Positions 1-52,007 of a stretch of 52,007 nucleotides of DNA are shown piece by piece. Both the position numbers and the translations under genes were made by a program. Positions within the stretch are counted from its first letter, which is position 1. Each line of letters starts with the position of its first letter. The notes beneath the pieces were generated by a model. The model was not told the origin of the DNA. It saw nothing but the letters and a program-made list of their open reading frames with translations, and searched no databases. The DNA lies in contig CAYNWD010000002.1 of assembly GCA_964400835.1 (NCBI GenBank), positions 25,604 to 77,610 of the forward strand, read 5' to 3'. The DNA comes from an uncultured Gammaproteobacteria bacterium (lineage in GTDB: Bacteria > Patescibacteriota > Microgenomatia > UBA10105 > UBA927).

Positions 1-854
1 AGAAGGCTCGCAAAAAAAAGCGGAACGGTCAAATAATGGCGCAGCCAATCAAACTGGCCCGACAGATTACCCTGGAGAAACTGCAGGGGATGTCTGATCC
101 ATTCGGTCAGAGGATAAACAAAAACCGCATCCTTTTGCCCGACCATGTGAAAAAAAGGAGAGAGCCGTAAAATACTGTAAAAAACCTGAGAAAGCAATGC
201 GGAAAGTATGGCGAGAAGTATCCATCTGCGCAGTCTGATAGACCGCTGATTTTTCCTCCAGTCAAACAGAACCAGCGTCACCGGGAGCAAATACAGACTG
301 AGAAATCCGGATGTTTTATTGAGCATCCCGGCTCCCAGGGCCATACCAAAAATGAGCGCTATGTCCAGCCGAACCTCCCGAACCAGCCGTACGGCAAGGT
401 ATAAGTTCCAGATAAAAAACGTAGCCACCATGCTGTCGTAGAGCGCCATACGATCGTACACAAGGCTAAAGGGAGACACGAGGTACAAAATACTCGCAAG
501 AAGCGCTATTCTGCGGTTTTTGAAAAATTCCCAGGAGAGAAACCACATTCCCACCAAACTCACCGCACCGGTCAAAACGGAAGCAAATCTTCCCACCCAC
601 AAAGGATCCACACCCTGAAACAACCGAAGCAGTGCCATGACGACCCAGGTAAACAAAGGTTGCTTCCCGTCGGTGAGTGAAATAAAGCGCCAATTGGCGT
701 CGTTTGCACCGATTTGCGACCAGCGTATGTAGATCGCCTCATCGGTGAATATGGGAAGCTTTGTGAGGTTTACTGTCCGCATGAAGCCGTAAAGAACAAG
801 AAGGAAAAGCAGCGCACCGACTGTTCTGGCTGGTTCGCGGCGGAAAAAACCCAT
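1..854 (-). CDS. GT-C fold membrane glycosyltransferase (GT39/PMT/ArnT-like), N-terminal part; the gene runs off the window start
   Basis: Absent from the ORF track because it has no stop in the window. My own minus-strand translation from the ATG at 854 is uninterrupted: MGFFRREPARTVGALLFLLVLYGFMRTVNLTKLPIFTDEAIYIRWSQIGANDANWRF... It is multi-TM with a DEA motif in the first loop, as in PMT/ArnT-type enzymes. Confidence 0.7.
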   Translation of the reverse strand, partial: MGFFRREPARTVGALLFLLVLYGFMRTVNLTKLPIFTDEAIYIRWSQIGANDANWRFISLTDGKQPLFTWVVMALLRLFQGVDPLWVGRFASVLTGAVSLVGMWFLSWEFFKNRRIALLASILYLVSPFSLVYDRMALYDSMVATFFIWNLYLAVRLVREVRLDIALIFGMALGAGMLNKTSGFLSLYLLPVTLVLFDWRKNQRSIRLRRWILLAILSALLSQVFYSILRLSPFFHMVGQKDAVFVYPLTEWIRHPLQFLQGNLSGQFDWLRHYLTVPLFFASL

Positions 855-974
855 ATAAAGCCAATTTTAGCAAGAAAAGACAGATCAAACAATGAAGGGA
901 GATTGTTGGTATGAAGGCCGCCGAATGCGTATGCTTTTTTGATCCCCTGGACCGTTACTTGGGAAACGCGCGTG

Positions 975-2657
975 TTACCAGCTCCCCCCGCCTCCCCCCC
1001 CGCCTCCGCCTCCTGAAGAACCGCCGCCGGTGAATCCGGAAGAAAAACCCGAGGAAGACTTGGTTCCGACAGACGATGCAAAAGACACCCGCGCTCCTTT
1101 TTGGAGACCCTTTACTATATGAGCACTGGAATATCTGCCGGGGGCTGAGGATACGTACCACGCGGGCGGCGGGAGATTCAGATCTTTGAATTTTTGCGCC
1201 CATATTTTCTCCACACCGAAAGCAACAGCATACGGCAGGAGCTTTTCAAACATCATGCCGTGTTTTGCCTGAAACGCCAGTTTTTCATCCTGGCTCACCA
1301 GAAAATTCTTTAGAGACCTTCCGACAGCCGCACCCTGCGCGCCAAATTCCGTTTTCCTGGGCATGAGGGTCCCAAATATCACACCCGCAAGAAAAAGAAG
1401 CGGGTTCACCGTGAGGAACCCAAAAAATGCGAGGACGTAATATTTATTCCGAATAGAATCGGGGTTTTCCGGGAAAAACCCTTCTTTTACCAGCGATTCA
1501 TAGATCATACCCTGTACTTTTTTCAGGGTCGCAGCCAGATGAATCTTGCCCAGATGGACCAGGTCAGAGGATGCAAATATACCAGACAGAAGCACGCGTT
1601 CGAACGGAAGAATGTGCGAATCCCCGGTCCAGTCCTTGGTTTTGGAAAGATCGAGTGATCCAGGTTTCGTTTCAAGAATCTTCATGTACCCTCTGCGCGC
1701 CAGATCGACAATCGTCGCATACACATCCTTCGGTTCCGCGCGCTCATCCACAAGCGTTCCTGCTTCGGCGGGTGTTAAATTTCTGTGCGCTTGCGTCACC
1801 GGTGGACTGAACCATGCGTGCGTTTCCCCCATTGCCGGCTTGGGATCCCGTCCGCGCAGCCACCATCTTCTCGCTATTTTTACCGGGAGCAGAATGTACC
1901 AAAGAAGCCCAAGGAGGAATAAGAAGAAAAGGACTATTTTGCCCATAGTAGTATCCCAAAAGGAAACGATGGGTGTCGGTTCCACGACGGCAACCAGGCC
2001 TTTGGGAAAACCGACAACCACGGTCATACCCTCGGATACATCCAAAGGCCGGGAGGAAGAAAATACAACTCCATTGTTTGTACTCTCGACGCTGCACGTT
2101 TCCTCTTTTGAACCGACCGGTCCGACAAAACAACGACTCATGAGATTTTCCGGGTCAATTTTACCCGGCAGCGTCACGGTCACACGGGCATGGGCAATCG
2201 GCACGGTCCATTCTGTCCCGATCGCATTCCAATACAACTCATCATGGCCGGAAAAATACGTCAGCGCGCCTGTTGCCCTGTACGAAACTGCATAGTGCGT
2301 AGGCCCGGTGACCGTTACATCCGGATTGCCGATCTTGAAAGTCACGGTGTCCGATTGAGCTGATTTCTGCATTTGGTATGGCTCTCCGAATTCGTCCGTA
2401 ATCGCCTCATCGGTAATGCCCACGACATAACGCTTTCCCTCATCCGTCGTCTTGACCGTTGGAATAGTACGGAAAATACCGTGTCTGGGAGAAACAAACA
2501 TGTAGTCAATAAGCTCACGGACCGAAACAATACCGTCTGCGCCAATGGCAAGCTGCGTTTCATACCGCTCAATTCCTTCCTCTGCCGCATAGGTATTCTG
2601 GTAAGTAGCCAAAAGGAAAAAGAACGCCAGAATAATCGCGAACAAGATTTTTTTCAT
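975..2657 (-). CDS. DUF2207 domain membrane protein with a Gly-rich C-terminal tail
   Basis: Track ORF 975..2942 trimmed to the internal ATG (MKKILFAIILAFFFLLATYQNTYA signal/anchor). The ATGA overlaps the stop of the upstream gene at 2654. It has the typical DUF2207 architecture: an N-terminal extracellular beta domain, then TM helices, ending GGGSSGGGGGGGGGGSW. Confidence 0.8.
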   Translation of the reverse strand: MKKILFAIILAFFFLLATYQNTYAAEEGIERYETQLAIGADGIVSVRELIDYMFVSPRHGIFRTIPTVKTTDEGKRYVVGITDEAITDEFGEPYQMQKSAQSDTVTFKIGNPDVTVTGPTHYAVSYRATGALTYFSGHDELYWNAIGTEWTVPIAHARVTVTLPGKIDPENLMSRCFVGPVGSKEETCSVESTNNGVVFSSSRPLDVSEGMTVVVGFPKGLVAVVEPTPIVSFWDTTMGKIVLFFLFLLGLLWYILLPVKIARRWWLRGRDPKPAMGETHAWFSPPVTQAHRNLTPAEAGTLVDERAEPKDVYATIVDLARRGYMKILETKPGSLDLSKTKDWTGDSHILPFERVLLSGIFASSDLVHLGKIHLAATLKKVQGMIYESLVKEGFFPENPDSIRNKYYVLAFFGFLTVNPLLFLAGVIFGTLMPRKTEFGAQGAAVGRSLKNFLVSQDEKLAFQAKHGMMFEKLLPYAVAFGVEKIWAQKFKDLNLPPPAWYVSSAPGRYSSAHIVKGLQKGARVSFASSVGTKSSSGFSSGFTGGGSSGGGGGGGGGGSW

Positions 2658-3829
2658 ACTCTTCTTTTGCGCCAAAAAAGCACCACCAGGCCCGCCACGA
2701 CGACCGGAATGATACTCACCCAGAAGCGAACCTCCCGTACCGGGTAATCGTAGTGACCGTGATAAAGGTAGGGAACATACCGCAACAGTAACCCCAAAGA
2801 AACGGATGCGGCAAAAAATACAATATGCCCAACCGAGGGAATCAGGGCAACAAACGGCATGATCCAGACCCAATACCAAGGCAAAATCTCCCGGGTTGCG
2901 ATAACCGCCAAGAGCCCGAGTACCATAAGGATAAGCATCCACATCCTCCAGTCAGTACCTGCCCAACGATCGCTTTTTGTACCACGATTTTTTATAAACA
3001 ACCATACAGGAAAAAGGAGCGCGGTCATGAGCTTGAGTCCGACCGAGCTTGCGAGGATTACCCATGACCACCATATATTACGGGAGAGAAGAAACACCAC
3101 CGCCCACACCGCCAACGCCATCATGACGACATCATTGTGACCGCTGACGAGATTTTCGATAATAATGAGCGGATTCAGGGCAAAAATTGCAATACCCAGA
3201 GCGGTTTTTTCCGGCTGAATCTTTTGTAAGATTTTACCAATGCCCACGGTCGTTGCAATATGAAAAATTATGACGAGTAATTTTATGCTCCACATCGTCG
3301 GAAGCAATAAGCCGAAACCCAAAAGGTACGCAGGGAGGGTAAGCGTGATCCACAACGGCGTATAGGCGCTGGGCAAATGTGTCCAGCGCATGAAATTCGT
3401 CCAGGGGTCAATGCCCGCAAACTGAAGCGGAATGACTTCGTAGGGATTCTGGCGATACACCAGCACTGTTTTGGCCGTGAACATATAATTAAACATGTCA
3501 TAGGAAAAAGCTGGATACGACAAAAAAAGTATCCCGACCGACAGCCAAACGATGCGCCAGACGTCTTTTTCCTTCACAGAACCGTTTCGCACCGAACGCA
3601 AGAGAAATCCATAAAGGAAAAAAAGCAGGAGAAGAATACTCAAATACATTGCAGTGGACAGCGGTCGCTGCGACATGCCGACCGTACGAAATACATTTTG
3701 AACCGATTGCACCCATCCCACGCGTGACACGGTCATGTTTGCATCTATCTGAGTAAATGAGTAAAAAAACAGAAGAGAAAATACGAGGGAATACCCGAGA
3801 AACAGTACGGTGCTCAAACGGTTCGTCAT
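2654..3829 (-). CDS. Polytopic membrane protein, putative GT-C type glycosyl/mannosyltransferase (DUF2029-like)
   Basis: ORF 2654..3940 trimmed to MTNRLSTVLFLGYS, which avoids overlap with the upstream GT2. About 10 predicted TM segments. Embedded in the glycosylation cluster. Confidence 0.55.
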   Translation of the reverse strand: MTNRLSTVLFLGYSLVFSLLFFYSFTQIDANMTVSRVGWVQSVQNVFRTVGMSQRPLSTAMYLSILLLLFFLYGFLLRSVRNGSVKEKDVWRIVWLSVGILFLSYPAFSYDMFNYMFTAKTVLVYRQNPYEVIPLQFAGIDPWTNFMRWTHLPSAYTPLWITLTLPAYLLGFGLLLPTMWSIKLLVIIFHIATTVGIGKILQKIQPEKTALGIAIFALNPLIIIENLVSGHNDVVMMALAVWAVVFLLSRNIWWSWVILASSVGLKLMTALLFPVWLFIKNRGTKSDRWAGTDWRMWMLILMVLGLLAVIATREILPWYWVWIMPFVALIPSVGHIVFFAASVSLGLLLRYVPYLYHGHYDYPVREVRFWVSIIPVVVAGLVVLFWRKRRV

Positions 3830-3839
3830 ATGATGTGTC

Positions 3840-4601
3840 TTACTTGTATGCTCCCCGCAACGAATTCCATAGAATTGCAAGTATGTCCAAAAATCCCTGA
3901 AACGAATCCTTGATCGGGTTGACACGGCGGGTTTCGACATAATGCCACTCGACCGGCACTTCTTTTATTTTGTATCCCAACGTTCTGGCTAAAAAGAGCG
4001 TCTCCACATCAAATCCCGCAGAGACCATCGATCCCTTCACCTTCCGCATTTTTCCGTAAAGCTTCAGGCGTCCGAAAATATCCGCTGCAGCTGCGTTTTT
4101 AAAACCCTTAAATCCGCATTGCGTATCGGTAATTCCGGCAAGCCCAAGGAGTAAGGATCTGATAATCATAAATCCCCGGGCCATGATAACTCTGGTCAAT
4201 GGCGCTCCTTCCCGCCGCCCACTCCGGGACCCGATAACCACATCAAATCCTTTTGAAAACCAGGGCAATACTTTGGCAAGCTGATCAATCGGCGTTGCCT
4301 GGTCGAGGTCCGTAAACAGCACCACGCCACCTTTGGCCTGAAGCATGCCGGAAATTACCGTGCTCGCTTTTCCCTGGTGCGGATTGTGAATCACGCGAAA
4401 TCCCCGGACGTCTTTTGCAAACGAATCAAGGAGCCTGCCGGTTGCGTCGGTCGAGCCGTCATCAACCAGAAGAACTTCCCAAGAATAATTCTGCACATTC
4501 AGATACCGGTGGACTTTATCGAGTGATCCCAATCGAATATTCGTTTCTTCGTTATACGCAGGGATCACCACGGTTAAAAAAATGTTTTTCATATGCTCCA
4601 T
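3840..4601 (-). CDS. GT2 family glycosyltransferase (polyprenol/dolichyl-phosphate hexosyltransferase-like)
   Basis: VVIPAYNEETNI and LLVDDGSTDATG motifs. AGGTGA lies 5 nt upstream of the ATG at 4601. Alternative starts are the GTG at 4610 or the ATG at 4592. Confidence 0.85.
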   Translation of the reverse strand: MEHMKNIFLTVVIPAYNEETNIRLGSLDKVHRYLNVQNYSWEVLLVDDGSTDATGRLLDSFAKDVRGFRVIHNPHQGKASTVISGMLQAKGGVVLFTDLDQATPIDQLAKVLPWFSKGFDVVIGSRSGRREGAPLTRVIMARGFMIIRSLLLGLAGITDTQCGFKGFKNAAAADIFGRLKLYGKMRKVKGSMVSAGFDVETLFLARTLGYKIKEVPVEWHYVETRRVNPIKDSFQGFLDILAILWNSLRGAYK

Positions 4602-4652
4602 ATCTCTCACCTGTCCCCGTTCTCACCCGCATATCGGGAAGAGTTACGGCCG

Positions 4653-6212
4653 CTATTTTGACGCTTCTGTATAGTGAACCAGCTTGAATATTCTCACAAA
4701 CGGTACCTCCCACGTCCCCTCGATTTGCGCCCTCCCAAAACCCGCGATCTCCCATAAAGGGTGCCCCAAAGGTGCACACTCGTCTTTCGGAAGCTCGCAA
4801 ATAACGATCAGCTGATCTGTAACGGTTTTTCGGCCGGGATCTATGGCTTCATTTTCAATTGTCACCGGAGCATTCCCCCAAATTTCAAAAAAATAGCGGT
4901 AGGCATGGTCGGAATTATTTCCCGTTATTAAAGCGAAATTAAACGGCCTGCCGTTCGTCTTTTCCAGCGCGGCACCTGCGATGGATTTCGCCTGAGCCAG
5001 CTGTGTGTTCGGAGGAAAAAGATACGGCCGGCCCTGCCAATTAAAATAGAGTAACCCAATAAACAAGCCGGCGCTCATTAGTTTACCGATCAACCGAACT
5101 GATCCGAGATACCAAAGCGTCAAACCAATACACAAAAAGGGCAAGGCAAAAAATATGCCGAAGTAGTAATCATAAATTCCCCGCCGGTAGAACCCAAAAA
5201 GCCCGACCACCGTCAAAAACCAAAGGAGAAGTAGTGCCGCACCTGACTGTGCCGATTGTTTCTCCTTCTTGCGAAAAAACACATACACGGCGGTTCCAAG
5301 ACCCGAAAGCACGCTCAGGTGTACTCCGGTCGTCCATGCCCATTGCACGGCAGGCGAAAACCTGTCCCACCATTCCGGCTGCGGAAAACGCAGCAGGAGT
5401 CTTCCAAACAGACGGAAACTGACTTCACGCACCGTAACCAGATACTCGAAAAAACGAAATCCCGTGTCTTTTCCCTCCATAAGAAACCGGAAAAGGGTGC
5501 GGGTATTGGGAAATCCGTGCCGAAGTTCAAAAAGCAAAAAAGGCGCATAGCCAACCAGAAAACCCGCGATCACGAACCCCATCAATTTCCAGAGGGGATA
5601 TTTTTTTATGCCGAATACCAGCCATAGGAACGTCAAGACGCCTAAAAAACTAAACAGGTAATGAAGCTGCAAACCGATACCCAAGGCTATTCCGATCAGC
5701 AAAAGGTACCTGATTCTCGTCCTTTGCCGCGCTTTCCATAAAGAAAAGATAAGAAGGGCAGAAAAAAACTGTACCACATTGGGATTCCAGCTCGAGCGGG
5801 AAAATGCAATAACCACCGGGGAAACCGCATATAATCCGGCCGCAACTATTCCCACCCACGGATGAAAAAAATCTTTCCCGATCCTATAGACGAGATAGAC
5901 CGTCGCAATCCCGAAAAGTGCCACCATGACCGCCGGCCCGGACGGGTCAAGTTTCCATAACCACAAAAACGGCAGCATGAAATAATAATATATAGGCCCG
6001 AGGAAAAATCCGCCGACAGAAGCGGTCGGACCCAGGAGGGTAAATTTATGGTCAACAATCATGCGCTTGACAACCAGAACGTCTCTGCCCTCGTCGCCCA
6101 AAAAGGTCATGTATTCCGAAATACGCCACAGCCGCAAGTAAGCCGCGAGTACCAGGATCGCACCGACGGCTATAGTAACCCACGGTATTTTTCGCAACGC
6201 ATCAAGCCTCAT
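4653..6212 (-). CDS. GT39/ArnT-like membrane glycosyltransferase (GT-C)
   Basis: 519 aa, multi-TM. N-terminal FLGDEGRDVLVVKRM loop motif, as seen in CPR-type GT39 family proteins. Confidence 0.8.
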   Translation of the reverse strand: MRLDALRKIPWVTIAVGAILVLAAYLRLWRISEYMTFLGDEGRDVLVVKRMIVDHKFTLLGPTASVGGFFLGPIYYYFMLPFLWLWKLDPSGPAVMVALFGIATVYLVYRIGKDFFHPWVGIVAAGLYAVSPVVIAFSRSSWNPNVVQFFSALLIFSLWKARQRTRIRYLLLIGIALGIGLQLHYLFSFLGVLTFLWLVFGIKKYPLWKLMGFVIAGFLVGYAPFLLFELRHGFPNTRTLFRFLMEGKDTGFRFFEYLVTVREVSFRLFGRLLLRFPQPEWWDRFSPAVQWAWTTGVHLSVLSGLGTAVYVFFRKKEKQSAQSGAALLLLWFLTVVGLFGFYRRGIYDYYFGIFFALPFLCIGLTLWYLGSVRLIGKLMSAGLFIGLLYFNWQGRPYLFPPNTQLAQAKSIAGAALEKTNGRPFNFALITGNNSDHAYRYFFEIWGNAPVTIENEAIDPGRKTVTDQLIVICELPKDECAPLGHPLWEIAGFGRAQIEGTWEVPFVRIFKLVHYTEASK

Positions 6213-6221
6213 AAATAACTC

Positions 6222-7349
6222 CTATGCAGACTTTTCATCGTGTCTTTTCCAGATAAATCGTTTATACATAGTATAGTTCCACAGCAATCCAACGCCCACT
6301 CCGATAACGTAAAAAACTCTGTAATTTTCTTTTCCGGAAAGCCACACGCCCACTGCAACCATGCCTGCCTGAATAATGAGCGCACCCAAAGAGGCGGCGT
6401 TAAACTGAAAAAATTTTCCAAATAACCGGTTGCCGCCAATTTTCCTCTGACGGAAGGTCCAATTGTTATTCAGGATAAAATTCGATATGATAGCGCATTC
6501 CGCTCCCAGCGCGCTTCCGACGGCCGGATGGCCGCCGGCCCACACCATCCACTCAAGGACGACGGTGTTCACCAAAAACCCAAATCCTCCAACCAGAAGA
6601 AATTTTCCGAACGTCCCGTGCCACATGGATCGAAGACGGCTTTGTATGACATAGACCACGACGTTGCGGATATATTCCGATGGCGCAATTTTGGAATGGC
6701 CGTACCGGCGATCCGTAAAATGAAAAGGCACTTCCCAGACACGCGCACCCAGGAGAATCGACTTATGCAAAAAAGCGATCTGAAATACATACCCGTTATA
6801 CGTCTCCATTGTTTGCGCCAATGCCTCATAATATTTCCTTTTATATAGGCGGTAGCCGCCGGTCCAGTCGTGAACAGCAGGCAATCCTAAACCGAATCGG
6901 ACAAACGCGTTACCCAAAACCGAATAAATTTTACGGTGCAATCCCCAATTTTCGGGAATCCCGCCGCCCGGAATGTATCTGCTGCCGACGACAAAATCAT
7001 ATCCTTTGTCCAGCGCGTCGAAAAATTCCGGAAGCTTCTTCACATCATGGGAGAGATCGCCGTCAAGCTGCACCATCACCTCCGCATGCAAACGTTTTAC
7101 CGCATGGGTCATGCCGCGCAGCAGTGCTCTCCCCAGACCTTCCTTTTTCCCGGTGAGCAGGTGAACCGACGGGTGTGTTTTCCGGTATTCCTGTACTTCG
7201 GCGGCCGTACCGTCGGGAGAAGTATCATCCACAACCAGGTACGAAAACTGATATTTCCGGAGCGGCTCGCAGGTTCTATGGACGAGGTCAAGGAGAGTCC
7301 GAATATTCTCCCGTTCATTGTACGTGGGAATTATGACGACTACCTTCAT
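6222..7349 (-). CDS. Polyprenol-monophosphomannose synthase-like GT2 fused to a GtrA-like membrane domain
   Basis: VVIIPTYNERENI and VVDDTSPDGT motifs at the N-terminus. C-terminal four-TM GtrA-like segment (LVGGFGFLVNTVVLEW...NFILNNNWTF). Confidence 0.85.
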   Translation of the reverse strand: MKVVVIIPTYNERENIRTLLDLVHRTCEPLRKYQFSYLVVDDTSPDGTAAEVQEYRKTHPSVHLLTGKKEGLGRALLRGMTHAVKRLHAEVMVQLDGDLSHDVKKLPEFFDALDKGYDFVVGSRYIPGGGIPENWGLHRKIYSVLGNAFVRFGLGLPAVHDWTGGYRLYKRKYYEALAQTMETYNGYVFQIAFLHKSILLGARVWEVPFHFTDRRYGHSKIAPSEYIRNVVVYVIQSRLRSMWHGTFGKFLLVGGFGFLVNTVVLEWMVWAGGHPAVGSALGAECAIISNFILNNNWTFRQRKIGGNRLFGKFFQFNAASLGALIIQAGMVAVGVWLSGKENYRVFYVIGVGVGLLWNYTMYKRFIWKRHDEKSA

Positions 7350-7355
7350 GGGTTT

Positions 7356-8312
7356 TTACACCCTTTCGCGCCAATAATTGAGGAGCTCTTCCATGGTTTG
7401 TTTAAAAGGAATCACTGGTTTCCACCCGGTTTTTGCGACAAATTTGCTCCCGTCGCCCGTCAGCACCGGAACATCTGACGGCCGCATCCGGGACGGGTCC
7501 GGGCGAACTTCAACTTTCACTTTGCTAAACGAAAGCAGAAGCGTCAGCATGTCGCCTATGCGGATCGATTTTCCTGTACAAATGTTATACACATCTCCCG
7601 GATCGCACTTTTCAACAGCCAGAAGATACGCGTTTACCATGTCGCGGACATCCGTATAGTCGCGGCTCGACTCAAGGTTGCCCACAAAAATGACCGGCTC
7701 CTGTCTGCCTTTTTCAATGAGAGCGATCTGTTTTGCAAAATTACTTTCCGCAAACGTCTCTCCGCGCCGTGGTCCCGTGTGATTAAAACCGCGCGTTCGA
7801 ACAATGCGCATTTTGTATGACTGAAAATATTGATACCCCAGATAATCCATGGCTACCTTGGAAACCGCATACGGAGAAAGCGGCCGCAGGGGGTTGGTTT
7901 CTTTTATGGGAATCTCGTCTGGATGCACGAGCCCGTATTCTTCAGATGAACACGCAATCTGAATAACCGGGTCGATGCCGACCTGCCGAACTGCCTCAAA
8001 TATATTGGCACTGCCGACAATATTAACCTCTAAAGTCACCGACGGAGAGCCCCATGATGTCGGTACAAACGACTGTGCGGCAAGATGAAAAATATAGTCT
8101 GGTTTTATTCTCGCGATGGTCGTGTACAAGCTATGCGAGTCCAAAAGGTCCGCATCCTCCAGGTGAAGCTTCCCGATAATCCCCTCGATATGATCCTTTT
8201 TGGTGCGTGACCGGGAAAGTCCGTACACCTCGTATCCTTTGGAAAGCAAAAGTTCTGCAAGGTGACTTCCTGCAAACCCTGCAATACCGGTAATCAGCGC
8301 TTTTTTTGCCAT
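7356..8312 (-). CDS. NAD-dependent sugar-nucleotide epimerase/dehydratase (GDP-mannose 4,6-dehydratase / Rmd-like SDR)
   Basis: ITGIAGFAGSHLAELLL Rossmann motif, YAVSK catalytic motif, FNHTGPRRGETF. Confidence 0.8.
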   Translation of the reverse strand: MAKKALITGIAGFAGSHLAELLLSKGYEVYGLSRSRTKKDHIEGIIGKLHLEDADLLDSHSLYTTIARIKPDYIFHLAAQSFVPTSWGSPSVTLEVNIVGSANIFEAVRQVGIDPVIQIACSSEEYGLVHPDEIPIKETNPLRPLSPYAVSKVAMDYLGYQYFQSYKMRIVRTRGFNHTGPRRGETFAESNFAKQIALIEKGRQEPVIFVGNLESSRDYTDVRDMVNAYLLAVEKCDPGDVYNICTGKSIRIGDMLTLLLSFSKVKVEVRPDPSRMRPSDVPVLTGDGSKFVAKTGWKPVIPFKQTMEELLNYWRERV

Positions 8313-8321
8313 AGAGTCTTT

Positions 8322-9620
8322 TTATACTCTGCCAATTCCATAATACATGAAACCTAATTTTTTAACAGCTACCGGATCATAGACATTTCGACCGTCAAAC
8401 AATACCAGGTTTCTCATGCCCTTTGCAAGACGGACCAGGTCAATCTGCCGAAATTCATTCCATTCGGTAAGCACAAGAAGCGCATCGGCGCCTTTTGCTG
8501 CCTCATGAGCACTTTTGACAAAACGAACCGATTTGGGCAGCAATCCTTTGGCATTGTCCATGGCGACCGGATCATACGCGACAATTTTTGCGCCATATTT
8601 GACCAGCTCGGTCAAAATCTTTATCGATGGCGCCTCCCTCATGTCGTCGGTATTGGGTTTAAAAGCAAGCCCCAAGACGCCCAGCGCTTTTCCTTTGATA
8701 TTCCCTTTAAAGTGTTGCATCACCTTGCCAACGAAATGAAGCTTCATTTGTTTATTGATCTCGTCGACTGCCGACAGGAGCTGGAAATCATATCCCTTTG
8801 ACTTTGCAATCGCGATAAGCGCTTTCACGTCTTTGGGAAAGCAGCTGCCGCCGTAACCGACACCCGGATACAAAAAACTTCTCCCGATGCGCCGGTCCAA
8901 CCCTACGCCGTCCAAAACTTTTTCAACGTCCGCGTCGACCTTTTCCGCAACCAGAGCAACGGCGTTCGCAAAAGAAATTTTGGTCGAAAGCATGGCGTTA
9001 CTTGCATATTTAATGCGTTCAGCCGTTTCGGTATTACGCGGAACAGCCTTGCTGTTAATCGGCTTATGAAACTCCAAAAGAATTTCCTGCGCGCGGTCCG
9101 ATGATGTGCCGATGACGACCCGGTCGGGGTGAAGCGTATCGTCGATTGCCGTCCCCTCGCGCAAAAATTCGGGAACGGACGCATAGGCAAACGAGGCGCC
9201 GCTCGGTTTTTGTTTATTGATAATCGCGACAACTTCCTTACCGGTTCCGGGAGGCACCGTACTCTTGGTCACAATGATTTTATATCCGAACAGGTGCTTC
9301 CCAATCTCCTCTGCCGCGGCAAATACGGAAGAAAGATCTGCCTCACCGTTATCCTTGGGAGGAGTGCCCACACAAATAAAAACAATTTCCGACGGTCCGA
9401 CTGCCTCGGCATAATCAAGTGTGAACAGTAATCGTTTCGCGGCAACGTTTCTGGCTACCAACTCCGAAAGGCCCGGCTCGTAAAACGGCGCTATGCCGCG
9501 CTGAAGTTTTTCAATCTTTTCCTTCGTACGGCCGACCACCCAGACGGTATTTCCTAAATCGGCAAAAACCGCTGCGGTGACGAGCCCTACGTAGCCATGA
9601 CCGATAAATGCAACAGTCAT
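8322..9620 (-). CDS. ugd: UDP-glucose 6-dehydrogenase
   Basis: 432 aa. N-terminal IGHGYVGLVTAAVFADLG, catalytic GGSCFPKD motif, C-terminal UDP-binding domain. Confidence 0.9.
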   Translation of the reverse strand: MTVAFIGHGYVGLVTAAVFADLGNTVWVVGRTKEKIEKLQRGIAPFYEPGLSELVARNVAAKRLLFTLDYAEAVGPSEIVFICVGTPPKDNGEADLSSVFAAAEEIGKHLFGYKIIVTKSTVPPGTGKEVVAIINKQKPSGASFAYASVPEFLREGTAIDDTLHPDRVVIGTSSDRAQEILLEFHKPINSKAVPRNTETAERIKYASNAMLSTKISFANAVALVAEKVDADVEKVLDGVGLDRRIGRSFLYPGVGYGGSCFPKDVKALIAIAKSKGYDFQLLSAVDEINKQMKLHFVGKVMQHFKGNIKGKALGVLGLAFKPNTDDMREAPSIKILTELVKYGAKIVAYDPVAMDNAKGLLPKSVRFVKSAHEAAKGADALLVLTEWNEFRQIDLVRLAKGMRNLVLFDGRNVYDPVAVKKLGFMYYGIGRV

Positions 9621-9667
9621 ACAAAAAAGTATGGACGCGCAAACAGATACCCTCCGCGCGTCCTTAT

Positions 9668-10552
9668 CTACCCATTATATTCCATCTCCTTCACCTCTCG
9701 CAATCCTTCCTCAAATGTCCGCATGTGTACCCCAAGAGCGCGAATTTTATCATTTGCGAGTGCCGCAAACCGGGGTATCGGCGCACGATTTTGAAAAAAT
9801 TCTGCAAACGTAGTTTTCGTCACCAAGGAAGGCGAAAATTCCCATATGCGGGCAACCATGCAGGCTGCGTCAAAGGGTGATATCGCCGAACTTCCGACAA
9901 CATGATACAGTCCGTGCGCATTAGTTTCCATGCACTTATTGAGCGCTGCAGCAATATCATCCACAAACGTCGGGACAAAAAGCTGGTCGGTGGCAGCGGC
10001 CAGCGAAAGACCCTGGGAGAGCCGCTCAAGCATTTTATGAACAAAATCTTTTTTGCCGACGAATACTCCCCCGGGATATGCGCGGTACGGGTTGGCAATG
10101 CGAAAAACCAGAGCCCGTTCGCCGAGCGAAAGAACCCGTTTGGCTCCTTCGTGCTTTGTCTTGGCGTACCAACCCTGCGGATTCGGTGCGTCCTCCTCCG
10201 TATAATTTTTTTTCTTCCCGTCAAACGCATAATCCGTATCGACATAGACAAGTTTTTTCCCCGTTTCCCGGACCGCCTCAACGATATTTTGCGTCGCGTC
10301 AACATTTATCTTCCAGCTAACACTGTGCTCGCCCAAATTCTTTTCTTTTTCTGCCCCCTGCACATCTGTGTATGCGGCAAAGTGAAACATCCACGGTGCC
10401 TCGGATGCCCGTACGGCTTTTTTGACCACGTCATAATTCGTAATGTCCACGCCTGTTTCAAGACTGAGGTCGCGGAAAACGTGCTTGCCGCGAAGAATTT
10501 CCACAACACGCGACCCGACTAAGCCCGAAAGGCCGGTTCCGATAATATTCAT
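9668..10552 (-). CDS. SDR-family sugar-nucleotide reductase, dTDP-4-dehydrorhamnose reductase (RfbD)-like
   Basis: 294 aa. GTGLSGLVGSRV nucleotide-binding motif and YAKTKHEGA (YxxxK). ATGA overlap with rfbB. Confidence 0.65.
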   Translation of the reverse strand: MNIIGTGLSGLVGSRVVEILRGKHVFRDLSLETGVDITNYDVVKKAVRASEAPWMFHFAAYTDVQGAEKEKNLGEHSVSWKINVDATQNIVEAVRETGKKLVYVDTDYAFDGKKKNYTEEDAPNPQGWYAKTKHEGAKRVLSLGERALVFRIANPYRAYPGGVFVGKKDFVHKMLERLSQGLSLAAATDQLFVPTFVDDIAAALNKCMETNAHGLYHVVGSSAISPFDAACMVARIWEFSPSLVTKTTFAEFFQNRAPIPRFAALANDKIRALGVHMRTFEEGLREVKEMEYNG

Positions 10553-11565
10553 AGACGCGAAGAATACTGCTTTTCGTAATAGGACTGATACTCCCCGGTT
10601 TTAACGCGCTTCCACCAGGTTGCATTGGCCTGGTACCATTCAATGGTCTCCCGAAGTCCGGCATCAAAATCGTACTGCGGCTCCCAACCGAGTTTAGCGT
10701 GCGCTTTTGACCAGTCCATGGCATACCGGCGGTCGTGCCCCGGCCGGTCCCTGACAAATTCTATGAGACTTTCCGGGGCTTCCATAAGAGAAAGAATCTT
10801 TCGGACGACGCCGAGGTTATTTTCGTCCTGAGATTTTCCGCCAAAACAGTATGTTTCACCGATTTTGCCCCTGATAAGCACTGCGTCTATGCCGCGGCAA
10901 TGATCCAAAACATGCATCCAGTCTCTGACGTAAAGACCGTCGCCGTACACGGGAATTTTTTTCTTTTCCAGAACGTTTGTGATAGTAAGCGGAATAAACT
11001 TCTCGGGGAACTGATACGGGCCGTAGTTATTGGAGCAATTGGATATTGTGACCGGCAAATTGTATGTGTAATAATATGCGCGAACAAGATGATCAGACGC
11101 GGCTTTACTGGCTGAATATGGACTTCTGGGGTTATAACTTGTTCGTTCATTAAATTTACTCAAATCACTAAGTTCAAGCTCTCCGAACACTTCATCCGTG
11201 GACACATGATGAAAACGCTTCACCTTATGACGAAGACTGGATTCCAGTAATACCTGTGTCCCGACGACATTTGTCTGGACAAAGGGTGAAGGCTCTGCTA
11301 TAGAACGGTCAACGTGGCTTTCGGCGGCAAAATGAACCACAATATCGACACCGCTCATTACCCGATCCACCAAAGCCGCGTCACAAATATCTCCCCTTAT
11401 GAATGAATATCGGGGATCAGTCTCAATCGGCTTCAGGTTCCAAAGATTCCCGGCGTACGTCAGTTTATCAAAGTTAACCACCTGATCGGACTTGTGAACC
11501 CTAAGCCAGTAAAGAATAAAATTTGAACCGATGAACCCGGCACCGCCGGTTACGAGAAGTTTCAT
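10549..11565 (-). CDS. rfbB: dTDP-glucose 4,6-dehydratase
   Basis: Track ORF trimmed to MKLLVTGGAGFIGSNF. YSASKAASDH catalytic motif. About 338 aa, typical for RfbB. Confidence 0.9.
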   Translation of the reverse strand: MKLLVTGGAGFIGSNFILYWLRVHKSDQVVNFDKLTYAGNLWNLKPIETDPRYSFIRGDICDAALVDRVMSGVDIVVHFAAESHVDRSIAEPSPFVQTNVVGTQVLLESSLRHKVKRFHHVSTDEVFGELELSDLSKFNERTSYNPRSPYSASKAASDHLVRAYYYTYNLPVTISNCSNNYGPYQFPEKFIPLTITNVLEKKKIPVYGDGLYVRDWMHVLDHCRGIDAVLIRGKIGETYCFGGKSQDENNLGVVRKILSLMEAPESLIEFVRDRPGHDRRYAMDWSKAHAKLGWEPQYDFDAGLRETIEWYQANATWWKRVKTGEYQSYYEKQYSSRL

Positions 11566-11587
11566 AGAAAGAAAAGTAACACAAAGG

Positions 11588-12337
11588 CTAGAGCTTGCCC
11601 TGCCTGACCAGTTCCGCCACCTGCATATTGGCCGCAAGAAGTTCGTCGTGGGAGGTCCCTGCGTCGATCCACCAGTCAATGACATCGCACAGAAGCGACC
11701 CCTCTTTGAGATACAAGTTATTTAGATCCGTAATTTCCAGCTGGCCGCGGCCGGAGGGCTTGAGCGATTTTACAAGATCAAAGACGCGCTCATCATACAC
11801 ATAAACGCCCGTTTGCGCGATGTCGGACTTTGGGTGCTCGGGCTTCTCTTCAATAGAGATCACCCGACCGCTTTTATCCATCTCTATAACCCCATATTGT
11901 CTCGCCCCTGTATCGCGCTGCACCCCAAAAACCATCGCTGCCTTTCCGCTCGTTTTTAGCCTGGAGTGAAACGCGGGAAGCGAACGGGCCAGATCAAAGT
12001 TAAAAATGTTATCGCCCAACATAACCAAAATCTGGCTCTTGTGGGCAAATTCTTGCGCTAGGGAAAGCGCATCTGCGATGCCTCCCACCGGGTTTTTCTG
12101 AATTGCGTAATAGAGCTTGAGTCCGAATTCTTCACCGGACTGCAGAAGGTTTGCAAAGTCACCGACGTGCTCGCCGCCGGTGGTAATGAGCACCTCTTTC
12201 ACCCCGGCCTTTTTCATCGCTTCCAGGGGATAAAAGATCATCGGCTTGTTATAGACCGGAAGCAGATGCTTGTTTGTAACAAGTGTCAGAGGACGCAGGC
12301 GTGTAGCAAGTCCACCGGCGAGAATGACTCCCTTCAT
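11588..12337 (-). CDS. rfbA: Glucose-1-phosphate thymidylyltransferase-type sugar nucleotidyltransferase
   Basis: MKGVILAGGLATRLRPLT signature. Lies next to rfbB. Confidence 0.8.
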   Translation of the reverse strand: MKGVILAGGLATRLRPLTLVTNKHLLPVYNKPMIFYPLEAMKKAGVKEVLITTGGEHVGDFANLLQSGEEFGLKLYYAIQKNPVGGIADALSLAQEFAHKSQILVMLGDNIFNFDLARSLPAFHSRLKTSGKAAMVFGVQRDTGARQYGVIEMDKSGRVISIEEKPEHPKSDIAQTGVYVYDERVFDLVKSLKPSGRGQLEITDLNNLYLKEGSLLCDVIDWWIDAGTSHDELLAANMQVAELVRQGKL

Positions 12338-12343
12338 ATAGTG

Positions 12344-12589
12344 TTAGAGCAGCATGGTCGAAAATACGAGTATCGCAATGCTGCCGATAAGGACATATTC
12401 TATCACAATCTTCGGGTGTAAATCTCCCGAGAGGGCGTGGTGGATGATGCCCCATGCAATATAGGACAGAGACGTCACTATGCCCACAAGGAGCTGGAGC
12501 GACGGAATTCCCCGCGTGAGATAAAAAAGGGCAATGCCGCCCACCAGTATGCATCCCAAAACGACAAAATGTACTGCATGGGTTTTCAT
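12344..12589 (-). CDS. Small 3-TM membrane protein, unknown function
   Basis: 81-aa hydrophobic ORF. 4-nt overlap with the upstream CAP-domain gene. Confidence 0.5.
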   Translation of the reverse strand: MKTHAVHFVVLGCILVGGIALFYLTRGIPSLQLLVGIVTSLSYIAWGIIHHALSGDLHPKIVIEYVLIGSIAILVFSTMLL

Positions 12590-13494
12590 ATGAGGCTCCC
12601 TCGTTCAATGAGAGTCACTGCGACTGCCACCGCAACCAGAAACAGGCCGTGCGCAACGCTCTGTCCGCTCAAACGGACGAGGCGGCGGCGTGCAACCAGC
12701 CATGCGTCTGCGGTCAAAACGACGATCAAAAGACCCAAAAATGTATATCCTAATTCACGCGAGAGAGCAGGAATACTAAAGAGTGGCTTCGTCGTTACAC
12801 CGGCAAACGCACCTGCCCCGGACAGAGCCGGCACAACCAGAGGCTGGTTAACCGGTAAGGTATCGGCAGCTGCGGTCTGGCGGGCCTCTTGTGGTATCTC
12901 CACCGCCCGCACCGGTTGCACAATTCTTGCCGCAGCATTGGCGCCGAACATTTGCACAACAAGCGTCGTTTCCTCACCATTCAAAATACCGTTCACCACC
13001 GCAAACCCGACATCTTCATAGCCTGGCTTCAGAATATTCTCTCTGTGGGTAGCCGACGCCATCCATGCGTCCACCACACTCAAGCTCGTCAAAAAATTCT
13101 TCGCCAGGTTCTCGCCGGCGACACTGTAGCGATATCCGGTAGAGACAATAAACTCCCACGGTGTTTTGCCGTTGGGACTCGTATGCGACCAATAGCCGTT
13201 GGCAAACATGTCAACCGCCTTGTTCGCCGCCGCCTGAGACAACTGTGCGTTTAAAGACAGCTCAGGCAGGCCTGCCTGACGTCTTTTTTCGTTTGTCGAA
13301 GCTAAAAGCTGTTCGACGTGAATGTCTGTTGCAAACCCCAAAACGTTGGGAAACGTACGATGCAATGCCTGAATACCCACGTAATAGGCAAGTAAAAGAA
13401 GCAGGTAAACAAACAGGGCGTCGACATGGAGCGCCTTCGGTTTATGGTTATTTGATGTATGCGGGACAAGGAGATGCGCAACCCAAGACTTCAT
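12586..13494 (-). CDS. CAP/SCP/PR1-like domain protein with N- and C-terminal membrane anchors
   Basis: GYWSHTSPNGKTPWEF...AGENLAKNF...W..S..HREN motifs typical of CAP domains. Confidence 0.75.
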   Translation of the reverse strand: MKSWVAHLLVPHTSNNHKPKALHVDALFVYLLLLLAYYVGIQALHRTFPNVLGFATDIHVEQLLASTNEKRRQAGLPELSLNAQLSQAAANKAVDMFANGYWSHTSPNGKTPWEFIVSTGYRYSVAGENLAKNFLTSLSVVDAWMASATHRENILKPGYEDVGFAVVNGILNGEETTLVVQMFGANAAARIVQPVRAVEIPQEARQTAAADTLPVNQPLVVPALSGAGAFAGVTTKPLFSIPALSRELGYTFLGLLIVVLTADAWLVARRRLVRLSGQSVAHGLFLVAVAVAVTLIERGSLI

Positions 13495-13526
13495 ACTTCC
13501 ATGATAGACAGACCGGAACAGAAAAT

Positions 13527-13877
13527 CTAGATCGAAGAATCAAATTTTGAAGGGCCGTAGAGAGAGGAGGATTGTGATCCCGAAAGATCGCGTATGACCG
13601 GTATGCCGAAAAGAAATCCCAGAATATTGGCGACCGAAAGGCCTATGCGGATACCGGTAAAGGAACCGTCTCCGGCCCGGACGCGTATCTGTGTCAGCTG
13701 GGACGGGGCGAGACGTGCATCCTGTAAAACTTGCGCAATAAGCGGCAGCACATTCTGGGCGTTCCGGCGGGTCGCGTGTGATTCACGGCGTATGGTTTTG
13801 TCATGCCGTGTGAGTACGACTGAAATTTTTTCGGTTTCCGATGTATCCAGAGACAAAACGATATCGTGTTTTTTCAT
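13527..13877 (-). CDS. tsaB: TsaB-like t6A protein, N-terminal half only (116 aa)
   Basis: LSLDTSE...GDGSFTGIRIGLSVAN matches the TsaB/YeaZ N-domain (GPGSFTGLRIG). Only about half the usual length. Confidence 0.7.
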   Translation of the reverse strand: MKKHDIVLSLDTSETEKISVVLTRHDKTIRRESHATRRNAQNVLPLIAQVLQDARLAPSQLTQIRVRAGDGSFTGIRIGLSVANILGFLFGIPVIRDLSGSQSSSLYGPSKFDSSI

Positions 13878-13880
13878 GTG

Positions 13881-14456
13881 CTAGGAAAGTACCAGCGCGC
13901 CCTGCCGGACTATCCGATACGGCGCAACAGAACAATCAACTACAGTCGAGACATTGCCGGCACTGGACTCTCCGGGAACCACATAATCAACAAGCTTCAC
14001 GAGCCCGGGATCAAGTTCTGTCAGCCGAAAGGGGGTGGGAGCGCCATGAAAATTTGCAGACGGGCCCAAAATGGGTACCCCGACGGCTTTGATTATTGCA
14101 TGTACCGCTTCGTGATCCGGCATTCTCACTCCCAGTGTGTTTCCCGCGCCGCGAATAGGGGAGTAAATCAGCTCTTTTTTACACGCAGCGATAATGGTAA
14201 GAGCTCCGGGCCAATACGTATCCATAAAATGTCGCACAATATTTGAGGGTGACGAAAGATAGGCGAGTGCCATTTTCTTTGAACTGACCAAAACAGGCGT
14301 TGCTTTTGTCCTGGGCCGCTTCCGAAGCAAAAAAAGCCGGTCAACCGCGCGGTGGTTGTCTATCCGGCACCCTATGCCCAGCGCCGTATCGGTAGGAAAT
14401 ATTATTATTCCACCTTTGTTTAGGACTTTAACAGCTTTCCGTACATCTGAATTCAT
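13881..14456 (-). CDS. tsaC: L-threonylcarbamoyladenylate synthase (YrdC/TsaC)
   Basis: KGGIIIFPTDTALGIGC and SANFHGAPTP motifs. 191 aa. Confidence 0.88.
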   Translation of the reverse strand: MNSDVRKAVKVLNKGGIIIFPTDTALGIGCRIDNHRAVDRLFLLRKRPRTKATPVLVSSKKMALAYLSSPSNIVRHFMDTYWPGALTIIAACKKELIYSPIRGAGNTLGVRMPDHEAVHAIIKAVGVPILGPSANFHGAPTPFRLTELDPGLVKLVDYVVPGESSAGNVSTVVDCSVAPYRIVRQGALVLS

Positions 14457-14481
14457 AAACTTCCCCGACCTCAGCGGTCGG

Positions 14482-14574
14482 GGTTTTGTTGCGCTTTGTT
14501 CGCGCTTCGCGCGCTTTTTGTATGCGCTTCACCCATGACCGTACATGGTTAATGGTTTTCGCTTTCTTGCAATA
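14482..14574. repeat. Conserved structured intergenic element, copy A (homolog at 35334..35422)
   Basis: Shares an identical 18-mer TTGTTCGCGCTTCGCGCG (14496..14513 and 35349..35366) and GGTTTTCGCT (14554..14563 and 35402..35411). Also shares a hairpin with compensatory arm changes. Both copies sit between a stop and the next minus-strand start. Confidence 0.7.
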
Positions 14575-14593
14575 AAAACTCAAATTCTAGTAA

Positions 14594-15061
14594 TTAGAAA
14601 TTAGTTCCTTTGATGGTTATTTCATGCTCACCCTCATGGAGGACTCGAAAATGTATGTCCAATCGCCGTTCGGGCATCAGATTCCCAAGTTTCTCTGCCC
14701 ATTCTATGGCAACAAACGATTTACGGTCGCGCAAAATTTCCGCTAAACCCAGTTCTCCCAGCTCAATTTCGGCTTGCAACCGGTAAAGATCAATGTGATA
14801 GAAAAACCGCAAAGGGGGTTTCAACTGATAACGTCGTACAATAATATACGTGGGGGAGAGAAGTCTCCCGGTAATTCCCAGTGCCCTGGCAAATCCCTGG
14901 ACAAACGTGGTTTTGCCGCTGCCCAGATCGCCATAGAGGCACACGCACCCCGCTGCAGTCTTTTTGTTTCCTCTTTCCTCTATCAGGTAACGCCCCAGCG
15001 CTTCGCCTGATTGCGAAGTTTCTTGGGCGCTTTTGGTAATATCTGTACGAGGAAATACCAT
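14594..15061 (-). CDS. tsaE: tRNA t6A ATPase TsaE
   Basis: GDLGSGKTTFVQGFARALGI P-loop. 155 aa. Confidence 0.88.
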   Translation of the reverse strand: MVFPRTDITKSAQETSQSGEALGRYLIEERGNKKTAAGCVCLYGDLGSGKTTFVQGFARALGITGRLLSPTYIIVRRYQLKPPLRFFYHIDLYRLQAEIELGELGLAEILRDRKSFVAIEWAEKLGNLMPERRLDIHFRVLHEGEHEITIKGTNF

Positions 15062-15396
15062 GCGAGACCGGCCCCGGTCGCGTCAATTATAACATCGCGG
15101 AACTTTCCCTCGCGCGTGGGAACTTTTGTCTGGTGAAACTCATCCGTCAGCGCATATAAAACAGTGAGGGCAAAAGCAACAAGAAACACATTGACCGCCC
15201 GGCTTTTGGGCATACTCAAACGAAACCCGCGCAGGTACAGGGTAAACAGCAGGCCGTATTCGAGAACATGGAGTGTCTTAAAAAAAAGAAAGTTAACCAT
15301 ACCTTTGTCCGAAACAGCAAGCCGCTGGGTAGAGGACAAAACAAAAATTACGACCATCCACAAAATCGACGGAAAAAAATTACGAAGTATCTTCAT
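14983..15396 (-). CDS. VanZ family membrane protein
   Basis: Trimmed to MKILRNFFPSILWMVVIFVLSS. LTDEFHQ..VPTREG..DVIIDATGA VanZ motif. Confidence 0.75.
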   Translation of the reverse strand: MKILRNFFPSILWMVVIFVLSSTQRLAVSDKGMVNFLFFKTLHVLEYGLLFTLYLRGFRLSMPKSRAVNVFLVAFALTVLYALTDEFHQTKVPTREGKFRDVIIDATGAGLAWYFLVQILPKAPKKLRNQAKRWGVT

Positions 15397-16264
15397 GAAT
15401 ATCTTTTGATTGAAAAAAACTGAGCCGTTTTTGCCAAAGAAAGTATACAGCGAGGATGGCACATCCTAAACCAATAAACAAGAGGCTTATGGCAACGGGC
15501 TTATACCACTGAATGGATTTTCCCTCCTCCTCACCTGTGGGTTCACCCGAGGGACCAGGAGTCGGACTTTCTGCAGTTACCTCGCCGAGCGTTTCTCCGC
15601 CTCCATCAGCCAGGCTCGGAACTATTGTCGCGGTTTTTGCAGCCGGCGTCGGCGTTTTGGTGGGACTAGATCCTGATGTGGGTGTTGCCGTATTGGCCGG
15701 GACAGGGGTGGGCGTCTTCGTAGGAGTGGGTGTTTTCGTGGGAGTGGGTGTTGCGGTGGGAGTCGGAGTAGGTGTGGGCGTTGATGTAGGAGCCAAGCTG
15801 ACACAGGAAACGGTTGACTTTGTCGGATCTTGGTCTTCCTGCCAGCTGCCGCCATCCGGAACTCGGCTAAATGATTTCCCCTCTGTCACAGACTTGTATG
15901 GGTAAGAATCTATCACTGTACCGCTTGAATCGAACAGCGTAGGCGTGTCAACGGTGCTATTGGTGCTACTGGTGTTATTGAGAAATGAGGAAAGATCCAG
16001 GTAGCAGGTATTTTTCGAAGGCAATATACCCGAAAGTGCTTTTTTTGCAGACCCAATATCTGATTCAAAGTCAATATCATCATCAAAAAAATATCCGGAG
16101 AAATCTACCGCTTCTTCATCCGGGTTATAAAATTCTACCCACTCATCACTATCGCCTGATCCGACGGGATTGGGTAAAAACTCATTGAGAACTACGGAGG
16201 CATACGCCTGTCCGGGAAGGACGAAGAGAAAGAAAGCGATGACAGCCAGCACCGACTGCCTCAC
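15380..16264 (-). CDS. Lamin-tail-domain (LTD) surface protein with a Pro/Thr-rich linker and C-terminal TM anchor
   Basis: Signal peptide, then VVLNEFLPNPVGSGDSDEWVEFYNP (LTD motif), a TPTPTPTPTATPTPTKTPTPTKTPTP linker, and a C-terminal hydrophobic helix. Confidence 0.8.
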   Translation of the reverse strand: MRQSVLAVIAFFLFVLPGQAYASVVLNEFLPNPVGSGDSDEWVEFYNPDEEAVDFSGYFFDDDIDFESDIGSAKKALSGILPSKNTCYLDLSSFLNNTSSTNSTVDTPTLFDSSGTVIDSYPYKSVTEGKSFSRVPDGGSWQEDQDPTKSTVSCVSLAPTSTPTPTPTPTATPTPTKTPTPTKTPTPVPANTATPTSGSSPTKTPTPAAKTATIVPSLADGGGETLGEVTAESPTPGPSGEPTGEEEGKSIQWYKPVAISLLFIGLGCAILAVYFLWQKRLSFFQSKDIHEDTS

Positions 16265-16275
16265 AAAAGTATAAG

Positions 16276-17427
16276 TTACTGCACGTGCAGATAAAAACTT
16301 AAAATTCCGTCGCCGTGATCGATATACTTAATCTTTATTATGCTACTTGAGCCGCAGGATTGGCTACTGCTGTAAAGCGTACCCTCCTTCGGCGCGCGGA
16401 TTATGTCGCTGGTTGTTGATACCATATCAAACCCGGTGTGTATACCGCCTGAATAAGAATACCGCCAGGAATACGGGGTTTGCCCGAATCGCTGCGTCAG
16501 CCTGATCGTGTCTGCCAAAGGCCATGGCCAGCCGCCGCTGCCCAGCGTATTATTCCCGCCGCTTTGTTCGTCAATGACTGTTTTGGAAGACAAATATCCC
16601 GAAGGATCAACCCAGACATTATTTTTGCGTACTTCAAAATGCAGGTGTGCGCCGGTCGAGCAACCGGGAAATCCTGTATTGCCGACAATGGCTATGGGGT
16701 CGCCGGTCGAAACCGGCCCGACCTTCACTGCCTCCAGGAGCGCCCGATCAAGCGCCTGTTTTTCCGCCAACGCCTGAGCAAGAAGCTTCTGGTAGGTCGC
16801 TTCACTGCTTCTCGTTTCATTCAGAAGTATCTGTTTTTCACGCTTTTGGCTGGCAAGCCGTCGGTTTTCCGCCTCAAGTTGTCGCTGCAATTCCTGCTGC
16901 TCCTTCAATTTCTCCTCCCGCAAGTTTTTTCGTTCTCCGTAATGATTTTGTGTGGCTTTAAGCTGAAACAGGAGCTGCGCATCCTGCTCCTGAACGGATG
17001 CAAGGTACTTGACCCGGGACAGTAGGTCTGAAACATTCTGACCCAGGAGAATAATGCCGAATTTTGGCGCAACCTGCCGTTTGTACGTTGCCGGAATCCG
17101 GCGCAGAACGAGTTCGGATCTTCTCGTGAGGAGCTCCTCGATTCTGTCGATTTCACCGACAAGCTCATCGATTTCCTTGGAAAGTTTTCCTATGGCAGAC
17201 TGAATATTTCCTATCTTGAGCGTCGTAAGGCTTATATTGGAGTCCAGAAGCTGAATTTGCTTGGCGAGCGAATTTTCCTCGTTCTGCAATTCCCGGATTT
17301 TATTCTGAAGTTCGACAATACGGCTATCAACACCACCGGTAGTTTCCGCCCGGACCTGCGGCGCAAAAAAGAGACCCGCGGTCAATAATACAAGAAGAAC
17401 AAATCGTTTCATTCGTTGAAGCATCAC
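16276..17427 (-). CDS. M23 family metallopeptidase with an N-terminal coiled coil (EnvC-like)
   Basis: Long heptad-rich N-terminal part. C-terminal HTGFDM...HLHFEV M23 motifs. Directly downstream of ftsEX. Confidence 0.85.
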   Translation of the reverse strand: MMLQRMKRFVLLVLLTAGLFFAPQVRAETTGGVDSRIVELQNKIRELQNEENSLAKQIQLLDSNISLTTLKIGNIQSAIGKLSKEIDELVGEIDRIEELLTRRSELVLRRIPATYKRQVAPKFGIILLGQNVSDLLSRVKYLASVQEQDAQLLFQLKATQNHYGERKNLREEKLKEQQELQRQLEAENRRLASQKREKQILLNETRSSEATYQKLLAQALAEKQALDRALLEAVKVGPVSTGDPIAIVGNTGFPGCSTGAHLHFEVRKNNVWVDPSGYLSSKTVIDEQSGGNNTLGSGGWPWPLADTIRLTQRFGQTPYSWRYSYSGGIHTGFDMVSTTSDIIRAPKEGTLYSSSQSCGSSSIIKIKYIDHGDGILSFYLHVQ

Positions 17428-17433
17428 GCGTCA

Positions 17434-18336
17434 TTACACTTTCAAAAATCTGGTAAGCGCCACCCAGCTTGCCGCAGCGCCAAGAAGCAGTCCCGTGCCG
17501 GTAAGCCCGACAAAAAAGACGAGACTGGAGAGAAGGAAAGGCTGACCCACTGGATTGGACAAAATCGCAGCGATCGGGGGAATGTCTCCCAAAAATGATC
17601 CGAGGTACGGCGCAGCCCATACGACAATCAAGGTCAGGATGCCCCATGCCGCGACCGATCCGCTCAACCCATACCATGCCCCTTCAAAAAGGAATGGCAG
17701 CCGCACATACCATGGCGACGCACCAACCAAGGAAAGAATTTCCACCTCATCCCGCCGCAGCGCTATTTTCATACCGATGACCGTCATAACTACCAGAAAT
17801 GAATTTATAGAGAGAAGCCCTACCAGGACGATGCCTACGATCCGCACAGCCTGGGTCCAGGAAATAAGCGCATCCACCACGTCTTTTTGGTACACCACCT
17901 CCTCAACGCCGGTAGCGTTATTGATTATGGGTTCAAGTTCCCGCAAATACGTCGGGTCCGTTGCCGACACTTCCAGCGATGCAGGGAGTATGTCCGCAGT
18001 CACCATTTCCAAAAGCAGCGGATCATCTTTGTTTTGCTCGCGGTAGATAGCCAGCGCTTCTTCCCGGGATACGTAGACAATGCCGGCGGTTTTCCCTGTC
18101 TGCTCCAGCGTTGCCTTCAGGCCGTCCGCATCATTTTTGGTCGCTTTGTCATTAAAAAATACCGTAATCTGGGGTTTGCTCTCAAAATAGGAAAGGATCA
18201 CGGAAGACGTCATACTGATCAGAAAAAACGTGCCGGCCAAAAGAAGCGTCACAAACAGGGTAAGCACGGCAACCAGCGCCTGGTAGGGCGCGCGGCGAAT
18301 ATGCGTGAGCGCGGTGGTTCTGGCTCCCATACTCAT
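17434..18336 (-). CDS. ftsX: Cell division permease FtsX
   Basis: 300 aa with four TM segments and a large extracytoplasmic loop. Adjacent to ftsE. Confidence 0.85.
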   Translation of the reverse strand: MSMGARTTALTHIRRAPYQALVAVLTLFVTLLLAGTFFLISMTSSVILSYFESKPQITVFFNDKATKNDADGLKATLEQTGKTAGIVYVSREEALAIYREQNKDDPLLLEMVTADILPASLEVSATDPTYLRELEPIINNATGVEEVVYQKDVVDALISWTQAVRIVGIVLVGLLSINSFLVVMTVIGMKIALRRDEVEILSLVGASPWYVRLPFLFEGAWYGLSGSVAAWGILTLIVVWAAPYLGSFLGDIPPIAAILSNPVGQPFLLSSLVFFVGLTGTGLLLGAAASWVALTRFLKV

Positions 18337-19035
18337 TTAACCCTTTTTCCCCTTTCCACTGGACCGGTACGATCCTTTTTCATCGTCTCGAACGAGCTTC
18401 CCTTTGTCAGAGACGAGGGTGCGCTTCTTCATATGATCAACGATGCTAGCTTTGTGCGTCGCCATGACCACGGTCGTCCCGAGCTTGTTAATCGCACCCA
18501 ATACTTCCATAATTCCCCATGAAGTCACGGGGTCCAAATTTCCGGTCGGCTCGTCGGCCATAAGCACTTTCGGCCCGGCGACGATAGCCCGCGCTATGGC
18601 GACGCGCTGGTTTTCTCCGGCAGAAAGCTGAGCGGGAAAGTGCTTTGACTTATCAGGCAGTCCGACCAGTTCCAGAACTTCCTCGACTCGCCTGTGCATG
18701 TCTTTTTCCTGCTTTTGAAATATCTCTAGCCCTATGGCAATATTTTCAGACACGGTACGGTCGGCCAAAAGCTTAAAGTCCTGAAACACCATCCCGACAC
18801 TTCGCCGCAGCAAATGAATTTTTCCGGCGGGTATATGGCCGACATCCTTCTGGTCAAATAAAATTTTCCCCGTCGTCGGCAGAAGGTCGCGGATTACAAG
18901 GCGCAACAACGTCGTCTTTCCGGCACCCGATGGACCGATGAGAAACACAAACTGCCCCTTGTCTATAACCAGATTCACGTCTGAAAGGGCAGCCCCTGAC
19001 CCGAAATGCTTGGAAACATTGTCAAAGCGAATCAT
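18337..19035 (-). CDS. ftsE: Cell division ATP-binding protein FtsE
   Basis: Trimmed to MIRFDNVSKHFG. Walker A GPSGAGKTT, signature LSAGENQRV, Walker B LMADEPTGNLD. Confidence 0.9.
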   Translation of the reverse strand: MIRFDNVSKHFGSGAALSDVNLVIDKGQFVFLIGPSGAGKTTLLRLVIRDLLPTTGKILFDQKDVGHIPAGKIHLLRRSVGMVFQDFKLLADRTVSENIAIGLEIFQKQEKDMHRRVEEVLELVGLPDKSKHFPAQLSAGENQRVAIARAIVAGPKVLMADEPTGNLDPVTSWGIMEVLGAINKLGTTVVMATHKASIVDHMKKRTLVSDKGKLVRDDEKGSYRSSGKGKKG

Positions 19036-19138
19036 AGCGTGTCCGCGGAAAGTGAATTGCCAGTCCGGCACACTAAATTAGTGTACCACATTTATTTCAC
19101 CAAAAAGCACAAAAAATCAGGGATACCGTTATGAAGTA

Positions 19139-19624
19139 TTATTCCTTAAGAAGTTCAATCTTTCCGACGTCCATAAGCCAGCTGGCTTTTTGGGCCGCGA
19201 ATGTCTCGCCCCAGACTTTGACCTTCTTACCCACATATTGGTCTAAATCTATGACCGAGGATATGAGAAATGCTGTCTGTGACGGCCCGCCCTCGCGTAT
19301 AAGCCGATGGGTACCCTCTCCGTCCACACCGTCTTTTTCAATCACTCCCTCTGCTGAATCCTTGAAAGTCTTGGTATCCGTAACCCCTATGACATTGCCG
19401 GTTTGAATGATTTGCGTCTTGGCACCGATACCTTTGGCACCGACACGGTATTTACCCGAAAGCACAGAGCCCGTTGCGATACCGCCCAAAACCAGGAGTG
19501 CATAGACCACGCCGATGGTTATTTTTGTCTTTTTTTCCGCAGAATATTTTTCCATAGGCACAAGCACAGGACTCTGTGCGGCATCTTCGACTAAAGGTTC
19601 ACCAACCGGCTTTTGTGTGGTCAT
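19139..19624 (-). CDS. Hypothetical single-pass membrane protein
   Basis: ORF trimmed to MTTQKPV. One TM segment (ITIGVVYALLVLGGIATGSVL). No recognisable domain. Confidence 0.5.
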   Translation of the reverse strand: MTTQKPVGEPLVEDAAQSPVLVPMEKYSAEKKTKITIGVVYALLVLGGIATGSVLSGKYRVGAKGIGAKTQIIQTGNVIGVTDTKTFKDSAEGVIEKDGVDGEGTHRLIREGGPSQTAFLISSVIDLDQYVGKKVKVWGETFAAQKASWLMDVGKIELLKE

Positions 19625-19651
19625 ACGGCGGCCACCACCCATTATCTCGCC

Positions 19652-20662
19652 TTAGGCAATTTTTTTCAAGTAGGCGATGACAAAGTCATCTATATCGCCG
19701 TCCAGCACCCGGTCCGTATTGTTGGTTTCGTGCTGGGTACGCAGATCCTTGACCATGTGATAGGGGTGCAAGACGTACGAACGGATCTGATTGCCCCAGC
19801 CGGGCGTTTTGTACGCGCCTTTTATAGTCTTTTCTTCTGCCAGGCGCTTGGCGACATCGATTTCCCATAATTTCGCCCGCAAGATCTTGAGCGCGGTTTC
19901 TCTATTTTGTCCCTGGTAGCGCTGCGCCTGACTCGTCACGATGATCCCGGTCGGCGTGTGCGTGAGCCGGACTGCCGTTGAGACTTTATTGACGTTCTGG
20001 CCTCCTTTACCGCCGGAGCGGTAAAAATCCCACTGGAGATCATCATCCTTTATCGCGGGGCCCGGCTCGTCTTCCGCCACCGGCAGGACCGCCGCCATGG
20101 CAAATGACGTCGGCCGGGGCTTATCCGCGTTGAAGGGCGACTGCCGGACGAGCCGGTGTACCCCGGCCTCGGCCTTTAAAAATCCGTATGCATAACGCCC
20201 GGAAACCTCCAGAACCACGCTCTTGGTCCCCGCCTCTTCACCCGGTGTTTCCTCCAGAATCTCGCTTGCCCACCCCTTCCGCTCAATGTACCTTCCATAC
20301 ATCCGAAAAAGCATGGCAGTCCAGTCCATTGCCTCGGTCCCTCCTTGGCCTGCATGAAGAGCCAGAATCGCATCTCCCCGATCATACGGACCCGACAGGT
20401 ACAGGGCAAACTCCAACCGGTCCAGCTCGGCCGCAAGCTCCGTCTCATTCCCCTCTTCCATGAGCAGTTCCAGCATCTCTCCCTCGCCAATCTCGTGGGC
20501 AAGCTCAGACAACCGCTTCATTTTTTTGGCGGCAACCTGCGGTTCGTTCCAGAACCCCTCCTTCATGGACTCCGCTTCAAGCTCCCGCATGTTGCGGCGC
20601 TTTTGGTCCATGTCAAGCTTGGCGAGTATGTCCTTTGCCCGTTGAATAATCTCTTCGGTCAT
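19652..20662 (-). CDS. prfB: Peptide chain release factor 2, encoded in a single frame
   Basis: SGGKGGQNVNKVSTAV (GGQ) and SPF motif (QSPFNA). 336 aa. No in-frame UGA frameshift site. Confidence 0.9.
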   Translation of the reverse strand: MTEEIIQRAKDILAKLDMDQKRRNMRELEAESMKEGFWNEPQVAAKKMKRLSELAHEIGEGEMLELLMEEGNETELAAELDRLEFALYLSGPYDRGDAILALHAGQGGTEAMDWTAMLFRMYGRYIERKGWASEILEETPGEEAGTKSVVLEVSGRYAYGFLKAEAGVHRLVRQSPFNADKPRPTSFAMAAVLPVAEDEPGPAIKDDDLQWDFYRSGGKGGQNVNKVSTAVRLTHTPTGIIVTSQAQRYQGQNRETALKILRAKLWEIDVAKRLAEEKTIKGAYKTPGWGNQIRSYVLHPYHMVKDLRTQHETNNTDRVLDGDIDDFVIAYLKKIA

Positions 20663-20691
20663 GAAGCAATTGTAACAAAAAGCCGGGTGCG

Positions 20692-21453
20692 TTACTCAGA
20701 AGGAAGTATCCACACAACCACGACACCCAAGAGAATCGCGGCGATATGTACAAGAGATCCTACCGATGACCGCCGCCTATGAAGCTCCGGAATAAGGTCA
20801 CTCATAGCTATGTAGAGAAAATTACCGGCGGCAAATGGCACAAGAGGAGGCACGAACGCATCGCTCCTTGTAGAAACGAACAATACCAAAATAGCGCCGG
20901 CGATGGCGGTCGTCGCGGAGAGAAAATTATACAGAAGCGCCTTCCCGCTGCTAAAACCGCTGTGCAGGAGTATAGTAAAGTCTGCAAGTTCGTGCGGAAT
21001 TTCGTGAGCGATGATGGCCAAGGTTGCCGACATGCCCAGAGGCACCGACACCAGAAACGCGGTCGCAATTATCGTACCGTCAACAAAGTTGTGTATCGCG
21101 TCTCCCACCAACGAAAGATAGCCGACCGCCTTTTGTTCAACTGGATGGTCGCCTTCCACATGGTGATGCCATTGCAAGAGCTTCTCCAGGGAAAAAAATG
21201 TCAGGATCCCGACCAGCACATATCCGAAAGTTGCATCGGGTAAAAGTTCGAGGCTCTCGGGAAGCAAATCCAAAAATGTACTCCCCAAAAGAACGCCGGA
21301 AGAGAACGCCAGAATGGTCGTCATCATTTTTGTGACGAGCGTGCGCTTCACTACCAAAAACACTGCTCCCAAAAGGGATAGGAGACTCACAATCATGACC
21401 GAAAGGAGCGTCCACCAGATAATCATATGCGCGACTCCGTACAATTGCGGCAC
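20692..21453 (-). CDS. ZIP family divalent metal (zinc) transporter
   Basis: HEIPHELADFTILL motif. Eight hydrophobic segments. Overlaps the Fur-family gene upstream. Confidence 0.85.
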   Translation of the reverse strand: MPQLYGVAHMIIWWTLLSVMIVSLLSLLGAVFLVVKRTLVTKMMTTILAFSSGVLLGSTFLDLLPESLELLPDATFGYVLVGILTFFSLEKLLQWHHHVEGDHPVEQKAVGYLSLVGDAIHNFVDGTIIATAFLVSVPLGMSATLAIIAHEIPHELADFTILLHSGFSSGKALLYNFLSATTAIAGAILVLFVSTRSDAFVPPLVPFAAGNFLYIAMSDLIPELHRRRSSVGSLVHIAAILLGVVVVWILPSE

Positions 21454-21863
21454 AGGCCAAAAAATTCCAGCGAGTGCCTTCGTACCTTTACTCCCTTTGA
21501 CTTCTCGAGAACTTTTTCCGTGCTCGCGACATTACAACTGGTTACATCAAAAACATCTCCGCACTCGTCGCAAATAAAATGATGATGCTTTGGCTTATCG
21601 GCATACTCGTACCGGAGTTTCCCTTCCTGAAACTGAACGGACCTGACAATTCCTTTTTTTATGAATGTCTGCAAGATGCGAAATACCGTCGCTGTATCTG
21701 CCCGTACCCTGCGGCGCCTTAAGTACTCTATGACCGCCGCTGAGTCAACCGGCATTTCGGAGTGCTCAAGCGCTTCTAATACTCCCAATCGAGCGGGAGT
21801 CGCCCGCAAACTCATCCGATGGAGCTCTTCATTGCAATCGTGTTTTGTCACCGATGGGATCAT
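21423..21863 (-). CDS. zur: Fur family transcriptional regulator, probably Zur
   Basis: Trimmed to MIPSVTKHD. Winged-helix segment ATVFRILQTFIKKGIV and HHHFICDECGDVFDV metal site. Forms an operon with the ZIP transporter. Confidence 0.8.
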   Translation of the reverse strand: MIPSVTKHDCNEELHRMSLRATPARLGVLEALEHSEMPVDSAAVIEYLRRRRVRADTATVFRILQTFIKKGIVRSVQFQEGKLRYEYADKPKHHHFICDECGDVFDVTSCNVASTEKVLEKSKGVKVRRHSLEFFGLCRNCTESRI

Positions 21864-21870
21864 CTGAAAA

Positions 21871-21899
21871 AGTATATGCAAGTGACTTGCATTTGTCAA
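21871..21899 (-). promoter_or_regulatory. Promoter TTGACA-17-TATACT with a perfect 8-1-8 palindrome (ATGCAAGT G ACTTGCAT, 21876..21892) filling the spacer: putative Zur/Fur box
   Basis: The minus strand reads TTGACAAATGCAAGTCACTTGCATATACTTTTTCAGATG. The -10 ends 7 nt before the zur ATG, giving leaderless geometry. Confidence 0.7.
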
Positions 21900-22276
21900 G
21901 GGGCGGATACCGGCGGCTTGCAAATGGCTTGCTCCAGAATTTGCTTCTGATCTTGAGGCAGTTTGTCTATTTGAGAAATAATTTGTGAAACGGCCCGGTT
22001 CGTTATTTCTTGAGCAATTTTTTCCGTTACGACACTACCGGCTTGTTGGGTAAGTGTACCGGCCAGAGAAGATACATTAAGCGGCTCAACACTTCCCTCG
22101 TCTGCGACTCCCAAAACCATTGCTGCCTGTTGCCCAATGGGGGTTTGCATCACAATTTCACGCACCTGGGTGAGCTGGGCCGGCCGGGGCTGGGTAGTAA
22201 ATTTCGGCCACAGCAGGCTGGTCGCCGAAACCACGACCCCGGTCCCCAGAAGTGCTACAAAAAATTGGAAGATCAT
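21896..22276 (-). CDS. Hypothetical membrane-anchored protein
   Basis: Start chosen at MIFQFFVALLGTG, with GGAG 9 nt upstream. The track start at 22327 is a GTG inside the likely promoter. No recognisable domain. Confidence 0.45.
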   Translation of the reverse strand: MIFQFFVALLGTGVVVSATSLLWPKFTTQPRPAQLTQVREIVMQTPIGQQAAMVLGVADEGSVEPLNVSSLAGTLTQQAGSVVTEKIAQEITNRAVSQIISQIDKLPQDQKQILEQAICKPPVSAP

Positions 22277-22351
22277 ACCACTCGTCTCCACCTCCAGTAT
22301 ACGATATTTTGGTGTGGTAAACTGCACCCGGGCGTGCTATAAACGAAAGAC

Positions 22352-22864
22352 ATGGTCATCTTTGGCATAGATCCGGGAACCGCGCGGGTGGGGTGGGCAG
22401 TCATCGAGTCAGGAAAAAACGGCTTCTCTGCCAGAATCTATGGCTGCATAGAAACGGATAAGCTAGAAACACCGCAGGCGCGCCTCTTGACTATCTACAA
22501 TGAGCTCATGCCGCTTGTGGGCAAACACAAGCCGGATCATATAAGTATAGAGGAATTATTTTTTGCGACCAACGCCAAGACAGTCATGGCCGTGGGCCAG
22601 GCAAGGGGTGTGGTTATACTTACAGCCGCCCAGCACAATATTCCGGTCACGTCCTATTCTCCGCCGTCGGTAAAGCTGACCATTTGCGGCAACGGCCGCG
22701 CGGACAAAAAAGACGTCCAAAAGCAAATAACGAAACTCCTGCGCCTGCGTGAGGTCCCCAAGCCCGATGACACCGCGGACGCACTCGCCATTGCACTCAC
22801 CCACGCATACAGGCTCAACGGCATCAACACAAAGAAACTAATAAAGAAGAAAACAAAAACCTAG
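22352..22864 (+). CDS. ruvC: Crossover junction endodeoxyribonuclease RuvC
   Basis: MVIFGIDPGTARVGWAVIE and the DDTADALAIALTHA catalytic acidic motifs. Confidence 0.9.
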   Translation: MVIFGIDPGTARVGWAVIESGKNGFSARIYGCIETDKLETPQARLLTIYNELMPLVGKHKPDHISIEELFFATNAKTVMAVGQARGVVILTAAQHNIPVTSYSPPSVKLTICGNGRADKKDVQKQITKLLRLREVPKPDDTADALAIALTHAYRLNGINTKKLIKKKTKT

Positions 22865-23637
22865 AGGTTCGCCCAGTCGTTTTGCGCTTCAAACAGCTTG
22901 TCGTGGAACTCCCAAAACTTTCCCTGATCCTTGGCACACTCTGACGCTTCTGCCGTCTTTTGGGCGCGCGGGTGAATGGTGACCAGGGGGAAGTGTTTGT
23001 ACACAAACTGGACCTTGCCGCTATATTCACGAAGAATCTGCTGGACAGTCGGGAACGCCCGGGCACAGAACGGACACTGAAAGTCAGAGTATTCGATAAC
23101 CGTGACCGGTGCTCCACTCGTTCCTTTTGTGGACGCGGTGCCGACACTCACTGCCTTGGGAACCGGAACGAATCCCCCCTCCCGCGCCGCATCCTGAAGT
23201 GTTTGTGAATAATCCGCAGGATCGGTCGACCCGGTACCGGCAATCTCTTTGTCTATAATTTCTTTAAAGCTTTCAAACGGAAACGCACCGGCAAGCAGTT
23301 TGCCGTTGACAAAAAACCCGGGTGTTCCGGACACACCGAGTTTTTCTCCCTCCGCCGTATCCGCCTGCACCACCGCTTGCTTTTCACCGGAATTCATACA
23401 GCTGACGAGTTTTTTGGCGTCGAGTCCTGCCTCTTTGGCCAAGGCACTCATTGCGTCTTCAAATGATTTATATTTTCCCTGGGCTGCTGCCTGGCCCTGG
23501 GTCGCGCTCCCGGCCGGCACTCCCTTTTCCAGATACTGCACCTTGGTGAAAAGAGAGCCGATGAGAAATGACGCAATGATAAGAAGAACAACGAGGATAC
23601 TCTGCGTGTTTATGGTTTTTTTCGCAACTTCAGCCAT
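22861..23637 (-). CDS. DsbA-family thioredoxin-fold thiol:disulfide oxidoreductase, membrane anchored
   Basis: N-terminal TM segment. EYSDFQCPFCARAF CxxC motif. Confidence 0.85.
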   Translation of the reverse strand: MAEVAKKTINTQSILVVLLIIASFLIGSLFTKVQYLEKGVPAGSATQGQAAAQGKYKSFEDAMSALAKEAGLDAKKLVSCMNSGEKQAVVQADTAEGEKLGVSGTPGFFVNGKLLAGAFPFESFKEIIDKEIAGTGSTDPADYSQTLQDAAREGGFVPVPKAVSVGTASTKGTSGAPVTVIEYSDFQCPFCARAFPTVQQILREYSGKVQFVYKHFPLVTIHPRAQKTAEASECAKDQGKFWEFHDKLFEAQNDWANL

Positions 23638-23686
23638 AGAATACGTATTACAATATATTCTGGAGAATATTGCAAGGGGTCAATGA

Positions 23687-24871
23687 TCAATACGTCAGCG
23701 ATAGCCTCTGGCCTTTAAAGTCGACAAATCCCTCATCATAATCCACTTTCCACGCGCCCCCCTCCGGAAGGGGAATTTTTCCGTATCCGTTGGGGACGTC
23801 TATGACAAAACGCGCGGTCGCCGCGACACCGGACAGCTTGGGCCGCAGCGCCTGCCACATCCGAATTGCTTTCTTTATCGGCACGGTAAAATGCTGCGCC
23901 CAGTACACGGGATCATTTTGGTAGACGTAATACGGAATAATTCCCTCCCCGGCAAGCTCCGTAAAAAGTTTGTATAACGTTTCCGCACGGTCGTTGACTC
24001 CCTTGAGGAGCACTGTTTGGGTCATGACAACCGCACCCGCTTCCCGGCGAAATCGCTCCAAAACTCCCCGCATCTGCGGAGTAAGCTCCAACGGATGATT
24101 CACATGCACCATAAGCCGCAGGTTGCGTATTTGCTTCGCCGCCTCAATGTGATCATCCCGCACGATAAGCGGATTGTGCACCGGCACGCGTGTCCCGATG
24201 CGGACGATACTGAGCTTTCCGACCCGCTGCAGCTCCCCGAGTTTGCCCAACACATAATGGAGAACTTTGGGGTGAACGGTCAGCGGGTCTCCGCCGGAAA
24301 GAATAATCTCATTGAGTCCGGGCTCTTTTTCGATAAACGAGAGCGTCTCATCTATCTGATCCATAAGAAGATGCGGCGTGTTGGCAAGAGCTGCGTCGCT
24401 GACCCCTTTATGCCCGGAAGGAATTCCCACTTCCCGGCCTCTGGTACAAAATCTGCAGTACGCCGCGCAATACCGGGTAATGGTCCACAGCGCGCGGCCG
24501 TAGTGGGCAAAGGGTTTCTTTGTTTTTTTCTTTGTGTTGCTTTGATATTTGTACACGAGTCCTGGAGCTACCTCATGGTGATCTTCCATGAGCGGATCCT
24601 TCATGCCGCTTTTGAAATACCGCCGTTCCAGATGCGGGCGCGATACAAATTGCCGGCCGATCGGCCCGTCGGGACCGCCGGTGCGGGAAATAAGATCTGA
24701 CAGATACGGCGGAAATATCTCAGGCAGTCCGCCGTGCGGAAGCATCACCTTGGTTCCGCGGGGAGTGAGTGCGGATTTTAACGGTGACACCGGAGGAGCT
24801 GCTGTTTGTAACATATCAAACAACAAAATATTCGCTAAAAATACACTAAAGATTTTTTGACCGTGTGTCAA
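23687..24871 (-). CDS. KamA family radical SAM protein (lysine 2,3-aminomutase / EpmB-like)
   Basis: CAAYCRFCTRG (CxxxCxxC) and the GGDPL motif. The start is uncertain: TTG at 24871 or ATG at 24814. Confidence 0.8.
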   Translation of the reverse strand: MTHGQKIFSVFLANILLFDMLQTAAPPVSPLKSALTPRGTKVMLPHGGLPEIFPPYLSDLISRTGGPDGPIGRQFVSRPHLERRYFKSGMKDPLMEDHHEVAPGLVYKYQSNTKKKTKKPFAHYGRALWTITRYCAAYCRFCTRGREVGIPSGHKGVSDAALANTPHLLMDQIDETLSFIEKEPGLNEIILSGGDPLTVHPKVLHYVLGKLGELQRVGKLSIVRIGTRVPVHNPLIVRDDHIEAAKQIRNLRLMVHVNHPLELTPQMRGVLERFRREAGAVVMTQTVLLKGVNDRAETLYKLFTELAGEGIIPYYVYQNDPVYWAQHFTVPIKKAIRMWQALRPKLSGVAATARFVIDVPNGYGKIPLPEGGAWKVDYDEGFVDFKGQRLSLTY

Positions 24872-24904
24872 TAACGAGTGCTGCGGCGCATCGAGATTGG
24901 GTCG

Positions 24905-25339
24905 TTACTGCGGGTTTTTTAAAAGGAGTATCGTGGGAGGTTTGGTATTATAATCCGTGAATCTCCACCAGGTCGGCGCAAACACGAGAAACACCGTTGC
25001 CGGATCATTTTTATATTGGGCCGCATTCGGGTGTTTTGCATAATGCACCGCGTGAATTGAGGGAAGTTCGTCTTTTCTGTGGATGCGGATATCACCGTCA
25101 AGCTGCAGCGTCACCCACTCTTCTTCGCTGAAACCGATTACGACCGAAGCCTTTCCGTCCGATCCGTCCAGAAGCGCTTCACACTTTTTGCCGGTGTTTT
25201 CAACGGAAAAATACAAAACCGGCGGATTGCCGCTGTGGGAATAGTGAAGTGCGGCTGCGTGCGGCGACCCGTCCGGCAAAAGTGTCGTCAGCGAACACAC
25301 GCGGTGTTTCGCCAAAAAATCAAAAATTTTCTGATCCAT
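24905..25339 (-). CDS. Pyridoxamine 5'-phosphate oxidase-like FMN-binding split-barrel protein
   Basis: Track ORF trimmed to MDQKIFDFLAKHRVCSLTTLLPDGSPHAAALHY. The longer ORF would run across the divergent promoter region. Confidence 0.7.
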   Translation of the reverse strand: MDQKIFDFLAKHRVCSLTTLLPDGSPHAAALHYSHSGNPPVLYFSVENTGKKCEALLDGSDGKASVVIGFSEEEWVTLQLDGDIRIHRKDELPSIHAVHYAKHPNAAQYKNDPATVFLVFAPTWWRFTDYNTKPPTILLLKNPQ

Positions 25340-25444
25340 ACAAAATGCTGCCTGAATTATACCCCACCGACACAAGCAACAAAGAATTACTAGTATACAT
25401 ACTATAGGATTTTTGGGGACTTTGGGGTATAATAGAGCCCTCTT

Positions 25445-26461
25445 ATGAAAAAGCTTTTGGCCAAATACCGCCGGGTCGGAATCGTGGTTCTCGTTTTCCT
25501 CCTCCTCGTTTTGGGCATTCGAAACCGGCTTTCGGCTGGAAAAGAAAAGAGCATTGAGCGCTACACCGTCGGCCGCCAAACTTTGCAAAAAACACTCACC
25601 CTCTCGGGCAGTATTGAGGCAGAAGTGACGGCTACCCTGCGGTTTCCCATATCGGGAAAGCTTGTGTGGGTCGGGGTCAGAGAGGGTGATGAAGTAAAAG
25701 CCTACCAGACTCTCGCGTCGCTTGACGTGCGAGAAACACAGAAAAAACTCGAGCGGCAGCTGCAAAGCTACCTCAAAACGCGTTGGGATTTTGAGCAGAC
25801 CGCAGATGATTATGAAGGGAAAATTCTGACGGACGCCATAAAGCGGATTCTCGAAAAATCACAGTTTGACCTCAACACCAGTGTCCTTGACGTCGAAATA
25901 CAACATCTCGCGCTGGAGTTGGCAAGCCTGGTAAGCCCCATACCTGGCATTGTCACCCGCGTAACTACTCCCGTCGCCGGCGTCTATATTTCGCCGACCA
26001 ATGCGGAATTTGACGTCGTGGACCCGGCGAGCTTTTACCTGTCCGTCCACGCCGACCAGACGGAAGTAACAGAGCTTACCGAGGGCATGGAGGCCACTAT
26101 CACTTTCGACGCGTTTCCCTCCCAGCGCGTGAGCGGTATCGTCAAAAAAATTTCGTACATACCCAGCCAAAACGAGACCGGCACTGTCTATGAAGTGTTC
26201 ATCGCGTTTCCCTTCGATCAGAGTGTTCGGACGCAATACCGTCTGGGCATGACCGCAGACGTCTCGTTTACGGTTTCTGAAAAACCCGATGTCCTCGCTA
26301 TCCCGCCGGAATTTCTCCTGGAAGAAAACGGGCAACCCTACGTATACAAGGAAACCGCCGGAAAAACCCAACAGACACCCGTGACAGCAGGCGAGGAATA
26401 CGATACCTTACAGGAAATTCTCACGGGGGTATCGGAGGGCGATGTACTCCGTAAAAAGTAA
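25445..26461 (+). CDS. Efflux transporter periplasmic adaptor (HlyD/MacA-like)
   Basis: N-terminal TM segment, coiled-coil hairpin and beta-barrel segments. Followed by the ABC ATPase and permease. Confidence 0.8.
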   Translation: MKKLLAKYRRVGIVVLVFLLLVLGIRNRLSAGKEKSIERYTVGRQTLQKTLTLSGSIEAEVTATLRFPISGKLVWVGVREGDEVKAYQTLASLDVRETQKKLERQLQSYLKTRWDFEQTADDYEGKILTDAIKRILEKSQFDLNTSVLDVEIQHLALELASLVSPIPGIVTRVTTPVAGVYISPTNAEFDVVDPASFYLSVHADQTEVTELTEGMEATITFDAFPSQRVSGIVKKISYIPSQNETGTVYEVFIAFPFDQSVRTQYRLGMTADVSFTVSEKPDVLAIPPEFLLEENGQPYVYKETAGKTQQTPVTAGEEYDTLQEILTGVSEGDVLRKK

Positions 26462-26494
26462 AGTTTTCGCACGCGGTGCGCCCTCCTATAAATT

Positions 26495-27175
26495 ATGATT
26501 GCGCTCGAGCGTGTCTCCAAAACATATCAGCCCACCCACGATACGGTTTTCCACGCCCTGCAGGATATTTCTCTGACCATAAAGGCCGGTGAATTTGTCG
26601 CCATCATGGGGCCTTCGGGTTCCGGCAAGTCTACGCTTATGCATCTTCTCGGCCTCCTCGACAAGCCGACAACCGGGGTGGTCACCGTGCGGAATCAAAA
26701 CATTGCCGGCCGCTCCGACAGCGAGCTTTCCCTCCTGCGGCAGCAATTCGTGGGTTTTGTTTTTCAGCAGTTTAACCTCATCCACAAGCTTACCGTCGCG
26801 GAAAATATACTTCTGCCGACCATCTACGCGCGAACTGCACTGGACTTTGATCCGGCTAGCCGCTGCCGCGAGCTTCTTGGCAAACTCGGGTTATCGGACA
26901 AAGCAGACATGTATCCCAACCAGCTTTCCGGCGGCCAGCAACAGCGCGTCGCCATAGCGCGGGCACTCATCATGGCGCCGAGCCTGATCCTGGCAGATGA
27001 GCCCACGGGAAACCTCGACACCAAAACCGGTAAAGAAATACTCGATCTCCTCGTTTCTCTTAACAGAGTCGAAAAACTCACTGTCGTCCTGGTGACGCAC
27101 GACCCCTCCGTCGCCAAAAGGGCCAAACGGATCGTCAGAATCCGCGACGGCAAACTCGTCCGCCAAAAAACATAA
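26495..27175 (+). CDS. ABC transporter ATP-binding protein (MacB/LolD type)
   Basis: GPSGSGKSTLM Walker A, LSGGQQQRVAIARAL signature, ILADEPTGNLD Walker B. Confidence 0.9.
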   Translation: MIALERVSKTYQPTHDTVFHALQDISLTIKAGEFVAIMGPSGSGKSTLMHLLGLLDKPTTGVVTVRNQNIAGRSDSELSLLRQQFVGFVFQQFNLIHKLTVAENILLPTIYARTALDFDPASRCRELLGKLGLSDKADMYPNQLSGGQQQRVAIARALIMAPSLILADEPTGNLDTKTGKEILDLLVSLNRVEKLTVVLVTHDPSVAKRAKRIVRIRDGKLVRQKT

Positions 27176-27179
27176 ACCC

Positions 27180-28388
27180 ATGAACATCATTCGCTTTATT
27201 CTCAAAACCGCTTTTTTTGATTTTACCCGCAACAAGATGCGCACGCTCCTGACGTCATTGGGCATACTCATCGGCGTCGCCTCGGTCGTTCTTCTCATCG
27301 CGTTTGGCCTGGGGCTCAAAGCATACATACGCGGCCAGTTTGAAAATCTGGGAAGCAATCTGGTGTACGTATTCCCGGGGGTCTTCGGCGGAGGCGGCGG
27401 TATCGGGTTTCGGCCCGGAGCGTTCGGCGGCATCCGCTTTGACGAAAAGGACTTTGTGAGTCTCAAAAAAATAGAGGCAGCGCAGGCGGGGGCCGGGGCG
27501 TGCACCAAACCGGTGGATATATCCGGGCCGCGCGAGACCAAATCCATCGACATCTTTGCCGCGACCCCGGAGCTTTTCCCTATCCGCAACTTTACCATAG
27601 ACATCGGCCGGCTCTACACCGATACCGACATGGACAAACGCGCCAAGGTGACGGTCCTTGGACCCAAAATCGCCGAGGACCTTTTCGGCTCGGAGACGAG
27701 AGCACTGGGTAAAACCGTCAAGATCGAAAAACAGGCATATACCGTCATCGGCATCCTCGAACCAAAAGGAGGCGGCGGCTTTGGCGGGCCGGACTTTGAC
27801 ACCTTTGCCTATGTTCCCTTTACCAGCGCTGCGCAGTTTAATCCGAGAAAGGAATTTATCGCGTTTTATCTCAAAGCTGCTGACGAACCGTCGGTAAAAA
27901 CCCTAGTCCAAAAGGCACAAACGGTTCTTACCAGGCGGTACAAAGAAGATAAATTCGCGGTGGTCGAGCAAACCGAAGTTCTTTCCACCGTCACCTCCAT
28001 TTTCACGGTTCTCAATACCGTGCTCGTTGCCATCGGCGGCATTTCCCTGGTCGTCGGCGGCGTGGGTATCATGAACATCATGTACGTCACAGTGACGGAA
28101 AGGATAAAGGAAATCGGCATACGCCGCGCGGTCGGCGCGACCAAACAGGATATATTAGTTCAATTTTTGGCCGAGGCAGTTATCCTGTCGCTCATCGGAG
28201 GAATTGCGGGAATCCTTGTGTCCTTTCTAGTGGTTTTCGCCATCCAACGGTTTTTCCCCGCCTACATCGATGCGACTTCTGTCCTGGTGTCGCTTGGTGT
28301 GGCCTCGCTCGTGGGTATTGTTTTTGGCGTCATGCCGGCCAAAAAAGCCGCCGACCTCTCTCCCATCGACGCGATCCGGTACGAGTAG
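27180..28388 (+). CDS. ABC transporter permease, MacB-like (FtsX-type domain)
   Basis: 402 aa. N-terminal TM segment, large periplasmic domain, C-terminal three-TM FtsX-like domain with the ERIKEIGIRRAVGA motif. Confidence 0.85.
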   Translation: MNIIRFILKTAFFDFTRNKMRTLLTSLGILIGVASVVLLIAFGLGLKAYIRGQFENLGSNLVYVFPGVFGGGGGIGFRPGAFGGIRFDEKDFVSLKKIEAAQAGAGACTKPVDISGPRETKSIDIFAATPELFPIRNFTIDIGRLYTDTDMDKRAKVTVLGPKIAEDLFGSETRALGKTVKIEKQAYTVIGILEPKGGGGFGGPDFDTFAYVPFTSAAQFNPRKEFIAFYLKAADEPSVKTLVQKAQTVLTRRYKEDKFAVVEQTEVLSTVTSIFTVLNTVLVAIGGISLVVGGVGIMNIMYVTVTERIKEIGIRRAVGATKQDILVQFLAEAVILSLIGGIAGILVSFLVVFAIQRFFPAYIDATSVLVSLGVASLVGIVFGVMPAKKAADLSPIDAIRYE

Positions 28389-28394
28389 CTTTTC

Positions 28395-28423
28395 TTGACA
28401 ACATGTTCCTGCAGCGCTAGAAT
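28395..28423 (+). promoter_or_regulatory. Sigma70-type promoter TTGACA-17-TAGAAT for the small-ORF pair
   Basis: ttgaca (28395..28400), 17-nt spacer, tagaat (28418..28423). AGGA lies 12 nt before the ATG at 28440. Confidence 0.7.
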
Positions 28424-28439
28424 AGGACGAAATAAAATT

Positions 28440-28738
28440 ATGAGACACTTTGGAGTAGAACAAAAAGGATTTACCCCCCCCAGTCGGGAACGCTGGCAAA
28501 CCAGGTTAGACATTGGAGGCGCGAAGGACGGAATGTTCTGCTTACCGAAGAGGAAGCACTCTTTCTGAGAAATGGTGGAGCCCTACCCGCAATGTTCAAA
28601 GGACACGTCGTTGCAGCAATAGATCAAGGAAACGGCAATTTCAAGCTTACTACTAAAAAGGGTTACAGGGCGACGGGCAATGGTCGAAAAATAGTAGAAG
28701 AGACTCTAGAAAATAATTGCTTCAAAAAAGAACGATAA
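28440..28738 (+). pseudogene. Small ORF interrupted at a C8 tract (phase-OFF or frameshifted). It gives 42 aa as sequenced and 99 aa with one extra C.
   Basis: The ATG at 28440 gives MRHFGVEQKGFTPP, with C8 at 28474..28481, and the current frame stops at 28566..28568. The +1 frame is open from the tract to the TAA at 28736..28738 and is paralogous to 28757..29029. Confidence 0.6.
28474..28481 (+). repeat. C8 homopolymer inside codons 12-14 of the first small ORF
   Basis: ttaCCCCCCCCagt, counted directly. Confidence 0.95.
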
Positions 28739-28756
28739 ATGGACTAAAGTCAGGCT

Positions 28757-29029
28757 ATGAAACTCCCGGAAATCCCCCAAGAATCGTCTAACCCCCCCCG
28801 TGGAGCACGTTTTTATCGCAGGGTGGGAAATAATTCGCTTAGCCTGACACCAGACGAATATTCTCTTCTAAGTGGCGGCGAATTTCTTGAGAACCCCGAT
28901 CTAGTAGGAACAAACATAACAGTAAAAGCGGGTCGCAACGGTAGGTATCGGGTGACATTTACGTCAAGGGATTTTAGAGACAACGCATTAGGCATTCTTG
29001 ATACTGCTGAACATACGGACGGAGAATAA
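28757..29029 (+). CDS. Small hypothetical protein (90 aa), in-frame paralog of 28440..28738
   Basis: MKLPEIPQESSNPPRG, with C8 at 28792..28799 in codons 12-15. GNNSLSLTPDEYSLLSGGEFL aligns with GRNVLLTEEEALFLRNGGAL of the upstream frame-shifted ORF. Confidence 0.6.
   Translation: MKLPEIPQESSNPPRGARFYRRVGNNSLSLTPDEYSLLSGGEFLENPDLVGTNITVKAGRNGRYRVTFTSRDFRDNALGILDTAEHTDGE
28792..28799 (+). repeat. C8 homopolymer inside codons 12-15 of the second small ORF
   Basis: taaCCCCCCCCgtg, counted directly. Confidence 0.95.
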
Positions 29030-29036
29030 GCCGGCC

Positions 29037-29408
29037 TCACTTCGTCACTTCCCAAACGTGATTGTCCGGATCTTTGAAGTAGGCCACTGTTTGTCCCCAC
29101 GATGTCGTTTTGGGTCCTTCGAAGATAACGACTCCCTTTGCGGAAAGTTCCGCACACGCCTTTTCCACATTATCCACAGAAAATGCATAGACTGCGCTTG
29201 CCGGTGTATTCATGTGCTCTTTGCCAAACATAGCCGTTGCTTCGTCTTTCTGAAAAATTCCCAGGAGCGTGTCGCCGAGTTTAAAATCCGCATATTTTCC
29301 GTCCCGGGAATTGAGCGTCAATCCCAATACATCGCGATAGAATGCCACTGACCGGTCAAAGTCAGTCACGAGCAAACACACGGCATAGAGCTTATTAAAC
29401 ATACCCAT
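29037..29408 (-). CDS. VOC/glyoxalase family protein
   Basis: Trimmed to MGMFNKLYAVCLLVTDFDRSVAFYRDVLGL. C-terminal YFKDPDNHVWEV. Confidence 0.8.
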   Translation of the reverse strand: MGMFNKLYAVCLLVTDFDRSVAFYRDVLGLTLNSRDGKYADFKLGDTLLGIFQKDEATAMFGKEHMNTPASAVYAFSVDNVEKACAELSAKGVVIFEGPKTTSWGQTVAYFKDPDNHVWEVTK

Positions 29409-29428
29409 AAGTCTCCCTCGTAACATCA

Positions 29429-32149
29429 TTACCCCGCCTGCGGGTAGTGGCATTTCTTCCACTTCTTGCCGCTTCCGCACCAGCAGGGATCATTGCGCTG
29501 AATTTTCTTTTTGACCGTGGGCTGACCGACGACTGATTGGGAAAGGTTCGCTTCTGCCGGCAGCGACCGCGTTTTTATCGGCATGGGCTTCTGAACCCCT
29601 GGCAGGGGCATGGGCGTGGGCTGCGGCCGATCACTTGGTGCCGGAGCTGGCTGCGGAGCAAGCTGAACCTGCACTTTAAAAATACGGTGGACGATTTCGC
29701 TGTCTATACTTGCCATAAGCCGTTCAAACATCGTGAACGCTTCATTTTTGTATTCCACCAAAGGATCACGCTGACCGTACCCGCGAAGCCCTATGCCTTC
29801 GCGCAGATCATCAATGGCGTCTAAGTGATCCATCCACACCGTATCAATAACCTGCAGACTCACCCAGCGCTCGACCTGACGGGCGACTTCGGGCGACAAT
29901 TGCTTCTCCCGCTCGGCATAAATATCGCTTCCCACTTTGGCTAAAAATTCCGTCATCTCGCCTGCCGCGTGCATTTGCCCGAGCTGTTGCGCCAGACGTT
30001 TCTGCGATGCTTCATCGAAGGGTAAAATGGAGACGAATTCCGAAACAATTTTTTCCCTATCTACACCGGTAGCACCTTCTGTGGTGTGCATGGCGACCAC
30101 ATTGGCAACGGTGTCATGAACTTTGGCGAGAATCGTCTCTTTCTGGCTTTCACCTTCTAGGATTTTGCGCCGTCTGCGGTAGACAATTTCCCGCTGCTTA
30201 TTGAGAACATCATCGTACTCGACCAGGTGCTTGCGAGAGTCAAAATGAAACCCTTCCACTTTTACCTGCGCCTGCTCTATGGCGCGGCTGACCATGCCGT
30301 GTTCAAGCGGTACGTCCTCGGGCATTTTAAACACCGTCATGAGCTTTGCCACCTGATCCCCGCCAAAAAGCCGCATGATGTCGTCCTCAAGCGACACATA
30401 AAACCTGCTGGACCCCGGGTCTCCCTGCCTGCCGGATCTTCCGCGCAGCTGATTGTCAATACGCCTCGACTCGTGCCGTTCTGTGCCGATGACATGAAGC
30501 CCCCCGATCGCAACCACTTCATCATGCCGTTTTTTCCACCGCTCCTCTTCCGTCTTCCACTCTTTTTCATCTTTGTATTCCCATTTGTCCTTTTTACTGC
30601 CGCCCAAAATAATGTCCACGCCCCGTCCTGCCATGTTCGTTGCGACCGTGACCGCACCCTTTTTGCCTGCATCCGCGATAATCATAGCCTCGCCTAAGTG
30701 ATTTTTGGCATTGAGCACCTGATGCGGCACACCTTTCCGCTTCAGAAACTCGCTGATAATTTCATTTTTATCTATCGCCGTCGTGCCCACGAGAACCGGC
30801 TGGCCGCGCTTGTGGTGCTCAATAATATCTGCAACCACGGCGGCATACTTTGCCCGGGTCGTTTTATACACGCTGTCGGCATGATCGGTCCGCACCATGG
30901 GCCGGTGTGTGGGTAAAGCGAGGACATCCAGGTTATAAATCTTCTTAAATTCTTCCGCCTCTGTTGCCGCGGTTCCTGTCATGCCGGAGAGCTTCTCATA
31001 CATGCGGAAGTAATTTTGCAAAGACACGGTCGCAAGCGTTTTACTTTCCTGCTGAATCGGCACTCCCTCCTTGGCCTCGATCGCCTGGTGGATGCCTTCA
31101 CTAAACCGCCTGCCCTGAAGCAGGCGCCCGGTAAATTCATCGACTATCACCACCTGGCCGTCTTTGACCACATACTCCCTGTCTTTTTGATACAGCGTCC
31201 GGGATTTCAGTGCTGCCTCTATATGGTGTATCGCACTGAAGTCGTTTTCATAAATATTCCCCAGCCCCAAAAATTTTTCTACCTTGAGTATCCCGTGGTC
31301 AGTCAGGTGTGCAGTCCGGAGTTTTTCGTCTATGACGTAATCCGTTTCCTTCGTGAGCTTCTCGACGAGCTTGGCGTAGTCATAATATTTATGCGTTGCC
31401 TCCTCTGCGGGAGCGGAAATAATATGCGGTGTGCGCGCCTCATCGATGAGTATGGAGTCCACCTCATCTATCACCGCAAAATGGTAATCCCGCTGAACGA
31501 GCTGGCTTTTATCCGTTGCCATGTTGTCGCGCAGGTAGTCAAATCCAAATTCGCTGTTTATGCCGTAGGTTATGTCGGCGCCGTATGCTTCTTTTCGTGT
31601 CACCGGCCGCAGATGCCGCAGCCGCCAATCTGACGCGCCTTTATCCTCATGGGAGGGGTCGTAGAGAAATGATTGCTCGCTGATCATGGCGGAAACAGTG
31701 AGACCCAAACTGTGATAAATAGGACCCATCCAGCCCGCATCGCGCCGGGCCAAGTAATCGTTTACCGTCACCAGATGCGCACCCCGTCCGGTCAGGGCAT
31801 TCAGATACAAAGCCGGGGTCGCAGACAGCGTTTTTCCTTCTCCGGTTTTTTGTTCAGCAATTTTGCCCTGGTGCAAGGCAATCGCTGCCAAAAGCTGCAC
31901 GTCATAATGCCGCTCGCCGATCGTGCGGCTTGCTGCCTCCCGCACCAGTGCGTAGGCATCGACCAATATGTCGTCGAGCGTTTGGCCAGAGGATACGCGC
32001 TCCCGAAGCTCTGCGGTTTTTTGAGGTAATTTCGCATCAGACAGCTTATGAACTTCTTCCTCCTTCTGACTGATTCTTGCCACGATGGCGCGGGAACGGT
32101 CCAGGTCCTTTTTTCCGCTGTCCAGAAACTTCCCGAGGAATTTAAACAT
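29429..32149 (-). CDS. secA: Preprotein translocase ATPase SecA
   Basis: 906 aa. MFKFLGKFLDS N-terminus, DEAD-like motor motifs (TGEGKT, DEVDSILIDEARTP), C-terminal zinc motif CWCGSGKKWKKCH. Confidence 0.95.
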   Translation of the reverse strand: MFKFLGKFLDSGKKDLDRSRAIVARISQKEEEVHKLSDAKLPQKTAELRERVSSGQTLDDILVDAYALVREAASRTIGERHYDVQLLAAIALHQGKIAEQKTGEGKTLSATPALYLNALTGRGAHLVTVNDYLARRDAGWMGPIYHSLGLTVSAMISEQSFLYDPSHEDKGASDWRLRHLRPVTRKEAYGADITYGINSEFGFDYLRDNMATDKSQLVQRDYHFAVIDEVDSILIDEARTPHIISAPAEEATHKYYDYAKLVEKLTKETDYVIDEKLRTAHLTDHGILKVEKFLGLGNIYENDFSAIHHIEAALKSRTLYQKDREYVVKDGQVVIVDEFTGRLLQGRRFSEGIHQAIEAKEGVPIQQESKTLATVSLQNYFRMYEKLSGMTGTAATEAEEFKKIYNLDVLALPTHRPMVRTDHADSVYKTTRAKYAAVVADIIEHHKRGQPVLVGTTAIDKNEIISEFLKRKGVPHQVLNAKNHLGEAMIIADAGKKGAVTVATNMAGRGVDIILGGSKKDKWEYKDEKEWKTEEERWKKRHDEVVAIGGLHVIGTERHESRRIDNQLRGRSGRQGDPGSSRFYVSLEDDIMRLFGGDQVAKLMTVFKMPEDVPLEHGMVSRAIEQAQVKVEGFHFDSRKHLVEYDDVLNKQREIVYRRRRKILEGESQKETILAKVHDTVANVVAMHTTEGATGVDREKIVSEFVSILPFDEASQKRLAQQLGQMHAAGEMTEFLAKVGSDIYAEREKQLSPEVARQVERWVSLQVIDTVWMDHLDAIDDLREGIGLRGYGQRDPLVEYKNEAFTMFERLMASIDSEIVHRIFKVQVQLAPQPAPAPSDRPQPTPMPLPGVQKPMPIKTRSLPAEANLSQSVVGQPTVKKKIQRNDPCWCGSGKKWKKCHYPQAG

Positions 32150-32175
32150 ACCCGTATTTTAACACAAAAAGACGG

Positions 32176-32835
32176 CTATACTGCGAAGAAAAATGTGTTG
32201 AGGAATACGGATTTTTCGCTAACTGCCCCGAACGTATCGGTCAGTATTTGCCGCAGAACTGCCAGTTCATCGCGGTATTGCGCATCATGCAGAACGCTTA
32301 CGATAAGCCTGCCGGAGGGTCGAAGTGCGCGTCGGAGACTGCGCACGTATGCCCGTTGTGCGACAAACTTCGGAATGCTTCGGCCAAAATATATATCACT
32401 GACTATCAAGTCATACGCCCCAAGATGGTTTGCCAGGAATGTACGCGCATCCAGACACACTAGTTTCACGTGTTTTTGCCTGTGTATCTGAAAATACGTT
32501 TTTCCCAGGCGAAGCATAACCGGATCAATATCCACGCCGGTTATGGCGGCGAATGGAAAGTAGGAGCCGATCACCCGCAAGACAGAGCCTCCGGCAACGC
32601 CCAGCATCAATACACGCGGACTGCGGGCAAATTGCTGACGCATGCCGAATGCAGCAAACGCACGCTTCCAAAGTTTTTCTATATATAACCCGGATTGCGG
32701 AGAGCCGTTGACGAGAATTTTGTAGCGGCCGTATTCCAGAACCACCCGAATATCGCGGTTAAACTCCGACGAAAACCGCGCGATGGTTTGCGGATAGAAA
32801 TAGGAAAAAAACAATCGGATTTTTTGCTTATTCAA
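32176..32835 (-). CDS. Class I SAM-dependent methyltransferase / spermidine synthase-like protein
   Basis: VLMLGVAGGS (motif I) and the DLIVSDIY motif. Confidence 0.6.
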   Translation of the reverse strand: MNKQKIRLFFSYFYPQTIARFSSEFNRDIRVVLEYGRYKILVNGSPQSGLYIEKLWKRAFAAFGMRQQFARSPRVLMLGVAGGSVLRVIGSYFPFAAITGVDIDPVMLRLGKTYFQIHRQKHVKLVCLDARTFLANHLGAYDLIVSDIYFGRSIPKFVAQRAYVRSLRRALRPSGRLIVSVLHDAQYRDELAVLRQILTDTFGAVSEKSVFLNTFFFAV

Positions 32836-32869
32836 TGTATCAGTGCAGCAATTGAGTGCTCGTGGCTTT

Positions 32870-34132
32870 CTACGCGATGACCTCTTTTCCTAAAAATTGC
32901 TGAAGCACCTTGGGGACCGCAACGGATCCGTCTTTCTGCTGGTAGTTTTCCAAAATCGCCACCAAAATGCGCGGTGATGCTATGGCCGTATTATTAAGCG
33001 TATGGCAAAACTTAATAGTCCCGTCTTTCATTTTGTAACGGATCTTGAGGCGCCGAGCCTGAAAATCTCCCATAAATGAGTTCGACATCGTTTCGCCATA
33101 ACTTCCCAATCCTGAACCGGTCGAAGGGCGTCCCGGCATCCACGTCTCGACATCATACTTTTTTATCTGCGGCTCGCCCATGTCACCCGTACACATGAGG
33201 AGCACCCGATAGGGCAAACCCAGATCCTGAAGAATTTCTTCTGAATTGGCCAACAACTCCTCATGAAGAGTAAGAGATGTACTCGTTTCTGCAGTTGAAA
33301 TAATAACTTGTTCAATTTTGTTAAACTGGTGCAATCTGTAGACCCCCCTGGTATCTTTACCGTAGCTTCCTGCTTCCCGACGAAAACAGGGAGAAAACGC
33401 CACAAACTTTTTCGGCAAATCCGACTCCGGTAATATTTCGTCGCTAAAGTACGCGGTCACCGGCACCTCGGCAGTACCGGCCAGGTACATATCGTCCTTT
33501 TCGATTCTGTACACTTCCTCTCTCCCCCACGGAAACTGGCCGTTTCCGACTAACGTAAACTCTTTGACCAACGACGGCGCGATAAGCGGCGTGTAGCCCT
33601 TCACGACAAGCTTGTGAAGGGTATACCACATGAGCGCCAGCTCCATCTGCGCTGCCGCATTTTTTAGAAAATATGCACGGCTTCCGCCGACTTTGGCTCC
33701 GCGTTTAAAGTCGATAAGGTCAAGCGACTCAGCGAGCTGTATATGATCCTTCGGTTCAAAATCAAACACCCGCGGCTCGCCCCACTTCTTTAGCTCAACG
33801 TTGCCGCTGCTGTCGTTTCCGACCGGCACAGAAGGGTCCGGTACATTGGGAACGGTCAGCATCAGCAGGTGAAACTTTTCTTCAACTTCCCGCAGCTCAT
33901 CTTCAAGAGTCTTAAGTTCTTGCTTTAGCTGCTTTCCTTTCTGCACACTGTCTTCTGTTCTCTGTTTACTTGTCTGATTGCGCTGCGCTCTCAACACCTC
34001 AGTCTTTCCGATGAGCTCCCTGCGCCGGTCATCGAGTTTGAGCAATGTATCCCAATCGACCTCGCGGTTTTTATTCCTGGCCGCGGTTTTACAAAGTTCC
34101 AGATTGTCCCGAATAAATTTTATGTCAAGCAT
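32870..34132 (-). CDS. serS: Seryl-tRNA synthetase
   Basis: MLDIKFIRDN start, N-terminal coiled-coil arm, class II motifs (FRREAGS, GETMSNSF..). Confidence 0.93.
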   Translation of the reverse strand: MLDIKFIRDNLELCKTAARNKNREVDWDTLLKLDDRRRELIGKTEVLRAQRNQTSKQRTEDSVQKGKQLKQELKTLEDELREVEEKFHLLMLTVPNVPDPSVPVGNDSSGNVELKKWGEPRVFDFEPKDHIQLAESLDLIDFKRGAKVGGSRAYFLKNAAAQMELALMWYTLHKLVVKGYTPLIAPSLVKEFTLVGNGQFPWGREEVYRIEKDDMYLAGTAEVPVTAYFSDEILPESDLPKKFVAFSPCFRREAGSYGKDTRGVYRLHQFNKIEQVIISTAETSTSLTLHEELLANSEEILQDLGLPYRVLLMCTGDMGEPQIKKYDVETWMPGRPSTGSGLGSYGETMSNSFMGDFQARRLKIRYKMKDGTIKFCHTLNNTAIASPRILVAILENYQQKDGSVAVPKVLQQFLGKEVIA

Positions 34133-34168
34133 AGGTTAAGAATAAGTCAATGACGCGTACGTTGCAAC

Positions 34169-34444
34169 TTACGTATTGGTATTATCGACCTTGCCAACGG
34201 GTTCATCTGTATAAAAATCACACATTTCACATGTCATGCCTATCACTACCATATCATCTTCTCTGATCCATCGATGAATAAAGATGGCTCCAACAGTGTA
34301 AGGACACGTTGCCTCAAGTTGATCTCCTGCTAAAACTCTCTCCCTGTCATATTGTATCTTTAGATGTGCGTCCGGATCGCCCATATAGCCTATCCTGTTT
34401 CCGACAGCTGCACAAAAGAATATCTTTTCAGCATTATTTGCCAT
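34169..34444 (-). CDS. Small Cys-containing hypothetical protein (91 aa), first gene after the T-box leader
   Basis: Trimmed to MANNAEKIFFCAAVGN. Strong GGAGGTG SD 8 nt upstream. Contains a CEMC pair. 36 nt upstream of serS. Confidence 0.6.
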   Translation of the reverse strand: MANNAEKIFFCAAVGNRIGYMGDPDAHLKIQYDRERVLAGDQLEATCPYTVGAIFIHRWIREDDMVVIGMTCEMCDFYTDEPVGKVDNTNT

Positions 34445-34642
34445 AAAAAAACACCTCCTTTTTGAAAAGACGAGGTGTTCTCGTGGTGCCACTTTTCTTT
34501 GCTACGCAGTATTCTGTATAGCCTTGTGAACTACTCTACCCAAGGTGACATAGTTCTTCTTCTGTAACGGGAAGTCCCCGTCTCATCTTCACCGAGCCCG
34601 AAACTCGTTTTCGAAGAGAGGCTTTACCGAGGGAAAGTTCGG
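34445..34642 (-). promoter_or_regulatory. T-box riboswitch leader (antiterminator/terminator with SD sequestration); the UGGC bulge predicts a G73 tRNA, probably tRNA-Ser
   Basis: The minus strand reads GAAAAG-UGGCACC-ACGAG-AACAC-CUCGU-CUUUUC (34497..34464). This is helix A1, the 7-nt UGGNACC bulge and helix A2. The alternative hairpin is AACACCUC...GAGGUGUU followed by U7 (34479..34445). Confidence 0.72.
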
Positions 34643-34669
34643 TATATAGCGCCTTTATTAAATTGTCAA
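34641..34669 (-). promoter_or_regulatory. Promoter for the T-box leader (TTGACA, then TATATA/TATACC)
   Basis: The minus strand reads ATTATTGACAATTTAATAAAGGCGCTATATACCG. The -35 is at 34664..34669. The -10 is TATATA with a 15-nt spacer or TATACC with a 17-nt spacer. Confidence 0.55.
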
Positions 34670-34687
34670 TAATACTATTATATCAGC

Positions 34688-35308
34688 CTAATTCCGCTGC
34701 GTCAAATAACTCATAAGTAGAGGCTTCAACTTATGAAGCGCATGTCTGCGGTGGTTATATTTTTCTGTTTCCGCAGGAGTCAAAAGATCGTGGTTGTAAT
34801 ATTTTTTGATCACAGGGAGGTACAATATGGATCTATAAGGAAACCCTGCTACCCGCTCCGGGGAGGGATTTTCCGGAATGATGCCGCGCGTTGCTGCAGT
34901 CGCCGTATGGACCTCGCCGTTGGGAAGAACGAGTGCTAGGACCGCCCGCAGCTGCGCGCCTCGCTTCGCTCGGGGCAAACCCTTCATTCGTTTGAACGTA
35001 TATTCTATAAGCTCTTCGTCCCCGCTCTCTTTCAGTGGATCTATCCACCGGTGAGACCGGATTCCCGGCTCACCGCCCAGCGCGTCAATTTCAAATCCGC
35101 CATCGTCAGCAATCGTCGCTAACTTTGATTTCTCCGCATAGAATTTTGCCTTCAGAATGGCATTCTCCTCAAACGTCGCTCCGCTCTCCTCGACGTTATT
35201 TGAAATCCCGATATCGCCCAGGCTCACCATCTCGACCGGCAAATCCGAGAGAAATCTCCTGATTTCCTCAAGTTTTCCGGGATTTGTGGTTGCAATAAGC
35301 AATTTCAT
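34688..35308 (-). CDS. rdgB: Non-canonical purine NTP pyrophosphatase (RdgB/HAM1, XTP/dITP diphosphatase)
   Basis: MKLLIATTNPGKLEEI and DDGGFEIDALGGEPGIRS motifs. Confidence 0.9.
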   Translation of the reverse strand: MKLLIATTNPGKLEEIRRFLSDLPVEMVSLGDIGISNNVEESGATFEENAILKAKFYAEKSKLATIADDGGFEIDALGGEPGIRSHRWIDPLKESGDEELIEYTFKRMKGLPRAKRGAQLRAVLALVLPNGEVHTATAATRGIIPENPSPERVAGFPYRSILYLPVIKKYYNHDLLTPAETEKYNHRRHALHKLKPLLMSYLTQRN

Positions 35309-35333
35309 AAAAATCCGACGACCTTACGCTCGC

Positions 35334-35422
35334 GGTTTTTGAAACGCCTTGTTCGCGCTTCGCGCGGATTTGTGCGTTTCATCCACGTGCCTTACGGTCG
35401 TGGTTTTCGCTCTCTTGTTATA
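35334..35422. repeat. Conserved structured intergenic element, copy B (homolog of 14482..14574)
   Basis: Same conserved blocks as copy A. Hairpin arms are CCACG/CGTGG (35383..35403) here and CCATG/CATGG (14533..14548) in copy A. Confidence 0.7.
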
Positions 35423-35461
35423 ATCTAGCTTCGCAAGGGGACGCCTTGCGAGGCCAATTTT

Positions 35462-36049
35462 TTAAAGGCCTAGTGCTTCGTGTATTTCCTGCATCGCGGT
35501 CAATGCTATCCCTACGAATTCAGAGAGAGGAATGTCCAGCTCTTTTTCGCAATGGAGAATGTTTTCACGAATTGCACCGGCCGCAAAAGACTTTATGGAA
35601 AATTTCTTCATGACCGACTCGACAGTCAACGATTGCAGCTTACTCTGCCCTGAGCCTGTCGAAGGGTCCGGACGCACCAATGCACACGCAGTGATTAAAC
35701 CGGAGAGCTCATCTGCACAGTAAAGACTCCACTCCATCTTGGTCTCAGGCTTGGGCAAATCCTCCCGCCATCCCCATGCATGCGCTCTGACCGCCGCAAT
35801 CACCCGGGAGTCTGCTCCTCGTTTGGCTAGCTCATCGAAAATAACCGATGGATGTTGCTTCGGATCACCATCTTTGAATTGTTCATAATCTGCATCGTGA
35901 ACCAATCCCGCAATTCTATAAAGCCCCTCATCTTCGTTGAAATGCTTGGCCAACGCAGCCATAATGGCCTCCACTGCAAGCATATGCTTCACCAAATTCG
36001 GATTTTTAGTCCACTGGATTACCAACTCGTAGGCATCTGCGCGGGTCAT
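35462..36049 (-). CDS. HD domain phosphohydrolase
   Basis: VKHMLAVEAIM...GLVHDADYE (H...HD...D pattern). 195 aa. Confidence 0.75.
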   Translation of the reverse strand: MTRADAYELVIQWTKNPNLVKHMLAVEAIMAALAKHFNEDEGLYRIAGLVHDADYEQFKDGDPKQHPSVIFDELAKRGADSRVIAAVRAHAWGWREDLPKPETKMEWSLYCADELSGLITACALVRPDPSTGSGQSKLQSLTVESVMKKFSIKSFAAGAIRENILHCEKELDIPLSEFVGIALTAMQEIHEALGL

Positions 36050-36051
36050 AG

Positions 36052-37515
36052 TTATTTTTCAGGACGAAGCGTAGGAAACGCTATTACCTCCTTAATATTT
36101 CTGGCATTGGTAAGAAACATGACGAGCCGGTCGATGCCAATTGCAATACCGCATGTGGGCGGAAAACCCTGTTCGATGGCTTCGAGATAGTCATAGTCAG
36201 TCTGGTGTGCTTCTTCAAATCCGGCCTTCTCCCGTTTCTTCTCCCCCCCGAACCGTTTCCATAAATCTATGGGGTCATTAAGCTCTGAATAATTGTTCCC
36301 AAGCTCGCTCCCGTTTGCAAACATCTCAAACCGCTGCGTAAACTTCGGATCATCGCATTTTTTGGCAAGAGGCGAAACCTCTATCGGATAATCGTAGATG
36401 ATCGTGGGCTGGATAAGTTTCTCTTCTACCGTTTCTTCAAAGGCAAAGGCAATACATTCTCCTATTGAACCGATTTTTTTGAGCTCCTTGAGCTTTTCCG
36501 GTTTTATGTCCATGGTTTCGACTGCGGATTTTGCCTCTTCGAGCGTTTTCCACTCCAGAGGATATACACCGGTGAATTTTTCGACGGCTTCCACTACTTT
36601 CATCCGGGACCAGGGACGTTTGAAATCCAATTCCGTTCCCTGGTAATTTACTTTCGTCGTACCCAACACTCGGTTTGCCGTGTATTCGATGATTTCCTCG
36701 ATGATGTCCATGCCGTACGAGTAATCCTGGTAGGCAATCTGTGCCTCAAACATCGTGAACTCGGGATTGTGGTCGAAATCAATGCCCTCGTTACGGAATA
36801 CTTTCGTAATTTCGAATACTTTTTCAAATCCGCCGATAATCAGACGTTTCAAATACATCTCGTCCGAAATCCGCAGATATAAATCGGCATCAAGTTCGTT
36901 GTGGTGGGTCGAAAACGGCCGGGCAAATCCTCCACCATATACCGGCTGGAGTGTCGGCGTTTCCACCTCGACCATGCCGTGATCGGTGAGAAAATCGCGG
37001 ATCGAATCGATAATTTTGCTCCGCAGCCCCAACCGCTGTTTGACTTCGGGATTGAGTATGATATCAAGGTACCGCTTGCGGTACCGCTCTTCCACGTCTT
37101 TAAGCCCGTGCCATGCATCGGGAAGTGGCCGGATCGTTTTGGTAAGTATCTGAAGATTTTCCGCAAATACGGATATTTCGCCTGCCTGGGTACTGCCCAC
37201 ATTCCCCTGGACGGCGACGATGTCACCGATATCAAAATACTGCACCAGACGGAATGCGTCGGGAGTCACAATATCGGCTTTGAGCACTACCTGAACTTTC
37301 CCGGACTCATCCGAAATATCCCAAAAAGACAATTTTCCGTGCCCCCGCATGGCAAGAATCCGTCCGACCACGGCAACCGTCCGGTCTGGCATATTCCGCG
37401 CCTGCTCGATGGTATGATCGCGCCGCACACTCGCAGGATACGGATCGACCCCAAACGATTTAATCGCTTCGAGCTTATCCAACCGGGCTTTTTTGAGAGC
37501 GTCTATTGTTGCCAT
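36052..37515 (-). CDS. lysS: Lysyl-tRNA synthetase, class II
   Basis: Trimmed to MATIDALKKARLDKLEAIK. OB-fold N-domain. Class II motifs (FRNEGID, GIGIDRLVM). Confidence 0.92.
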   Translation of the reverse strand: MATIDALKKARLDKLEAIKSFGVDPYPASVRRDHTIEQARNMPDRTVAVVGRILAMRGHGKLSFWDISDESGKVQVVLKADIVTPDAFRLVQYFDIGDIVAVQGNVGSTQAGEISVFAENLQILTKTIRPLPDAWHGLKDVEERYRKRYLDIILNPEVKQRLGLRSKIIDSIRDFLTDHGMVEVETPTLQPVYGGGFARPFSTHHNELDADLYLRISDEMYLKRLIIGGFEKVFEITKVFRNEGIDFDHNPEFTMFEAQIAYQDYSYGMDIIEEIIEYTANRVLGTTKVNYQGTELDFKRPWSRMKVVEAVEKFTGVYPLEWKTLEEAKSAVETMDIKPEKLKELKKIGSIGECIAFAFEETVEEKLIQPTIIYDYPIEVSPLAKKCDDPKFTQRFEMFANGSELGNNYSELNDPIDLWKRFGGEKKREKAGFEEAHQTDYDYLEAIEQGFPPTCGIAIGIDRLVMFLTNARNIKEVIAFPTLRPEK

Positions 37516-37559
37516 ATATTTTTTGCCTTCCCGTATTATCCTATATCCCCCATATCCGT

Positions 37560-38567
37560 TCAATGAGCCCCAAGAAAATCCCGTACGAACGTTGCAGCGG
37601 TCTTTCCCAAAACTGAAGTATTGTATCCGCCTTCCTGTACAAGAACCGTGGGTATGCCAAGGGCAGCAATTGCGCGGGCCATACGGGCAAAGTACGTGGT
37701 GGTTAATCGCAAGCCGCCGATGGGATCCGCCTCGTGAGCATCATACCCCAGGGACACAACCAAATATTCCGGGCGAAACCTGCGAATACGGGAAAGAGCA
37801 ACTACCAGAGCCCGATGATAGCTGCGATCCGACGTCCCAAGAGGAAGAGGAAAGTTTATATTAAAACCGCGGCCTTTGCCCTCTCCCTGTTCACTGGCGC
37901 GCCCGCTGAAGTATGGAAATTTCTCAGAAGGATCAGCATGAATATTTACAACAAACACATCACTGCGGCCATAGAATATGTGCTGCGTGCCGTTCCCGTG
38001 GTGCACATCCACATCAAGAACGGCCACGCGCCCCCGTGTGCTTAAGTATTCAGCGGCAATTGCTGCGTTGTTGAAATAACAATACCCTCCCATGCGCGAT
38101 GCTTCTGCGTGATGCCCCGGGGGACGGCAGAGCGCATATGCAACCCGCTCACCCCTGCGAACCAATGATGCAGCGGTGAGGGCAACCATGGCAGATCCGT
38201 GGGCGGCCGCATACGTAGTGTTATTTACCGGTGTATACATGTCAAACGTGTATTTTCCACGAAGACCAACGGTATTAGTAGTTTCCTGCCCTTCCCTAAA
38301 GGGAAAAACTGATGGATATACATAGGCACTCCCAGCTTCCCTTCCGGCAGTTGCAAGGTAATCTATGTACGCGCGGTCGTGCACGCGCTCAATCCACGAC
38401 CGGGGAAATCTCCTGGGCAGGATAAACCTGTTACCGGGCAATTCTTCAAGCGCCCTCTTGATGTTCTCAATCCGCTCCGGCACTTCAGCATGTGGATCTC
38501 TTTTGCCGTCAAAAATTTCGTTCGGCGGATGGTGGCGTACGTGGTGCGATGGATAAACGATAATCAT
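37560..38567 (-). CDS. Histone deacetylase-family enzyme (acetylpolyamine/acetyl-lysine amidohydrolase, AcuC-like)
   Basis: CRPPGHHA, DVDVHHGNGTQ and the GYD motif. 335 aa. Confidence 0.85.
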   Translation of the reverse strand: MIIVYPSHHVRHHPPNEIFDGKRDPHAEVPERIENIKRALEELPGNRFILPRRFPRSWIERVHDRAYIDYLATAGREAGSAYVYPSVFPFREGQETTNTVGLRGKYTFDMYTPVNNTTYAAAHGSAMVALTAASLVRRGERVAYALCRPPGHHAEASRMGGYCYFNNAAIAAEYLSTRGRVAVLDVDVHHGNGTQHIFYGRSDVFVVNIHADPSEKFPYFSGRASEQGEGKGRGFNINFPLPLGTSDRSYHRALVVALSRIRRFRPEYLVVSLGYDAHEADPIGGLRLTTTYFARMARAIAALGIPTVLVQEGGYNTSVLGKTAATFVRDFLGAH

Positions 38568-39631
38568 ATGCCTCCTTTCATCGCGTAACTGTAATGATTG
38601 GTCAGGATGGAAAACGGAAGATGCATGAAGGTGAAATCTCTCAGTCCGCGGGGCTCAAGTCCGTCGACGACTTCCACATTTTGAACCAGTATTTGTCTCG
38701 GTCCTCTCCCGCCTTCCCGATCAGGAACTTCCATATGTGTCGCCCACCCCACATGGTGCGCACCCGAACGGTAGTTCGTCTCCGCGACGATAAGCGGTGG
38801 CAACTCACTATCCTGCAAATCTCTCACGATCTGCTCATTGAGGTACGCGACCGCACCAGCCATGAGCCCCCGGCGCTCGTTACCCGGGCGCGTACGCCAC
38901 TCGGTGCTCTCAACGATCGGGATCGCTCTACCGTCCCCCAACGGTATGTCCAGCCGCTCTGCCATAGCTATGGAAAAAACAGTGTCGCCCGAGACCGCTG
39001 CGCTGAACCATTTCGTCCGCATCCCCAATCCTGTTTGCAAATTGCCCACCTGACCGGGCTCCCATCCAAACGTCTCAACCCATAATGCATCTATCTGAGG
39101 AATCATCCAATCCGCTATCCTGTCTGCAAAAACGATGCCATCGTGTCTAAGCCTACGGATTCTTTCCTGAGGTCCAATTGTACTGGTTGGCCGTTGGGAG
39201 GTGTGTGCGACCATCACCTGAATACCCTCTAAGGCCCGTCTGTCTGTGTGATTCATACCAAACATCACCAAGTGAGCCTGAATCTCCCCTTGCCAATTAA
39301 CAACGTGTGTACCGGCTTCCAGGTATTGATTCAGTTTCTCGTTTCCCAAAACCCCCTCATATACCTCCGGTGTCACCAGATATCGCCCGACGCAACGCGT
39401 CGCAAGACCCCTCCCAAGAGCATCTTGTGCGTACCTATGTTGACGGCCCAAAAAAGCCACATCGCCAACGAGTCCAAACCGCGCATTGAGATAAAGCCTG
39501 TCGTGTGAACGATGCTCCAATCCTAAACTGCCCGTACTTGTAAGAATTTCTTTCTCTGTCATAGGTTTTTCCATAACCCCGCTCGAAGCGGGATTGATGG
39601 TTAGTAAACTCGCTTCTCGGAATCTGCTCAT
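38564..39631 (-). CDS. Hypothetical protein (about 336-355 aa), translationally coupled to the HDAC-family gene; possible GNAT-like C-terminal half
   Basis: The stop overlaps the HDAC ATG (ATGA). No confident domain. The segment ESTEWRTRPGNERRGLMAGAVAYL is reminiscent of a GNAT acetyl-CoA loop. The start is ambiguous: 39631 lies inside a hairpin loop, and 39574 is an alternative. Confidence 0.45.
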   Translation of the reverse strand: MSRFREASLLTINPASSGVMEKPMTEKEILTSTGSLGLEHRSHDRLYLNARFGLVGDVAFLGRQHRYAQDALGRGLATRCVGRYLVTPEVYEGVLGNEKLNQYLEAGTHVVNWQGEIQAHLVMFGMNHTDRRALEGIQVMVAHTSQRPTSTIGPQERIRRLRHDGIVFADRIADWMIPQIDALWVETFGWEPGQVGNLQTGLGMRTKWFSAAVSGDTVFSIAMAERLDIPLGDGRAIPIVESTEWRTRPGNERRGLMAGAVAYLNEQIVRDLQDSELPPLIVAETNYRSGAHHVGWATHMEVPDREGGRGPRQILVQNVEVVDGLEPRGLRDFTFMHLPFSILTNHYSYAMKGGI

Positions 39632-39643
39632 AAACTAACCATC

Positions 39644-39667
39644 AAAAAACCCCTCTTGGTGAGGGGC
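39644..39667 (-). terminator. Intrinsic terminator inside the 5' leader of the 38564..39631 operon
   Basis: The minus strand reads GCCCCUC-ACCAA-GAGGGG followed by UUUUUU. It ends 13 nt before the ATG at 39631. Confidence 0.7.
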
Positions 39668-39697
39668 TTTGCTCGAAAATACAAAAAAACGTAACTT

Positions 39698-39778
39698 TTA
39701 CACGAGAAGGCCCCCCCTCATACGATGGGTTTGTTTCTTCTCCTTCTTGGCAATGGTTTGCACTACTGAGCTATTCAT
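39698..39778 (-). CDS. Candidate 26-aa leader peptide MNSSVVQTIAKKEKKQTHRMRGGLLV (Lys-codon cluster)
   Basis: My own translation. The ATG lies about 8 nt from the predicted TSS and has no SD. Codons 11-15 are AAG AAG GAG AAG AAA. The stop falls just after the G-rich antiterminator arm. Confidence 0.35.
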   Translation of the reverse strand: MNSSVVQTIAKKEKKQTHRMRGGLLV

Positions 39779-39792
39779 ACTACAAGTTCCCA

Positions 39793-39821
39793 TATATACA
39801 CGTATATTTCTGCCTTGTCAA
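39793..39821 (-). promoter_or_regulatory. Promoter TTGACA-17-TATATA
   Basis: The minus strand reads TTGACAAGGCAGAAATATACGTGTATATA, located right after the greA terminator. Confidence 0.7.
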
Positions 39822-39831
39822 TAGAACAATG

Positions 39832-39853
39832 AAAAAACCCGCCGGGTGGCGGG
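39832..39853 (-). terminator. Intrinsic terminator of greA
   Basis: The minus strand reads CCCGCC-ACCC-GGCGGG followed by UUUUUU, about 25 nt after the greA stop. Confidence 0.8.
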
Positions 39854-39878
39854 TTTTCCGGTCTTCGTAATGATTGCG

Positions 39879-40343
39879 TTATTCAATATGCAGAATTTTG
39901 TAAAGTATTTTGCCCGCCGGAGCCGCCACTTCCACTTTCTCCCCCACCTTTTTGCCCATGAGCGCCTTCCCCAGGGGGGATTCGTGAGAAATTTTCTTCT
40001 CCGCGGGATCTGCTTCCCATTCGCCGACCACGGTGAACACATCTTTTTTGCCGTTTATATGCAAGGTCACTTTGCAGCCCACGTCTACACTGCCTTTTTT
40101 GTGCGAGGTAATGATTTTTGCCGCATGCAAAATCTCCTCCAACTCCAGTATTCTGCCGTCTATGAACGAAAGATCCTGTTTGGCTGCCGCGTATTCGCTG
40201 TTTTCCGAAAGATCGCCCAGGTCGCGGGCGTCGGAAAGCCGCTTGACGACCGCCGGCCGTTTGGTAGCGGTCAGCTCTTCGTATTCGGATTTGAGCTCAT
40301 CCAAGCCCTGCTTGGTCATGAGTACTTTGTGGTTTGCATCCAT
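39879..40343 (-). CDS. greA: Transcription elongation factor GreA
   Basis: MTKQGLDELKSEYEEL...DLSENSEYAAAKQDL coiled-coil motif plus the C-terminal FKBP-like domain. Confidence 0.92.
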   Translation of the reverse strand: MDANHKVLMTKQGLDELKSEYEELTATKRPAVVKRLSDARDLGDLSENSEYAAAKQDLSFIDGRILELEEILHAAKIITSHKKGSVDVGCKVTLHINGKKDVFTVVGEWEADPAEKKISHESPLGKALMGKKVGEKVEVAAPAGKILYKILHIE

Positions 40344-40363
40344 GGTAATTCCCTTCGGGGCCT

Positions 40364-40398
40364 AAAAAAAACTCCCCGCAAGACGTTTTGTTCGGGAG
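40364..40398 (-). terminator. Terminator hairpin plus U8 inside the greA 5' leader (GraL-like attenuator)
   Basis: The minus strand reads CUCCCG-(14 nt)-CGGGGAG-UUUUUUUU. It lies between the predicted greA promoter and the ATG, with only about 20 nt left before the ATG. Confidence 0.6.
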
Positions 40399-40412
40399 CT
40401 TAGGCTGTATAT

Positions 40413-40441
40413 ATTGTACCCAACTTCCCTTGCCCTGTCAA
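40413..40441 (-). promoter_or_regulatory. greA promoter TTGACA-17-TACAAT
   Basis: The minus strand reads TTGACAGGGCAAGGGAAGTTGGGTACAAT. Its -35 abuts the -35 of the divergent tRNA-Glu promoter. Confidence 0.7.
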
Positions 40442-40458
40442 GGCCAAGCTGATAGAAT
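40430..40458 (+). promoter_or_regulatory. tRNA-Glu promoter TTGCCC-17-TAGAAT
   Basis: The -10 ends 9 nt before the first tRNA nucleotide. Confidence 0.6.
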
Positions 40459-41994
40459 CAAATCCGCGCCGCGTTCGTCTAGAGGCCCAGGACGACAGGT
40501 TCTCAACCTGTAAATCACCGGTTCGAATCCGGTACGCGGTACCAAAGTTGATTTTTGATCCAATGACTTCTGTATTAGAGCAAAAGGAAGGCCTAATTGC
40601 TCGGTTCCAATAAGTCCGTCCTTATAGACAATACCCTTTGGAAACAATAAGGCTTGGAACATCTGTTTGTGTCCAAAGGTTGCTTCTAACCAAATTGAGG
40701 CTACGTTATTAAATAGGCTCTCGGAAAAGGCAACTAAATAATCTATATCAGTCTCTTCAGTCCTTGCTTCTGATCGCTCAACTTCCTTGATAACAAGCTC
40801 TTCTTTAATAGCCTGATTCTGCTCTCTGTAATCGTCATCACTAATAATGCCCTCTAGATTTTTGCGAACCAGCTTTGTTTGTAGCTCTTTTAGCACAGCG
40901 ATATTTCCATCTATGCGTTTCACCGAATCAATAGCCTCGCTTTGTTTCTGCTTCCAAACGTCATATAGAACCTCTTGAAACAATCGTTGAAACTGCTTGT
41001 TTGGTTGAATTCTCTTTAAAGCATCAAAGAAAACTTGTTCAAACAGTTCTTTGGAGACTCTGGTTTTGCCACACAAGCAATGATAATACGCATATCGTTT
41101 ATTCCTTCCTCTAGATCGGCTAGCAGTTAAACCTTTACCACAGTGTTCACATTTAGCAATATTCTTCAAAGGAAAATCAGGATTATTTAATAATCTAGGA
41201 ACAGCAGTAAAAGATACGCCTTCTCGTATTTGTTGGACTTTGTAGAATAATTCTGGGCTTATGAGTTTTGAATGAAGGCCATCTATATCCACTCCCCAGT
41301 CTTTGACCGTAAGACGGCCAATGTAGAGCTTATTTTGAAGCATATTAGCGACCGCTTGAGTAGATATTCGGTTACCGTTTTTTGTTCTGACACCCCATGA
41401 GTTCAGCTTAGATGCTATATCTTTTAATCTATGACCCCCTTGAGCGTACACTTCAAATGCCTTTTTGATATACGGTGCTGTCTGTTTATCAATAACTAAA
41501 CCTGCCTTTGTATTCTTGTAACCCAAGGGAGCACCCCATGCCCATAACCCTTGGTTGACCCTTTCCTTTAATCCTTCTTTTGTTCGCTCCGCTCTAATAT
41601 CGTTATCTAGCTGTGCAACCGCTGCATAAATAGTCCCCATAAAATTGCCCTGGGAAGTATCGTCTATTGGCTCTGTAACGGATCTAAGAATAATATTATG
41701 CGCTATTAAGGTGGTCTTGATTGCAAGATAGTCTGCAGCTATACGAGAAACGCGATCAATTTTATGAACTAAAACAACGTCAGTTTCTTTTCTATGTTTA
41801 TTGCAAAATTCAAGAAGCTTAAGTAATTGTGTTCTGTTTGCGCTTTTCGCTGATTCTCCTTGCTCTTGAAAGACTCCAACAACTTCCCAGCCTTGTTTAT
41901 TGGCGTACTCTCTACAAATATTTTCCTGATAAGTTAAGCTATACCCTTCAACTTGTTCTTTTGTTGATACGCGGGTATAAATAACAACTTTCAT
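40438..41994 (-). CDS. Large serine recombinase (integrase); the last ~35 codons read antisense through tRNA-Glu
   Basis: MKVVIYTRVSTKEQ (catalytic Ser), recombinase domain, zinc ribbon CEHCGKGL...YYHCLC, coiled-coil region. The ORF continues past the compositional boundary at 40545. Confidence 0.85.
   Translation of the reverse strand: MKVVIYTRVSTKEQVEGYSLTYQENICREYANKQGWEVVGVFQEQGESAKSANRTQLLKLLEFCNKHRKETDVVLVHKIDRVSRIAADYLAIKTTLIAHNIILRSVTEPIDDTSQGNFMGTIYAAVAQLDNDIRAERTKEGLKERVNQGLWAWGAPLGYKNTKAGLVIDKQTAPYIKKAFEVYAQGGHRLKDIASKLNSWGVRTKNGNRISTQAVANMLQNKLYIGRLTVKDWGVDIDGLHSKLISPELFYKVQQIREGVSFTAVPRLLNNPDFPLKNIAKCEHCGKGLTASRSRGRNKRYAYYHCLCGKTRVSKELFEQVFFDALKRIQPNKQFQRLFQEVLYDVWKQKQSEAIDSVKRIDGNIAVLKELQTKLVRKNLEGIISDDDYREQNQAIKEELVIKEVERSEARTEETDIDYLVAFSESLFNNVASIWLEATFGHKQMFQALLFPKGIVYKDGLIGTEQLGLPFALIQKSLDQKSTLVPRTGFEPVIYRLRTCRPGPLDERGADLILSAWP
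40468..40544 (+). tRNA. tRNA-Glu (anticodon CUC), CCA encoded
   Basis: Folded by hand. Acceptor GCCGCGU/ACGCGGU; D arm GUCU-AGAGGCCCA-GGAC; anticodon stem ACAGG/CCUGU with loop UUCUCAA; T arm ACCGG-UUCGAAU-CCGGU; discriminator A; CCA. Confidence 0.92.
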
Positions 41995-42004
41995 GGGTTG
42001 AGGA

Positions 42005-42202
42005 TCACTTTTCATATTGGGTGTTCTTGGGTGGGGAGTCAATAACCCCAAGTTGTTTATTGGAACCTTTTGAGCCTACAACTGAAGATATTATTTCTGC
42101 TAAAGAGTAAAATTGAGCCAATAAATCTTGAACATCTCTGTCCGACATGCTCCTATACTCACCCCCTAATATTTTTCTTGCTTTGCTTACAGTAACCGCC
42201 AT
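42005..42202 (-). CDS. Small hypothetical protein (65 aa) upstream of the recombinase, possible directionality/DNA-binding factor
   Basis: Trimmed to MAVTVSKARKILGGEYRSMSDRDVQDLLAQF. Its own promoter lies upstream. Function is an inference from position only. Confidence 0.4.
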   Translation of the reverse strand: MAVTVSKARKILGGEYRSMSDRDVQDLLAQFYSLAEIISSVVGSKGSNKQLGVIDSPPKNTQYEK

Positions 42203-42296
42203 AAAAAAAGCACTACCTTTCCAGACCAATCCAGGTCAGGGAAAAGTAATGCCTCGCGGCACGGTGGCTCAATGCCCCTATTACTGTATGAAATCA

Positions 42297-42325
42297 ATAC
42301 TACCGCGTCATTTAAAAGTTGTCAA
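42297..42325 (-). promoter_or_regulatory. Promoter TTGACA-17-TAGTAT for the small ORF plus recombinase
   Basis: The minus strand reads TTGACAACTTTTAAATGACGCGGTAGTAT. Confidence 0.65.
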
Positions 42326-42346
42326 TTTTATAAAGGGGATATGCCT

Positions 42347-43210
42347 CTATTGGGTAACAAGTGGTTTATTTGATCTTGGTTTCTCTCCTTTTTTTAGTCC
42401 AGTGAGTGACGGAAATATGAGATAATCTTTTTTTAGAATTGAGCAGTATATTTCAAAAACACTGTCAAAAGATAAAAGTGTAAAGTATTGCGGACACTCC
42501 AAAGCTATAACCGCGTCTCCAAGTTTTAAGCATCTTGTTTTCATATCTGATCGTTTATAGTCAGCTTTTATTTCAGAAAAGATACTTAGGTGATTTTTAA
42601 AATCTCTATGAGTACCGTATTTACCGTTAACATTTTTATCCAAAAACATATCAAGAATAGCGCTCTGTTTTATCCAAAATTTCTCTTGACCACATTGACC
42701 AACACAACGAATATCTTCAGTGAACTTATGGAATCCATCTTCGGTGAATTCAAGGTCTACCTTGTTAGTTTTGAAACCAGAGTTGTTAGCCACATATCCA
42801 TCAATTATTTCTTCAAATAACCAGTAGAATTGCAAGATATAGCTGTAAACAATAGCAAGTGCCTTATCTTTGTTATCAATTGCCTCTTTGTTCTTAATAA
42901 GTTCGCTAAGAAATAACAGAATTTCTTTTAAATCTCTTGTAGAACGACTTACGTTACTAAACACATTAATTGCGTCAGAAAGTGATGCTTCTTCGCGTAA
43001 TATAAAATAGAAATTGATTAATGGAACAATGAGTGCCTCCTTAAACTCGCGAAAAATAAAAAGGGAAGAAAATTTCTTTGAATTAACTAAAATACTTTCT
43101 ATGAGCTGTTTCTGTGAAGGGTGACCCAGCAATCGCTTTATTTGAATTGAAGTCTCAAGATAATACTGGTCTTTAGGACTCGCTTCATGTGGTTTTCTTT
43201 TCTTCTTCAT
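42347..43210 (-). CDS. Island gene C: hypothetical 287-aa protein, possible split PIN-like nuclease fold
   Basis: N-terminal YYLETSIQIKRLLG and C-terminal LGDAVIALECPQYFTLLSFDSVF resemble the first and last acidic motifs of PIN domains, separated by a long insert. Weak, by eye only. Confidence 0.5.
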   Translation of the reverse strand: MKKKRKPHEASPKDQYYLETSIQIKRLLGHPSQKQLIESILVNSKKFSSLFIFREFKEALIVPLINFYFILREEASLSDAINVFSNVSRSTRDLKEILLFLSELIKNKEAIDNKDKALAIVYSYILQFYWLFEEIIDGYVANNSGFKTNKVDLEFTEDGFHKFTEDIRCVGQCGQEKFWIKQSAILDMFLDKNVNGKYGTHRDFKNHLSIFSEIKADYKRSDMKTRCLKLGDAVIALECPQYFTLLSFDSVFEIYCSILKKDYLIFPSLTGLKKGEKPRSNKPLVTQ

Positions 43211-43853
43211 AATGCTCTTCGTACGGAAATAAGTTTAATCCGGTTTTTTGAAGGCTGATCGTGGCGATTTTAACGTCTTTCAATTCAATGTCATTACTCA
43301 ATAGCAATGCAGTGACTGAAACCAACGCCTTCGCTTGTTGGACGTCTATATTACGCCATAAATTAAATCTCATTATTGAATCAACAGTGCTCACCAACAT
43401 TGAGAAATGTTCATCATTACCAGTATAATTCCAAATTTCATTAATTAAATCTTTAACTTTAGAATAATACATTGCGCTTTCTGGCTGGCCTAAATTAGTC
43501 GCGAATTTATTCAATTCCTCAAACATCGTCTGAAGAAGAGGTTGTCTTTTTATTTTCCTATATGCCAAAGATTGGCGTACATCGGCTGGCTGCGCAGTTG
43601 CTGGTTCGTCAATTTGCATCTGACTTGCCAGGGTTTGTGGTTTTTCCGTTTTAATAACAACTGGCTCACTATAAGTGCCTATTGGCATCCATTCTGCAGA
43701 TGAGATTTTCGGGGTTTCCTCTTGGTGTAAAGGGTATACATTATCACCAAACACAATTGAAGTTCTTGAGTGACCTGAATATTCAGCTACTTTTAACGAA
43801 GCCGCATAAGTAAAGTCTTGATTTAAGTGGTAATGAATTGGTACGGTGCTCAT
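43185..43853 (-). CDS. Island gene B: hypothetical 222-aa protein, no recognisable domain
   Basis: ATGA overlap with gene A and a 26-nt overlap with gene C. N-terminal beta-like part, low-complexity linker, helical C-terminal half. Confidence 0.5.
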   Translation of the reverse strand: MSTVPIHYHLNQDFTYAASLKVAEYSGHSRTSIVFGDNVYPLHQEETPKISSAEWMPIGTYSEPVVIKTEKPQTLASQMQIDEPATAQPADVRQSLAYRKIKRQPLLQTMFEELNKFATNLGQPESAMYYSKVKDLINEIWNYTGNDEHFSMLVSTVDSIMRFNLWRNIDVQQAKALVSVTALLLSNDIELKDVKIATISLQKTGLNLFPYEEHYEEEKKTT

Positions 43854-44536
43854 GCTTTTGAGGGAATCAGTTTTAAAGATTCTTGAACTGTTGAACTAAC
43901 TAATTTCCTTATTTCTGTTATGTATCTATTAAGATCCCTAGCTCTACAATCTTTATCTTTATATCCATCAACATCCAAATAAGTCATAACTTCTGAAAGG
44001 CCTTCAGAATCTAACTCAAACTTTGTATTTGGGCCAAATTTAGCGAGGCCCTCATCTTTTGAAACTGGTCCGAATAAATAATGAAACTTATAGTTCTCTC
44101 TTTCAAAATCTGCACTAAAAACAGCGTCAGAGATTTTCTGACCAACTATAGCCTCAATTTCCTTATCTTTTGGATAAAACTTTTCTTGAAATAAAGAAAC
44201 CAATTCTGGATATTTTAGTGCAGTTTTATTCAAAAGAGTGTGTCTTATACCTACCCTCAAAATATCGGTAAGTGGGAGTTTTGAAGTATAAGTGGTGATA
44301 ACGAATTCAAGAAAAGCGAAAAATTTATCCTCATCTTTAACATCGTCACAAATAACTGCTAATCTTTTGTGTTCAAGAAAGCATGCGAGTTTTTCTTTCT
44401 TGTCAAAGAGATCTATCTTAAGAGCATTCGTTTCCCAGTCGGGAAGCGTTTTATTGATTTCAGCCCCTATTTCATCTTTGAATCGGTAGAATAGCAGATT
44501 GGGCTTTATGACAAGCTCCACAACGATTCGTTTCAT
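43850..44536 (-). CDS. Island gene A: hypothetical 228-aa protein (size and an RVGIRH motif recall the uncharacterised TIGR04255 family; unverified)
   Basis: First gene of the operon. Leaderless-type promoter directly upstream. Confidence 0.5.
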   Translation of the reverse strand: MKRIVVELVIKPNLLFYRFKDEIGAEINKTLPDWETNALKIDLFDKKEKLACFLEHKRLAVICDDVKDEDKFFAFLEFVITTYTSKLPLTDILRVGIRHTLLNKTALKYPELVSLFQEKFYPKDKEIEAIVGQKISDAVFSADFERENYKFHYLFGPVSKDEGLAKFGPNTKFELDSEGLSEVMTYLDVDGYKDKDCRARDLNRYITEIRKLVSSTVQESLKLIPSKA

Positions 44537-44543
44537 CAGTCTG

Positions 44544-44572
44544 ATTATATACCTCTAAGACTTAGTATTCAA
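44544..44572 (-). promoter_or_regulatory. Promoter TTGAAT-17-TATAAT with a CTAAG-N-CTTAG palindrome (44555..44565) in the spacer; the -10 ends 7 nt before the gene A ATG
   Basis: The minus strand reads TTGAATACTAAGTCTTAGAGGTATATAATCAGACTGATG. Confidence 0.7.
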
Positions 44573-44598
44573 GAAAACTCTACCAAAATATCAGTGCT

Positions 44599-44802
44599 CT
44601 ATTTTATTAAGGTTTCTAAAGCAGTATTGAGAGCCTTAGCGATCTTGGTTAATGTCTTAATGGTAGGATTGCGCTTGCCCAGTTCAATTGAGATAACAGA
44701 CTTAGGATCCACTTTGGAAAATTCCGCTAACTTTTCTTGAGTTAGGCCTTTTTGCCTACGAAGGTTCCGAATTCTTTCACCAAGCTTTTTGTAACTTGCC
44801 AT
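44599..44802 (-). CDS. XRE-family helix-turn-helix transcriptional regulator
   Basis: GERIRNLRRQKGLTQEKLAEFSKVDPKSVISIELGKRNPTIKTLTKIAKAL is a canonical Cro/CI HTH. 67 aa. Confidence 0.88.
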   Translation of the reverse strand: MASYKKLGERIRNLRRQKGLTQEKLAEFSKVDPKSVISIELGKRNPTIKTLTKIAKALNTALETLIK

Positions 44803-44890
44803 ATTGACTCAAATATGGCGTATATGCCAGACTACGAACAGGAAATATATTCCAGATTTATTGATAAAAATACTGCTACGACAATATAAA

Positions 44891-45187
44891 ATGATGAAAA
44901 AACTAGAATACAATTTTGAGGACAGCTTATTTGAGAATATTTTTAATATCCTTCTTATAGCTAGTGCCGTCTCTGTGATAACTAGTCTCTCTTCATTTCC
45001 TCTTTTAAGTGCAATTGAATTTATCGTGGGTTTGTTTAATAAAGATGCGTTTGCTTATGTGACTGATAAATATGAGCCATTCAGGATTAGTGTATTCAGC
45101 GGTTTTTTGGGTTCTATTTTTACTTTCGCGTATTTGACAGTTAATGAGTGGCATAAATCCCGTCAGAGAGGGGGTGAGGCTACATGA
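44891..45187 (+). CDS. Small 2-3 TM membrane protein, unknown function
   Basis: Start taken at the ATG (MMKKLEYNF) rather than the TTG at 44804. Hydrophobic segments ILLIASAVSVITSL and VFSGFLGSIFTFAYL. Confidence 0.45.
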   Translation: MMKKLEYNFEDSLFENIFNILLIASAVSVITSLSSFPLLSAIEFIVGLFNKDAFAYVTDKYEPFRISVFSGFLGSIFTFAYLTVNEWHKSRQRGGEAT

Positions 45188-45387
45188 TGAAATACGCTAA
45201 GTACATTCTTGTGGCAGCGATTGCTGCGTTTTTAGGTTGGGCGTGGGGTGATAACAATGTGCGTTCAACAGTAAGTATGAACCTACAAAACGTCATTTCC
45301 CGTAGTGTTGAAGCTCCTAATGGAAGATGTATTACTACAGAAGATTTCAAGTTAATTGAATTTTTTTCTAATCCAACCTGGAAATAA
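45184..45387 (+). CDS. Small single-TM protein, unknown function
   Basis: ATGA overlap with the previous ORF. N-terminal anchor YILVAAIAAFLGWAW. Confidence 0.45.
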   Translation: MMKYAKYILVAAIAAFLGWAWGDNNVRSTVSMNLQNVISRSVEAPNGRCITTEDFKLIEFFSNPTWK

Positions 45388-45427
45388 AGAAGGGTTAAGA
45401 CTAAAGAAAATAAAGCACTTTTTATTT

Positions 45428-45453
45428 GTGTGTATGAGGATTACACACTTTTC
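45428..45453 (+). terminator. Intrinsic terminator after the two small plus-strand ORFs
   Basis: GTGTGTA-tgaggat-TACACAC followed by TTTTCT. Confidence 0.6.
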
Positions 45454-45791
45454 TGTATGTTTAGCTTCAATTCTACACCCACTTGCACGCAACTACACGT
45501 AACAATCATGTAACACTTGCGTACACACATATACCAAACACGTCCGCGCTGTGCGTACGTGTTAACCTCAATGATAAATCTCGCTGTGAAAATTGAACTA
45601 CTCCTCCCCTAGGTGCCTTTAAACAGGATTCGTATTAGAATAAAGAATGGTAATACTTTGGTTGACTAGTTAGGCACGTAGCTAGATACAAACGCCCACT
45701 GCCTATATGAAGCTAGAAGCGGGTTCCAATTCTCAATAACGTGGGGCACAAAAGATTTAGTGCAATCTCTATACTTTTCTCCTACCATTTC

Positions 45792-46733
45792 ATGGATTTC
45801 TATTCACGCACGAGTCCTGCCCGGAAACGTCGTTGGCCCCGCTTCTTTTTTGGGCTTGGGCTTCTGGTAACTATCGGTTTTATGCTCACGCGCAGCCTGC
45901 GGCCCGACCGGATCATCTCTCCCATCCCGGATGACCCGCAACCTGCAACCGGGTTTTTCTCGCTCTTTGCAAAGAAAAAAACTCCCGATGAACTAAAGCG
46001 CCGCATCCGGGAGCTTGTCGGCACGAATTGGAAAAACTACTCGGTCTTTGTAAAAGACCTGCGGGGCGGCTTTGCCATGGGAATAAATGAAAATGTCATC
46101 TATACCGCAGCGTCTCTGTATAAAGTCCCGGTCATTGCGGCACTCTACAGCGAAGCACAAAAAGGAACCATCGACCTGGATAATCGGATCACGCTGCAGC
46201 AAAAAGACATCCAGGACTTCGGCACCGGATCTATCCGCTATGATCCGCCGGGATCTATCTATTCGCTCAAAACACTTGCCAAACTCATGATCAGTCAGTC
46301 TGACAATACCGCCGGCTTTATGTTGGGCCAGCAGATCGTCGGGTACACGCGCATCGGCCAATACCTCGCATCATGGGGTATGACGCAAACCGATATGGCA
46401 AATAACAAAACATCCAATAGTGATATGGCTATCATTTTTGAAAAGATATTTAACGGGTCTATCACCAACCAGGCGCAAACCCTTGAAATGCTTTCGTTTT
46501 TTAAAGATACCGACTTTGAAACCCGGCTGCCCGCTCTGCTGCCTGCGGGCACCACGGTATACCACAAAATCGGAAATGAAACGGCTGTCGTCCATGACGT
46601 GGGTATTGTCACCCAGGGCAACACGGCCTACTACATCGGTATTCTCTCCTCGGACGTACCCAGCGAGGAGGAAGCAGACATTCTGGCAGGGCGGATCTCA
46701 AAACTCGTGTACGACTACCTGGTTACGCAGTGA
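45792..46733 (+). CDS. Class A beta-lactamase-like serine hydrolase / PBP-type peptidase, membrane anchored
   Basis: Trimmed to MDFYSRTS. Motifs SLYK (SxxK), SDN, KIG (KTG-like). N-terminal TM segment. Confidence 0.75.
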
Positions 46734-49176
46734 GGTGTGCATGCTGCTGCGGCACCCTGACGGAGGTCCGCGCTTCAAAGGGGAGTAATTTCGTCAAGGC
46801 AACTTTCAGAACTTCGTCCATATGCTCCACGAAATGGAACGTCAGGTCCTGTAATACATTTTTGGGAATATCCTCAAGGTCCTTTTTGTTGCTTTTGGGG
46901 AGAATAACGGTCTTTGTCCCCGCCCGGTGTGCCGCAATCACCTTCTCTTTCACGCCGCCTATCTCGAGCACTCTCCCCCGCAGGGTCACCTCGCCGGTCA
47001 TGGCCACCGTGCGGCGAACCGGAATTCTGGTCAACGCCGATACAATAGCCGTTGCAATGGCCGCACCCGCAGACGGTCCGTCCTTGGGAACCGCACCCTC
47101 GGGCACATGGACGTGAATATCCAGTTTTTGATAAAACTTCTCTCCCAACCCAAGCTGACGCCACTTGCTCCTGGCATACGACAAGGCCGCCTGGCCGGAT
47201 TCCTTCATGACATCGCCTAATTGACCGGTAAGGGTCAGCGTCCCGCGGCCCGGCATAAGAGCGACCTCGATAAAAAGAATATCCCCGCCTGCCTCGGTCC
47301 ACGCGAGGCCGGTAGACATACCCACTTCGTCTTTTTTCTCGGCGAGATAAGAAGAATACTTGTACGGCCCCAGGTGTGGGTGCAGATCATTGGTTCCAAC
47401 GTGGAACTTTTTTGGTTTTTTTAGATCCGCTTCGGCGAGCTTTTTGGCAACTTTACGGAAGAGTGTGGCGATTTGCCGCTCCAGGTTCCGCACCCCTGCC
47501 TCCCGGGTATAACGGCGGATTATCTGCCGTATAGCCTGATCGGAGACGCCCACCACGCCTTTAGGGACACCGTGAAACTCCCGCTGTTTTTCCAAAAGGA
47601 AATCCCGGCCGATATGAAACTTCTCTTCCTCGGTATATCCCGGGAAATGAATAACTTCCAGTCGGTCCCGCAGAGCCGGCGGGATCGTGTCTAGAATATT
47701 GCAGGTCGTGATAAAGAACACTTCGGATAAATCAAACGGCGCTTCCAGATAATGATCAGAAAACGCGTAGTTTTGCTCCGGGTCCAATGCCTCAAGTAAC
47801 GCTGCCGAAGGATCGCCGCGAAAATCCGTCCCCACTTTATCGATTTCATCGAGCATAAAGACCGGATTTCTCGTCCCGGCTTGCTTGACGCCCTGGATAA
47901 TGCGGCCGGGCATGGCGCCGACATACGTGCGCCGGTGCCCGCGGATTTCCGCCTCATCGCGGATGCCTCCCAAAGACATTTTGACAAACTTGCGGCCCAA
48001 AGACCGCGCGATGGATTTTCCGATCGACGTTTTCCCGACCCCGGGCGGCCCCACAAAACACAAAATCGTCGGTGCTGATTTGCCGCCGGATTTTTCCTTT
48101 TTCTTTGCGGTATCTTTGGTTTCCGCCTGACCGGCCTCATCTGCCATGTGGCTTCGCAGTTTCATAACCGCCAAAAATTCGGTAATGCGCTCTTTGATTT
48201 TATTTAATCCGTAGTGATCCTCGTTGAGGACTTTCTGCGCGTCCTTCATGTTGACGTTATTGGGACTCGTTATGGCCCACGGCAGTTCCACGAGCCAATC
48301 CAGGTACGTGCGCACATAGGAGGCCTCCGGGTTATACTGAGACATTCCGGCGAGCCGAGAGAGTTCTTTTTCCGCCTTTATCTGCACTTCTTTGGGCATG
48401 CCGGCTTTTTTGATCTTGTCGGCGAGCTCCTTTACTTCTTTGTTCTCATCGTTTTCACCCAGCTCTTTTTCTATGGTTTTCATGCGTTCCCGCAGGACCT
48501 GCTCGCGCATGTTTTTTTCAAATTTTTCCTGTGTTTTGTTGGCGATCTTTTTCTCTATTTCCAATATTTTAATCTCGCGGGCAATGAAGGAAATTTCCAT
48601 CTCCAGCCTCTGTTTCACCGAAGAAACTTCCAACAGCGCCTGGCGCTCGTGCGGTTTTATATCCAAAACTCCCGCGATCTGATGAGACAATGCAAGCGGG
48701 GTGATGCCGGACATAATATTCATAAACGTCAGAAAATCCATGGTTTTCCCGAGTTTCACCGCGCGCCGCAACTCGTTGGTCAAAAAATTGAAGAACGCTT
48801 TGGTTTCATCGTCTGTTTCCTCGACATCGGTCGTCTCCGCAACCGTCGCCACAAAGTACGGCTCGACGGATTCGTAGGAAAGGATATTTACTTTCGCAAT
48901 CCCGCGCACCAGGGCATTGATTTCCCCTTCATTGCGCATCATCTGCACGATTTCGCCGACGGTCCCCAGCTGGTAGAGATCTGACGGCGTCGGATCATTG
49001 ATCGTGGGGTTTTTTTGCATGAGGAGAACAACGCGCTTTCCCGATGTTTGGGCTGCGTCAATCGCCGCCACGGAACGGGCCCTGCCGAACGTCAAAATCA
49101 TCTCTGTCCCGGGGAATACGATGCCGTCGCGGATGGGAACGACCGGCAGAATATGTTGAAGAGGATTGGATTCCAT
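46723..49176 (-). CDS. lon: ATP-dependent Lon protease
   Basis: 817 aa. [15 protein letters not shown]-domain, GPPGVGKTS Walker A, PKDGPSAG catalytic Ser motif. Confidence 0.95.
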
Positions 49177-49185
49177 ATAGTGTAT

Positions 49186-49212
49186 TTAGCACTCAAGTAT
49201 AACAACTGCTAA
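49186..49212. promoter_or_regulatory. CIRCE-like inverted repeat TTAGCACTC-N9-AACTGCTAA overlapping the lon -10
   Basis: The left arm matches the CIRCE consensus TTAGCACTC 9/9. The right arm matches GAGTGCTAA 7/9. The spacer is exactly 9 nt. Confidence 0.65.
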
Positions 49213-49224
49213 AGATCGTGTCAA
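49196..49224 (-). promoter_or_regulatory. lon promoter TTGACA-17-TATACT
   Basis: The minus strand reads TTGACACGATCTTTAGCAGTTGTTATACT, 19 nt upstream of the ATG. Confidence 0.7.
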
Positions 49225-49238
49225 GAGAGCATTCTGGC

Positions 49239-50099
49239 CTACCGAAATTCATTCAGTATGGGTGACATATCGGGAACCTCTGGGGAAAGGTCAACCAGCG
49301 CGGATTCACGGAGCGCCGGTTCGCGGTCTTCGCTTGTGGGCCTCTCTTCTTTGTAAAACACGCCCAGAGGGATCCGGTCTCCCCACTCCACTGCTTTTTC
49401 TATGGCCTTCATCCTGTTGTCCGGCACGTACGCTTCGCTTTCCAGTTTGTACACCCGCTGCCGGTACCAGGCATACGTATGGACTTTGTCAAACGTGACG
49501 CACGGCTGGAGAATATCCAAGACGGAAAATCCCCTGTGTCGGATCGCCTGCACGATCAGATCCGTGAGTCCCGGGATATCTCCGGCAAACGCCCTGGCGG
49601 CAAACGTGGCACCGCTCGTCAGTGCCAGGGCCAGAGGATTTACAGGCTCGTCCAGCGCTCCGTCGGGCGTTGACTTGGTCTTAAAGCCTTTTTGCGCAGT
49701 TGGGGATGCCTGACCGGTCGTGAGTCCGTAGACCTCATTGTTGTGGATGAGGACGGTTATGTCCGGGTTCCTCTTGGCCGCGTGGATAAAATGATTGCCG
49801 CCCTCGCCCAGACAGTCGCCGTCGCCGGAAACGACGATAACCGGCAGTTTGTGGTTGGCTAACTTGGCTCCCTGGGCCACGGGAAGTGCCCTCCCGTGAA
49901 GCCCGGCAAACGAATACATATTCATCCAGTCATACATATTGCCGTGGCAGCCGATGCCGTAGACAATGAGTCCGTTGTCGCTGTCTATCCCCAACGTCGC
50001 CAAAGCATTTCGCAGCGCCATCCAGATGCCAAAATCACCGCACCCCGGACACCACGTCGGGAGAAAGTGCGTTTTGAGAGAATCTGCGGTTATCGTCAT
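49239..50099 (-). CDS. korB: 2-oxoacid:ferredoxin oxidoreductase beta subunit (TPP-binding)
   Basis: Trimmed to MTITADSLKTHFLPTWCPGCGDFGI. GDGD...GGNH TPP motif. Confidence 0.88.
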   Translation of the reverse strand: MTITADSLKTHFLPTWCPGCGDFGIWMALRNALATLGIDSDNGLIVYGIGCHGNMYDWMNMYSFAGLHGRALPVAQGAKLANHKLPVIVVSGDGDCLGEGGNHFIHAAKRNPDITVLIHNNEVYGLTTGQASPTAQKGFKTKSTPDGALDEPVNPLALALTSGATFAARAFAGDIPGLTDLIVQAIRHRGFSVLDILQPCVTFDKVHTYAWYRQRVYKLESEAYVPDNRMKAIEKAVEWGDRIPLGVFYKEERPTSEDREPALRESALVDLSPEVPDMSPILNEFR

Positions 50100-50166
50100 A
50101 GGTATGTAAGTAAGGTGATCCGTTGGTTCCTTCAGAACGACAAAGGAACCACAAAAACGTGCTGCG

Positions 50167-51888
50167 CTAACTAACTTTTTCAACGATTTCTTCAGGATAC
50201 AAAGGCCGGCCGTCAAATTTCAGAATTTTTTCCTTCATCAATATCCCGGTGTGTTCGCGGATAAGCCCGGCGAGCTGGCCCGTGGCGTTTTGCTCGACAC
50301 AGACGAGTCTTGTGACCGGTGAGAGTAATTCCGTTACTTTCTGGGAAGGAAACGGAAACAGCCAGGAAAAGTGGATGAGCCTTGATTTTTTGCCTTGGCT
50401 AGTGAGAATCCGCATGGCTTCCCGGATGGGCCCTTTGGTCGTCCCCCAGGAAACGAACGTTATCTGGGCATCCTCATCCCCATAGACAAACGGCGGAAGG
50501 CTCGCTTTCTCGATCGCAGCAGCTTTTCGCAGGCGTTTTTGCACTTGAAGTGAGCGGCCGGCCGCATCCTCGGTGACATGGCCTGTTTCGTCGTGCTCAT
50601 AAGAATTTGCCCAATAGACTCCGTTTTTTGTTCCAGGTGTACTCATGGTCGAAACGCCGTCCGGGGTATCGGCTGCATAGCGTCGAAACGGATCGCCTGC
50701 CGCCTGTGACGAATTGTCGAGACGTTTTCCGCGCCGGATTGAAACCGGCGTTGCAAAAACCGATTCTCCTATGCTCCACTGGCTCTCATTGAGGTATTTG
50801 TCCGTGAGCAAAAAAACCGGTACCTGAAATTTATCTGCCAGATGAAATGCATCAACCGCGAGCGTGTACGCCTCAGTTATGTCGCTGGGCGCAAGCACAA
50901 TCCGCGGAAACTCTCCATGACCCGCGTGGATGGCAAAACGCAGCTCTGAGGCTTCCGTATACGTCGGCATGCCGGTTGCAGGCCCGGCGCGCATCCCCAG
51001 ATCAATAACCAATGGCGCCTCAACCATGCCGGCCAGAGACAAGCCTTCTACCATAAGCGCAAATCCACCGCCGGAAGTAGCGACCATGCTCCTTACCCCC
51101 GCAACAGAGGCACCAATGGCCATGTTTATTCCGGCTATTTCGTCCTCCGGCTGCTTATAGACGAGCTTCAGACTCGCAGCGTGATCCGCTAAAAACGTAA
51201 TGAGCGAGTTAATCGGCGTCATGGGGTAAATCGCCGCAAACTTGAGGCCTGCGCGTACCGCACCGACGCCCAGCGCTTCGCTCCCGTTCATAACCAGAAG
51301 TTTTTCCGGATTGATCGGCGGGGCAAGGTGCATCGCGTCTATTTTGGCAAAATGTTCCTGCACATAGTCAAAGCCCGATCGCGCAATCAGGGTATTTTGC
51401 TTGACAATTTCTTCCCCTTTTTTCCTGAACTGATCGGCGATTACCGATGCCAAGCGGTCAAACGGCGCACCCAAAAGCGCGACCGTCAACCCAAGTGCCA
51501 TGGTATTGCGCATGAGGCTGTCCGCACTCATCTTGCCCACCGTGTCTTTCAGAGGCACCGGCAAAAGAGTGACCCCGCTTTGCACATCCGCCTGCTGTAC
51601 CTCGTAATCCTTGGGGTCAAAAACTACCAGAGACCCTTCCGAAAGTTCACTTTTATGTTTGTCAAAAGCTGCTTTGTTGAGGCAAACGAGAATATGGACG
51701 TCTTTATTCATCGCAAAAACCTGCTCTGTGGCAATCCGCACCGTCACGACGTTGTGCCCGCCGCGGATAAGAGAAGGGTAATCATTCGTCGCCAAGCTAC
51801 AGTACCCCATGCGCGAAAACGTGCGGCATAACATGGTGCCGGCGGACATAATGCCAAAGCCCGCTTCACCGCCTATTTTCCACGGCAC
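50167..51888 (-). CDS. korA: 2-oxoacid:ferredoxin oxidoreductase alpha subunit (fused gamma-alpha type)
   Basis: 573 aa with a GTG start. WKIGGEAGFGIMSAG N-terminus, followed by the alpha-domain. Confidence 0.88.
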   Translation of the reverse strand: MPWKIGGEAGFGIMSAGTMLCRTFSRMGYCSLATNDYPSLIRGGHNVVTVRIATEQVFAMNKDVHILVCLNKAAFDKHKSELSEGSLVVFDPKDYEVQQADVQSGVTLLPVPLKDTVGKMSADSLMRNTMALGLTVALLGAPFDRLASVIADQFRKKGEEIVKQNTLIARSGFDYVQEHFAKIDAMHLAPPINPEKLLVMNGSEALGVGAVRAGLKFAAIYPMTPINSLITFLADHAASLKLVYKQPEDEIAGINMAIGASVAGVRSMVATSGGGFALMVEGLSLAGMVEAPLVIDLGMRAGPATGMPTYTEASELRFAIHAGHGEFPRIVLAPSDITEAYTLAVDAFHLADKFQVPVFLLTDKYLNESQWSIGESVFATPVSIRRGKRLDNSSQAAGDPFRRYAADTPDGVSTMSTPGTKNGVYWANSYEHDETGHVTEDAAGRSLQVQKRLRKAAAIEKASLPPFVYGDEDAQITFVSWGTTKGPIREAMRILTSQGKKSRLIHFSWLFPFPSQKVTELLSPVTRLVCVEQNATGQLAGLIREHTGILMKEKILKFDGRPLYPEEIVEKVS

Positions 51889-52007
51889 GCTTTGAATCTT
51901 GCTTTGAGGCTCTCACAGCCGCTTGGTTTGTTTAAGTACTTCCGGTTAATCCGAGACTGATTAACACCTGCGCCTACCTCCCTCTCCTGCCCATTCCATC
52001 GATTCAC
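51873..52007 (-). CDS. Possible 3' end of an upstream gene entering from beyond the window (44 codons open)
   Basis: The minus frame is open from the window edge to the TAG at 51873..51875 (...NRKYLNKPSGCESLKARFKACRGK). It overlaps the korA start by 16 nt. No domain recognisable. Confidence 0.25.
   Translation of the reverse strand: MNRWNGQEREVGAGVNQSRINRKYLNKPSGCESLKARFKACRGK

Follow-up and report, generated by a model that had tools for sequence, protein, structure and literature searches.

The insertion sequences of the IS200/IS605 family and their gene-less derivatives, the palindrome-associated transposable elements (PATEs), are the described systems that come closest to the repeat analyzed here. 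PATEs are small and non-coding (PMC3119063, PMC7290912), as is this repeat. The hairpin distances in IS608 are 19 nt and 10 nt (PMC3201880), and the top strands of IS200/IS605 elements show a preference for the lagging-strand template (PMC5027513). A second relevant group consists of the REP sequences, which have a GTAG/CGTC head (PMC3733652) and which are reported to be targets of insertion sequences (PMC1525189). We compared with these systems a structured intergenic element from a window of 52,007 nucleotides, the term window being used here for the whole stretch of DNA that was analyzed. An initial annotation had noted two copies of this element upstream of tsaC and rdgB and had proposed a riboswitch or leader, with a small structured repeat family as the fallback. 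Our analyses show that the element is a lineage-specific insertion in Gottesmanbacteria (candidate phyla radiation, CPR) and not a regulator.

Two homologous copies in the window

The homology between the two intergenic stretches is real. Positions 14455-14571 and 35307-35419 of the window aligned in blastn with 73% identity over 112 nt (E 5e-10), and a blastn search of the spacers against the whole window returned no third copy. There are exactly two occurrences of the shared 18-mer TTGTTCGCGCTTCGCGCG in the window, at 14496-14513 and at 35349-35366, the chance expectation being about 0.1 matches even if three mismatches are allowed. A MAFFT alignment of copies 1 and 2 displayed the shared blocks and the compensatory hairpin CCATG/CATGG versus CCACG/CGTGG, and the other structures that had been noted, a CGCGC-TTC-GCGCG hairpin and a hairpin at 14463-14483, were present as well. 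The extent of the unit needed correction, since it is longer than the stretch of about 90 nt that was first given (14482-14574 and 35334-35422). Copy 1 is 117 nt long (14455-14571, minus strand), as determined by aligning it with copy 2 and with the nine copies from other loci, and scores 109.5 bits with our covariance model R1; copy 2 is 113 nt long (35307-35419, minus strand), as determined by alignment and blastn, and scores 131.4 bits. Three hairpins are common to both copies, and the one that had been taken for a further, separate hairpin before the start codon is the third hairpin of the homologous unit.

Pfam assignments confirmed tsaC/YrdC and rdgB as flanking genes. Copy 1 lies between tsaE (14594-15061; TsaE) and tsaC (13881-14456; Sua5/YrdC), which is followed by a TsaB-like gene and a CAP gene. 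Copy 2 lies between an HD gene (35462-36049), which is preceded by a LysRS gene, and rdgB (34688-35308; Ham1/RdgB), which is followed by a SerRS gene. Each copy has the same orientation as its operon and will be included in the operon transcript.

Copy 2 is abutted by a separate REP-like hairpin, GCTTCGCAAGG-GGACG-CCTTGCGAGGC (35428-35454, plus strand), and the same hairpin flanks Y1/RAYT-like genes in other Microgenomates. In the form (C/G/T)TAG-CTTCGCAAGG-GGACG-CCTTGCGAAG this hairpin was observed beside copy 2 and also in loci L267-L270, L273, L288-L290 and L296. The 14-mer AAGGGGACGCCTTG occurs on both sides of Y1/RAYT-like genes in Levy-, Davies-, Shapiro- and other Microgenomates loci, sometimes a third time inside the Y1 gene, and the loop of the REP hairpin is inverted in some copies. 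The AAGGGGACGCCTTG hairpin has the appearance of a REP that is widely conserved and belongs to a RAYT family of the CPR. Two further features of the window were observed. A large serine recombinase gene (Resolvase, Recombinase and Zn ribbon domains; 40438-42051, minus strand) lies beside or overlaps a tRNA gene (40468-40541, plus strand) and is followed by a stretch of low G+C content (0.38 versus 0.50), and the region 40438-45000 is probably an integrated element at the tRNA. Imperfect tandem repeats of 18-48 nt (GTGGGTGTTGC...) at 15678-15792 form a repetitive coding segment within a Lamin-tail-domain (LTD) gene.

Organization and ends of the element

Read on its top strand, which is the minus strand of the window, the element is about 115 nt long, with a range of 105-150 nt across copies. 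A T-rich host flank ending in TTAT is followed by the element start (A/T)NNCAAGAGAGCGAAAA, a segment of 16-17 nt that ends in GCGAAAA. Next comes hairpin 1, of the form CC......GG, usually with 8 bp and in most copies with a GTAA loop. The sequence GGATGAAG(CGC) and a variable stretch then lead to the GC-rich central hairpin CGCGC-GAA-GCGCG, which contains GCGAAGC; in other subfamilies a different stem takes its place, the C-GAA-G mini-hairpin still being present. After AACAAGGCG..CAAAA follows hairpin 3, which resembles hairpin 1 and runs in the same direction, and the element closes with 8-9 nt ending in TTTAT, or, for the subfamily of L213 and L309, in TTCAT. On the minus strand, hairpins 1 and 3 each resemble CCNCGNNC-GTAA-GNNCGNGG, and they are direct, not inverted, repeats. 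There are 16-17 nt between the left junction and hairpin 1, and 8-9 nt between hairpin 3 and the right end.

In copy 1, the TTAT directly 5' of and outside the element (14572-14575, minus strand) is a putative target and left cleavage motif. The 5' subterminal hairpin 1 (CCATG-TACGGT-CATGG, 14533-14548), for which covariation across copies was seen, the central hairpin with GCGAAGC (14501-14513) and the 3' subterminal hairpin 3 (CCCCGACC-GCTGA-GGTCGGGG, 14463-14483), followed by AAGTTTAT, are all on the minus strand. The corresponding minus-strand features of copy 2 are a putative target motif TTAT directly 5' of the element (35420-35423), hairpin 1 (CCACGACC-GTAA-GGcaCGTGG, 35383-35403; read in the sequence and backed by covariation), the central CGCGC-GAA-GCGCG hairpin (35354-35366) and hairpin 3 (CCGCGAGC-GTAA-GGTCGtCGG, 35315-35335), followed by ATTTTTAT.

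A TTAT is present in the left flank of 9 of the 11 copies that we found in total, and in copy L213a, where it encodes part of N-K-N, it is proven to be host sequence. At the other end, the 3' GGAGTTTCAT is identical in copies L213a and L309 although their flanks differ; it is therefore borne by the element and is not a duplication, and consequently there is no target duplication beyond a possible 2-nt AT. These assignments, a host TTAT and an own 3' end, set the limits of the two window copies. Terminal inverted repeats are absent, as the 5' ends AACAAGAGAGCG and TGCAAGAAAGCG are not reverse complements of the 3' ends ...GGATTTTTAT and ...GGGGAAGTTTAT. The AT of AAGTTTAT in copy 1 is the start of the tsaC ATG, and the AT of ATTTTTAT in copy 2 is the start of the rdgB ATG. 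Both window insertions are at the TTAT/G of a start codon, and in both cases the TTTAT end of the element restored the ATG. Hairpin 3 has a G-rich 3' arm (GGGGAAG and CGGA), which is located 4-6 nt before the ATG, at the likely ribosome-binding region. The element may thus alter translation or cause partial termination at tsaC and rdgB, as a by-product of insertion and not as its purpose.

Copies at other loci

Further copies were searched for by scanning one-genome-per-species contigs with the exact 18-mer and with gapped patterns, by one metagenome scan, and then by blastn. The exact scan of GTDB genomes gave 72 matches, all but two of which represent chance in GC-rich genomes, and the gapped patterns added one locus from genomes and two from metagenomes. 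The gapped-pattern scan of viral contigs returned nothing real, and no match to the element was found in phage and plasmid collections. Five true homologues were singled out by blastn. L067 and L043 are two contigs of one MAG (CAYTZO01) whose copies are 95.5% identical over 112 nt, the likeness ending at the element ends; L074 is from MAG CAYHKY01, and L117 and L127 are from metagenomes. Covariance model R1, built from seven copies, found the diverged copies L213a and L213b (MAG CAZRUW01, E about 1e-7) and L268 as well as a partial copy in L192. Model R2, representing the 5' module, pointed to L309 from the same MAG as L213, and on reading the scaffold of L309 turned out to be nearly identical to that of L213a. 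Altogether, 11 copies were found in 6 genomes or metagenomes, which means nine copies in five other MAGs or metagenomes besides the two in the window.

The contexts of these copies are unrelated, and both orientations relative to genes occur. In L067 the copy lies at the 3' end of a YfhO-like gene and in L043 between a racemase gene and an unknown gene, in both cases in antisense orientation. In L074 the element follows the rplL terminator and is convergent with a phosphoesterase gene, in L127 it is convergent with rplL, and in L117 it follows a DUF2130 gene. The L309 copy is located between a Y1 gene and its 3' hairpin, and the L268 copy just after the REP-like hairpin of a Y1 gene. Such dispersal without regard to genes and strands, as for a REP- or MITE-like repeat, is what the initial annotation had named as refuting its proposal. 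The small structured repeat family that it had kept as its fallback is correct. Two apparent linkages were examined and dropped. Although two unbiased copies lie beside rplL, among the other rplL loci only L213 carries the element (80 loci fetched in all), and among 80 Y1 loci only L268, L309 and L330 do, L330 being the same locus as L213.

Judged by relatives of ribosomal protein L7/L12 and by protein names, the bearers are Patescibacteria of the Microgenomates group, mostly Gottesmanbacteria. Several of the records (L043, L067, L074, L213 and many other TPA MAGs) are titled 'uncultured Gammaproteobacteria bacterium'; on the basis of gene content and nearest relatives, these are mislabelled Patescibacteria/Microgenomates.

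Empty sites and an interrupted gene

The element is an insertion: it is missing from orthologous sites, and one of its copies splits an ORF. Related Gottesmanbacteria have kept the gene orders lysS-HD-rdgB-serS and tsaE-tsaC-tsaB-CAP, with spacers that range from overlapping to 78 nt and that do not contain the element. The spacer between the HD gene and rdgB measures 153 nt in the window; in L340/L341 (Gottesmanbacteria MFJV01) the two genes are 1 nt apart and in L338/L339 36 nt, and the lysS-rdgB spacer of L337 has 39 nt. Likewise, the 137 nt between tsaE and tsaC in the window contrast with an overlap of the two genes in L344 and with distances of 55 nt in L342 and 78 nt in L343, where the empty site reads GGATTTTATGG. 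A search of the 140 kb of relatives with those spacers using R1 returned zero copies. The 'empty' relatives are only about 70-76% identical in protein, and loss instead of gain is formally possible at these sites.

The split ORF is found in L213, where copy L213a interrupts a gene for a Y1_Tnp transposase (PF01797; IS200-like). This ORF reads MAAKNVIKRYAENGYYHLYNRGVN / 130-nt element / KNNIFLTEQDY, with residues 1-24 (...GYYHLYNRGVN) in one frame and, after 130 nt, KNNIFLTEQDYAVFL... in another. Three intact homologues (L213 752-1456, L198 and L216) are continuous through the split point, and the inserted 130 nt are the R1 match L213a. Since this ORF is split, orthologous sites are empty, and near-identical copies are present at different loci (L067/L043 and L213a/L309), we conclude that the element moves or has moved. 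We also observed that a different palindrome, AAAAAGAATCATTCTT-NNNN-AAGAATGATTCTTTTT, brackets the interrupted Y1 gene (L213 3195-3240 and 4040-4090). It may be the gene's own REP or a bidirectional terminator pair.

Conservation of the hairpins

The hairpins are kept by Watson-Crick compensatory changes. In the 11-copy alignment, 6 of the 8 pairs of hairpin 1 show double changes, 92% of the cells are paired, G-U pairs are completely absent, and one position displays all of A-U, U-A, G-C and C-G. For the structure as a whole, 0 of 500 shuffles reached the observed covariation and slid controls collapsed, with the caveat that the alignment is fitted to the model and that the number of copies (11) is small. 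Quasi-palindromes can gain 'compensatory' changes in one step through template switching, and therefore the covariation does not prove that an RNA is involved. Changes in the loop of hairpin 1 are accompanied by changes in that of hairpin 3, the pairs being GTAA/GTAA in four copies, GTTA/GTTA in L213a and TCT/TTCT in L309. In addition, the conserved GCGAAGC is, according to Hirao et al., reportedly an unusually stable DNA mini-hairpin. The lack of wobble pairs, the conserved GCGAAGC and the concerted loop changes make us lean toward a function in single-stranded DNA.

An RNA reading is nevertheless kept alive by the GNRA-type loops and the terminator-like 3' end. According to this alternative, which we regard as unlikely, the element would be a mobile or multi-copy small RNA gene, in which a structured RNA of about 115 nt with two GNRA-capped hairpins and an intrinsic terminator is made from the window minus strand, and in which the RNA and not the DNA is under selection. 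In most copies hairpins 1 and 3 carry their GTAA loops on one and the same strand, hairpin 3 with its T-run is terminator-like in L074, L117 and L127, and the unpaired blocks GCGAAAACC, GGATGAAG and CAAAA are conserved while the stems covary; these features suit an RNA as well as a DNA element. The folding z-scores of the minus strand (−3.7 and −4.2) also fit, but the opposite strand folds almost equally well (−3.1 and −3.5), and for this reason the choice of a strand by folding energy was dropped. Moreover, no sigma-70-like promoter was found on either strand at the window copies, and the upstream flanks are unrelated between copies. The missing G-U pairs in hairpin 1, the loss of the GNRA loops in L309 and L213a, the degraded T-run of copy 1 (AAGTTTAT), the one copy that disrupts an ORF and the lack of an Rfam match likewise speak against a small RNA gene.

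The comparison with Rfam that the initial annotation had in view yielded no matching family. At the gathering threshold, Rfam 15 recognized only a tRNA in the whole window, and E-value scans of both copies and six other loci gave chance-level matches only. The minus strands of the window copies match RF03015 (Transposase-2) weakly, with 15.2 and 11 bits, to be compared with a gathering score of 42.7. They share with the model the string GAAGCGCGAAC at its start; only 17 nt match while the rest of the structure does not, and RF03015 did not match the copies of the six other loci searched. Comparison of the element's consensus by eye showed no fit to a K-turn, hammerhead, tetraloop-receptor, SRP, tRNA-like or retron structure, and for a retron an adjacent reverse transcriptase is lacking as well. 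Outside the element, the sequences upstream of rplJ in L074 (1449-1570, 39.2 bits) and L213 (1828-1993, 26.3 bits) match the model of the ribosomal protein L10 leader (RF00557) below its gathering score of 44. Both are probably genuine, though diverged, L10 leaders.

The stems of L213a and L309, two copies from one MAG, deserve separate mention. The scaffolds of these copies are near-identical whereas the stems of hairpins 1 and 3 are wholly different, each being a perfect palindrome (GCTAGC-GTTA-GCTAGC in L213 3310-3480 versus ACAAGT-TCT-ACTTGT in L309 1878-2045). Stem turnover is thus far faster than that of the flanks, which hints at templated palindrome renewal as one possibility.

A model for mobility

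With good confidence we regard the element as mobile and non-autonomous. Each copy is probably a small non-autonomous transposable element with an organization matching that of IS200/IS605 and the PATEs. This layout is also what suggests mobilization in trans by a Y1 enzyme via a single-strand circle, but the Y1 single-strand mechanism in particular is proposed only tentatively. In such a model, the two subterminal hairpins would be bound in single-stranded DNA by a Y1 (HUH) transposase whose gene lies at another site of the genome, and this enzyme would cut after the flanking TTAT and after the terminal TYAT. The element would thereby be freed as a single-strand circle, which could be reinserted 3' of another TTAT ('peel and paste').

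Several observations bear on this model. Y1 genes are common in Microgenomates and are present in one element-bearing MAG, CAZRUW01 (L213, L309 and L313); in the window's own genome no Y1 gene was seen, only the REP-like hairpin. Microgenomates loci totalling about 1.3 Mb yielded no autonomous parent, that is no transposase gene flanked by the same ends. Around the Y1 genes observed in this group the flanking hairpin is another one, CTTCGCAAGG-GGACG-CCTTGCGAAG, and the covariance model finds the element beside only 3 of about 80 Y1 loci. Of the nine copies that were found without reference to Y1, three (copy 2, L213a and L213b) are no more than about 250 nt away from a Y1 gene or REP-like hairpin. 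GC skew identifies the G-rich minus strand of the window as the lagging-strand template, and the top strands of both window copies, although these are two copies only, are on this strand. The tetranucleotide 5' of the hairpin foot and the cleavage site are AAAA with TTAT in most copies and GATA with TCAT in L213a and L213b, combinations that are suggestive of a guide/cleavage-site pairing like that of IS608; L309, with CGGA and TCAT, departs from the L213a/L213b pattern. Lastly, stems differ between copies of one genome (copy 1 versus copy 2 of the window; L213a, L213b and L309), which is unexpected if one protein reads the stem sequence.

A more particular possibility, which we consider improbable, is that the copies represent either an undescribed CPR-specific lineage of HUH/Y1-type mini-transposons that imitates a translation start at its right end, or a functional mobile non-coding RNA with a three-hairpin core. 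For such a mini-transposon, the right end, with its G-rich Shine-Dalgarno-like arm, T-rich spacer and AT, would allow landing on TTAT/G and rebuilding of the start codon, and this could let it persist inside the tightly packed operons of tiny genomes.

Alternative origins of the repeat

It is doubtful that the element is a domesticated repeat of the REP/BIME type, spread by a RAYT (TnpA-REP) and used by the host for bidirectional termination or for the stabilization of mRNA. The arrangement of an A-run, a hairpin and a T-run, together with terminator-like calls on the plus strand and the copies after rplL terminators, would agree with this idea, and RAYT-like Y1 genes with (G)TAG-headed REP hairpins do exist in the clade, one such hairpin abutting copy 2. 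Yet the unit of 105-150 nt with three hairpins is not a palindrome of 20-40 nt, has no GTAG head, and possesses hairpins unlike the REP that flanks Y1 genes. Its copy number also looks low, as the 52 kb of the window contain 2 copies and the 140 kb searched in relatives contain none, and the window copies lie between co-transcribed genes, where a terminator would do harm.

There is very little chance that the element is a cis-regulatory leader or riboswitch of tsaC and rdgB, as had initially been suggested. What favors such a function is the position of both window copies, on the coding strand and directly upstream of a start codon, with hairpin 3 overlapping the likely ribosome-binding region. 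However, the orthologous 5' regions are empty in six related loci, and copies elsewhere are found after rplL, antisense (near the racemase and unknown genes and at the YfhO gene end) and inside a transposase ORF; no Rfam family matches either. The empty orthologous sites refute a conserved regulator of tsaC and rdgB and leave room only for a lineage-specific side effect on expression.

It is highly improbable that the element is a classical MITE mobilized by a DDE transposase, for the small size, the dispersal and the near-palindromic overall fold of copy 2 are offset by extreme ends that are not inverted repeats (TGCAAGAAAG... versus ...GGGGAAGTTTAT), an element-borne 3' end with no duplication longer than the ambiguous AT, and hairpins 1 and 3 that are direct instead of inverted repeats.

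Implications

Recognition of the element as an insertion strikes a false candidate from the possible riboswitches and leaders, and demonstrates that small structured mobile repeats occur even in very small and dense CPR genomes, where they lengthen operon spacers from 0-40 nt to about 150 nt. For annotation, it follows that such elements should not be taken for regulatory RNAs and that covariation in DNA palindromes can mimic conserved RNA structure. If the link to Y1 is true, single-strand transposition of the IS200/IS605 type and its non-autonomous derivatives extend to the Patescibacteria. Polymorphic insertion sites could be used as strain markers.

Comparison with known systems

ERIC, Correia/NEMIS, RUP, BOX and the Rickettsia palindromic elements resemble the present element in that they are structured, measure about 100-150 nt, are transcribed in operons and are sometimes located in genes. 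They differ from it by having inverted terminal repeats and/or target duplications, or modular boxes, and no sequence similarity of the element to any of them was found. With REP/BIME sequences and their RAYTs it shares the nature of an extragenic hairpin repeat that is linked to Y1 HUH enzymes and is located after genes and near terminators. In contrast to these, it is 3-5 times longer, has three hairpins, appears to have a low copy number, and is unrelated in sequence to the REP flanking Microgenomates Y1 genes.

The likeness to IS200/IS605 elements and PATEs concerns the absence of inverted terminal repeats and of an evident target duplication, the TTAT in the left flank and the comparable TTAT or TCAT with which the element closes, and a pair of like subterminal hairpins that share one strand and differ in their distance from the ends (16-17 and 8-9 nt). 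Unlike IS200/IS605, the element has an extra conserved central GC hairpin, its stems vary within a genome, and no transposase-bearing parent with its ends was encountered in the Microgenomates loci. No description of the element was found in Rfam or in the searchable literature, nor was a described CPR example of the IS200/IS605-PATE kind. Taken together, the element is an ordinary kind of mobile repeat that is undescribed in the Patescibacteria phylum.

Follow-up and report, generated by a model that had tools for sequence, protein, structure and literature searches.

Whether two small tandem genes that carry a run of eight cytosines (C8) at the same early codon form a phase-variable pair is the question raised by a short interval in a 52,007-nt stretch of DNA (hereafter the window) from an environmental CPR bacterium. 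The genomes of CPR bacteria are tiny and encode few regulators, and these organisms are believed to live attached to other cells. The two genes, hereafter ORF1 and ORF2, are tentatively read here as a pair of simple-repeat contingency genes, with ORF1 OFF and ORF2 ON in the assembled consensus, a reading that is plausible from the sequence and is given somewhat less than an even chance. The mechanism itself is already known; what would be unusual is the lineage (Microgenomates/Gottesmanbacteria-like CPR) and the orphan character of the genes.

The interval 28389-29036 is the gap from the stop of a MacB-type permease gene (27180-28388, plus strand), with genes for an ABC ATPase and a HlyD/MacA-type adaptor ahead of it, to the stop of a convergent glyoxalase-family gene (29037-29480, minus strand), next to which lies secA. 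The upstream neighbour is a MacA/MacB-type ABC exporter operon and the downstream neighbour a convergent glyoxalase/SecA pair. A near-perfect promoter ahead of ORF1 had been noticed in the initial annotation, and the site was recovered as a sigma-70-type sequence, TTGACA-17 nt-TAGAAT (28395-28423, plus strand; TTGACA at 28395, TAGAAT at 28418), matching the consensus at 11 of 12 positions. From this site we infer a transcript start at about 28429-28432, which would give ORF1 a leader of about 10 nt without a Shine-Dalgarno sequence. Six near-consensus sigma-70 sites (11/12 match, 17-18-nt spacer) were counted in the window against about 0.7 expected with equiprobable bases, a roughly nine-fold excess; they lie at 28395 (+), 43400 (+), 49224 (-), 40441 (-), 34705 (-) and 21899 (-), and one near-consensus promoter stands just upstream of the start of the Lon gene (49176). 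Because six such sites were found where about 0.7 were expected, they are probably mostly real in this organism. The slightly lower GC content noted earlier was also reproduced, at 0.45-0.47 over 28400-29150 versus 0.51-0.57 in the flanks. The same annotation held that the region had no other coding explanation, and this stood: no Rfam family was matched in 28200-29200, the alternative frames scored negative, the minus-strand ORFs across the interval were non-coding by codon-usage score, and no alternative coding or RNA explanation of the interval was found.

As assembled, ORF1 (28440-28568, plus strand) begins with the ATG at 28440 and ends after 42 aa at the stop codon 28566-28568. Its N-terminal 14 codons, MRHFGVEQKGFTPP (28440-28481, plus strand, frame 0), have the first poly-C tract at their end (28474-28481, plus strand; starting at nt 35 of ORF1 and covering nt 35-42), which is out of frame in the assembly. 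A single additional C in this tract (C9) gave, in silico, a product of 99 aa, MRHFGVEQKGFTPPQSG...KKER, with the stop at 28736-28738; the body of this restored ORF1 after the tract (28481-28738, plus strand; 85 codons and a stop) holds the segment conserved with ORF2. The downstream ORF2 (28757-29029, plus strand) encodes 90 aa and is in frame (ON), and its C8 tract (28792-28799, plus strand) occupies nt 36-43, from codon 12 position 3 to codon 15 position 1. Across the tracts ORF1 reads ACC CCC CCC AGT and ORF2 reads AAC CCC CCC CGT, and C9 in ORF1 would put the end of its tract at nt 43, the same as in ORF2. Other tract lengths in silico gave 22 aa (C7) and 98 aa (C6) for ORF1, and 29 aa (C7), 90 aa (C8) and 25 aa (C9) for ORF2, so that exactly one in three phases of each tract was productive. 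The end of restored ORF1 at 28738 lies 18 nt upstream of the ORF2 ATG. The initial annotation had thus described correctly the two C8 runs at the same early codon of two tandem genes, the termination of ORF1 at 42 aa, the 99-aa frame opened by one added C and the intact ORF2.

The interpretation of ORF1 as a gene broken at its tract depends on its relationship to ORF2. In BLASTP, restored ORF1 and ORF2 shared 28% identity across 76 aa (pairwise E = 7e-4); for the same similarity, a tblastn search across the whole window returned E values of only 0.3-1. The Smith-Waterman score of the two products was 51 compared with 25.1±4.5 for 5000 shuffles (p = 2e-4), and among 773 other stop-free six-frame 99-aa pieces of the window the maximum was 39 against ORF2 and 43 against restored ORF1. 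The three frames after the first tract were clearly separated in the comparison with ORF2, the +1 C frame scoring 45 and the other two 18 and 27. The first start codon belonging to the post-tract frame of ORF1 itself is the ATG at 28592, downstream of the best-conserved segment. Moreover, the N-termini MRHFGVEQKGFTPP in ORF1 and MKLPEIPQESSNPP in ORF2 are of equal length before the tract and have M1, Q8, P13 and P14 in common. Considering the frame scores, the position of this start codon and the N-terminal match, ORF1 is an ORF2 paralog that loses its frame at the tract. The aligned segments quoted in the earlier claim of similarity reappeared with both BLASTP and MAFFT, the resemblance of the extended ORF1 frame to ORF2 held on formal alignment, and the proposed frameshift at the tract was likewise supported, the +1 C frame being the only one that both resembles ORF2 and scores as coding. 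At the DNA level ORF1 and ORF2 were unalignable apart from the tracts, and no notable DNA repeats between them were found beyond these. As far as two sequences at 28% identity can establish it, ORF1 and ORF2 are real but distant paralogs.

Their coding character was assessed with a codon-usage log-likelihood trained on 30 long window genes. After its tract, ORF1 in the +1 C frame scored +0.086 per codon and ORF2 +0.059, values reached by only 0.15% of off-frame chunks of real genes; the as-assembled continuation of ORF1 (28482-28565) scored -0.145 per codon, and the five alternative frames of each ORF region were all negative. Among chunks of true genes, the scores of ORF1 and ORF2 fell within the lowest 6-9%, and their GC3 was 0.39-0.40 versus 0.55. 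The low codon scores and low GC3 suggest that the two are foreign or young genes.

Long C/G runs proved to be rare. Only three runs of at least 8 occur in the window. The third (C8 at 994-1001) is a G8 on the coding strand and falls in the poly-Gly tail, ...GGGSSGGGGGGGGGGSW*, with which a DUF2207 membrane protein of 655 aa (minus strand, 975-2942) ends at its C terminus; this G8 is in frame, and the tract was rejected as another switch for that reason, being part of an in-frame poly-Gly tail. In 160 related loci from Microgenomates/Patescibacteria (1.41 Mb), six C/G runs of at least 8 were present, none with a second such run inside 5 kb. In 30 ordinary genes of the window (37 kb with 23 Pro-Pro dipeptides), C runs on the coding strand did not exceed 5. 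Given the peptides and the codon usage of the window, the probability of a C run of at least 8 was 0.028 for FTPPQS (ORF1) and 0.026 for SNPPRG (ORF2), and the joint probability of both tracts was about 7.5e-4. The tracts are beyond what codon usage explains. Since ruvB of the Gottesmanbacteria relative L011, a housekeeping gene (ORF 2088-3143), contains an in-frame C8 at 2152-2159 (T-P-P, codons 22-24), a lone C8 is no proof of a switch; the unusual feature is the pairing of C8 tracts at homologous codons of diverged paralogs. Two more distant Patescibacteria carry a coding-strand C9 of equal length in both contigs (L050, 3026-3034; L147, 1026-1034), which corresponds to the peptide SSLPPPLF; in an ORF of about 360 aa it is reached some 28 nt after the open frame begins.

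The homopolymers of the window also bear on the quality of the assembly. Besides the two tracts, 47 homopolymers of at least 7 were found, 43 of which lie inside open frames of at least 300 nt with sequence on both sides, among them all four A/T runs of 8 as well as the DUF2207 G8; the remaining four are outside any long open frame. With 43 of 47 runs in open frames, an assembly riddled with homopolymer indels is unlikely, although a single C8/C9 miscall would escape this check. A frameshift suspected at A7 runs near 15380-15465 was rejected, as VanZ and a lamin-tail-domain protein are encoded there by distinct genes. Between genes at 39632-39845, an A7 and a C7 run stand 22 nt apart (39683-39717), 3' of a hairpin-like sequence, CCCCTCTTGGTGAGGGG, and 5' of a family-less ORF (39846-40403).

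Under the contingency reading, two lineage-specific small genes, old paralogs of each other, each have a C run at codons 12-14/15, and slipped-strand mispairing during replication would add a C to either tract or remove one. Each gene could then move independently between one full-length phase (C9 for ORF1, C8 for ORF2) and two truncated phases. Tract length would vary in the population, and this variation may be used adaptively. The position of the ORF1 end, 18 nt before the ORF2 ATG, could also couple translation of ORF2 to the state of ORF1. Five features define contingency loci, the decisive ones being length polymorphism and reversible switching; the other three, a 5' G/C tract of about 7-8 nt or more, toggling by ±1 and over-representation, were found in silico in this single assembly. 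In one assembly, a pseudogene with a fixed frameshift, or a consensus in which C8 and C9 were confused, would present the same picture as a switch.

Several other explanations have to be weighed against such a switch. ORF1 may be a fixed pseudogene, a dispensable duplicate that lost a C from a mutation-prone tract, in which case the tracts would be historical accidents. The location of orphan genes at a site with other contents in the relatives L005 and L011 is in keeping with such decay, as are the GC3 values and codon scores, which are those expected of recently acquired or decaying genes, and the in-frame C8 in ruvB of a relative; nevertheless, the post-tract frame of ORF1 has kept 85 open codons together with a coding-type score, and retention of C8 at the homologous codon of copies only 28% identical is hard to explain without selection on the tract. 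A pseudogene is accordingly considered rather unlikely, though it deserves more credit than the remaining alternatives. The frameshift might instead be a homopolymer miscall of a true C9, so that ORF1 would be an ordinary, intact 99-aa gene. Long-read and flow-based platforms are known for confusing C8 with C9, and the restored gene looks normal, but none of the 47 other homopolymers of at least 7 was associated with a broken frame, A8, T8 and G8 runs included, and the neighbouring C8 of ORF2 was called in frame. Even if a miscall had occurred, which appears improbable, the paired tracts would need explaining.

Programmed recoding could yield both the 42-aa and the 99-aa products from a single DNA sequence, through slippage of RNA polymerase or a -1 ribosomal shift within the C tract. 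On a C8 run, tRNA-Pro or the nascent RNA could pair again after stepping back by one base, an AAGGA lies 5 nt upstream of the tract, and some slippage on a C8-type run is likely in any case. Yet the efficient sites of transcriptional slippage that are known are mostly A/T runs, no unusual downstream RNA structure was seen (folding z = -0.11 for 28482-28560 and +0.88 for 28800-28878 versus shuffles), and the paralog ORF2 has its tract in frame, which leaves the out-of-frame arrangement without conservation; recoding is regarded as very unlikely. Little more weight is given to the view that neither ORF is real, the interval being a non-coding spacer in which similarity and tracts coincide by chance. 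It would account for the lack of any homolog among 5.8 billion clustered proteins or, beyond repeat-motif matches, 1.84 billion representatives, for the low confidence of the structure models and for the weak Shine-Dalgarno sequences. It is difficult to reconcile with two frames scoring far above off-frame sequence while all five alternatives of each are negative, with an ORF1-ORF2 similarity above every control, and with a strong promoter and no Rfam match.

Homologs were sought in related loci along the lines proposed by the initial annotation, and no ortholog of ORF1 or ORF2 was found in 160 syntenic MacAB loci (1.41 Mb). By its MacAB operon the window belongs to Microgenomates and stands near Gottesmanbacteria: the best permease identity among these relatives was 67-70%, and secA was 70-74% identical in Gottesmanbacteria loci. 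The space between permease and secA carries different cargo in relatives and is a variable spot. One relative (L005, 7326-7924) has two small minus-strand ORFs of 97 and 102 aa there, which look toxin-antitoxin-like by eye, and L011 has an ABC-2 transporter between its MacB permease and secA (7210-9255). A match in L051 (E = 0.01) was dismissed as an ortholog, since it lies inside a radical-SAM gene around an 'SGGEP' motif and is attributable to chance.

Larger collections gave the same result. Among 5.8 billion clustered proteins, a word-indexed search recovered for ORF2 no protein but ORF2 itself, and no match for restored ORF1; ORF2 forms a singleton cluster from one NCBI contig of 81,704 bp, and the neighbouring permease is likewise a singleton. 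No record of the exact products from an independent assembly was found, nor any strain variant, ortholog or second assembly in the collections searched. JGI metagenomes, IMG/VR and phage and plasmid collections contained no homologs. An exhaustive profile search of 1.84 billion representatives yielded only weak summed matches to unrelated giant beta-repeat proteins. The possibility of a cadherin-like/Ig-like adhesin repeat was rejected, as the matches were scattered over cadherin-like, Calx-beta and MBG repeats and consisted of many weak stretches summed; ORF2 compared with one P0002 repeat gave p = 0.1. We take these matches to reflect a hairpin motif of generic type ('G-N-G-x-[YF]-x-[VL]-T') and not homology.

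The profile and structure searches that had been advised for the 99-aa and 90-aa products revealed no homolog, family or confident fold. Neither product was assigned to a family by Pfam, NCBIfam, PHROGs, PADLOC or PDB sequence profiles, the sole near-match being TruB_C (E = 0.044), below the cut-off. AlphaFold (AF2) models of the two products had low confidence (pLDDT 58.6 and 55.3); both low-confidence models would place two short strands and a helix before three further strands, and Foldseek returned nothing at E <= 0.001 for either. The predicted beta-beta-alpha-beta-beta order brought to mind a swapped-hairpin antitoxin of the AbrB/MazE/SpoVT type, a candidate that was rejected when hhalign gave a probability of 0.4% against an alignment of AbrB, Abh, SpoVT and MazE and neither Pfam nor Foldseek provided a match. 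Both products are hydrophilic, with no signal peptide and no membrane helix, and are predicted to be soluble. Restored ORF1 is basic (pI 10.1) and ORF2 acidic (pI 5.4). As a working guess, the two would be small proteins, one basic and one acidic, that interact with each other and are varied in dosage in a stochastic manner.

A possible export signal was also considered. Double-glycine leaders follow the consensus Leu(-12)-x3-Glu(-8)-Leu(-7) before Gly-Gly (PMC6363468). In a post-hoc search, the ORF2 segment LTPDEYSLLSGG (L30-TPD-E34-Y35-SLLS-G40-G41) was consensus-like except for Tyr at -7, and restored ORF1 matched the double-glycine pattern only with a shift of one residue; a relaxed form of the pattern, also chosen post hoc, had no matches in 12,363 aa of window genes. 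No leader model of Pfam or NCBIfam matched either ORF, and of the window proteins scanned none was a C39-peptidase ABC exporter or PCAT. The exporter next to the two genes is of the MacA/MacB type, and the MacAB operon is present in 160 relatives without ORF1 and ORF2. Export of the products as peptides of the double-glycine type is kept as an unlikely lead.

In the reference genome of C. jejuni, paralogous poly-G families have a separate tract in each paralog, some in frame and some out of frame. The architecture of ORF1 and ORF2 also resembles that of Campylobacter poly-G/C contingency genes, with a G:C homopolymer of about 8-9 nt early in the frame and one of three phases productive (PMC8355987), and that of Neisseria and Helicobacter poly-G/C contingency genes with an early intragenic tract (Neisseria: PMC5084427). 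However, the Campylobacter, Neisseria and Helicobacter loci are mostly surface, glycosylation and restriction-modification genes of host-adapted pathogens in which switching has been measured, whereas the putative switch genes described here encode soluble orphans of 90-99 aa from an environmental CPR bacterium.

Similar single-base effects have been reported for Listeria monocytogenes inlA, where the tract is confined to the first few dozen nucleotides and the OFF state is a very short peptide (PMC2831843); as in ORF1, the frame is regained when one base is inserted (Orsi et al. 2010, PMC2831843). Switchable homopolymers are in general placed near the 5' end of the gene (PMC2831843). The inlA tract is nevertheless poly(A), and the over-representation described there concerns A/T tracts and not C (PMC2831843). 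Reversible frameshifts in a short homopolymer of a gene for a cytoplasmic protein are also known from glpK and other genes of M. tuberculosis (PMC10334774, bioRxiv 10.1101/717272), indicating that the mechanism extends beyond surface antigens (PMC10334774). Those genes differ from ORF1 and ORF2 in being single, conserved, metabolic genes of known function with population-level evidence, and not a paralog pair.

Within the CPR, the nearest precedent for slipped-strand-type variation comes from a Gracilibacterium with a hypervariable repeat gene, yet the in-frame 9-mer repeats of that gene change the length of the protein and involve no ON/OFF homopolymer switch (PMC6851277). The diversification devices known from CPR bacteria are diversity-generating retroelements and in-frame repeat variation (PMC6851277). 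No literature linking simple-repeat ON/OFF switching to genes of CPR, Patescibacteria or Saccharibacteria was found. The fuller proposal, that the locus would be the first simple-repeat contingency locus in CPR, with four heritable states and a basic/acidic pair of orphans that may be exported by a double-glycine route, is doubtful on present evidence. If true, it would mean stochastic variation of interactions with hosts, competitors or phages in an ultra-small, presumably host-dependent cell. Confirmation of mixed tract lengths would indicate that mutational bet-hedging of the pathogen type operates in CPR lineages too, and that two orphan proteins matter enough for their presence or absence to be randomised; a uniform tract length would point to a merely broken duplicate gene.

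Two further features of the window deserve mention. A large serine recombinase with Resolvase and Recombinase domains (40438-42051, minus strand) overlaps with its 3' end a tRNA-Glu(CTC) gene (40468-40544, plus strand), and three ORFs at 42347-44536 belong to no Pfam family. This region, which may be the edge of an integrated element, is located about 11 kb from ORF1 and ORF2, with secA, serS and lysS in between. The minus-strand gene at 23687-24871 encodes a KamA-family radical SAM protein (lysine 2,3-aminomutase / EpmB-like) for which no score reached the equivalog cut-offs. The protein probably has no connection with the C-tract genes; if EpmB-like, it would have a bearing on EF-P and the translation of proline runs.

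Follow-up and report, generated by a model that had tools for sequence, protein, structure and literature searches.

A probable serine-specific T-box riboswitch with a short Stem I upstream of serS in Candidatus Gottesmanbacteria

We analysed a leader region within a 52,007-nucleotide stretch of DNA, referred to here as the window, from an uncultured Gottesmanbacteria (CPR) genome. The features of the locus are listed in Table 1. As the preliminary description had it, the leader is followed by a small open reading frame, here of 91 codons, and then by serS, which begins 36 nt past the end of the small frame without a Shine-Dalgarno (SD) sequence or promoter-like site of its own. The SerS protein is 80% identical to a Gottesmanbacteria SerS. 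The promoter ahead of the leader is the joint best in the 20-40 kb scan and places the predicted transcript start near 34670; in relatives, a -10-like box lies equally far from AUAAAGGCG. An independent Logan assembly agrees with the window at 100% identity across 3,295 bp. The features first placed at 34445..34642 are present, on the minus strand, but that span cuts through Stem I, and the element runs from about 34670 to 34442.

Table 1. Positions of the leader elements and of the genes behind them, in window coordinates.
Feature	Position	Strand	Remarks
Sigma-70-type promoter	34677..34705	minus	TTGACG, 17-nt spacer with TG, TATAAT; 11/12 matches
Whole element	~34670 (predicted start) to 34442	minus	
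RF00230 match	34658..34463	minus	full model (positions 1-219)
Truncated Stem I	34620..34653	minus	9 nt in place of 75 RF00230 model positions (distal Stem I); helices 1 and 2 covary
Candidate specifier UCC (Ser)	34632..34634	minus	in loop segment UUCCC; invariant
Stem II	34581..34619	minus	lower helix, purine-rich internal loop GAAAA/GUGAA at S-turn position, upper hairpin
Stem IIA hairpin with F-box CCGUUA	34565..34580	minus	CGGGG ACUU CCCG (CGGGGACUUCCCGUUA); aligns to IIA/B part of RF00230
Linker hairpin	34528..34556	minus	GAACUAU ... GUAGUUC; between IIA/B and Stem III; family-specific
Stem III	34501..34522	minus	GCUAUACAG AAUA CUGCGUAGC; flanks AAG (5') and AAA (3')
Antiterminator	34464..34497	minus	invariant in 9/9 leaders; folding energy -7.0 kcal/mol
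A1 helix	34497..34492 with 34469..34464	minus	GAAAAG with CUUUUC
T-box bulge	34491..34485	minus	UGGCACC, 7 nt
A2 helix	basal pair 34484 with 34470	minus	ACGAG/CUCGU, loop AACAC
Terminator/sequestrator hairpin	34447..34482	minus	core AACACCUC (34479..34472) / GAGGUGUU
SD sequence	34461..34452	minus	AAAGGAGGUG; GGAGG at 34458..34454, 9 nt ahead of AUG
U7 run	34451..34445	minus	
Start codon AUG	34444..34442	minus	directly after the U-run
Orphan 91-aa ORF	34169..34444	minus	first regulated cistron; no serine
serS (seryl-tRNA synthetase)	32870..34132	minus	Pfam Seryl_tRNA_N and tRNA-synt_2b

Judged from its sequence, the leader is a genuine T-box RNA switch. It aligns end to end with the Rfam T-box model RF00230, with an E-value of 2.7e-6 for the whole window and 5.3e-8 for 1 kb searched. 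The match is therefore significant and bears out the original T-box call, but its score of 43.1 bits does not reach the Rfam gathering score of 93. Eight homologous leaders lie at the same junction between Ham1 and serS in related Gottesmanbacteria, making nine with the window, and they belong together by both sequence and structure. All nine score 43-61 bits with RF00230, and the family has been overlooked by automatic annotation because every member falls below the Rfam threshold. A pattern scan of metagenomes returned 21 loci, among them three with type-1 leaders (one being the L082/L084 contig again) and one, L096, with a more canonical T-box; the remaining matches were rejected as chance matches in coding sequence (WHHEN/D). 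No T-box was found upstream of serS in 80 GTDB loci (Rfam on nine, regex on all). These loci include Gottesmanbacteria with SerS up to 80% identical.

The nine leaders share a covarying secondary structure. In the antiterminator state, 28 of its 52 pairs show changes on both sides, 95.7% of cells pair (40-51% with partners slid), and the observed covariation score was reached by 0 of 500 shuffles. Covariation extends to every helix except those of the invariant 3' domain. Both-side changes occur in 5/9 pairs of Stem I helices 1 and 2, which are 100% paired (e.g. GGUUGA/UCAACC in L113), in 8/10 pairs of Stem II helices 3 and 4, in 6/9 pairs of linker helices 6 and 7, and in all nine pairs of Stem III helix 8. 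The MAFFT alignment leaves the window Stem II one column out of register because of an extra G in IIA, so the window's own Stem II pairs are under-counted in this tally. The loop strands of Stem II are conserved as CGRAA / RAAG and differ from the S-turn consensus GAA / AGUA. Stem IIA keeps GGG..UUCCCGU.A invariant among the nine leaders, with the F-box intact in eight and changed to CCGUAA in L105; no covarying pairing was found among the nine leaders for a IIB pseudoknot partner. The linker hairpin, an insertion relative to RF00230, has a conserved UGUC / GAG internal loop. The Stem III flanks AAG (5') and AA (3') are invariant, and the 5' flank xAAG is purine-rich and G-ending, though not exactly RRRxG.

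Both alternative structures of the 3' domain are conserved. Essentially invariant are UGGCACC, A1, A2, the terminator arms, AAAGGAGGUG, U7 and the start codon; because both are invariant, the antiterminator and the terminator lie outside what covariation can test. The preliminary description had read an antiterminator from A1, a UGGCACC bulge and A2, all parts of which were located on the minus strand, and had looked to conservation of the UGGNACC bulge, which is UGGCACC in all nine leaders. The basal A2 pair is A-U, not G.U, in every leader; a G.U wobble at this position is said to reject 3'-aminoacyl groups (PMC7583486). The competing hairpin uses the 3' half of the antiterminator, so that the two are mutually exclusive, and it is the more stable, at -13.7 to -15.8 vs -7.0 to -8.7 kcal/mol (a gap of about 7). 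Its core is extended by CUUU/AAAG and by A/G.U pairs that reach into the U-run. The seven U residues first reported behind the hairpin are all present, but the UU of the 3' arm as then drawn accounts for two, leaving five beyond it. The terminator arms are near-invariant and the terminator loop is variable in length. The terminator was not called by a simple terminator scanner because its outer loop exceeds 8 nt.

The SD sequence was correctly placed within the 3' arm of the terminator, a layout kept in eight of the nine family members. An SD-like match of at least 4 nt is found in only 10 of the 44 window genes, which makes a 10-nt SD within a hairpin exceptional. Taken with the structural model, the arrangement looks like dual gating of transcription and translation. 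If the leader were instead a transcription-only attenuator, the GGAGG of the 3' arm would merely complement the antiterminator CACCUC, and masking would have no regulatory effect. Such an attenuator is possible but unlikely. T-boxes commonly carry CUCG in the 3' strand of A2 (RF00230 consensus), so an SD-like sequence is partly forced, and L105 tolerates a damaged SD (GGUAGG), with the real gene start 100 nt downstream behind an SD of its own. Set against this, the full 10-nt SD at its distance from the start codon persists in 8/9 leaders, and it is necessarily paired in any read-through transcript that refolds.

We regard as quite unlikely the converse, a translation-only switch of strict class II type in which the hairpin is an SD sequestrator only, the U-run is a spacer between SD and AUG, and no termination takes place. 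A short Stem I has been linked to translational, not transcriptional, control (PMC11297988), and its combination with Stem II and IIA/B has so far been tied to translational T-boxes (PMC11297988, PMC7583486). Here every base of the SD is paired, the AUG lies immediately next to the hairpin, and in a genome that seldom uses SD sequences a strong masked SD suggests translational control. Evidence that the window makes general use of intrinsic terminators is also weak, with enrichment scans giving 43 vs 27 +/- 6, 23 vs 24 +/- 5 and 17 vs 14 +/- 4 and no clear genome-wide use. Against a purely translational switch, a GC-containing hairpin with an invariant U7 behind it has the canonical signature of an intrinsic terminator, and the energy gap resembles that of transcriptional T-boxes (cf. 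PMC11297988). Real termination is further supported by L105, which keeps hairpin and U7 despite its mutated SD, and by the sister type-2 leaders of the same clade, L086 (2220-2370) and L110 (1640-1842), in which a hairpin and U-run lie well upstream of the start codon and overlap no SD.

Stem I is 34 nt long in all nine leaders. It comprises a 3-bp base (GGC/GCC), an asymmetric internal loop (GCUAUA/AA), a 6-bp helix (UACCGA/UCGGUA) and an 8-nt terminal loop (ACUUUCCC). The guess of a reduced Stem I proved right: the AG bulge and distal loop, which make up the tRNA-elbow platform, are absent, as is the canonical K-turn (tandem G.A) at the stem base, and Stem II and the IIA hairpin with its F-box are retained. 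At the positions aligned to the GA/GA of the K-turn, the window and L112 have UA/AA and the remaining seven leaders have UA/GA; the base of Stem I may form a non-canonical kink.

From the pattern of conservation, UCC (Ser) in the Stem I terminal loop is the most likely specifier. U24 U25 C26 C27 C28 are invariant in all nine leaders, and because the position ahead of UUCCC can be U, G or A, CUU and UUU are excluded. In every leader UCC is followed by C (34631), and the usual conserved purine is absent. Neither specifier of the preliminary description holds: AGU-A (34535..34532) lies in the 3' strand of the covarying linker helix and is AGU, AGC, AAC or AGA in relatives, and AGC-A (34503..34500) lies in the Stem III 3' strand and is not conserved. 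The serine specificity proposed with them is nonetheless consistent with the UGGC bulge, with serS downstream and with the genes that relatives carry behind the same leader, and the putative UCC codon in Stem I matches these serine genes. Neither the window nor any fetched CPR locus yielded a tRNA-Ser gene, and G73 and a GGA isoacceptor are therefore assumed for the presumed ligand, tRNA-Ser. Bacterial tRNA-Ser has G73, and tRNA-Phe and tRNA-Pro typically have A73.

It is very improbable that UUCCC presents UUC (Phe) or CCC (Pro) instead. Each of the three triplets is invariant across the nine leaders and none has the canonical purine after it, but the UGGC bulge calls for G73, the genes under control are serS and those for PspA-like or SerB-like phosphatases, and the type-2 leaders at the same locus have CUUCCAA, that is UCC then A, in the loop corresponding to the specifier loop. 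UCC also follows the third-position C rule for specifiers (PMC7583486).

In relatives, the first regulated gene encodes a PspA-like or SerB-like putative phosphoserine phosphatase and is followed by serS; the leader's start codon there is the start of a real protein (MVEN... His_Phos_1). The 91-aa ORF found here has no such identity. It has no homologue among 1.8 billion representatives: a word-indexed search returned only the ORF itself, and matches from an exhaustive phmmer search were rejected as spurious multi-repeat proteins (e.g. a eukaryotic Ig-repeat protein). No family was found in Pfam or NCBIfam. A single-sequence AlphaFold model (pLDDT 50) is too poor for a fold search. An origin as a His_Phos_1 or HAD remnant was discarded because nothing rose above background in tblastn, blastn or shuffled local alignments; the sole match to relatives' phosphatase genes is a non-significant VGxxxNTN at the C-terminus. 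Leader-peptide attenuation by the ORF was rejected because it contains no Ser codon at all.

That the locus is a decaying relic, with the phosphatase gene lost, the T-box perhaps non-functional and the 91-codon ORF perhaps junk, would suit an ORF lacking homologues, the lower GC content of the insert (41-43% vs 50%) and the AA at the K-turn position where most relatives have GA, yet it is highly doubtful: every family-invariant base, the promoter and all helices are kept in the window, the AA variant recurs in L112, whose phosphatase gene is intact, serS lies directly downstream with no start signals of its own, and the ORF is open (P = 0.0013), free of Ser codons (P = 0.0007; 0.43% of 91-aa windows in proteins of the source genome lack Ser) and has a codon log-odds of +11.8 bits, positive in its own frame only.

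We consider it likely that the leader is a T-box riboswitch specific for serine and belongs to a short-Stem-I subfamily, not annotated before, of Candidatus Gottesmanbacteria (CPR/Patescibacteria). It would work as follows. Transcribed from the upstream promoter, the RNA would offer the UCC of its Stem I terminal loop to the anticodon of tRNA-Ser(GGA), with Stem II and IIA/F-box replacing the absent elbow-binding platform as in actinobacterial ileS T-boxes. The GCCA-3' end of an uncharged tRNA would pair with UGGC of the bulge and lock the weak antiterminator (-7 kcal/mol), so that RNA polymerase would read through and the SD AAAGGAGGUG would be single-stranded. When the tRNA is charged or missing, the more stable hairpin (-14 to -16 kcal/mol) and the U-run would act as an intrinsic terminator, and in a full-length transcript the same hairpin would bury the SD 9 nt before AUG. 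The regulated unit would be the serine-free orphan ORF together with serS.

The tRNA-elbow platform is thought to give transcriptional T-boxes fast tRNA capture. A broader proposal, which we advance with some doubt, is that the Gottesmanbacteria T-boxes form a subclass that takes a co-transcriptional termination decision without this platform. The hairpin might then re-check charging on finished transcripts by masking an exceptionally strong SD, and leader and start codon might be a portable module behind which unrelated cassettes are swapped: a PspA-like phosphatase, a SerB-like phosphatase or, here, a new serine-free 91-aa protein that could be translated when Ser-tRNA is scarce. A short Stem II-dependent decoding module, a type previously associated with slow translational control, joined to a terminator-type platform makes the relation between Stem I length and regulation mode testable in a natural RNA of about 215 nt. 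The family also provides natural variants at positions considered important, with no purine after the codon, an A-U pair at the A2 sieve position and no consensus K-turn. As for the regulon, the two unrelated phosphatase families are candidate phosphoserine phosphatases in CPR, and an orphan serine-free ORF is placed under putative serine-starvation control.

T-boxes are regarded as characteristic of Gram-positive bacteria and a handful of further phyla, and no paper pairing them with CPR, Patescibacteria, Microgenomates or Gottesmanbacteria was found in the open-access literature. The closest known system is that of the class II 'ultrashort Stem I' ileS T-boxes of Actinobacteria (Mycobacterium tuberculosis, Nocardia farcinica; PMC7583486, PMC11297988, PMC7778990). 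In both, Stem I is cut to a short hairpin that lacks the double T-loop platform for elbow binding, the specifier lies near the hairpin tip, Stem II and a IIA element with F-box are kept, Stem III is followed by a discriminator with a UGGN bulge, and an alternative 3' hairpin occludes the ribosome-binding site. The spacing from codon to Stem II loop is 22 nt here and 21 nt in the ileS T-box (residue numbering, PMC7583486). Unlike the actinobacterial system, the present one is hosted by CPR/Patescibacteria and is predicted to read Ser, not Ile; it has an invariant U7 after the off-state hairpin, the terminator signature, and an extra covarying linker hairpin, and it has no canonical K-turn, a C behind the codon and an A-U pair at the A2 base. 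Of the features that define class II (PMC7583486, PMC11297988), the leader has the truncated Stem I with Stem II and IIA/B, but not a terminator-less SD sequestrator.

With the transcriptional T-boxes of Firmicutes (RF00230; Bacillus subtilis tyrS and glyQS; serS-type Ser leaders), the leader shares the 7-nt UGGNACC bulge between A1 and A2, a terminator that excludes the antiterminator and exceeds it in stability, a specifier with C in third position and an aminoacyl-tRNA synthetase operon downstream. It differs from them in lacking the distal half of Stem I, with its AG bulge and distal loop, and in having a terminator that incorporates the SD and the start codon. The type-2 reduced Ser T-box of L086 and L110, which is absent from the window, has the same locus, regulon, UGGCACC bulge and UUCC specifier-loop core as the window leader; it differs in carrying the specifier in a 7-nt anticodon-like loop, in having an extra GC hairpin in place of Stem II and IIA/B, and in a terminator without SD overlap. 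What is new in the leader described here is the joining of an actinobacterial-type short decoding module to a terminator.

The leader between the Ham1-family gene and serS is very probably a functional T-box. Rfam models run over the window at gathering thresholds reported tRNA-Glu alone and no T-box. The RF00230 search that the preliminary description had proposed gave, with E-value reporting, a single match in the window (E = 5.3e-8 when 1 kb is searched, 2.7e-6 over the whole window), which is significant but, at 43.1 bits, lies below the gathering score of 93. Model positions 1-219 are aligned, with 9 nt standing in for the 75 positions of the distal Stem I half, in agreement with the reduced Stem I first proposed. 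The alignment also locates Stem II, the IIA hairpin with the F-box CCGUUA, Stem III and the antiterminator, and the 40 nt that separate IIA/B from Stem III are handled as an insertion. The antiterminator (A1, a 7-nt bulge and A2) and its competing hairpin are exactly those read by eye; seven U are present as claimed, but the count includes two that had also been assigned to the 3' arm. A separate Logan assembly (run SRR12113420) is identical to the window region across 3,295 bp, so the region did not arise as an artefact of a single assembly pipeline. The GC content of leader and ORF is 41-43%, below the 50% of the window's genes, which fits a lineage-specific or mobile cassette.

Coordinates of the T-box locus and of related features (L-numbers denote serS-type loci from other genomes or metagenomes)
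Feature	Position	Strand	Remarks
Ham1/RdgB-family gene	34688..35308	minus	
Promoter TTGACG-17-TATAAT	34705..34677	minus	11/12 positions match; TG ahead of -10 box; starts just inside 3' end of Ham1/RdgB-family gene
Leader	~225 nt downstream of promoter	minus	
RF00230 match	34658..34463	minus	
Candidate specifier UCC	34634..34632	minus	
Predicted long-range pairing	34653..34645 with 34492..34485	minus	
Leader 3' end, 5' to 3'		minus	GAAAAG-UGGCACC-ACGAG-AACAC-CUCGU-CUUUUC-AAAAAGGAGGUG-UUUUUUU-AUG
Shine-Dalgarno (SD) AAAGGAGGUG	34461..34452	minus	
91-codon ORF	AUG at 34444, to 34169	minus	
serS	34132..32870	minus	Seryl_tRNA_N and class II core domains; 36 nt after ORF
Low-GC leader and ORF	34133..34687		
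Swap slot, window	34133..34444		
Swap slot, L082	1838-2485		
Swap slot, L086	1235-2137		
Swap slot, L105		minus	~100 nt after T-box
His_Phos_1 gene with in-frame TAA, L087	just 3' of T-box	minus	
Type-2 leader, L086	2220-2370		
Type-2 leader, L110	1640-1842		
T-box, L096	2204-2386		metagenome contig LAHS01008607
FtrB match, L004	2895-3014		
tRNA with anticodon CUA, L018	2850-2923		Paceibacterota MAG

The closest recorded proteins to the window SerS, with identities of no more than 80-82%, come from Candidatus Gottesmanbacteria and Patescibacteria MAGs. Homologous leaders occupy the same Ham1/serS junction at L082-84, L086 and L111, L112, L113 and L114, found by look-up of SerS and His_Phos_1 homologues, and at L087 and L105, found by a metagenome pattern scan. 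The type-1 set comprises the window leader and eight homologues; all nine score 43-61 bits on RF00230, and standard annotation therefore reports none of them. This is a T-box variant that escapes Rfam thresholds, in a phylum without described T-boxes; a full-text search of non-exhaustive coverage returned no paper naming T-boxes together with CPR lineages. Ham1 adjoins serS without a leader in several close relatives (L001, L004, L013 and L085). No T-box was found by Rfam at E <= 0.1 in nine loci, nor by motif scan in any of 80 GTDB serS loci. At the leaderless junction of L004, the FtrB model (Francisella sRNA B) scores 39.6 bits, under its gathering score of 66 (E = 0.006), on a segment with a strong GC hairpin; this is probably a chance match or a terminator. 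At L018, a tRNA called tRNA-Pyl by ARAGORN lies about 80 nt upstream of serS and may be an amber-suppressor-like tRNA.

The antiterminator-state structure was counted on an alignment of the nine type-1 leaders. Standard pairs form in 95.7% of cells, compared with 40-51% after displacing the 3' partners by 1-3 columns. Both sides have changed in 28 of 52 pairs against a shuffle mean of 15.8, and none of 500 shuffles reached the covariation score. Such changes affect 1/3 pairs at the base of Stem I, 4/6 in its upper helix (for example, UACCGA/UCGGUA becomes GGUUGA/UCAACC in L113), 4/6 in lower and 4/4 in upper Stem II, 6/9 in the linker hairpin and 9/9 in Stem III. These covarying helices, with the RF00230 match, bear out the original T-box assignment. 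An extra G in IIA causes MAFFT to shift the window's Stem II by one column, and the cells of that helix that then look unpaired are an alignment artefact; in the correct register 6/7 pairs form. The IIA stem, A1, A2 and the terminator do not vary, and covariation is therefore uninformative on them. All belong to a segment of some 60 nt, including the UGGCACC bulge whose conservation was in question, with almost 100% identity across genomes that share only 75-82% identity in SerS; within this segment, the terminator loop differs in length.

Two specifiers had been put forward, and neither survives comparison. AGC-A forms the 3' side of Stem III, a covarying helix. AGU-A falls within the 3' side of the linker helix, which also covaries; at this site the family reads AGU, AGC, AAC or AGA. 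The terminal loop of Stem I reads GA-AC-N-UUCCC-UC, with UUCCC invariant and N being U, G or A; since the base before UUCCC varies, CUU and UUU are excluded and UUC, UCC and CCC are left. From the leader sequences, UCC is the best reading. The UGGC bulge calls for a G73 discriminator, a base that bacterial tRNA-Ser typically carries and that tRNA-Phe and tRNA-Pro typically do not. UCC is also preferred because the leader stands ahead of serS and, in relatives, of phosphoserine-phosphatase-like genes (best NCBIfam matches PspA, 138 bits, and SerB, 65 bits, both below equivalog cut-offs), because the more reduced type-2 leaders of L086 and L110 show CUUCCAA, UCC then A, in a 7-nt loop, and because UCC obeys the third-position C rule for T-box specifiers (PMC7583486). 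We consider it likely that tRNA-Ser is sensed through UCC.

With folding energies of -13.7 to -15.8 kcal/mol, the off-state hairpin is more stable than the antiterminator (-7.0 to -8.7 kcal/mol). As the preliminary description had proposed, the SD is wholly paired inside this hairpin, directly followed by the U-run and start codon, and it is kept in 8/9 leaders. An SD-like match of even 4 nt (GGAG, GAGG or AGGA) lies upstream of only 10/44 long window ORFs, some with mechanically taken and possibly wrong starts, which makes the hairpin SD exceptional for this genome. The serS upstream sequence, TTCTTAACCTATG, has no SD. Three observations argue that termination is also real: the hairpin and U7 form a canonical signature; L105 keeps both despite a mutated SD, its phosphatase gene beginning 100 nt downstream with its own SD; and in type-2 leaders a GC hairpin and U-run sit well upstream of the start codon. 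In a terminator scan, the window as a whole was not evidently enriched in intrinsic terminators. On balance, we lean slightly towards a hairpin that would gate both transcription and translation. MFE and RNAalifold folding also predict an off-state long-range pairing of the Stem I 5' strand GGCGYUAU with the T-box bulge region GUGGCACC; neither strand varies, which places it beyond a covariation test.

The AUG that follows the U-run is, in relatives, the start of a gene for a His_Phos_1 protein (MVEN..VRHAES..) or, in L086, for a HAD-IB protein, and serS comes next. Window homology to the relatives ends right after the start codon, and no relation of the 91-aa ORF to their phosphatase genes is detectable. 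The ORF has no homologue in protein database searches and no Pfam or NCBIfam family; its AlphaFold model (pLDDT 50) is too poor for use. Its 91 open codons (P = 0.0013, shuffling), its codon log-odds of +11.8 bits in its own frame with the five other frames all negative (true genes 30 +/- 12, off-frames -51 +/- 22) and its lack of serine codons (P = 0.0007, shuffling) suggest a real coding sequence. Serine is the sole amino acid absent, and only 0.43% of 91-aa windows of the genome's proteins are free of it. Such a first cistron rules out a Ser-codon leader peptide; that it suits a message translated under Ser-tRNA scarcity was noticed post hoc and is suggestive only, and the phosphatases of relatives contain serine. 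Between T-box and serS lies a swap site whose content differs by genome: a His_Phos_1 gene resembling PspA, a HAD gene resembling SerB, or an orphan ORF. Homology breaks directly after the start codon (ATGG kept in the window, ATGGTT in L105). The L087 gene reads RHGES*AN where relatives read RHAESIAN; its TAA could mark a pseudogene, a sequencing error or recoding.

The type-2 leaders are a second, more reduced Ser T-box type in sister genomes. They have base pairing AGC/GCU, a GC hairpin (CCCCGCC/GGCGGGG) and the specifier hairpin GGCRG-CUUCCAA-CYGCC, which has an anticodon-like loop and one compensatory A-U/G-C change; the UGGCACC bulge, then a hairpin and U-run, lie 3' of it. Stem II, IIA/B and Stem III appear to be absent from the L086 leader, of which Rfam matches the antiterminator alone (26.9 bits); it matches nothing in L110. 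A more canonical-looking T-box upstream of a serS at L096 scores 80.9 bits, below the gathering score of 93, and shares with type-1 the discriminator UGGCACCACGAG and an A-U pair at the A2 base.

Several deviations keep the window element from being filed as an ordinary member of either known T-box class. Its K-turn positions read UA/AA (also in L112) or, in the other leaders, UA/GA, against GA/GA; the base 3' of the candidate codon UCC is C, not a purine; and the purine-rich Stem II internal loop (CGRAA / RAAG) differs from the consensus S-turn. A IIB pseudoknot could not be established from the leader sequences. At the base of A2, an A-U pair takes the place of the G.U wobble to which a part in the aminoacyl sieve has been ascribed (PMC7583486). 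The decoding half of the leader resembles actinobacterial class II ileS T-boxes, which have a truncated Stem I without elbow platform and in which Stem II and IIA/B are essential (PMC7583486, PMC11297988, PMC7778990). The 3' half resembles a Firmicute transcriptional T-box but, unlike it, has the ribosome-binding site built into the terminator. In published work a short Stem I goes with translational control, and a co-transcriptional decision goes with a long Stem I that captures the elbow quickly (PMC11297988); the type-1 family is a candidate natural counter-example to this link between Stem I length and control mode.

Follow-up and report, generated by a model that had tools for sequence, protein, structure and literature searches.

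In the 52,007-nucleotide stretch of DNA analysed here (hereafter referred to as the window), the lysyl-tRNA synthetase gene of an uncultured member of the Patescibacteria closes a three-gene operon preceded by a short leader with a lysine-rich open reading frame and a terminator. This arrangement raises the question of whether a ribosome translating the leader decides, according to the availability of charged tRNA, if RNA polymerase proceeds into the operon. On sequence and comparative grounds, we consider it likely that the leader is a ribosome-mediated transcription attenuator of the leader-peptide type, which would sense lysyl-tRNA(Lys) and control the operon composed of the first structural gene (X355), a deacetylase gene and lysS.

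The elements of the leader lie on the minus strand and are listed in Table 1. A preliminary description of this DNA, made from the sequence alone, had proposed a TTGACA-17-TATATA promoter, a 26-codon mini-ORF rich in Lys codons near the transcription start and a GCCCCUC-ACCAA-GAGGGG-U6 terminator, and all three are present where it placed them; the promoter is conserved in orthologous leaders, and homologous reading frames occur in 33 leaders. A scan of the window for consensus signals called neither the leader promoter nor the terminator, the former because the scan accepts only -10 hexamers with T as their sixth base and the latter apparently because stem extension runs greedily into the U-tract. 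Transcription is predicted to start about 7 nt past the -10 hexamer. The portion of the leader that precedes the terminator spans only about 125 nt, most of it ORF, and the terminator 5' arm starts 31 nt past the mini-ORF stop codon, ahead of the first structural gene. Within segment 2, the CUCG strand pairs with CGAG (39675-39672) in the duplex structures of the window, forming a helper helix that relatives build from UUUCCACGAA and a CGUGG at the end of the ORF. The CCUUCU of the same segment pairs in this genome with the Lys-codon tract, and the minimum free energy (MFE) structure contains AGAAGG:CCUUCU. The G7 homopolymer in segment 2 is specific to this genome.

Table 1. Features of the leader region and of the operon downstream of it, in window coordinates.
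Feature	Position	Strand	Basis or remark
-35 hexamer TTGACA	39816..39821	-	Direct reading; TTGACA/TTGACG and the 17-nt spacer kept in orthologous leaders
-10 hexamer TATATA, 17-nt spacer from -35	39793..39798	-	Direct reading; TATATG/TATATA at the matching site in orthologs
Leader ORF MNSSVVQTIAKKEKKQTHRMRGGLLV, 26 codons + TAA, ATG 39778	39698..39778	-	Without Shine-Dalgarno (SD) sequence; ATG 14 nt past -10
Regulatory Lys codons AAG AAG GAG AAG AAA (codons 11-15, KKEKK)	39734..39748	-	Cluster in 33/33 leaders
Segment 1, C-run CCCAUC, 4 nt past last Lys codon	39724..39729	-	Predicted weak pairing with G-run
G-run GAGGGGGGG	39719-39711 (G7 = 39717-39711)	-	Direct reading
Segment 2, GAGGGGGGGCCUUCUCG	39703..39719	-	G-run pairs with terminator 5' arm
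Helper-helix 3' strand CGAG, in the spacer between stop codon and terminator	39672..39675	-	Duplex structures; spacer motif conserved
Intrinsic terminator (segments 3 and 4), GCCCCUC-ACCAA-GAGGGG-U6: GCCCCUC 39667-39661, loop ACCAA, GAGGGG 39655-39650, U6 39649-39644	39644..39667	-	Direct reading; hairpin -10.4 to -12.3 kcal/mol
R1 hairpin element UUGAUGGUUAGU...ACUAACCAUCAA, abutting the U-tract	39589..39649	-	R1 model, 76.5 bits
Small hairpin AAUCCCGC-UUCGA-GCGGGGUU after R1, just 5' of AUG 39574	39575..39595	-	Direct reading
X355, first structural gene, tandem GNAT-like fold	38564..39562	-	Homology-supported start ATG 39562 (MTEKEILTSTG); alternative 39574
Acetylpolyamine-amidohydrolase-like (HDAC family) deacetylase gene	37560..38567	-	Pfam PF00850, 265.8 bits
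lysS, class II lysyl-tRNA synthetase	36052..37563	-	Pfam PF00152, 290.5 bits, and PF01336

The distance from the terminator to the operon had to be revised. The preliminary description put it at 13 nt, counting from ATG 39631 as the start of a 355-aa ORF, but this ATG is a spurious start within the loop of R1, a conserved hairpin distinct from the attenuator. The homologs of X355 begin with MTEKEM.., MTNAEI.. or MSNSEI.., in alignment with ATG 39562, and the database gene call (P0002, 336 aa) begins at 39574; with either start, the terminator lies 70-82 nt upstream of the gene. The structure model of X355 (pLDDT 89.7) returned GNAT, FemX and VipF as Foldseek matches at TM 0.3-0.38, and the closest solved homologs of the adjacent deacetylase are acetylpolyamine amidohydrolases (281 bits).

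The R1 hairpin itself is present in 69 of 87 genomes of the order, with 95.8% of cells paired and covariation above all 500 shuffles. It is separate from the attenuator rather than part of it, and is missing from most orthologous Lys leaders. In leaders devoid of R1, the gap between terminator and gene amounts to just 17-25 nt, SD included, and no consensus promoter is evident within it. Small hairpins similar to the one that follows R1 in the window also trail R1 in two other loci (L055 and L043). A role of R1 as an SD-sequestration device was considered and dropped, since the real SD falls outside the pairing in several copies.

A DNA search with the leader across 40 relatives left the leader itself unmatched and returned the R1 hairpin instead. 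The apparent non-conservation of the mini-ORF that this search first suggested was overturned by protein-anchored retrieval of orthologous loci which, together with related-loci searches built on an alignment of 8 leader sequences, gathered at least 33 distinct homologous leaders, orthologous or paralogous, from Gottesmanbacteria, Levybacteria, Saccharibacteria and other Patescibacteria MAGs (uncultured CPR). Hits of covariance model R2 to the L7/L12 C-terminus with its terminator and to a Lys-rich histone-like C-terminus were rejected as false positives.

Throughout the 33 leaders, the ORF spans 20-28 codons with the same frame open; in the 17 leaders that were aligned, this frame is open in every case, and the remaining two frames contain stops in 16/17 and 11/17. 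The Lys codons are conserved among orthologous leaders: a cluster of the form KKxKK, KxKK or KKK is found in 33/33 leaders, with synonymous interchange of AAA and AAG (42 AAG versus 26 AAA in the 17 aligned leaders). The middle codon of the cluster varies (E, A, S, T, V or F, UUC and GUU included), giving conservation a 3-nt period (AAR AAR NNN AAR AAR). Substitutions in the ORF resemble those of coding sequence; the mini-ORFs of the window and L050 differ by 5 synonymous and 6 non-synonymous codon changes. Apart from the Lys cluster and the residues that the G-run specifies, little of the peptide is conserved in the aligned leaders.

The spacing of the RNA elements is also maintained. The stop codon precedes the terminator by 23-33 nt in the 33 leaders, and CCCCUC...GAGGGG followed by U4-8 is kept in nearly all of them. 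A C-run begins 0-7 nt past the last Lys codon in 33/33 leaders when a loose pattern is used that also counts CCAC, and across the set the G-run lies 6-16 nt past that codon, within the 3' part of the ORF. Of the 24 leaders with a scan-detected promoter, 23 place the ATG 7-15 nt past the -10 hexamer, so the mRNA would be leaderless or nearly so, which would explain a mini-ORF without SD. The 5' UTR in the window would measure about 7 nt rather than 0, and efficient initiation is an assumption of the model.

Alignment of the leaders with MAFFT and folding with RNAalifold recovered the terminator alone, because registers differ between leaders; for the same reason, duplex energies were computed sequence by sequence and assessed with shuffles and with permutations of cognate and non-cognate partners. 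The antiterminator revealed in this way pairs the 3' part of the ORF (codons 20-26) with the 12 nt before the terminator and the terminator 5' arm, with an average energy of -20.2 kcal/mol versus -10.9 kcal/mol for the terminator hairpins of the 33 leaders. The duplex attains z < -2 against shuffles in 32/33 leaders, and cognate pairing exceeded non-cognate pairing in 20000/20000 permutations. For the window, pairing of the ORF 3' part with the pre-terminator region yields -22.1 kcal/mol (equally good shuffles, 2/300), and roughly half of the leaders already adopt the antiterminated fold as their unconstrained MFE structure. The leader hence contains an antiterminator that is mutually exclusive with the terminator, using its 5' arm together with a segment that a ribosome can occlude. 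The 2:3 pairing of the preliminary scheme, between the G-run and the terminator 5' arm, is conserved and covaries within the leader family.

Segment 1 required reassignment. The Lys codons themselves had been proposed to pair with CCUUCUC, a helix that is predicted for the window (-9.3 kcal/mol; equally good shuffles, 2/200) but stands out in just 10 of the 33 leaders; segment 1 would mainly be the C-run immediately past the Lys codons. The short local 1:2 hairpin between C-run and G-run is predicted everywhere, at -1 to -7.5 kcal/mol, no better than in shuffles, and whole-leader folding energy is not significant relative to shuffles (z = -1.1 and +0.8). MFE folds computed with a ribosome mask were equivocal, an A site on the last Lys codon leading to the terminator in 12/17 leaders, window included. 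Since these masked equilibrium folds do not switch cleanly, the model depends on co-transcriptional kinetics.

The genes behind all 33 leaders are lysine-related, comprising lysS (class I or II), lysW-lysX-lysY, dapF and pairs of GNAT-like and deacylase genes, and the regulatory codon cluster corresponds to the amino acid that the downstream genes serve. Class II or class I lysS follows the leader in the same synteny, with class I lysS directly behind it in L104 and L061b; in L100 the leader is followed by lysW-lysX-lysY, in L098 it has dapF downstream, and several lineages carry it ahead of GNAT + HDAC or GNAT + M20 pairs. Resistance genes were never found behind the Lys leaders at the 33 loci. 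Sister leaders share the scaffold but differ in their codons, with FFYYF or YYYFYF ahead of a DAHP-synthase-like gene (identified by a Pfam match below cut-off), which in L108 is followed by a prephenate dehydratase gene, and WW ahead of a gene for a class I W/Y synthetase (TrpRS-like). Because the leader is conserved and always stands before lysine-related genes, it very probably acts as a ribosome-driven switch of the classical kind, by which these genes are turned on at lysine shortage. The ORF, the 2:3 pairing and the lysine regulon across leaders support the central proposal of the preliminary description, a ribosome choosing between terminator and antiterminator ahead of the lysS operon.

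Sequence and comparison establish the ORF with its Lys cluster, a terminator with a pairing that competes against it, and a regulon related to lysine, and from these a mechanism can be proposed in which the transcription start, translation of the ORF, the geometry of stalling and the response to lysine are predictions. With transcription beginning about 7 nt past the -10 hexamer, the 26-codon ORF would sit almost at the 5' end of the RNA and be initiated in a leaderless-type manner without SD. When lysine is plentiful, the lead ribosome would pass KKEKK and, on nearing the stop codon, cover the G-run in codons 20-23 (segment 2) along with the CUCG strand, leaving the terminator 5' arm free to pair with its 3' arm, and RNA polymerase would terminate at U6. 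When lysine is scarce, the ribosome would stall at the last Lys codons, covering the C-run (segment 1) and not the G-run; the G-run and helper strand could then pair with the emerging CGAG and GCCCCUC to form the antiterminator, and the polymerase would continue into the operon.

The terminator and antiterminator alternatives would exist irrespective of the sensor. With a mini-ORF lacking an SD, LysRS or a ligand might bind the purine-rich AAGAAGGAGAAGAAA tract or the G-run without involvement of the ribosome, leaving the open frame incidental; E. coli thrS is an example of an aminoacyl-tRNA synthetase gene autoregulated by its own product. We deem such a protein- or metabolite-binding attenuator improbable, given a frame that stays open in all leaders while the others close, the 3-nt periodicity with a free and at times pyrimidine-rich middle codon, the fixed short distance between ATG and -10, the presence in sister leaders of Phe/Tyr or Trp codons in place of Lys, matched each time to the pathway downstream, and the lack of any Rfam riboswitch match. 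Somewhat less probable still is a mini-ORF encoding a functional small basic peptide with its own terminator, in which case no amino acid would be sensed and the operon would be expressed by read-through or from another promoter. The conservation of the mini-ORF would fit this reading, as would the precedent of peTrpL, an attenuator peptide acting in trans according to a published account (PMC7298713), but the peptide is hardly conserved outside the Lys cluster and the G-run-encoded residues, the 3' part of the ORF covaries with the terminator arm, leaders without R1 have no evident consensus promoter 3' of the terminator, and the Lys-specific regulon would be left unexplained. A sensor of antibiotics or translation stress, erm/msr/mef-like, using the K-x-K (+X+) arrest motif that another report describes as macrolide-sensitive (PMC12583479), is very hard to credit, for although translational slowdown of any kind at that point would likewise favour the antiterminator, the genes downstream are lysS and lysine metabolism genes and never resistance genes, some leaders carry KKK without the x, and the aromatic- and Trp-codon sister leaders precede their cognate pathways.

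The lysyl-tRNA(Lys)-sensing attenuator that we favour does not match a known RNA family. The preliminary description had allowed for a known riboswitch class, and no riboswitch or T-box model matches the leader: at gathering thresholds and at E <= 10, the search returned terminator-driven noise alone and no family at threshold, with Phe_leader (17.4 bits, cut-off 55) and Trp_leader (15.6 bits) scoring from terminators only. The T-box model (RF00230) found no match in 39300-40100 even at E <= 10, and the same model detects a T-box in L002 with 94.3 bits; the lysine riboswitch model (RF00168) matched neither the leader at E <= 10 nor any part of the window at gathering score. T-boxes are present elsewhere in this genome. 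The lysine riboswitch, with its five-helix L-box aptamer, and the Bacillus cereus lysK/lysS T-box are functional analogues, cis-acting RNAs that link termination in front of lysine genes or lysS to the status of lysine or tRNA(Lys). They sense the ligand or tRNA directly by RNA structure, and the leader of the window matches neither model.

With the Proteobacterial attenuators (trpL, hisL, pheL, leuL, thrL and ilvL), the leader shares a short ORF in which regulatory codons are clustered, an intrinsic terminator, an ORF-distal competing antiterminator and a position ahead of genes that provide the amino acid being sensed. It departs from them in its Lys codons, its Patescibacteria host and the absence of sequence or covariance-model similarity, as well as in having a leaderless or near-leaderless rather than SD-led ORF, and in placing the antiterminator G-run inside the ORF rather than after it. 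In E. coli pheST, with its pheM leader peptide, and in the hisS/hisZ genes of Bacilli, which follow a His leader (PMC2965389), a leader-peptide attenuator likewise governs an aminoacyl-tRNA synthetase by means of codons for the amino acid that the enzyme attaches. These systems differ from the Lys leader family in amino acid, sequence and phylum, and the latter has further targets in genes of lysine biosynthesis and in GNAT-deacylase pairs. The alpha-aminoadipate lysine cluster of Thermus thermophilus is reportedly under leader-peptide attenuation, with a short ORF containing Lys codons in tandem and a terminator in front of the genes, the same logic as that of the leader-lysW-lysX-lysY arrangement in L100; the CPR element, in contrast, stands mainly ahead of lysS and GNAT-deacylase pairs and is widespread in several classes. 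To our knowledge, amino-acid-sensing leader peptides have not been described so far in Patescibacteria. Our literature search found none for this group and no leader-peptide attenuator for lysine or lysS, for which Thermus may provide a precedent.

The attenuator would extend leader-peptide control to lysine and lysS, and gives the study of CPR gene regulation a concrete, testable classical attenuator with an unusual near-leaderless start. Annotation gains in two ways, as the 355-aa ORF receives a corrected start and a conserved but unrelated hairpin is told apart from the attenuator. Any gene behind a Lys leader is probably tied to lysine supply and, used as a functional tag, the leader points to a lysine-related role for the unannotated X355 family and its partner deacylases. 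The partner is of APAH/HDAC or M20 type, two non-homologous enzymes in one slot beside the tandem-GNAT protein, and X355 and the deacylase might free lysine from N-acyl-lysine or act in an acetylase-type DAP branch. Patescibacteria are thought to be host-dependent for amino acids; some CPR lineages appear to keep lysW/X/Y and dapF under lysine control. We give even chances to the broader notion that leaderless leader-peptide attenuators constitute a general, previously undescribed sensing system of the Patescibacteria, responsive to Lys, Phe/Tyr and Trp, and that its Lys regulon implicates X355 and the deacylase paired with it in making or salvaging lysine.

On the minus strand of the window, the leader lying between greA and the operon of X355 (a 355-aa ORF), an HDAC-family gene and lysS carries its promoter, Lys-codon mini-ORF and terminator exactly where the preliminary description had placed them. 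Both the promoter and the terminator were missing from the output of the consensus scan, the promoter because the scan accepts only T as the sixth base of the -10 hexamer (TATATA in the window), and the terminator apparently because the stem search extends greedily into the U-tract. No known RNA or riboswitch class accounts for the leader: Rfam gave no match at gathering score and only terminator-driven noise at E <= 10 (Phe_leader, 17.4 bits; cut-off 55). As the folding energy was also no better than that of shuffles (z = -1.1 and +0.8), the sequence alone could not decide.

Features of the window leader, related leaders and the genes behind them
Feature	Position or locus	Strand	Details
greA	39879-40343	-	Pfam GreA_GreB_N + GreA_GreB; upstream of leader
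greA terminator	39859-39832	-	consensus scan
-35 TTGACA	39821-39816	-	read from sequence
-10 TATATA	39798-39793	-	17-nt spacer from -35
Leader ORF, 26 codons	ATG 39778, stop ends 39698	-	MNSSVVQTIAKKEKKQTHRMRGGLLV; ATG 14 nt after -10
Segment 1 C-run CCCAUC	39729-39724	-	window
Spacer, ORF stop to terminator hairpin	30 nt	-	read from sequence
Terminator GCCCCUC-ACCAA-GAGGGG + U6	39667-39644	-	read from sequence
R1 hairpin, ~55 nt	39589-39649	-	UUGAUGGUUAGU...ACUAACCAUCAA, right past U-tract
R1 copies elsewhere in the genome	C4:35333-35394, C19:16828-16889, C4:45934-45985
Lys leader peptide	L050		MNSSVIQTEAKKEKKQTHLRRGVILV
Lys leader peptide	L053		MSTNCLFSKKAKKQSLTGRGARGII
Lys leader peptide	L057		MNNGIVIIKKTKKQSPTGRALRGR
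Lys leader peptide	L061a		MNTIVVSVSKKKPSLRGFCLG
Lys leader peptide	L063		MQILCIQILDSKKKPLKGLSLLLR
Sister leader MNSQRNQNFFYYFTPVLGGDCVA	L108		DAHP-synthase-like gene (Pfam match below cut-off) + prephenate dehydratase (PF00800, 147 bits)
Sister leader MKTQSSQYYYFYFTPSLGGAALVAHT	L043		DAHP-synthase-like gene (Pfam match below cut-off)
Sister leader MTNTYQQIKFSWWRHSK	L077		class I W/Y synthetase of TrpRS size (PF00579, 225.8 bits)
Sister leader MQSMLQGKYFTTKTPILGGVLAVA	L110		same scaffold
X355 - HDAC - lysS	most loci		behind Lys leader
Class I lysS	L104, L061b		directly behind Lys leader
Small gene, then class I lysS	L097, L102, L067		behind Lys leader
M20 peptidase, then class II lysS	L101		behind Lys leader
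X355-like or GNAT gene + M20 deacylase	L093, L099, L103, L069		behind Lys leader
lysW-lysX-lysY	L100		alpha-aminoadipate lysine pathway; PF21344; PF22626 + RimK; PF01118
One gene, then dapF	L098		PF01678

The window genome is ~1.0 Mb and 100% complete. A DNA search of 40 relatives with the leader and its flanks left the leader itself unmatched and instead matched a conserved stretch just past the U-tract (39589-39651), corresponding to the hairpin element R1. Orthologous loci were therefore taken from contigs encoding X355 homologs, which share 30-56% identity, together with 12 further loci from species genomes. These loci retain the order of the window (greA - leader - X355 - HDAC-family gene - lysS), and every one has, upstream of X355, a mini-ORF that is 21-27 codons long, contains a Lys cluster and stops 24-31 nt ahead of CCCCUC-loop-GAGGGG-U4-7, so that the proposed ORF and its Lys codons are indeed conserved in relatives. 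Some genomes encode a class II LysRS at the syntenic loci, others a class I enzyme; since both classes take one position, the synthetase has been exchanged while the Lys leader was kept. The shared slot (greA - Lys leader - ... - lysS) is seen in L052, L056, L061, L097, L102 and L104 versus the window (36052-37563), and L061 has two leaders, one ahead of X355-HDAC and one ahead of lysS.

R2, a covariance model for the leader, matched 29 of the 87 genomes of the order, with scattered further matches elsewhere in the phylum. Matches at the rplL 3' end (L7/L12 C-terminus, ending ..EEAKKKLEAAGAKVELK) with its terminator, and at a Lys-rich histone-like C-terminus, were rejected as false positives (L105-L107, L111, L112, L073, L070), which need filtering in any wider scan; 33 distinct leaders were left after their removal.

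The ORF frame is open in all 17 aligned leaders, the other two frames having stops in 16/17 and 11/17, and the window ORF differs from that of L050 at 11 codons, 5 of them synonymously. Lys positions are encoded by AAG (42) and AAA (26). Because the codon between Lys pairs varies freely (E, A, S, T, V, F, including UUC and GUU), the conserved unit, judged from the alignment, is the Lys codon and not the purine tract. Apart from the G-R-G residues encoded by the G-run, the remainder of the peptide shows little conservation, which is what a sensor ORF would be expected to show. The scan found a promoter in 24 leaders; in 23 of these the ATG follows the -10 hexamer at a distance of 7-15 nt, and in the remaining one at 6 nt, the distance being 7 nt in five leaders. 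From this proximity we infer that the leader mRNA is leaderless or nearly so, which would answer the earlier reservation that the mini-ORF has no SD.

Sister leaders on the same scaffold, from relatives within the same order or class, carry other codons: FFYYF or YYYFYF ahead of a DAHP-synthase-like gene, and WW ahead of a TrpRS-like class I synthetase. This match of codon to pathway is the strongest argument for the ribosome as the putative sensor.

All leaders contain a G-run in the 3' part of the ORF (GAGGGGGGG in the window, GGGAG(A/G)GG in most others) that has the sequence of the terminator 3' arm and can therefore pair with the 5' arm. A helper helix adjoins this pairing, formed in the window by CUCG (39706-39703) with CGAG (39675-39672); in relatives the conserved spacer motif UUUCCACGAA pairs with CGUGG from the end of the ORF. 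Duplexes of the ORF 3' part (segment 2) with 12 nt plus the terminator 5' arm (segment 3) and loop had a mean energy of -20.2 kcal/mol (range -10.0 to -26.7; window -22.1), the terminator hairpin averaging -10.9 kcal/mol. The proposed pairing of these two segments stood up well, 32 of the 33 leaders having z < -2 relative to shuffles, and cognate partners paired better than non-cognate ones in 20000/20000 permutations, a sign that covariation extends past the GGGG:CCCC core common to all. The unconstrained MFE is the antiterminated fold in about half of the leaders, so the two states differ little in energy. A G7 (C7 on plus) at 39711-39717 in segment 2 is specific to the window genome, L050 having GGAGGGGCG there; a change in its length would shift the leader ORF frame and also alter the antiterminator.

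Segment 1 needed revision. The pairing originally proposed for it (AGAAGG:CCUUCU) is present in the window MFE and itself scores -9.3 kcal/mol there, but stands out in just 10 of 33 leaders, whereas a C-run (loose pattern, CCAC included) lies 0-7 nt past the last Lys codon in 33/33. The small C-run:G-run hairpin (-1 to -7.5 kcal/mol) was indistinguishable from shuffles. The G-run begins 6-16 nt past the last Lys codon. It would stay accessible, and the C-run would be masked, as long as a ribosome holds the last Lys codons in its A site; a ribosome close to the stop codon would cover the G-run. Because equilibrium folds with ribosome masks gave no clean switch between states, switching would have to rely on co-transcriptional order, as in trp.

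The X355 start also differs from that first proposed. Orthologs without R1 have an SD and an ATG (MTEKE..., MTNAE...) 17-25 nt past the U-tract, the equivalent of 39562 in the window; in the database the gene is called from 39574, and the mechanical ORF start at ATG 39631, taken as the gene start in the preliminary description, sits in the loop of the large R1 hairpin. R1 (UUGAUG(n)GUUAGU...ACUAACCAUCAA) is inserted right past the U-tract in the window, L054 and L055, followed by a small GC hairpin; some orthologous Lys-leader sites have R1 and others lack it, and T-runs flank the insert on both sides. It has no Rfam match, is carried by 69 of the 87 genomes in the order (1-11 copies each; loci L002-L049 among them), and has 95.8% of cells paired, with a covariation score above all 500 shuffles. 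Every copy examined adjoins the U-tract of an intrinsic terminator, be it of a T-box, leader-peptide or short promoter-proximal type, and R1 precedes translation-apparatus genes (greA, aaRS genes, fusA-like, rplC-like, rpsA-like), tRNA-Tyr and 16S rRNA. R1 is not part of the attenuator.

The window greA leader (40364-40441, minus strand) has TTGACA-17-TACAAT, then CUCCCG...CGGGGAG-U8 ~20 nt before the ATG, and no R1; the orthologous greA leaders of L006 and L020 have R1 after the terminator. A further R1-like hairpin, which lies outside the window (C15:13294-13342, minus strand; 33.6 bits), precedes a 233-aa release-factor-like gene. Upstream of it, a 56-nt duplicate of that gene's first 19 codons forms a uORF whose UGA stop lies inside the hairpin 5' arm.

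Once corrected for segment 1, the start of X355 and the inserted R1, the original attenuation reading is supported overall, and ribosome-mediated, Lys-specific attenuation very likely operates at the window leader. The element would work like classical leader-peptide attenuators and like the leaders that control the synthetase genes pheST or hisS (PMC2965389), but shares no sequence or model similarity with either. Phrase searches turned up no lysine leader peptide, lysS leader or lysine attenuator in the literature collection covered, nor did searches of that collection turn up a leader peptide in Patescibacteria. A Lys leader peptide has reportedly been described for the lysine cluster of Thermus thermophilus (Tsubouchi et al., 2005). 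The window element is thus of a kind already known, distinguished by its near-leaderless start, its presence in the CPR and the regulon it reveals.

Within that regulon, X355 has a confident predicted structure (pLDDT 89.7), the model weakly resembling tandem-GNAT proteins (VipF, FemX, MprF C-domain; TM 0.3-0.38), and the HDAC-family protein is closest to acetylpolyamine amidohydrolases (281 bits). The deacylase of this GNAT-like and deacylase pair (37560-39562, minus strand, in the window) is of APAH/HDAC type in some lineages, and an M20-type deacylase fills the same slot behind the Lys leader in others (L093, L099, L103, L069, L101), a non-homologous replacement. Because the M20 enzyme takes the HDAC slot behind the same leader, the pair may contribute to lysine supply through acyl transfer plus deacylation, and the replacement points to a role in supplying lysine for a family that lacks annotation.

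Follow-up and report, generated by a model that had tools for sequence, protein, structure and literature searches.

A 5.2-kb AT-rich stretch directly behind a tRNA-Glu(CUC) gene is an integrative element that carries a large serine recombinase (LSR) gene and is inserted at the 3' end of the tRNA in a Patescibacteria genome. The attachment site lies inside the 3' end of the recombinase gene, so that the gene is split by the insertion. According to the literature that we consulted, this enzyme class is not known to target tRNA genes. The mobility of this particular copy, any role of the exchanged protein tail and the function of the cargo are inferred.

Composition and gene content of the island

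The window, i.e. the whole analysed stretch of 52,007 nucleotides, was first examined for base composition. The GC content was 0.369 for positions 40545-45740 and 0.510 for the rest of the window, and no other 5.2-kb segment fell below 0.483. All ten 1-kb segments with a GC content under 0.43 were located within 40501-46000. The tetranucleotide distance peaked over the island at 0.039, against a background of about 0.010, and a maximum-likelihood fit with two change points placed these at 40540, i.e. at the tRNA 3' end, and at 45805. Thus, the AT-rich island described in the earlier note is real. Its gene content was also as described there (an LSR, a small ORF with a promoter-like site, three ORFs without a family, an XRE regulator and two small ORFs), although several details had to be corrected. 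The element ends are 40543 and 45749 (5207 bp) instead of 40545 and 45790. The LSR ORF does not merely abut the tRNA but reads antisense through the whole tRNA gene to a stop at 40438-40440. The two small membrane ORFs, which had been called divergent, are co-oriented with each other and divergent only from the XRE gene. The last 350 bp, which had been regarded as non-coding, are not all non-coding. The following features were assigned:

40468-40544, + strand: host tRNA-Glu(CUC), mature bases 1-73 ending at 40541
40520-40567, + strand: attL, consisting of the B arm and the P' arm
40438-41994, minus strand: LSR gene as it stands in the integrated state, 518 aa from MKVVIYTRVS
42005-42202, minus strand: conserved small partner ORF, 65 aa from MAVTVSKARKILG, open back to 42229, ending 10 nt before the LSR start
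42297-42325, minus strand: promoter-like site (TTGACA, 17-nt spacer, TAGTAT) upstream of the small ORF and the LSR
42347-44536, minus strand: cargo cassette of three overlapping genes encoding 228 aa (43850-44536), 222 aa (43185-43853) and 287 aa (42347-43210)
44599-44802, minus strand: XRE-family helix-turn-helix regulator, 67 aa
44891-45387, + strand: two small, apparently hydrophobic ORFs, the first of about 98 aa from the ATG at 44891 (open from 44804), the second of 67 aa (45184-45387), followed by a terminator-like hairpin at 45428-45448
45484-45567, no strand: cluster of short inverted repeats (TGCACGCAA/TTGCGTACA, TAACACTTGCGTACA/TGTGCGTACGTGTTA, AACACGTCCGC/GCGTACGTGTT)
45666-45749, minus strand: displaced 3' exon of the LSR gene, 27 codons (45669-45749), VPHVIENWNPLLASYRQWAFVSSYVPN, and a stop at 45666-45668
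45722-45775, + strand: attR, consisting of the P arm and the B' arm
45792-46733, + strand: host beta-lactamase-family gene, the first host gene to the right and not part of the element

The tRNA was detected by ARAGORN as tRNA-Glu(CTC) at 40468-40544, and Rfam RF00005 matched 40468-40541 with 60.3 bits. The encoded 'CCA' (40542-40544) is partly made by the insertion, because the native trailer in relatives (fetched loci, here numbered L; native trailers in L006 and L018) reads AC|AAAA. The beta-lactamase-like gene (PF13354, 1.8e-47) is syntenic with lon; a GTG start at 45741 lies inside attR, and the ATG at 45792 is the more likely start.

The long ORF matched the resolvase-type catalytic domain PF00239 (1.5e-33, residues 22-168) and the recombinase domain PF07508 (2.1e-17), whereas the zinc-ribbon domain PF13408 (1.9e-4) scored 22.2 bits, just under its cut-off of 25.3. 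PHROG 95 (integrase) matched at 1.8e-92 and the C-terminal domain of the A118 integrase (4kis) at 6.7e-11. The protein is identical to P0001 (homologous proteins are numbered P). The serine S10 (numbering of P0001) is invariant in 41 and in 64 aligned relatives, and the four zinc-ribbon cysteines are invariant or nearly invariant. The AF2 model of the homolog P0022 shows beta strands followed by long paired helices at 333-412.

Homologs of the small partner ORF lie directly upstream of the LSR in 13 of the fetched loci, e.g. L001-L003, L031, L038, L039, L071 and L197-L201 (tblastn 1e-5 to 1e-11, supported by an alignment), but no Pfam or PDB match was obtained. The promoter-like site in front of it is weak evidence, since the total number of such sites in the region was no greater than in shuffled sequence. 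The XRE regulator (PF01381, 1.7e-15) has counterparts in the same place in L002, L003, L197, L198 and L199. The two small ORFs gave no family hit in Pfam, PHROGs, PADLOC or NCBIfam, and their membrane character is read from the sequence alone. The inverted-repeat cluster gave no Rfam match.

The three cargo proteins likewise had no hit in Pfam, PHROGs, PADLOC or NCBIfam, and in PADLOC only the XRE regulator matched generic HTH models. However, the same three genes occur in the same order in L202, at 45, 38 and 59% identity. The family of the 287-aa protein has 241 representatives, with E55, D232 and D249 invariant and an N-terminal L-E-T-S motif. Three of 44 members gave weak hits to the PIN family PF01850 (best E 0.0019). 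The AF2 model has a pLDDT of 94.8, and the top Foldseek hits were PIN proteins (HARP-type RNase P, VapC), but only at E values of 0.9-3 and TM scores of 0.23-0.45. This protein is possibly a PIN-like nuclease.

Attachment sites and the split recombinase gene

We next compared the locus with related genomes and sister elements, the search for an empty site having been named beforehand as a test of the insertion. In L006 and L011, from related Gottesmanbacteria genomes, greA, tRNA-Glu(ctc), the beta-lactamase-like gene and lon are contiguous, which is an empty site, although these relatives are only about 75% identical in GreA and Lon. No same-species empty site and no circular junction was found for this exact element, and exact searches for the predicted attP (...GGTTCCAATTCTCAATAACGTGGGGCAC|CAAAGTTGATTTTTGATCC...) and the predicted attB (...GGTTCGAATCCGGTACGCGGTAC|AAAAGATTTAGTGC...) gave 0 hits.

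In attL, the T-arm motif GGTTCGAATCC is at 40520-40530, followed by the acceptor 3' strand GGTACGCGGT at 40531-40540 and the crossover dinucleotide AC at 40541-40542. These two bases are A73-C74, i.e. the discriminator base and the next nucleotide. The P' arm CAAAGTTGATTTTTG... starts at 40543 and also encodes ...DQKSTL of the LSR. In attR, a T-arm mimic GGTTCCAATTC at 45722-45732 is followed by a 15-nt spacer TCAATAACGTGGGGC, the crossover AC at 45748-45749 and the host trailer AAAAGATTTAGTGC..., which starts at 45750; this B' arm resembles the native trailer of the empty site in L006. AC is the only dinucleotide shared between attL and attR in both the window and L001. In relatives with discriminator G the equivalent dinucleotide is GC, which is palindromic, and therefore the exact cut position may differ by a base in those clades. 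The mature tRNA is unchanged and no tRNA segment is duplicated: there was no second match to the last 23 nt of the tRNA with up to 3 mismatches, and blastn-short found nothing longer than chance near the right end.

The T-arm motif thus lies 10 nt from the crossover on the host side, and its mimic, followed by an acceptor-like stretch, lies 15 nt from it on the element side. The same distances were found in the sister elements L001, L002, L003 and L198 and in eight distant elements from other phyla with other tRNA targets. This corresponds to the 5-bp attB/attP offset of the zinc-ribbon-domain (ZD) motif described for the Listeria phage integrase (PMC3783163), as a comparative inference and not from biochemistry. 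The P' and B' arms show no clear dyad symmetry with P and B.

Since attP lies inside the LSR gene, integration replaces its last 27 codons. Bases 40543-41994 of the gene belong to the element, whereas bases 40441-40542 are antisense tRNA plus the DNA upstream of the tRNA and encode the substitute tail PRTGFEPVIYRLRTCRPGPLDERGADLILSAWP. The native tail exon at 45669-45749, which is also the attP arm, joins the LSR in frame across the AC crossover once the element is circular. Homologous tails lie at attR of L001, L002 and L003a and at the C-termini of the natural proteins P0022, P0027, P0038 and P0041, and the same tail type occurs in the eight more distant elements. The tail exons are intact, homologous and in frame at attR in four integrated elements. 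Altogether, eleven other elements (twelve with this window) carry the tail exon. The conserved tail comprises 27-35 aa (x5-6 W-N x L x3 L x2 W ...), and pN/pS was 0.27-0.9 in 14 of 15 pairs. L198 carries the undivided gene and attP and has a 29-bp terminal overlap, so it is a circular 12.2-kb molecule. In 66 of 73 genome loci from several phyla an antisense tRNA overlaps the LSR 3' end, and at least 100 of the top 120 homologs end in antisense-tRNA peptide.

Interpretation and alternative readings

The earlier note had read the island as a minimal integrative element or a prophage remnant carrying cargo, and this interpretation is partly supported. The integrative element with cargo agrees with the empty sites, the intact LSR at one end, the conserved attP arm at the other end, which is shared with sister elements in other genomes, and the recurrence of the cargo cassette as a unit elsewhere. 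The note missed that the recombinase gene runs across the attachment site and is split, that the supposed non-coding end holds its last exon, and that no direct repeat of the tRNA is expected or present.

Our preferred explanation, held with high confidence, is a small integrative element of AT-rich origin that its own LSR inserted into the chromosome of a Gottesmanbacteria-like Patescibacterium. Sequence comparison shows the crossover at A73-C74, the half-sites with their shifted T-arm motif, the position of attP within the LSR gene, and a core module of small ORF, LSR and nearby XRE regulator shared with sister elements whose cargo differs. By contrast, recombination of attP with attB by this enzyme and its need for a directionality factor in excision are inferred. 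It is likewise inferred that this copy can still excise, since the LSR, both arms and the tail exon are intact; that the 65-aa partner, the only candidate, is a directionality factor or cofactor; that the tail swap and convergent transcription from the tRNA gene make the enzyme behave differently in the integrated and free states; and that the three-gene cargo, with its possibly PIN-like protein, is an addiction or defence module.

It seems possible, although rather unlikely, that the element arrived in this way but is now an immobile relic, which the recombinase with its substitute tail cannot excise while the tail exon drifts. The tail of the window is the shortest (27 aa), departs from the family consensus after ...RQW and could be decaying, no circular junction or same-species empty site was found, and L003b shows that decayed P arms do persist. 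However, the LSR ORF, catalytic serine, zinc-ribbon cysteines, partner ORF, P-arm motif, spacing and tail reading frame are all intact, and the strong GC contrast (37% against 51%) suggests little amelioration, hence recent arrival. A somewhat stronger, but still tentative, alternative is that the overlap of the LSR frame with attP and the tRNA is incidental, that the enzyme works the same with either tail, and that the tail region is conserved only as the DNA binding site. The W-N codons are the same bases as the T-arm mimic, so conservation of the protein and of the DNA site cannot be fully separated. AF2 places the tail after a disordered linker with low confidence (pLDDT about 40-50), so that a structural role is not supported by modelling, and substitute tails vary from 8 to about 40 aa among relatives. 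On the other hand, conservation and open reading frames extend 75-105 bp from the crossover, well beyond the 25-bp half-site described for LSRs (PMC3783163), pN/pS is 0.27-0.6 in several pairs, stop codons fall at similar positions, and no stop precedes the crossover in almost any family member, including those from phyla that are not AT-rich.

A prophage that has lost its structural genes is very unlikely and not supported. PHROGs classes the LSR and the XRE regulator as phage-type, and some family members sit on predicted viral contigs (L117, L118, L120, L129), but PHROGs matched nothing else in the island, and no structural, packaging or lysis gene was matched in Pfam or PHROGs, nor did Pfam and NCBIfam give anything for the other ORFs. 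Both ends are intact, eleven other elements of 4.5-11 kb have the same compact layout, sister elements of this size likewise with both ends intact, and no island-like composition occurs in the window outside 40501-46000. Native DNA of unusual composition can be practically dismissed; only the absence of a same-species comparison leaves room for it, and it is contradicted by the empty sites, the sharp change points at the att sites and the sharing of recombinase and att arms with elements in unrelated hosts.

Comparison with known systems

Phage-type large serine integrases (Listeria A118/LI, TP901-1, phiC31, Bxb1, SPbeta SprA) have the same order of catalytic domain, recombinase domain and zinc ribbon with a long coiled-coil, short att sites with a 2-bp crossover and no long direct repeats, and a zinc-ribbon DNA motif 5 bp further from the centre in attP than in attB. 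Here, however, the target is the 3' end of a tRNA gene with the T-arm serving as the recognition motif, attP lies inside the integrase coding sequence so that the C-terminal 27-35 aa differ between the free and integrated states, and a conserved gene of about 50-65 aa, in the loci where it was found, is directly upstream and co-oriented. Sequence identity to the solved integrases is low (E 1e-10 to 1e-14 over single domains).

Like the tRNA-associated genomic islands with tyrosine integrases (Islander-type), the element lies next to the 3' end of a tRNA gene, with the integrase gene at the tRNA-proximal end, variable cargo and a tRNA that stays functional. The enzyme family is different, as no tyrosine recombinase domain was found in any island ORF (Pfam, PHROGs, NCBIfam), and because the crossover is at the discriminator base, no tRNA fragment is carried or duplicated. 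In the SSV1-type (fusellovirus) integrases of archaea, attP also lies within the integrase gene, so that integration into a tRNA gene partitions the gene. Those are tyrosine recombinases of archaeal viruses whose gene is split into two large parts, whereas here only the last 27-35 codons are exchanged and the catalytic and DNA-binding domains stay in one piece.

SCC elements are also small cassettes moved by LSRs (Ccr recombinases) that lack transfer genes of their own and insert at the 3' end of a conserved housekeeping gene without inactivating it. CcrB was the best NCBIfam match (5.6e-42), but the scores of 144 bits for CcrB, 88 for CcrC and 85 for CcrA are far below the respective cut-offs of 900, 900 and 700. 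In the element described here the target is a tRNA and not rlmH, a single recombinase is present, and the hosts are Patescibacteria and many other phyla.

The island and its host locus

The window averages 49.6% GC, whereas bases 40545-45740 have 36.9% GC and the rest has 51.0%. No other 5.2-kb window drops below 48.3% and every 1-kb window under 43% GC lies in 40501-46000. The tetranucleotide distance to the rest of the window peaks over the island at 0.039, compared to a background of about 0.010, and a two-change-point likelihood fit placed the borders at 40540 and 45805. The gene content was as listed in the earlier note, with a large serine recombinase, a small ORF, three unknown genes, an XRE regulator and two small membrane proteins. 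The observation of an AT-rich island of about 5.2 kb directly after the tRNA was confirmed. The following features of the window are referred to below:

38564-39631, a 355-aa host ORF just left of greA
40438-41994, minus strand, ORF of the large serine recombinase (LSR)
40468-40544, tRNA-Glu(CTC), the only tRNA in the window; the Rfam tRNA model covers 40468-40541, ending at the discriminator base
40543-45749, the element, 5207 bp
40603-40611, a third copy of GGTTCCAAT, inside the LSR gene
45484-45567, a dense set of short inverted repeats
45741-45792, alternative starts of the beta-lactamase-like host gene

The beta-lactamase-family (bla-like) gene to the right of the island has relatives at 41-63% identity in Patescibacteria genomes, several of them labelled Candidatus Gottesmanbacteria. 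In L006 and L011, two of the loci fetched from these relatives, greA, tRNA-Glu(ctc), the bla-like gene and lon are contiguous, and only 54-157 nt separate the tRNA from the start of the match to the bla-like gene. These are empty sites. These relatives are only about 75% identical in GreA and Lon; the comparison shows that the island is not ancestral but does not provide a same-species empty site. Other relatives (loci L005, L009, L012, L013 and L018) have unrelated inserts of 1.2-3.8 kb in the same place, and the position is therefore a hotspot. In L018 (390-1477), from another Patescibacterium, an intact tRNA-Glu(ctc) is followed about 940 bp later by a second, partial tRNA-Glu copy, which is the signature of a different, tRNA-fragment-duplicating kind of island. 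The longest ORF of the bla-like gene starts at a GTG (45741) that lies inside attR, on element-derived sequence; the in-frame ATG at 45792 is the more likely start. The 355-aa host ORF at 38564-39631 has no Pfam match and only a 30%-identical counterpart at the same position in L012.

Attachment sites and the split recombinase gene

The LSR ORF has the resolvase, recombinase and (weakly) zinc-ribbon domains. It matches PHROG 95 integrase at 1.8e-92 and the A118 integrase C-terminal domain at 6.7e-11, and it keeps the catalytic serine and the zinc-ribbon cysteines that are invariant in the family. Its reading frame does not stop before the tRNA but runs antisense through the whole tRNA gene, so that the last 33 residues (PRTGFEPV...) are antisense tRNA and upstream DNA.

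The same arrangement occurs across a large family. At least 100 of the 120 best homologs (36-62% identity) end in peptides such as GFEP, GIEP or GVEP, which are the antisense translation of the tRNA T-arm. In three loci fetched by protein identity, an antisense tRNA overlaps the LSR 3' end: tRNA-Lys in L001 and tRNA-Glu(ttc) in L002 and L003. Among 84 further genome loci, 73 had enough downstream sequence to judge, and 66 of these have an antisense tRNA at that position, covering 18 isoacceptor types. The labelled genomes include Patescibacteria, Acidobacteriota, Myxococcota, Planctomycetota, Verrucomicrobiota, Bacteroidota and others, and some members lie on predicted viral contigs.

A direct repeat of the tRNA 3' end was searched for at the right border and none was found, as is expected for a crossover at A73-C74. 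Instead, the right ends of the window's island and of the islands in L001, L002 and L003 share a motif, GGTTCCAATTC, followed by 15 nt, then AC and then host DNA. At the tRNA end the arrangement is GGTTCGAATCC (the T-arm), followed by 10 nt (the acceptor 3' strand), then AC and then element DNA. In the window, attL reads GGTAC/CAAAG and attR reads GGCAC/AAAAG (the slash marks the crossover), whereas in L001 the two junctions share only TCAC. The one dinucleotide common to both junctions in both elements is AC, that is, A73 and C74. In relatives with discriminator G the equivalent dinucleotide is palindromic, so the cut may sit a base away in those clades. The host sequence that follows AC at attR (AAAAGATTTAGTGC...) resembles the native trailer in the empty site of L006 (AAAAAAACTTCTGC...), and likewise the L001 trailer resembles the native tRNA-Lys trailer of L002. 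The element therefore spans 40543-45749, the mature tRNA is untouched, and the encoded CCA is a by-product of the junction.

Several other readings of the junctions were considered. The conserved 'L-V/A' codons were first taken as antisense CCA, but this reading was dropped because L002 and L003 have no encoded CCA. In L001, a 14-nt repeat (TCACGGCTCACAAT) was first taken as attR. The true attR lies about 100 nt further inside the element and has the P-arm motif, the in-frame tail and a B' arm that matches the native tRNA-Lys trailer; the 14-mer is probably a relic. A third GGTTCCAAT copy lies about 58 nt from the crossover inside the LSR gene, in the same orientation as the P-arm motif, both in the window (40603-40611) and at the equivalent position in L001, L002, L003 and L031 (a further relative). 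It was considered as part of the att site, but it is too far from the crossover and codes for the conserved I-G-T residues. Exact searches of the genome and metagenome collections for this element's predicted attP junction (...CAATAACGTGGGGCAC joined to CAAAGTTGATTTTTGATCC...), its predicted empty attB (...CCGGTACGCGGTAC joined to AAAAGATTTAGTGCAATC...) and its attL gave 0 hits, and nothing shows that this particular copy is still mobile.

To find the far ends of more distant elements, each locus was searched for its own T-arm 11-mer (up to 3 mismatches), followed by 15 nt and the same dinucleotide. This recovered homologous far ends in eight loci (L056, L060, L064, L068, L078, L091, L098 and L103), whose targets are tRNA-Ala, Glu, Ser and Met and whose elements are 4.5-11.4 kb.

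The recombinase gene is split by integration. The crossover AC forms the first two bases of a valine codon in the LSR, and reading on from that codon into the P arm at attR gives an open, conserved tail.

Table. Tails read from the crossover codon into the P arm at attR, each ending at a stop codon.
Element: Tail
Window: VPHVIENWNPLLASYRQWAFVSSYVPN
L001: VTRTSENWNQLLASLEAWRQVLNPSFTPSIAYNY
L002: VPQIIENWNQIRSSLEQWQTIIRPSLTPAFVY
L003: VPQMFENWNQIRASLEQWKQILQPSLIPALQLNYH

The same kind of tail ends the natural proteins P0022, P0027, P0038 and P0041, all homologs of the LSR, and it also appears at the far ends of the eight distant elements and in a gene on a 46-kb viral contig (L118). P0022 lies on a 12,166-bp contig (L198, Logan SRR22000240_7499; 31% GC) with a 29-bp exact terminal overlap; this contig is a circular molecule with an undivided gene and an intact attP, in which no replication or packaging gene was recognised. 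In L199 (GCA_964597145.1, 10001-21566), two related LSR genes lie about 9 kb apart, each with its own small partner ORF. The first (P0038) is in the undivided free form although it sits inside a 243-kb contig, whereas the protein sequence of the second (P0039) ends in antisense-tRNA residues; the locus stops before the 3' end of that gene, so no tRNA was seen there. In L003 (5811-6580), two P arms lie 738 bp apart and flank a 203-aa methyltransferase gene. The inner arm has an intact tail exon and the outer arm has an internal deletion (VPLMFKNWKEILQPSL...), suggesting successive use of the same tRNA or a left-over cassette.

Pairwise pN/pS over the first 24 tail codons is 0.27-0.9 in 14 of 15 pairs, and conservation reaches 75 bp or more from the crossover, beyond the 25-bp half-site of known LSRs. 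The free element therefore encodes an LSR with this tail (in the window, 40543-41994 joined to 45669-45749), whereas the integrated element encodes an LSR whose tail is replaced by antisense-tRNA residues of variable length. The AF2 model of P0022 (mean pLDDT 87) puts the crossover codon in a low-confidence linker after the zinc ribbon and predicts a helix (HWNQLLSNLRAWSN) with low confidence, so the tail of this free-form homolog was not placed with confidence. Modelling neither supports nor excludes a role for the tail.

Partner ORF, regulator and cargo

A small ORF (65 aa from MAVTVSKARKILG in the window, about 50-65 aa in relatives) lies directly upstream of the LSR and is co-oriented with it in every close relative examined. 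It has no significant Pfam or PDB match. Small directionality factors or cofactors are found with other LSRs, and by this analogy we infer such a role for the small ORF. An XRE regulator sits nearby in most of these elements. Between the terminator of the small membrane ORFs and the LSR tail exon lies the set of short inverted repeats at 45484-45567, built on ACACG/CGTGT and GCGTAC.

The three overlapping cargo genes (228, 222 and 287 aa) match no model in Pfam, PHROGs, PADLOC or NCBIfam, and they are absent from all sister elements. They recur in the same order on another fetched locus, L202, at 45, 38 and 59% identity, and are therefore a unit. The 287-aa protein belongs to a family with 241 representatives; E55, D232 and D249 are invariant. 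Three of 44 relatives gave weak PIN hits. The predicted structure is confident (pLDDT 94.8) and its best Foldseek matches are PIN proteins, but not significantly so. A PIN-like nuclease within an addiction or defence cassette is a reasonable guess and no more. For the other cargo ORFs no family was found even at E up to 5.

Sister elements carry other cargo. The element in L002 (4714-11454; GCA_964521295.1, Patescibacteria, 936-kb contig), of about 6.7 kb at tRNA-Glu(ttc), carries a 684-aa Piwi-domain (Argonaute-family) protein followed directly by a 392-aa SIR2_2 protein, which looks like a short prokaryotic Argonaute defence pair carried as cargo. A methyltransferase is present in L003, a peptidase and a SEC-C protein in L001, and an SRAP protein, a Y-family polymerase and a 588-aa protein with a weak reverse-transcriptase match in L198. 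In addition, the element at tRNA-Lys in L001 encodes, at 9333-9761 just upstream of the small ORF and the LSR, a 142-aa protein that matches GP3_package (PF16677); some of these elements might therefore hijack phage packaging. Altogether, these elements appear to move accessory genes among very small genomes.

Relation to known serine integrases

The functional meaning of the tail exchange and the roles of the small ORF and of the cargo are all inferences, in contrast to the site layout and the split gene, which were read from sequence comparison. One far-reaching possibility is that the island belongs to a widespread but, as far as we could find, undescribed clade of LSRs that uses the universally conserved tRNA T-arm and acceptor end as attB. 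In this view, the gene is cut by its own integration, so the enzyme would carry a conserved C-terminal helix only when the element is free and would lose it when integrated. Together with the always-adjacent partner protein of about 50-65 aa, this would form a built-in sensor of integration state that sets the direction of recombination without separately regulated expression of a directionality factor. We consider this reading as a whole unlikely on present evidence, although it is not excluded. If the tail exchange matters for function, it would be a new way of controlling directionality.

The att sites are readable from sequence alone and follow the 5-bp shift rule described below, and they are therefore a natural test set for how LSRs tell attB from attP. 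Recombinases that land on highly conserved tRNA ends without damaging the tRNA could serve as integration tools in organisms that lack engineered landing pads, including uncultivated Patescibacteria.

Literature searches found no description of tRNA-targeting LSRs or of this clade, in a library that is incomplete, so this is absence of evidence only and we do not regard the finding as categorically new. It has been stated that serine integrases do not target tRNA genes (PMC4383910), and a large survey of LSR attachment sites never mentions tRNA (PMC10083194). A streptococcal survey contrasts tyrosine integrases, which use 3' ends of tRNA and housekeeping genes, with serine integrases, which use internal sites of dispensable genes (PMC7563491). 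The island studied here and its relatives show a whole clade of LSRs that does target tRNA genes, in at least Patescibacteria, Acidobacteriota, Myxococcota, Verrucomicrobiota, Planctomycetota and Bacteroidota.

The arrangement of the att sites agrees with the known site logic of serine integrases. For the Listeria phage integrase, the DNA motif bound by the zinc-ribbon domain lies 5 bp closer to the centre in attB than in attP, while the recombinase-domain motif stays in the same place (PMC3783163). Here, the T-arm-like 11-mer is 10 nt from the crossover in the B arm and 15 nt in the P arm, and the bases next to the crossover are alike in both arms (..G.GGY-AC). In the distant elements of L056 and L103, the P arm looks like the tRNA 3' end with five extra bases.
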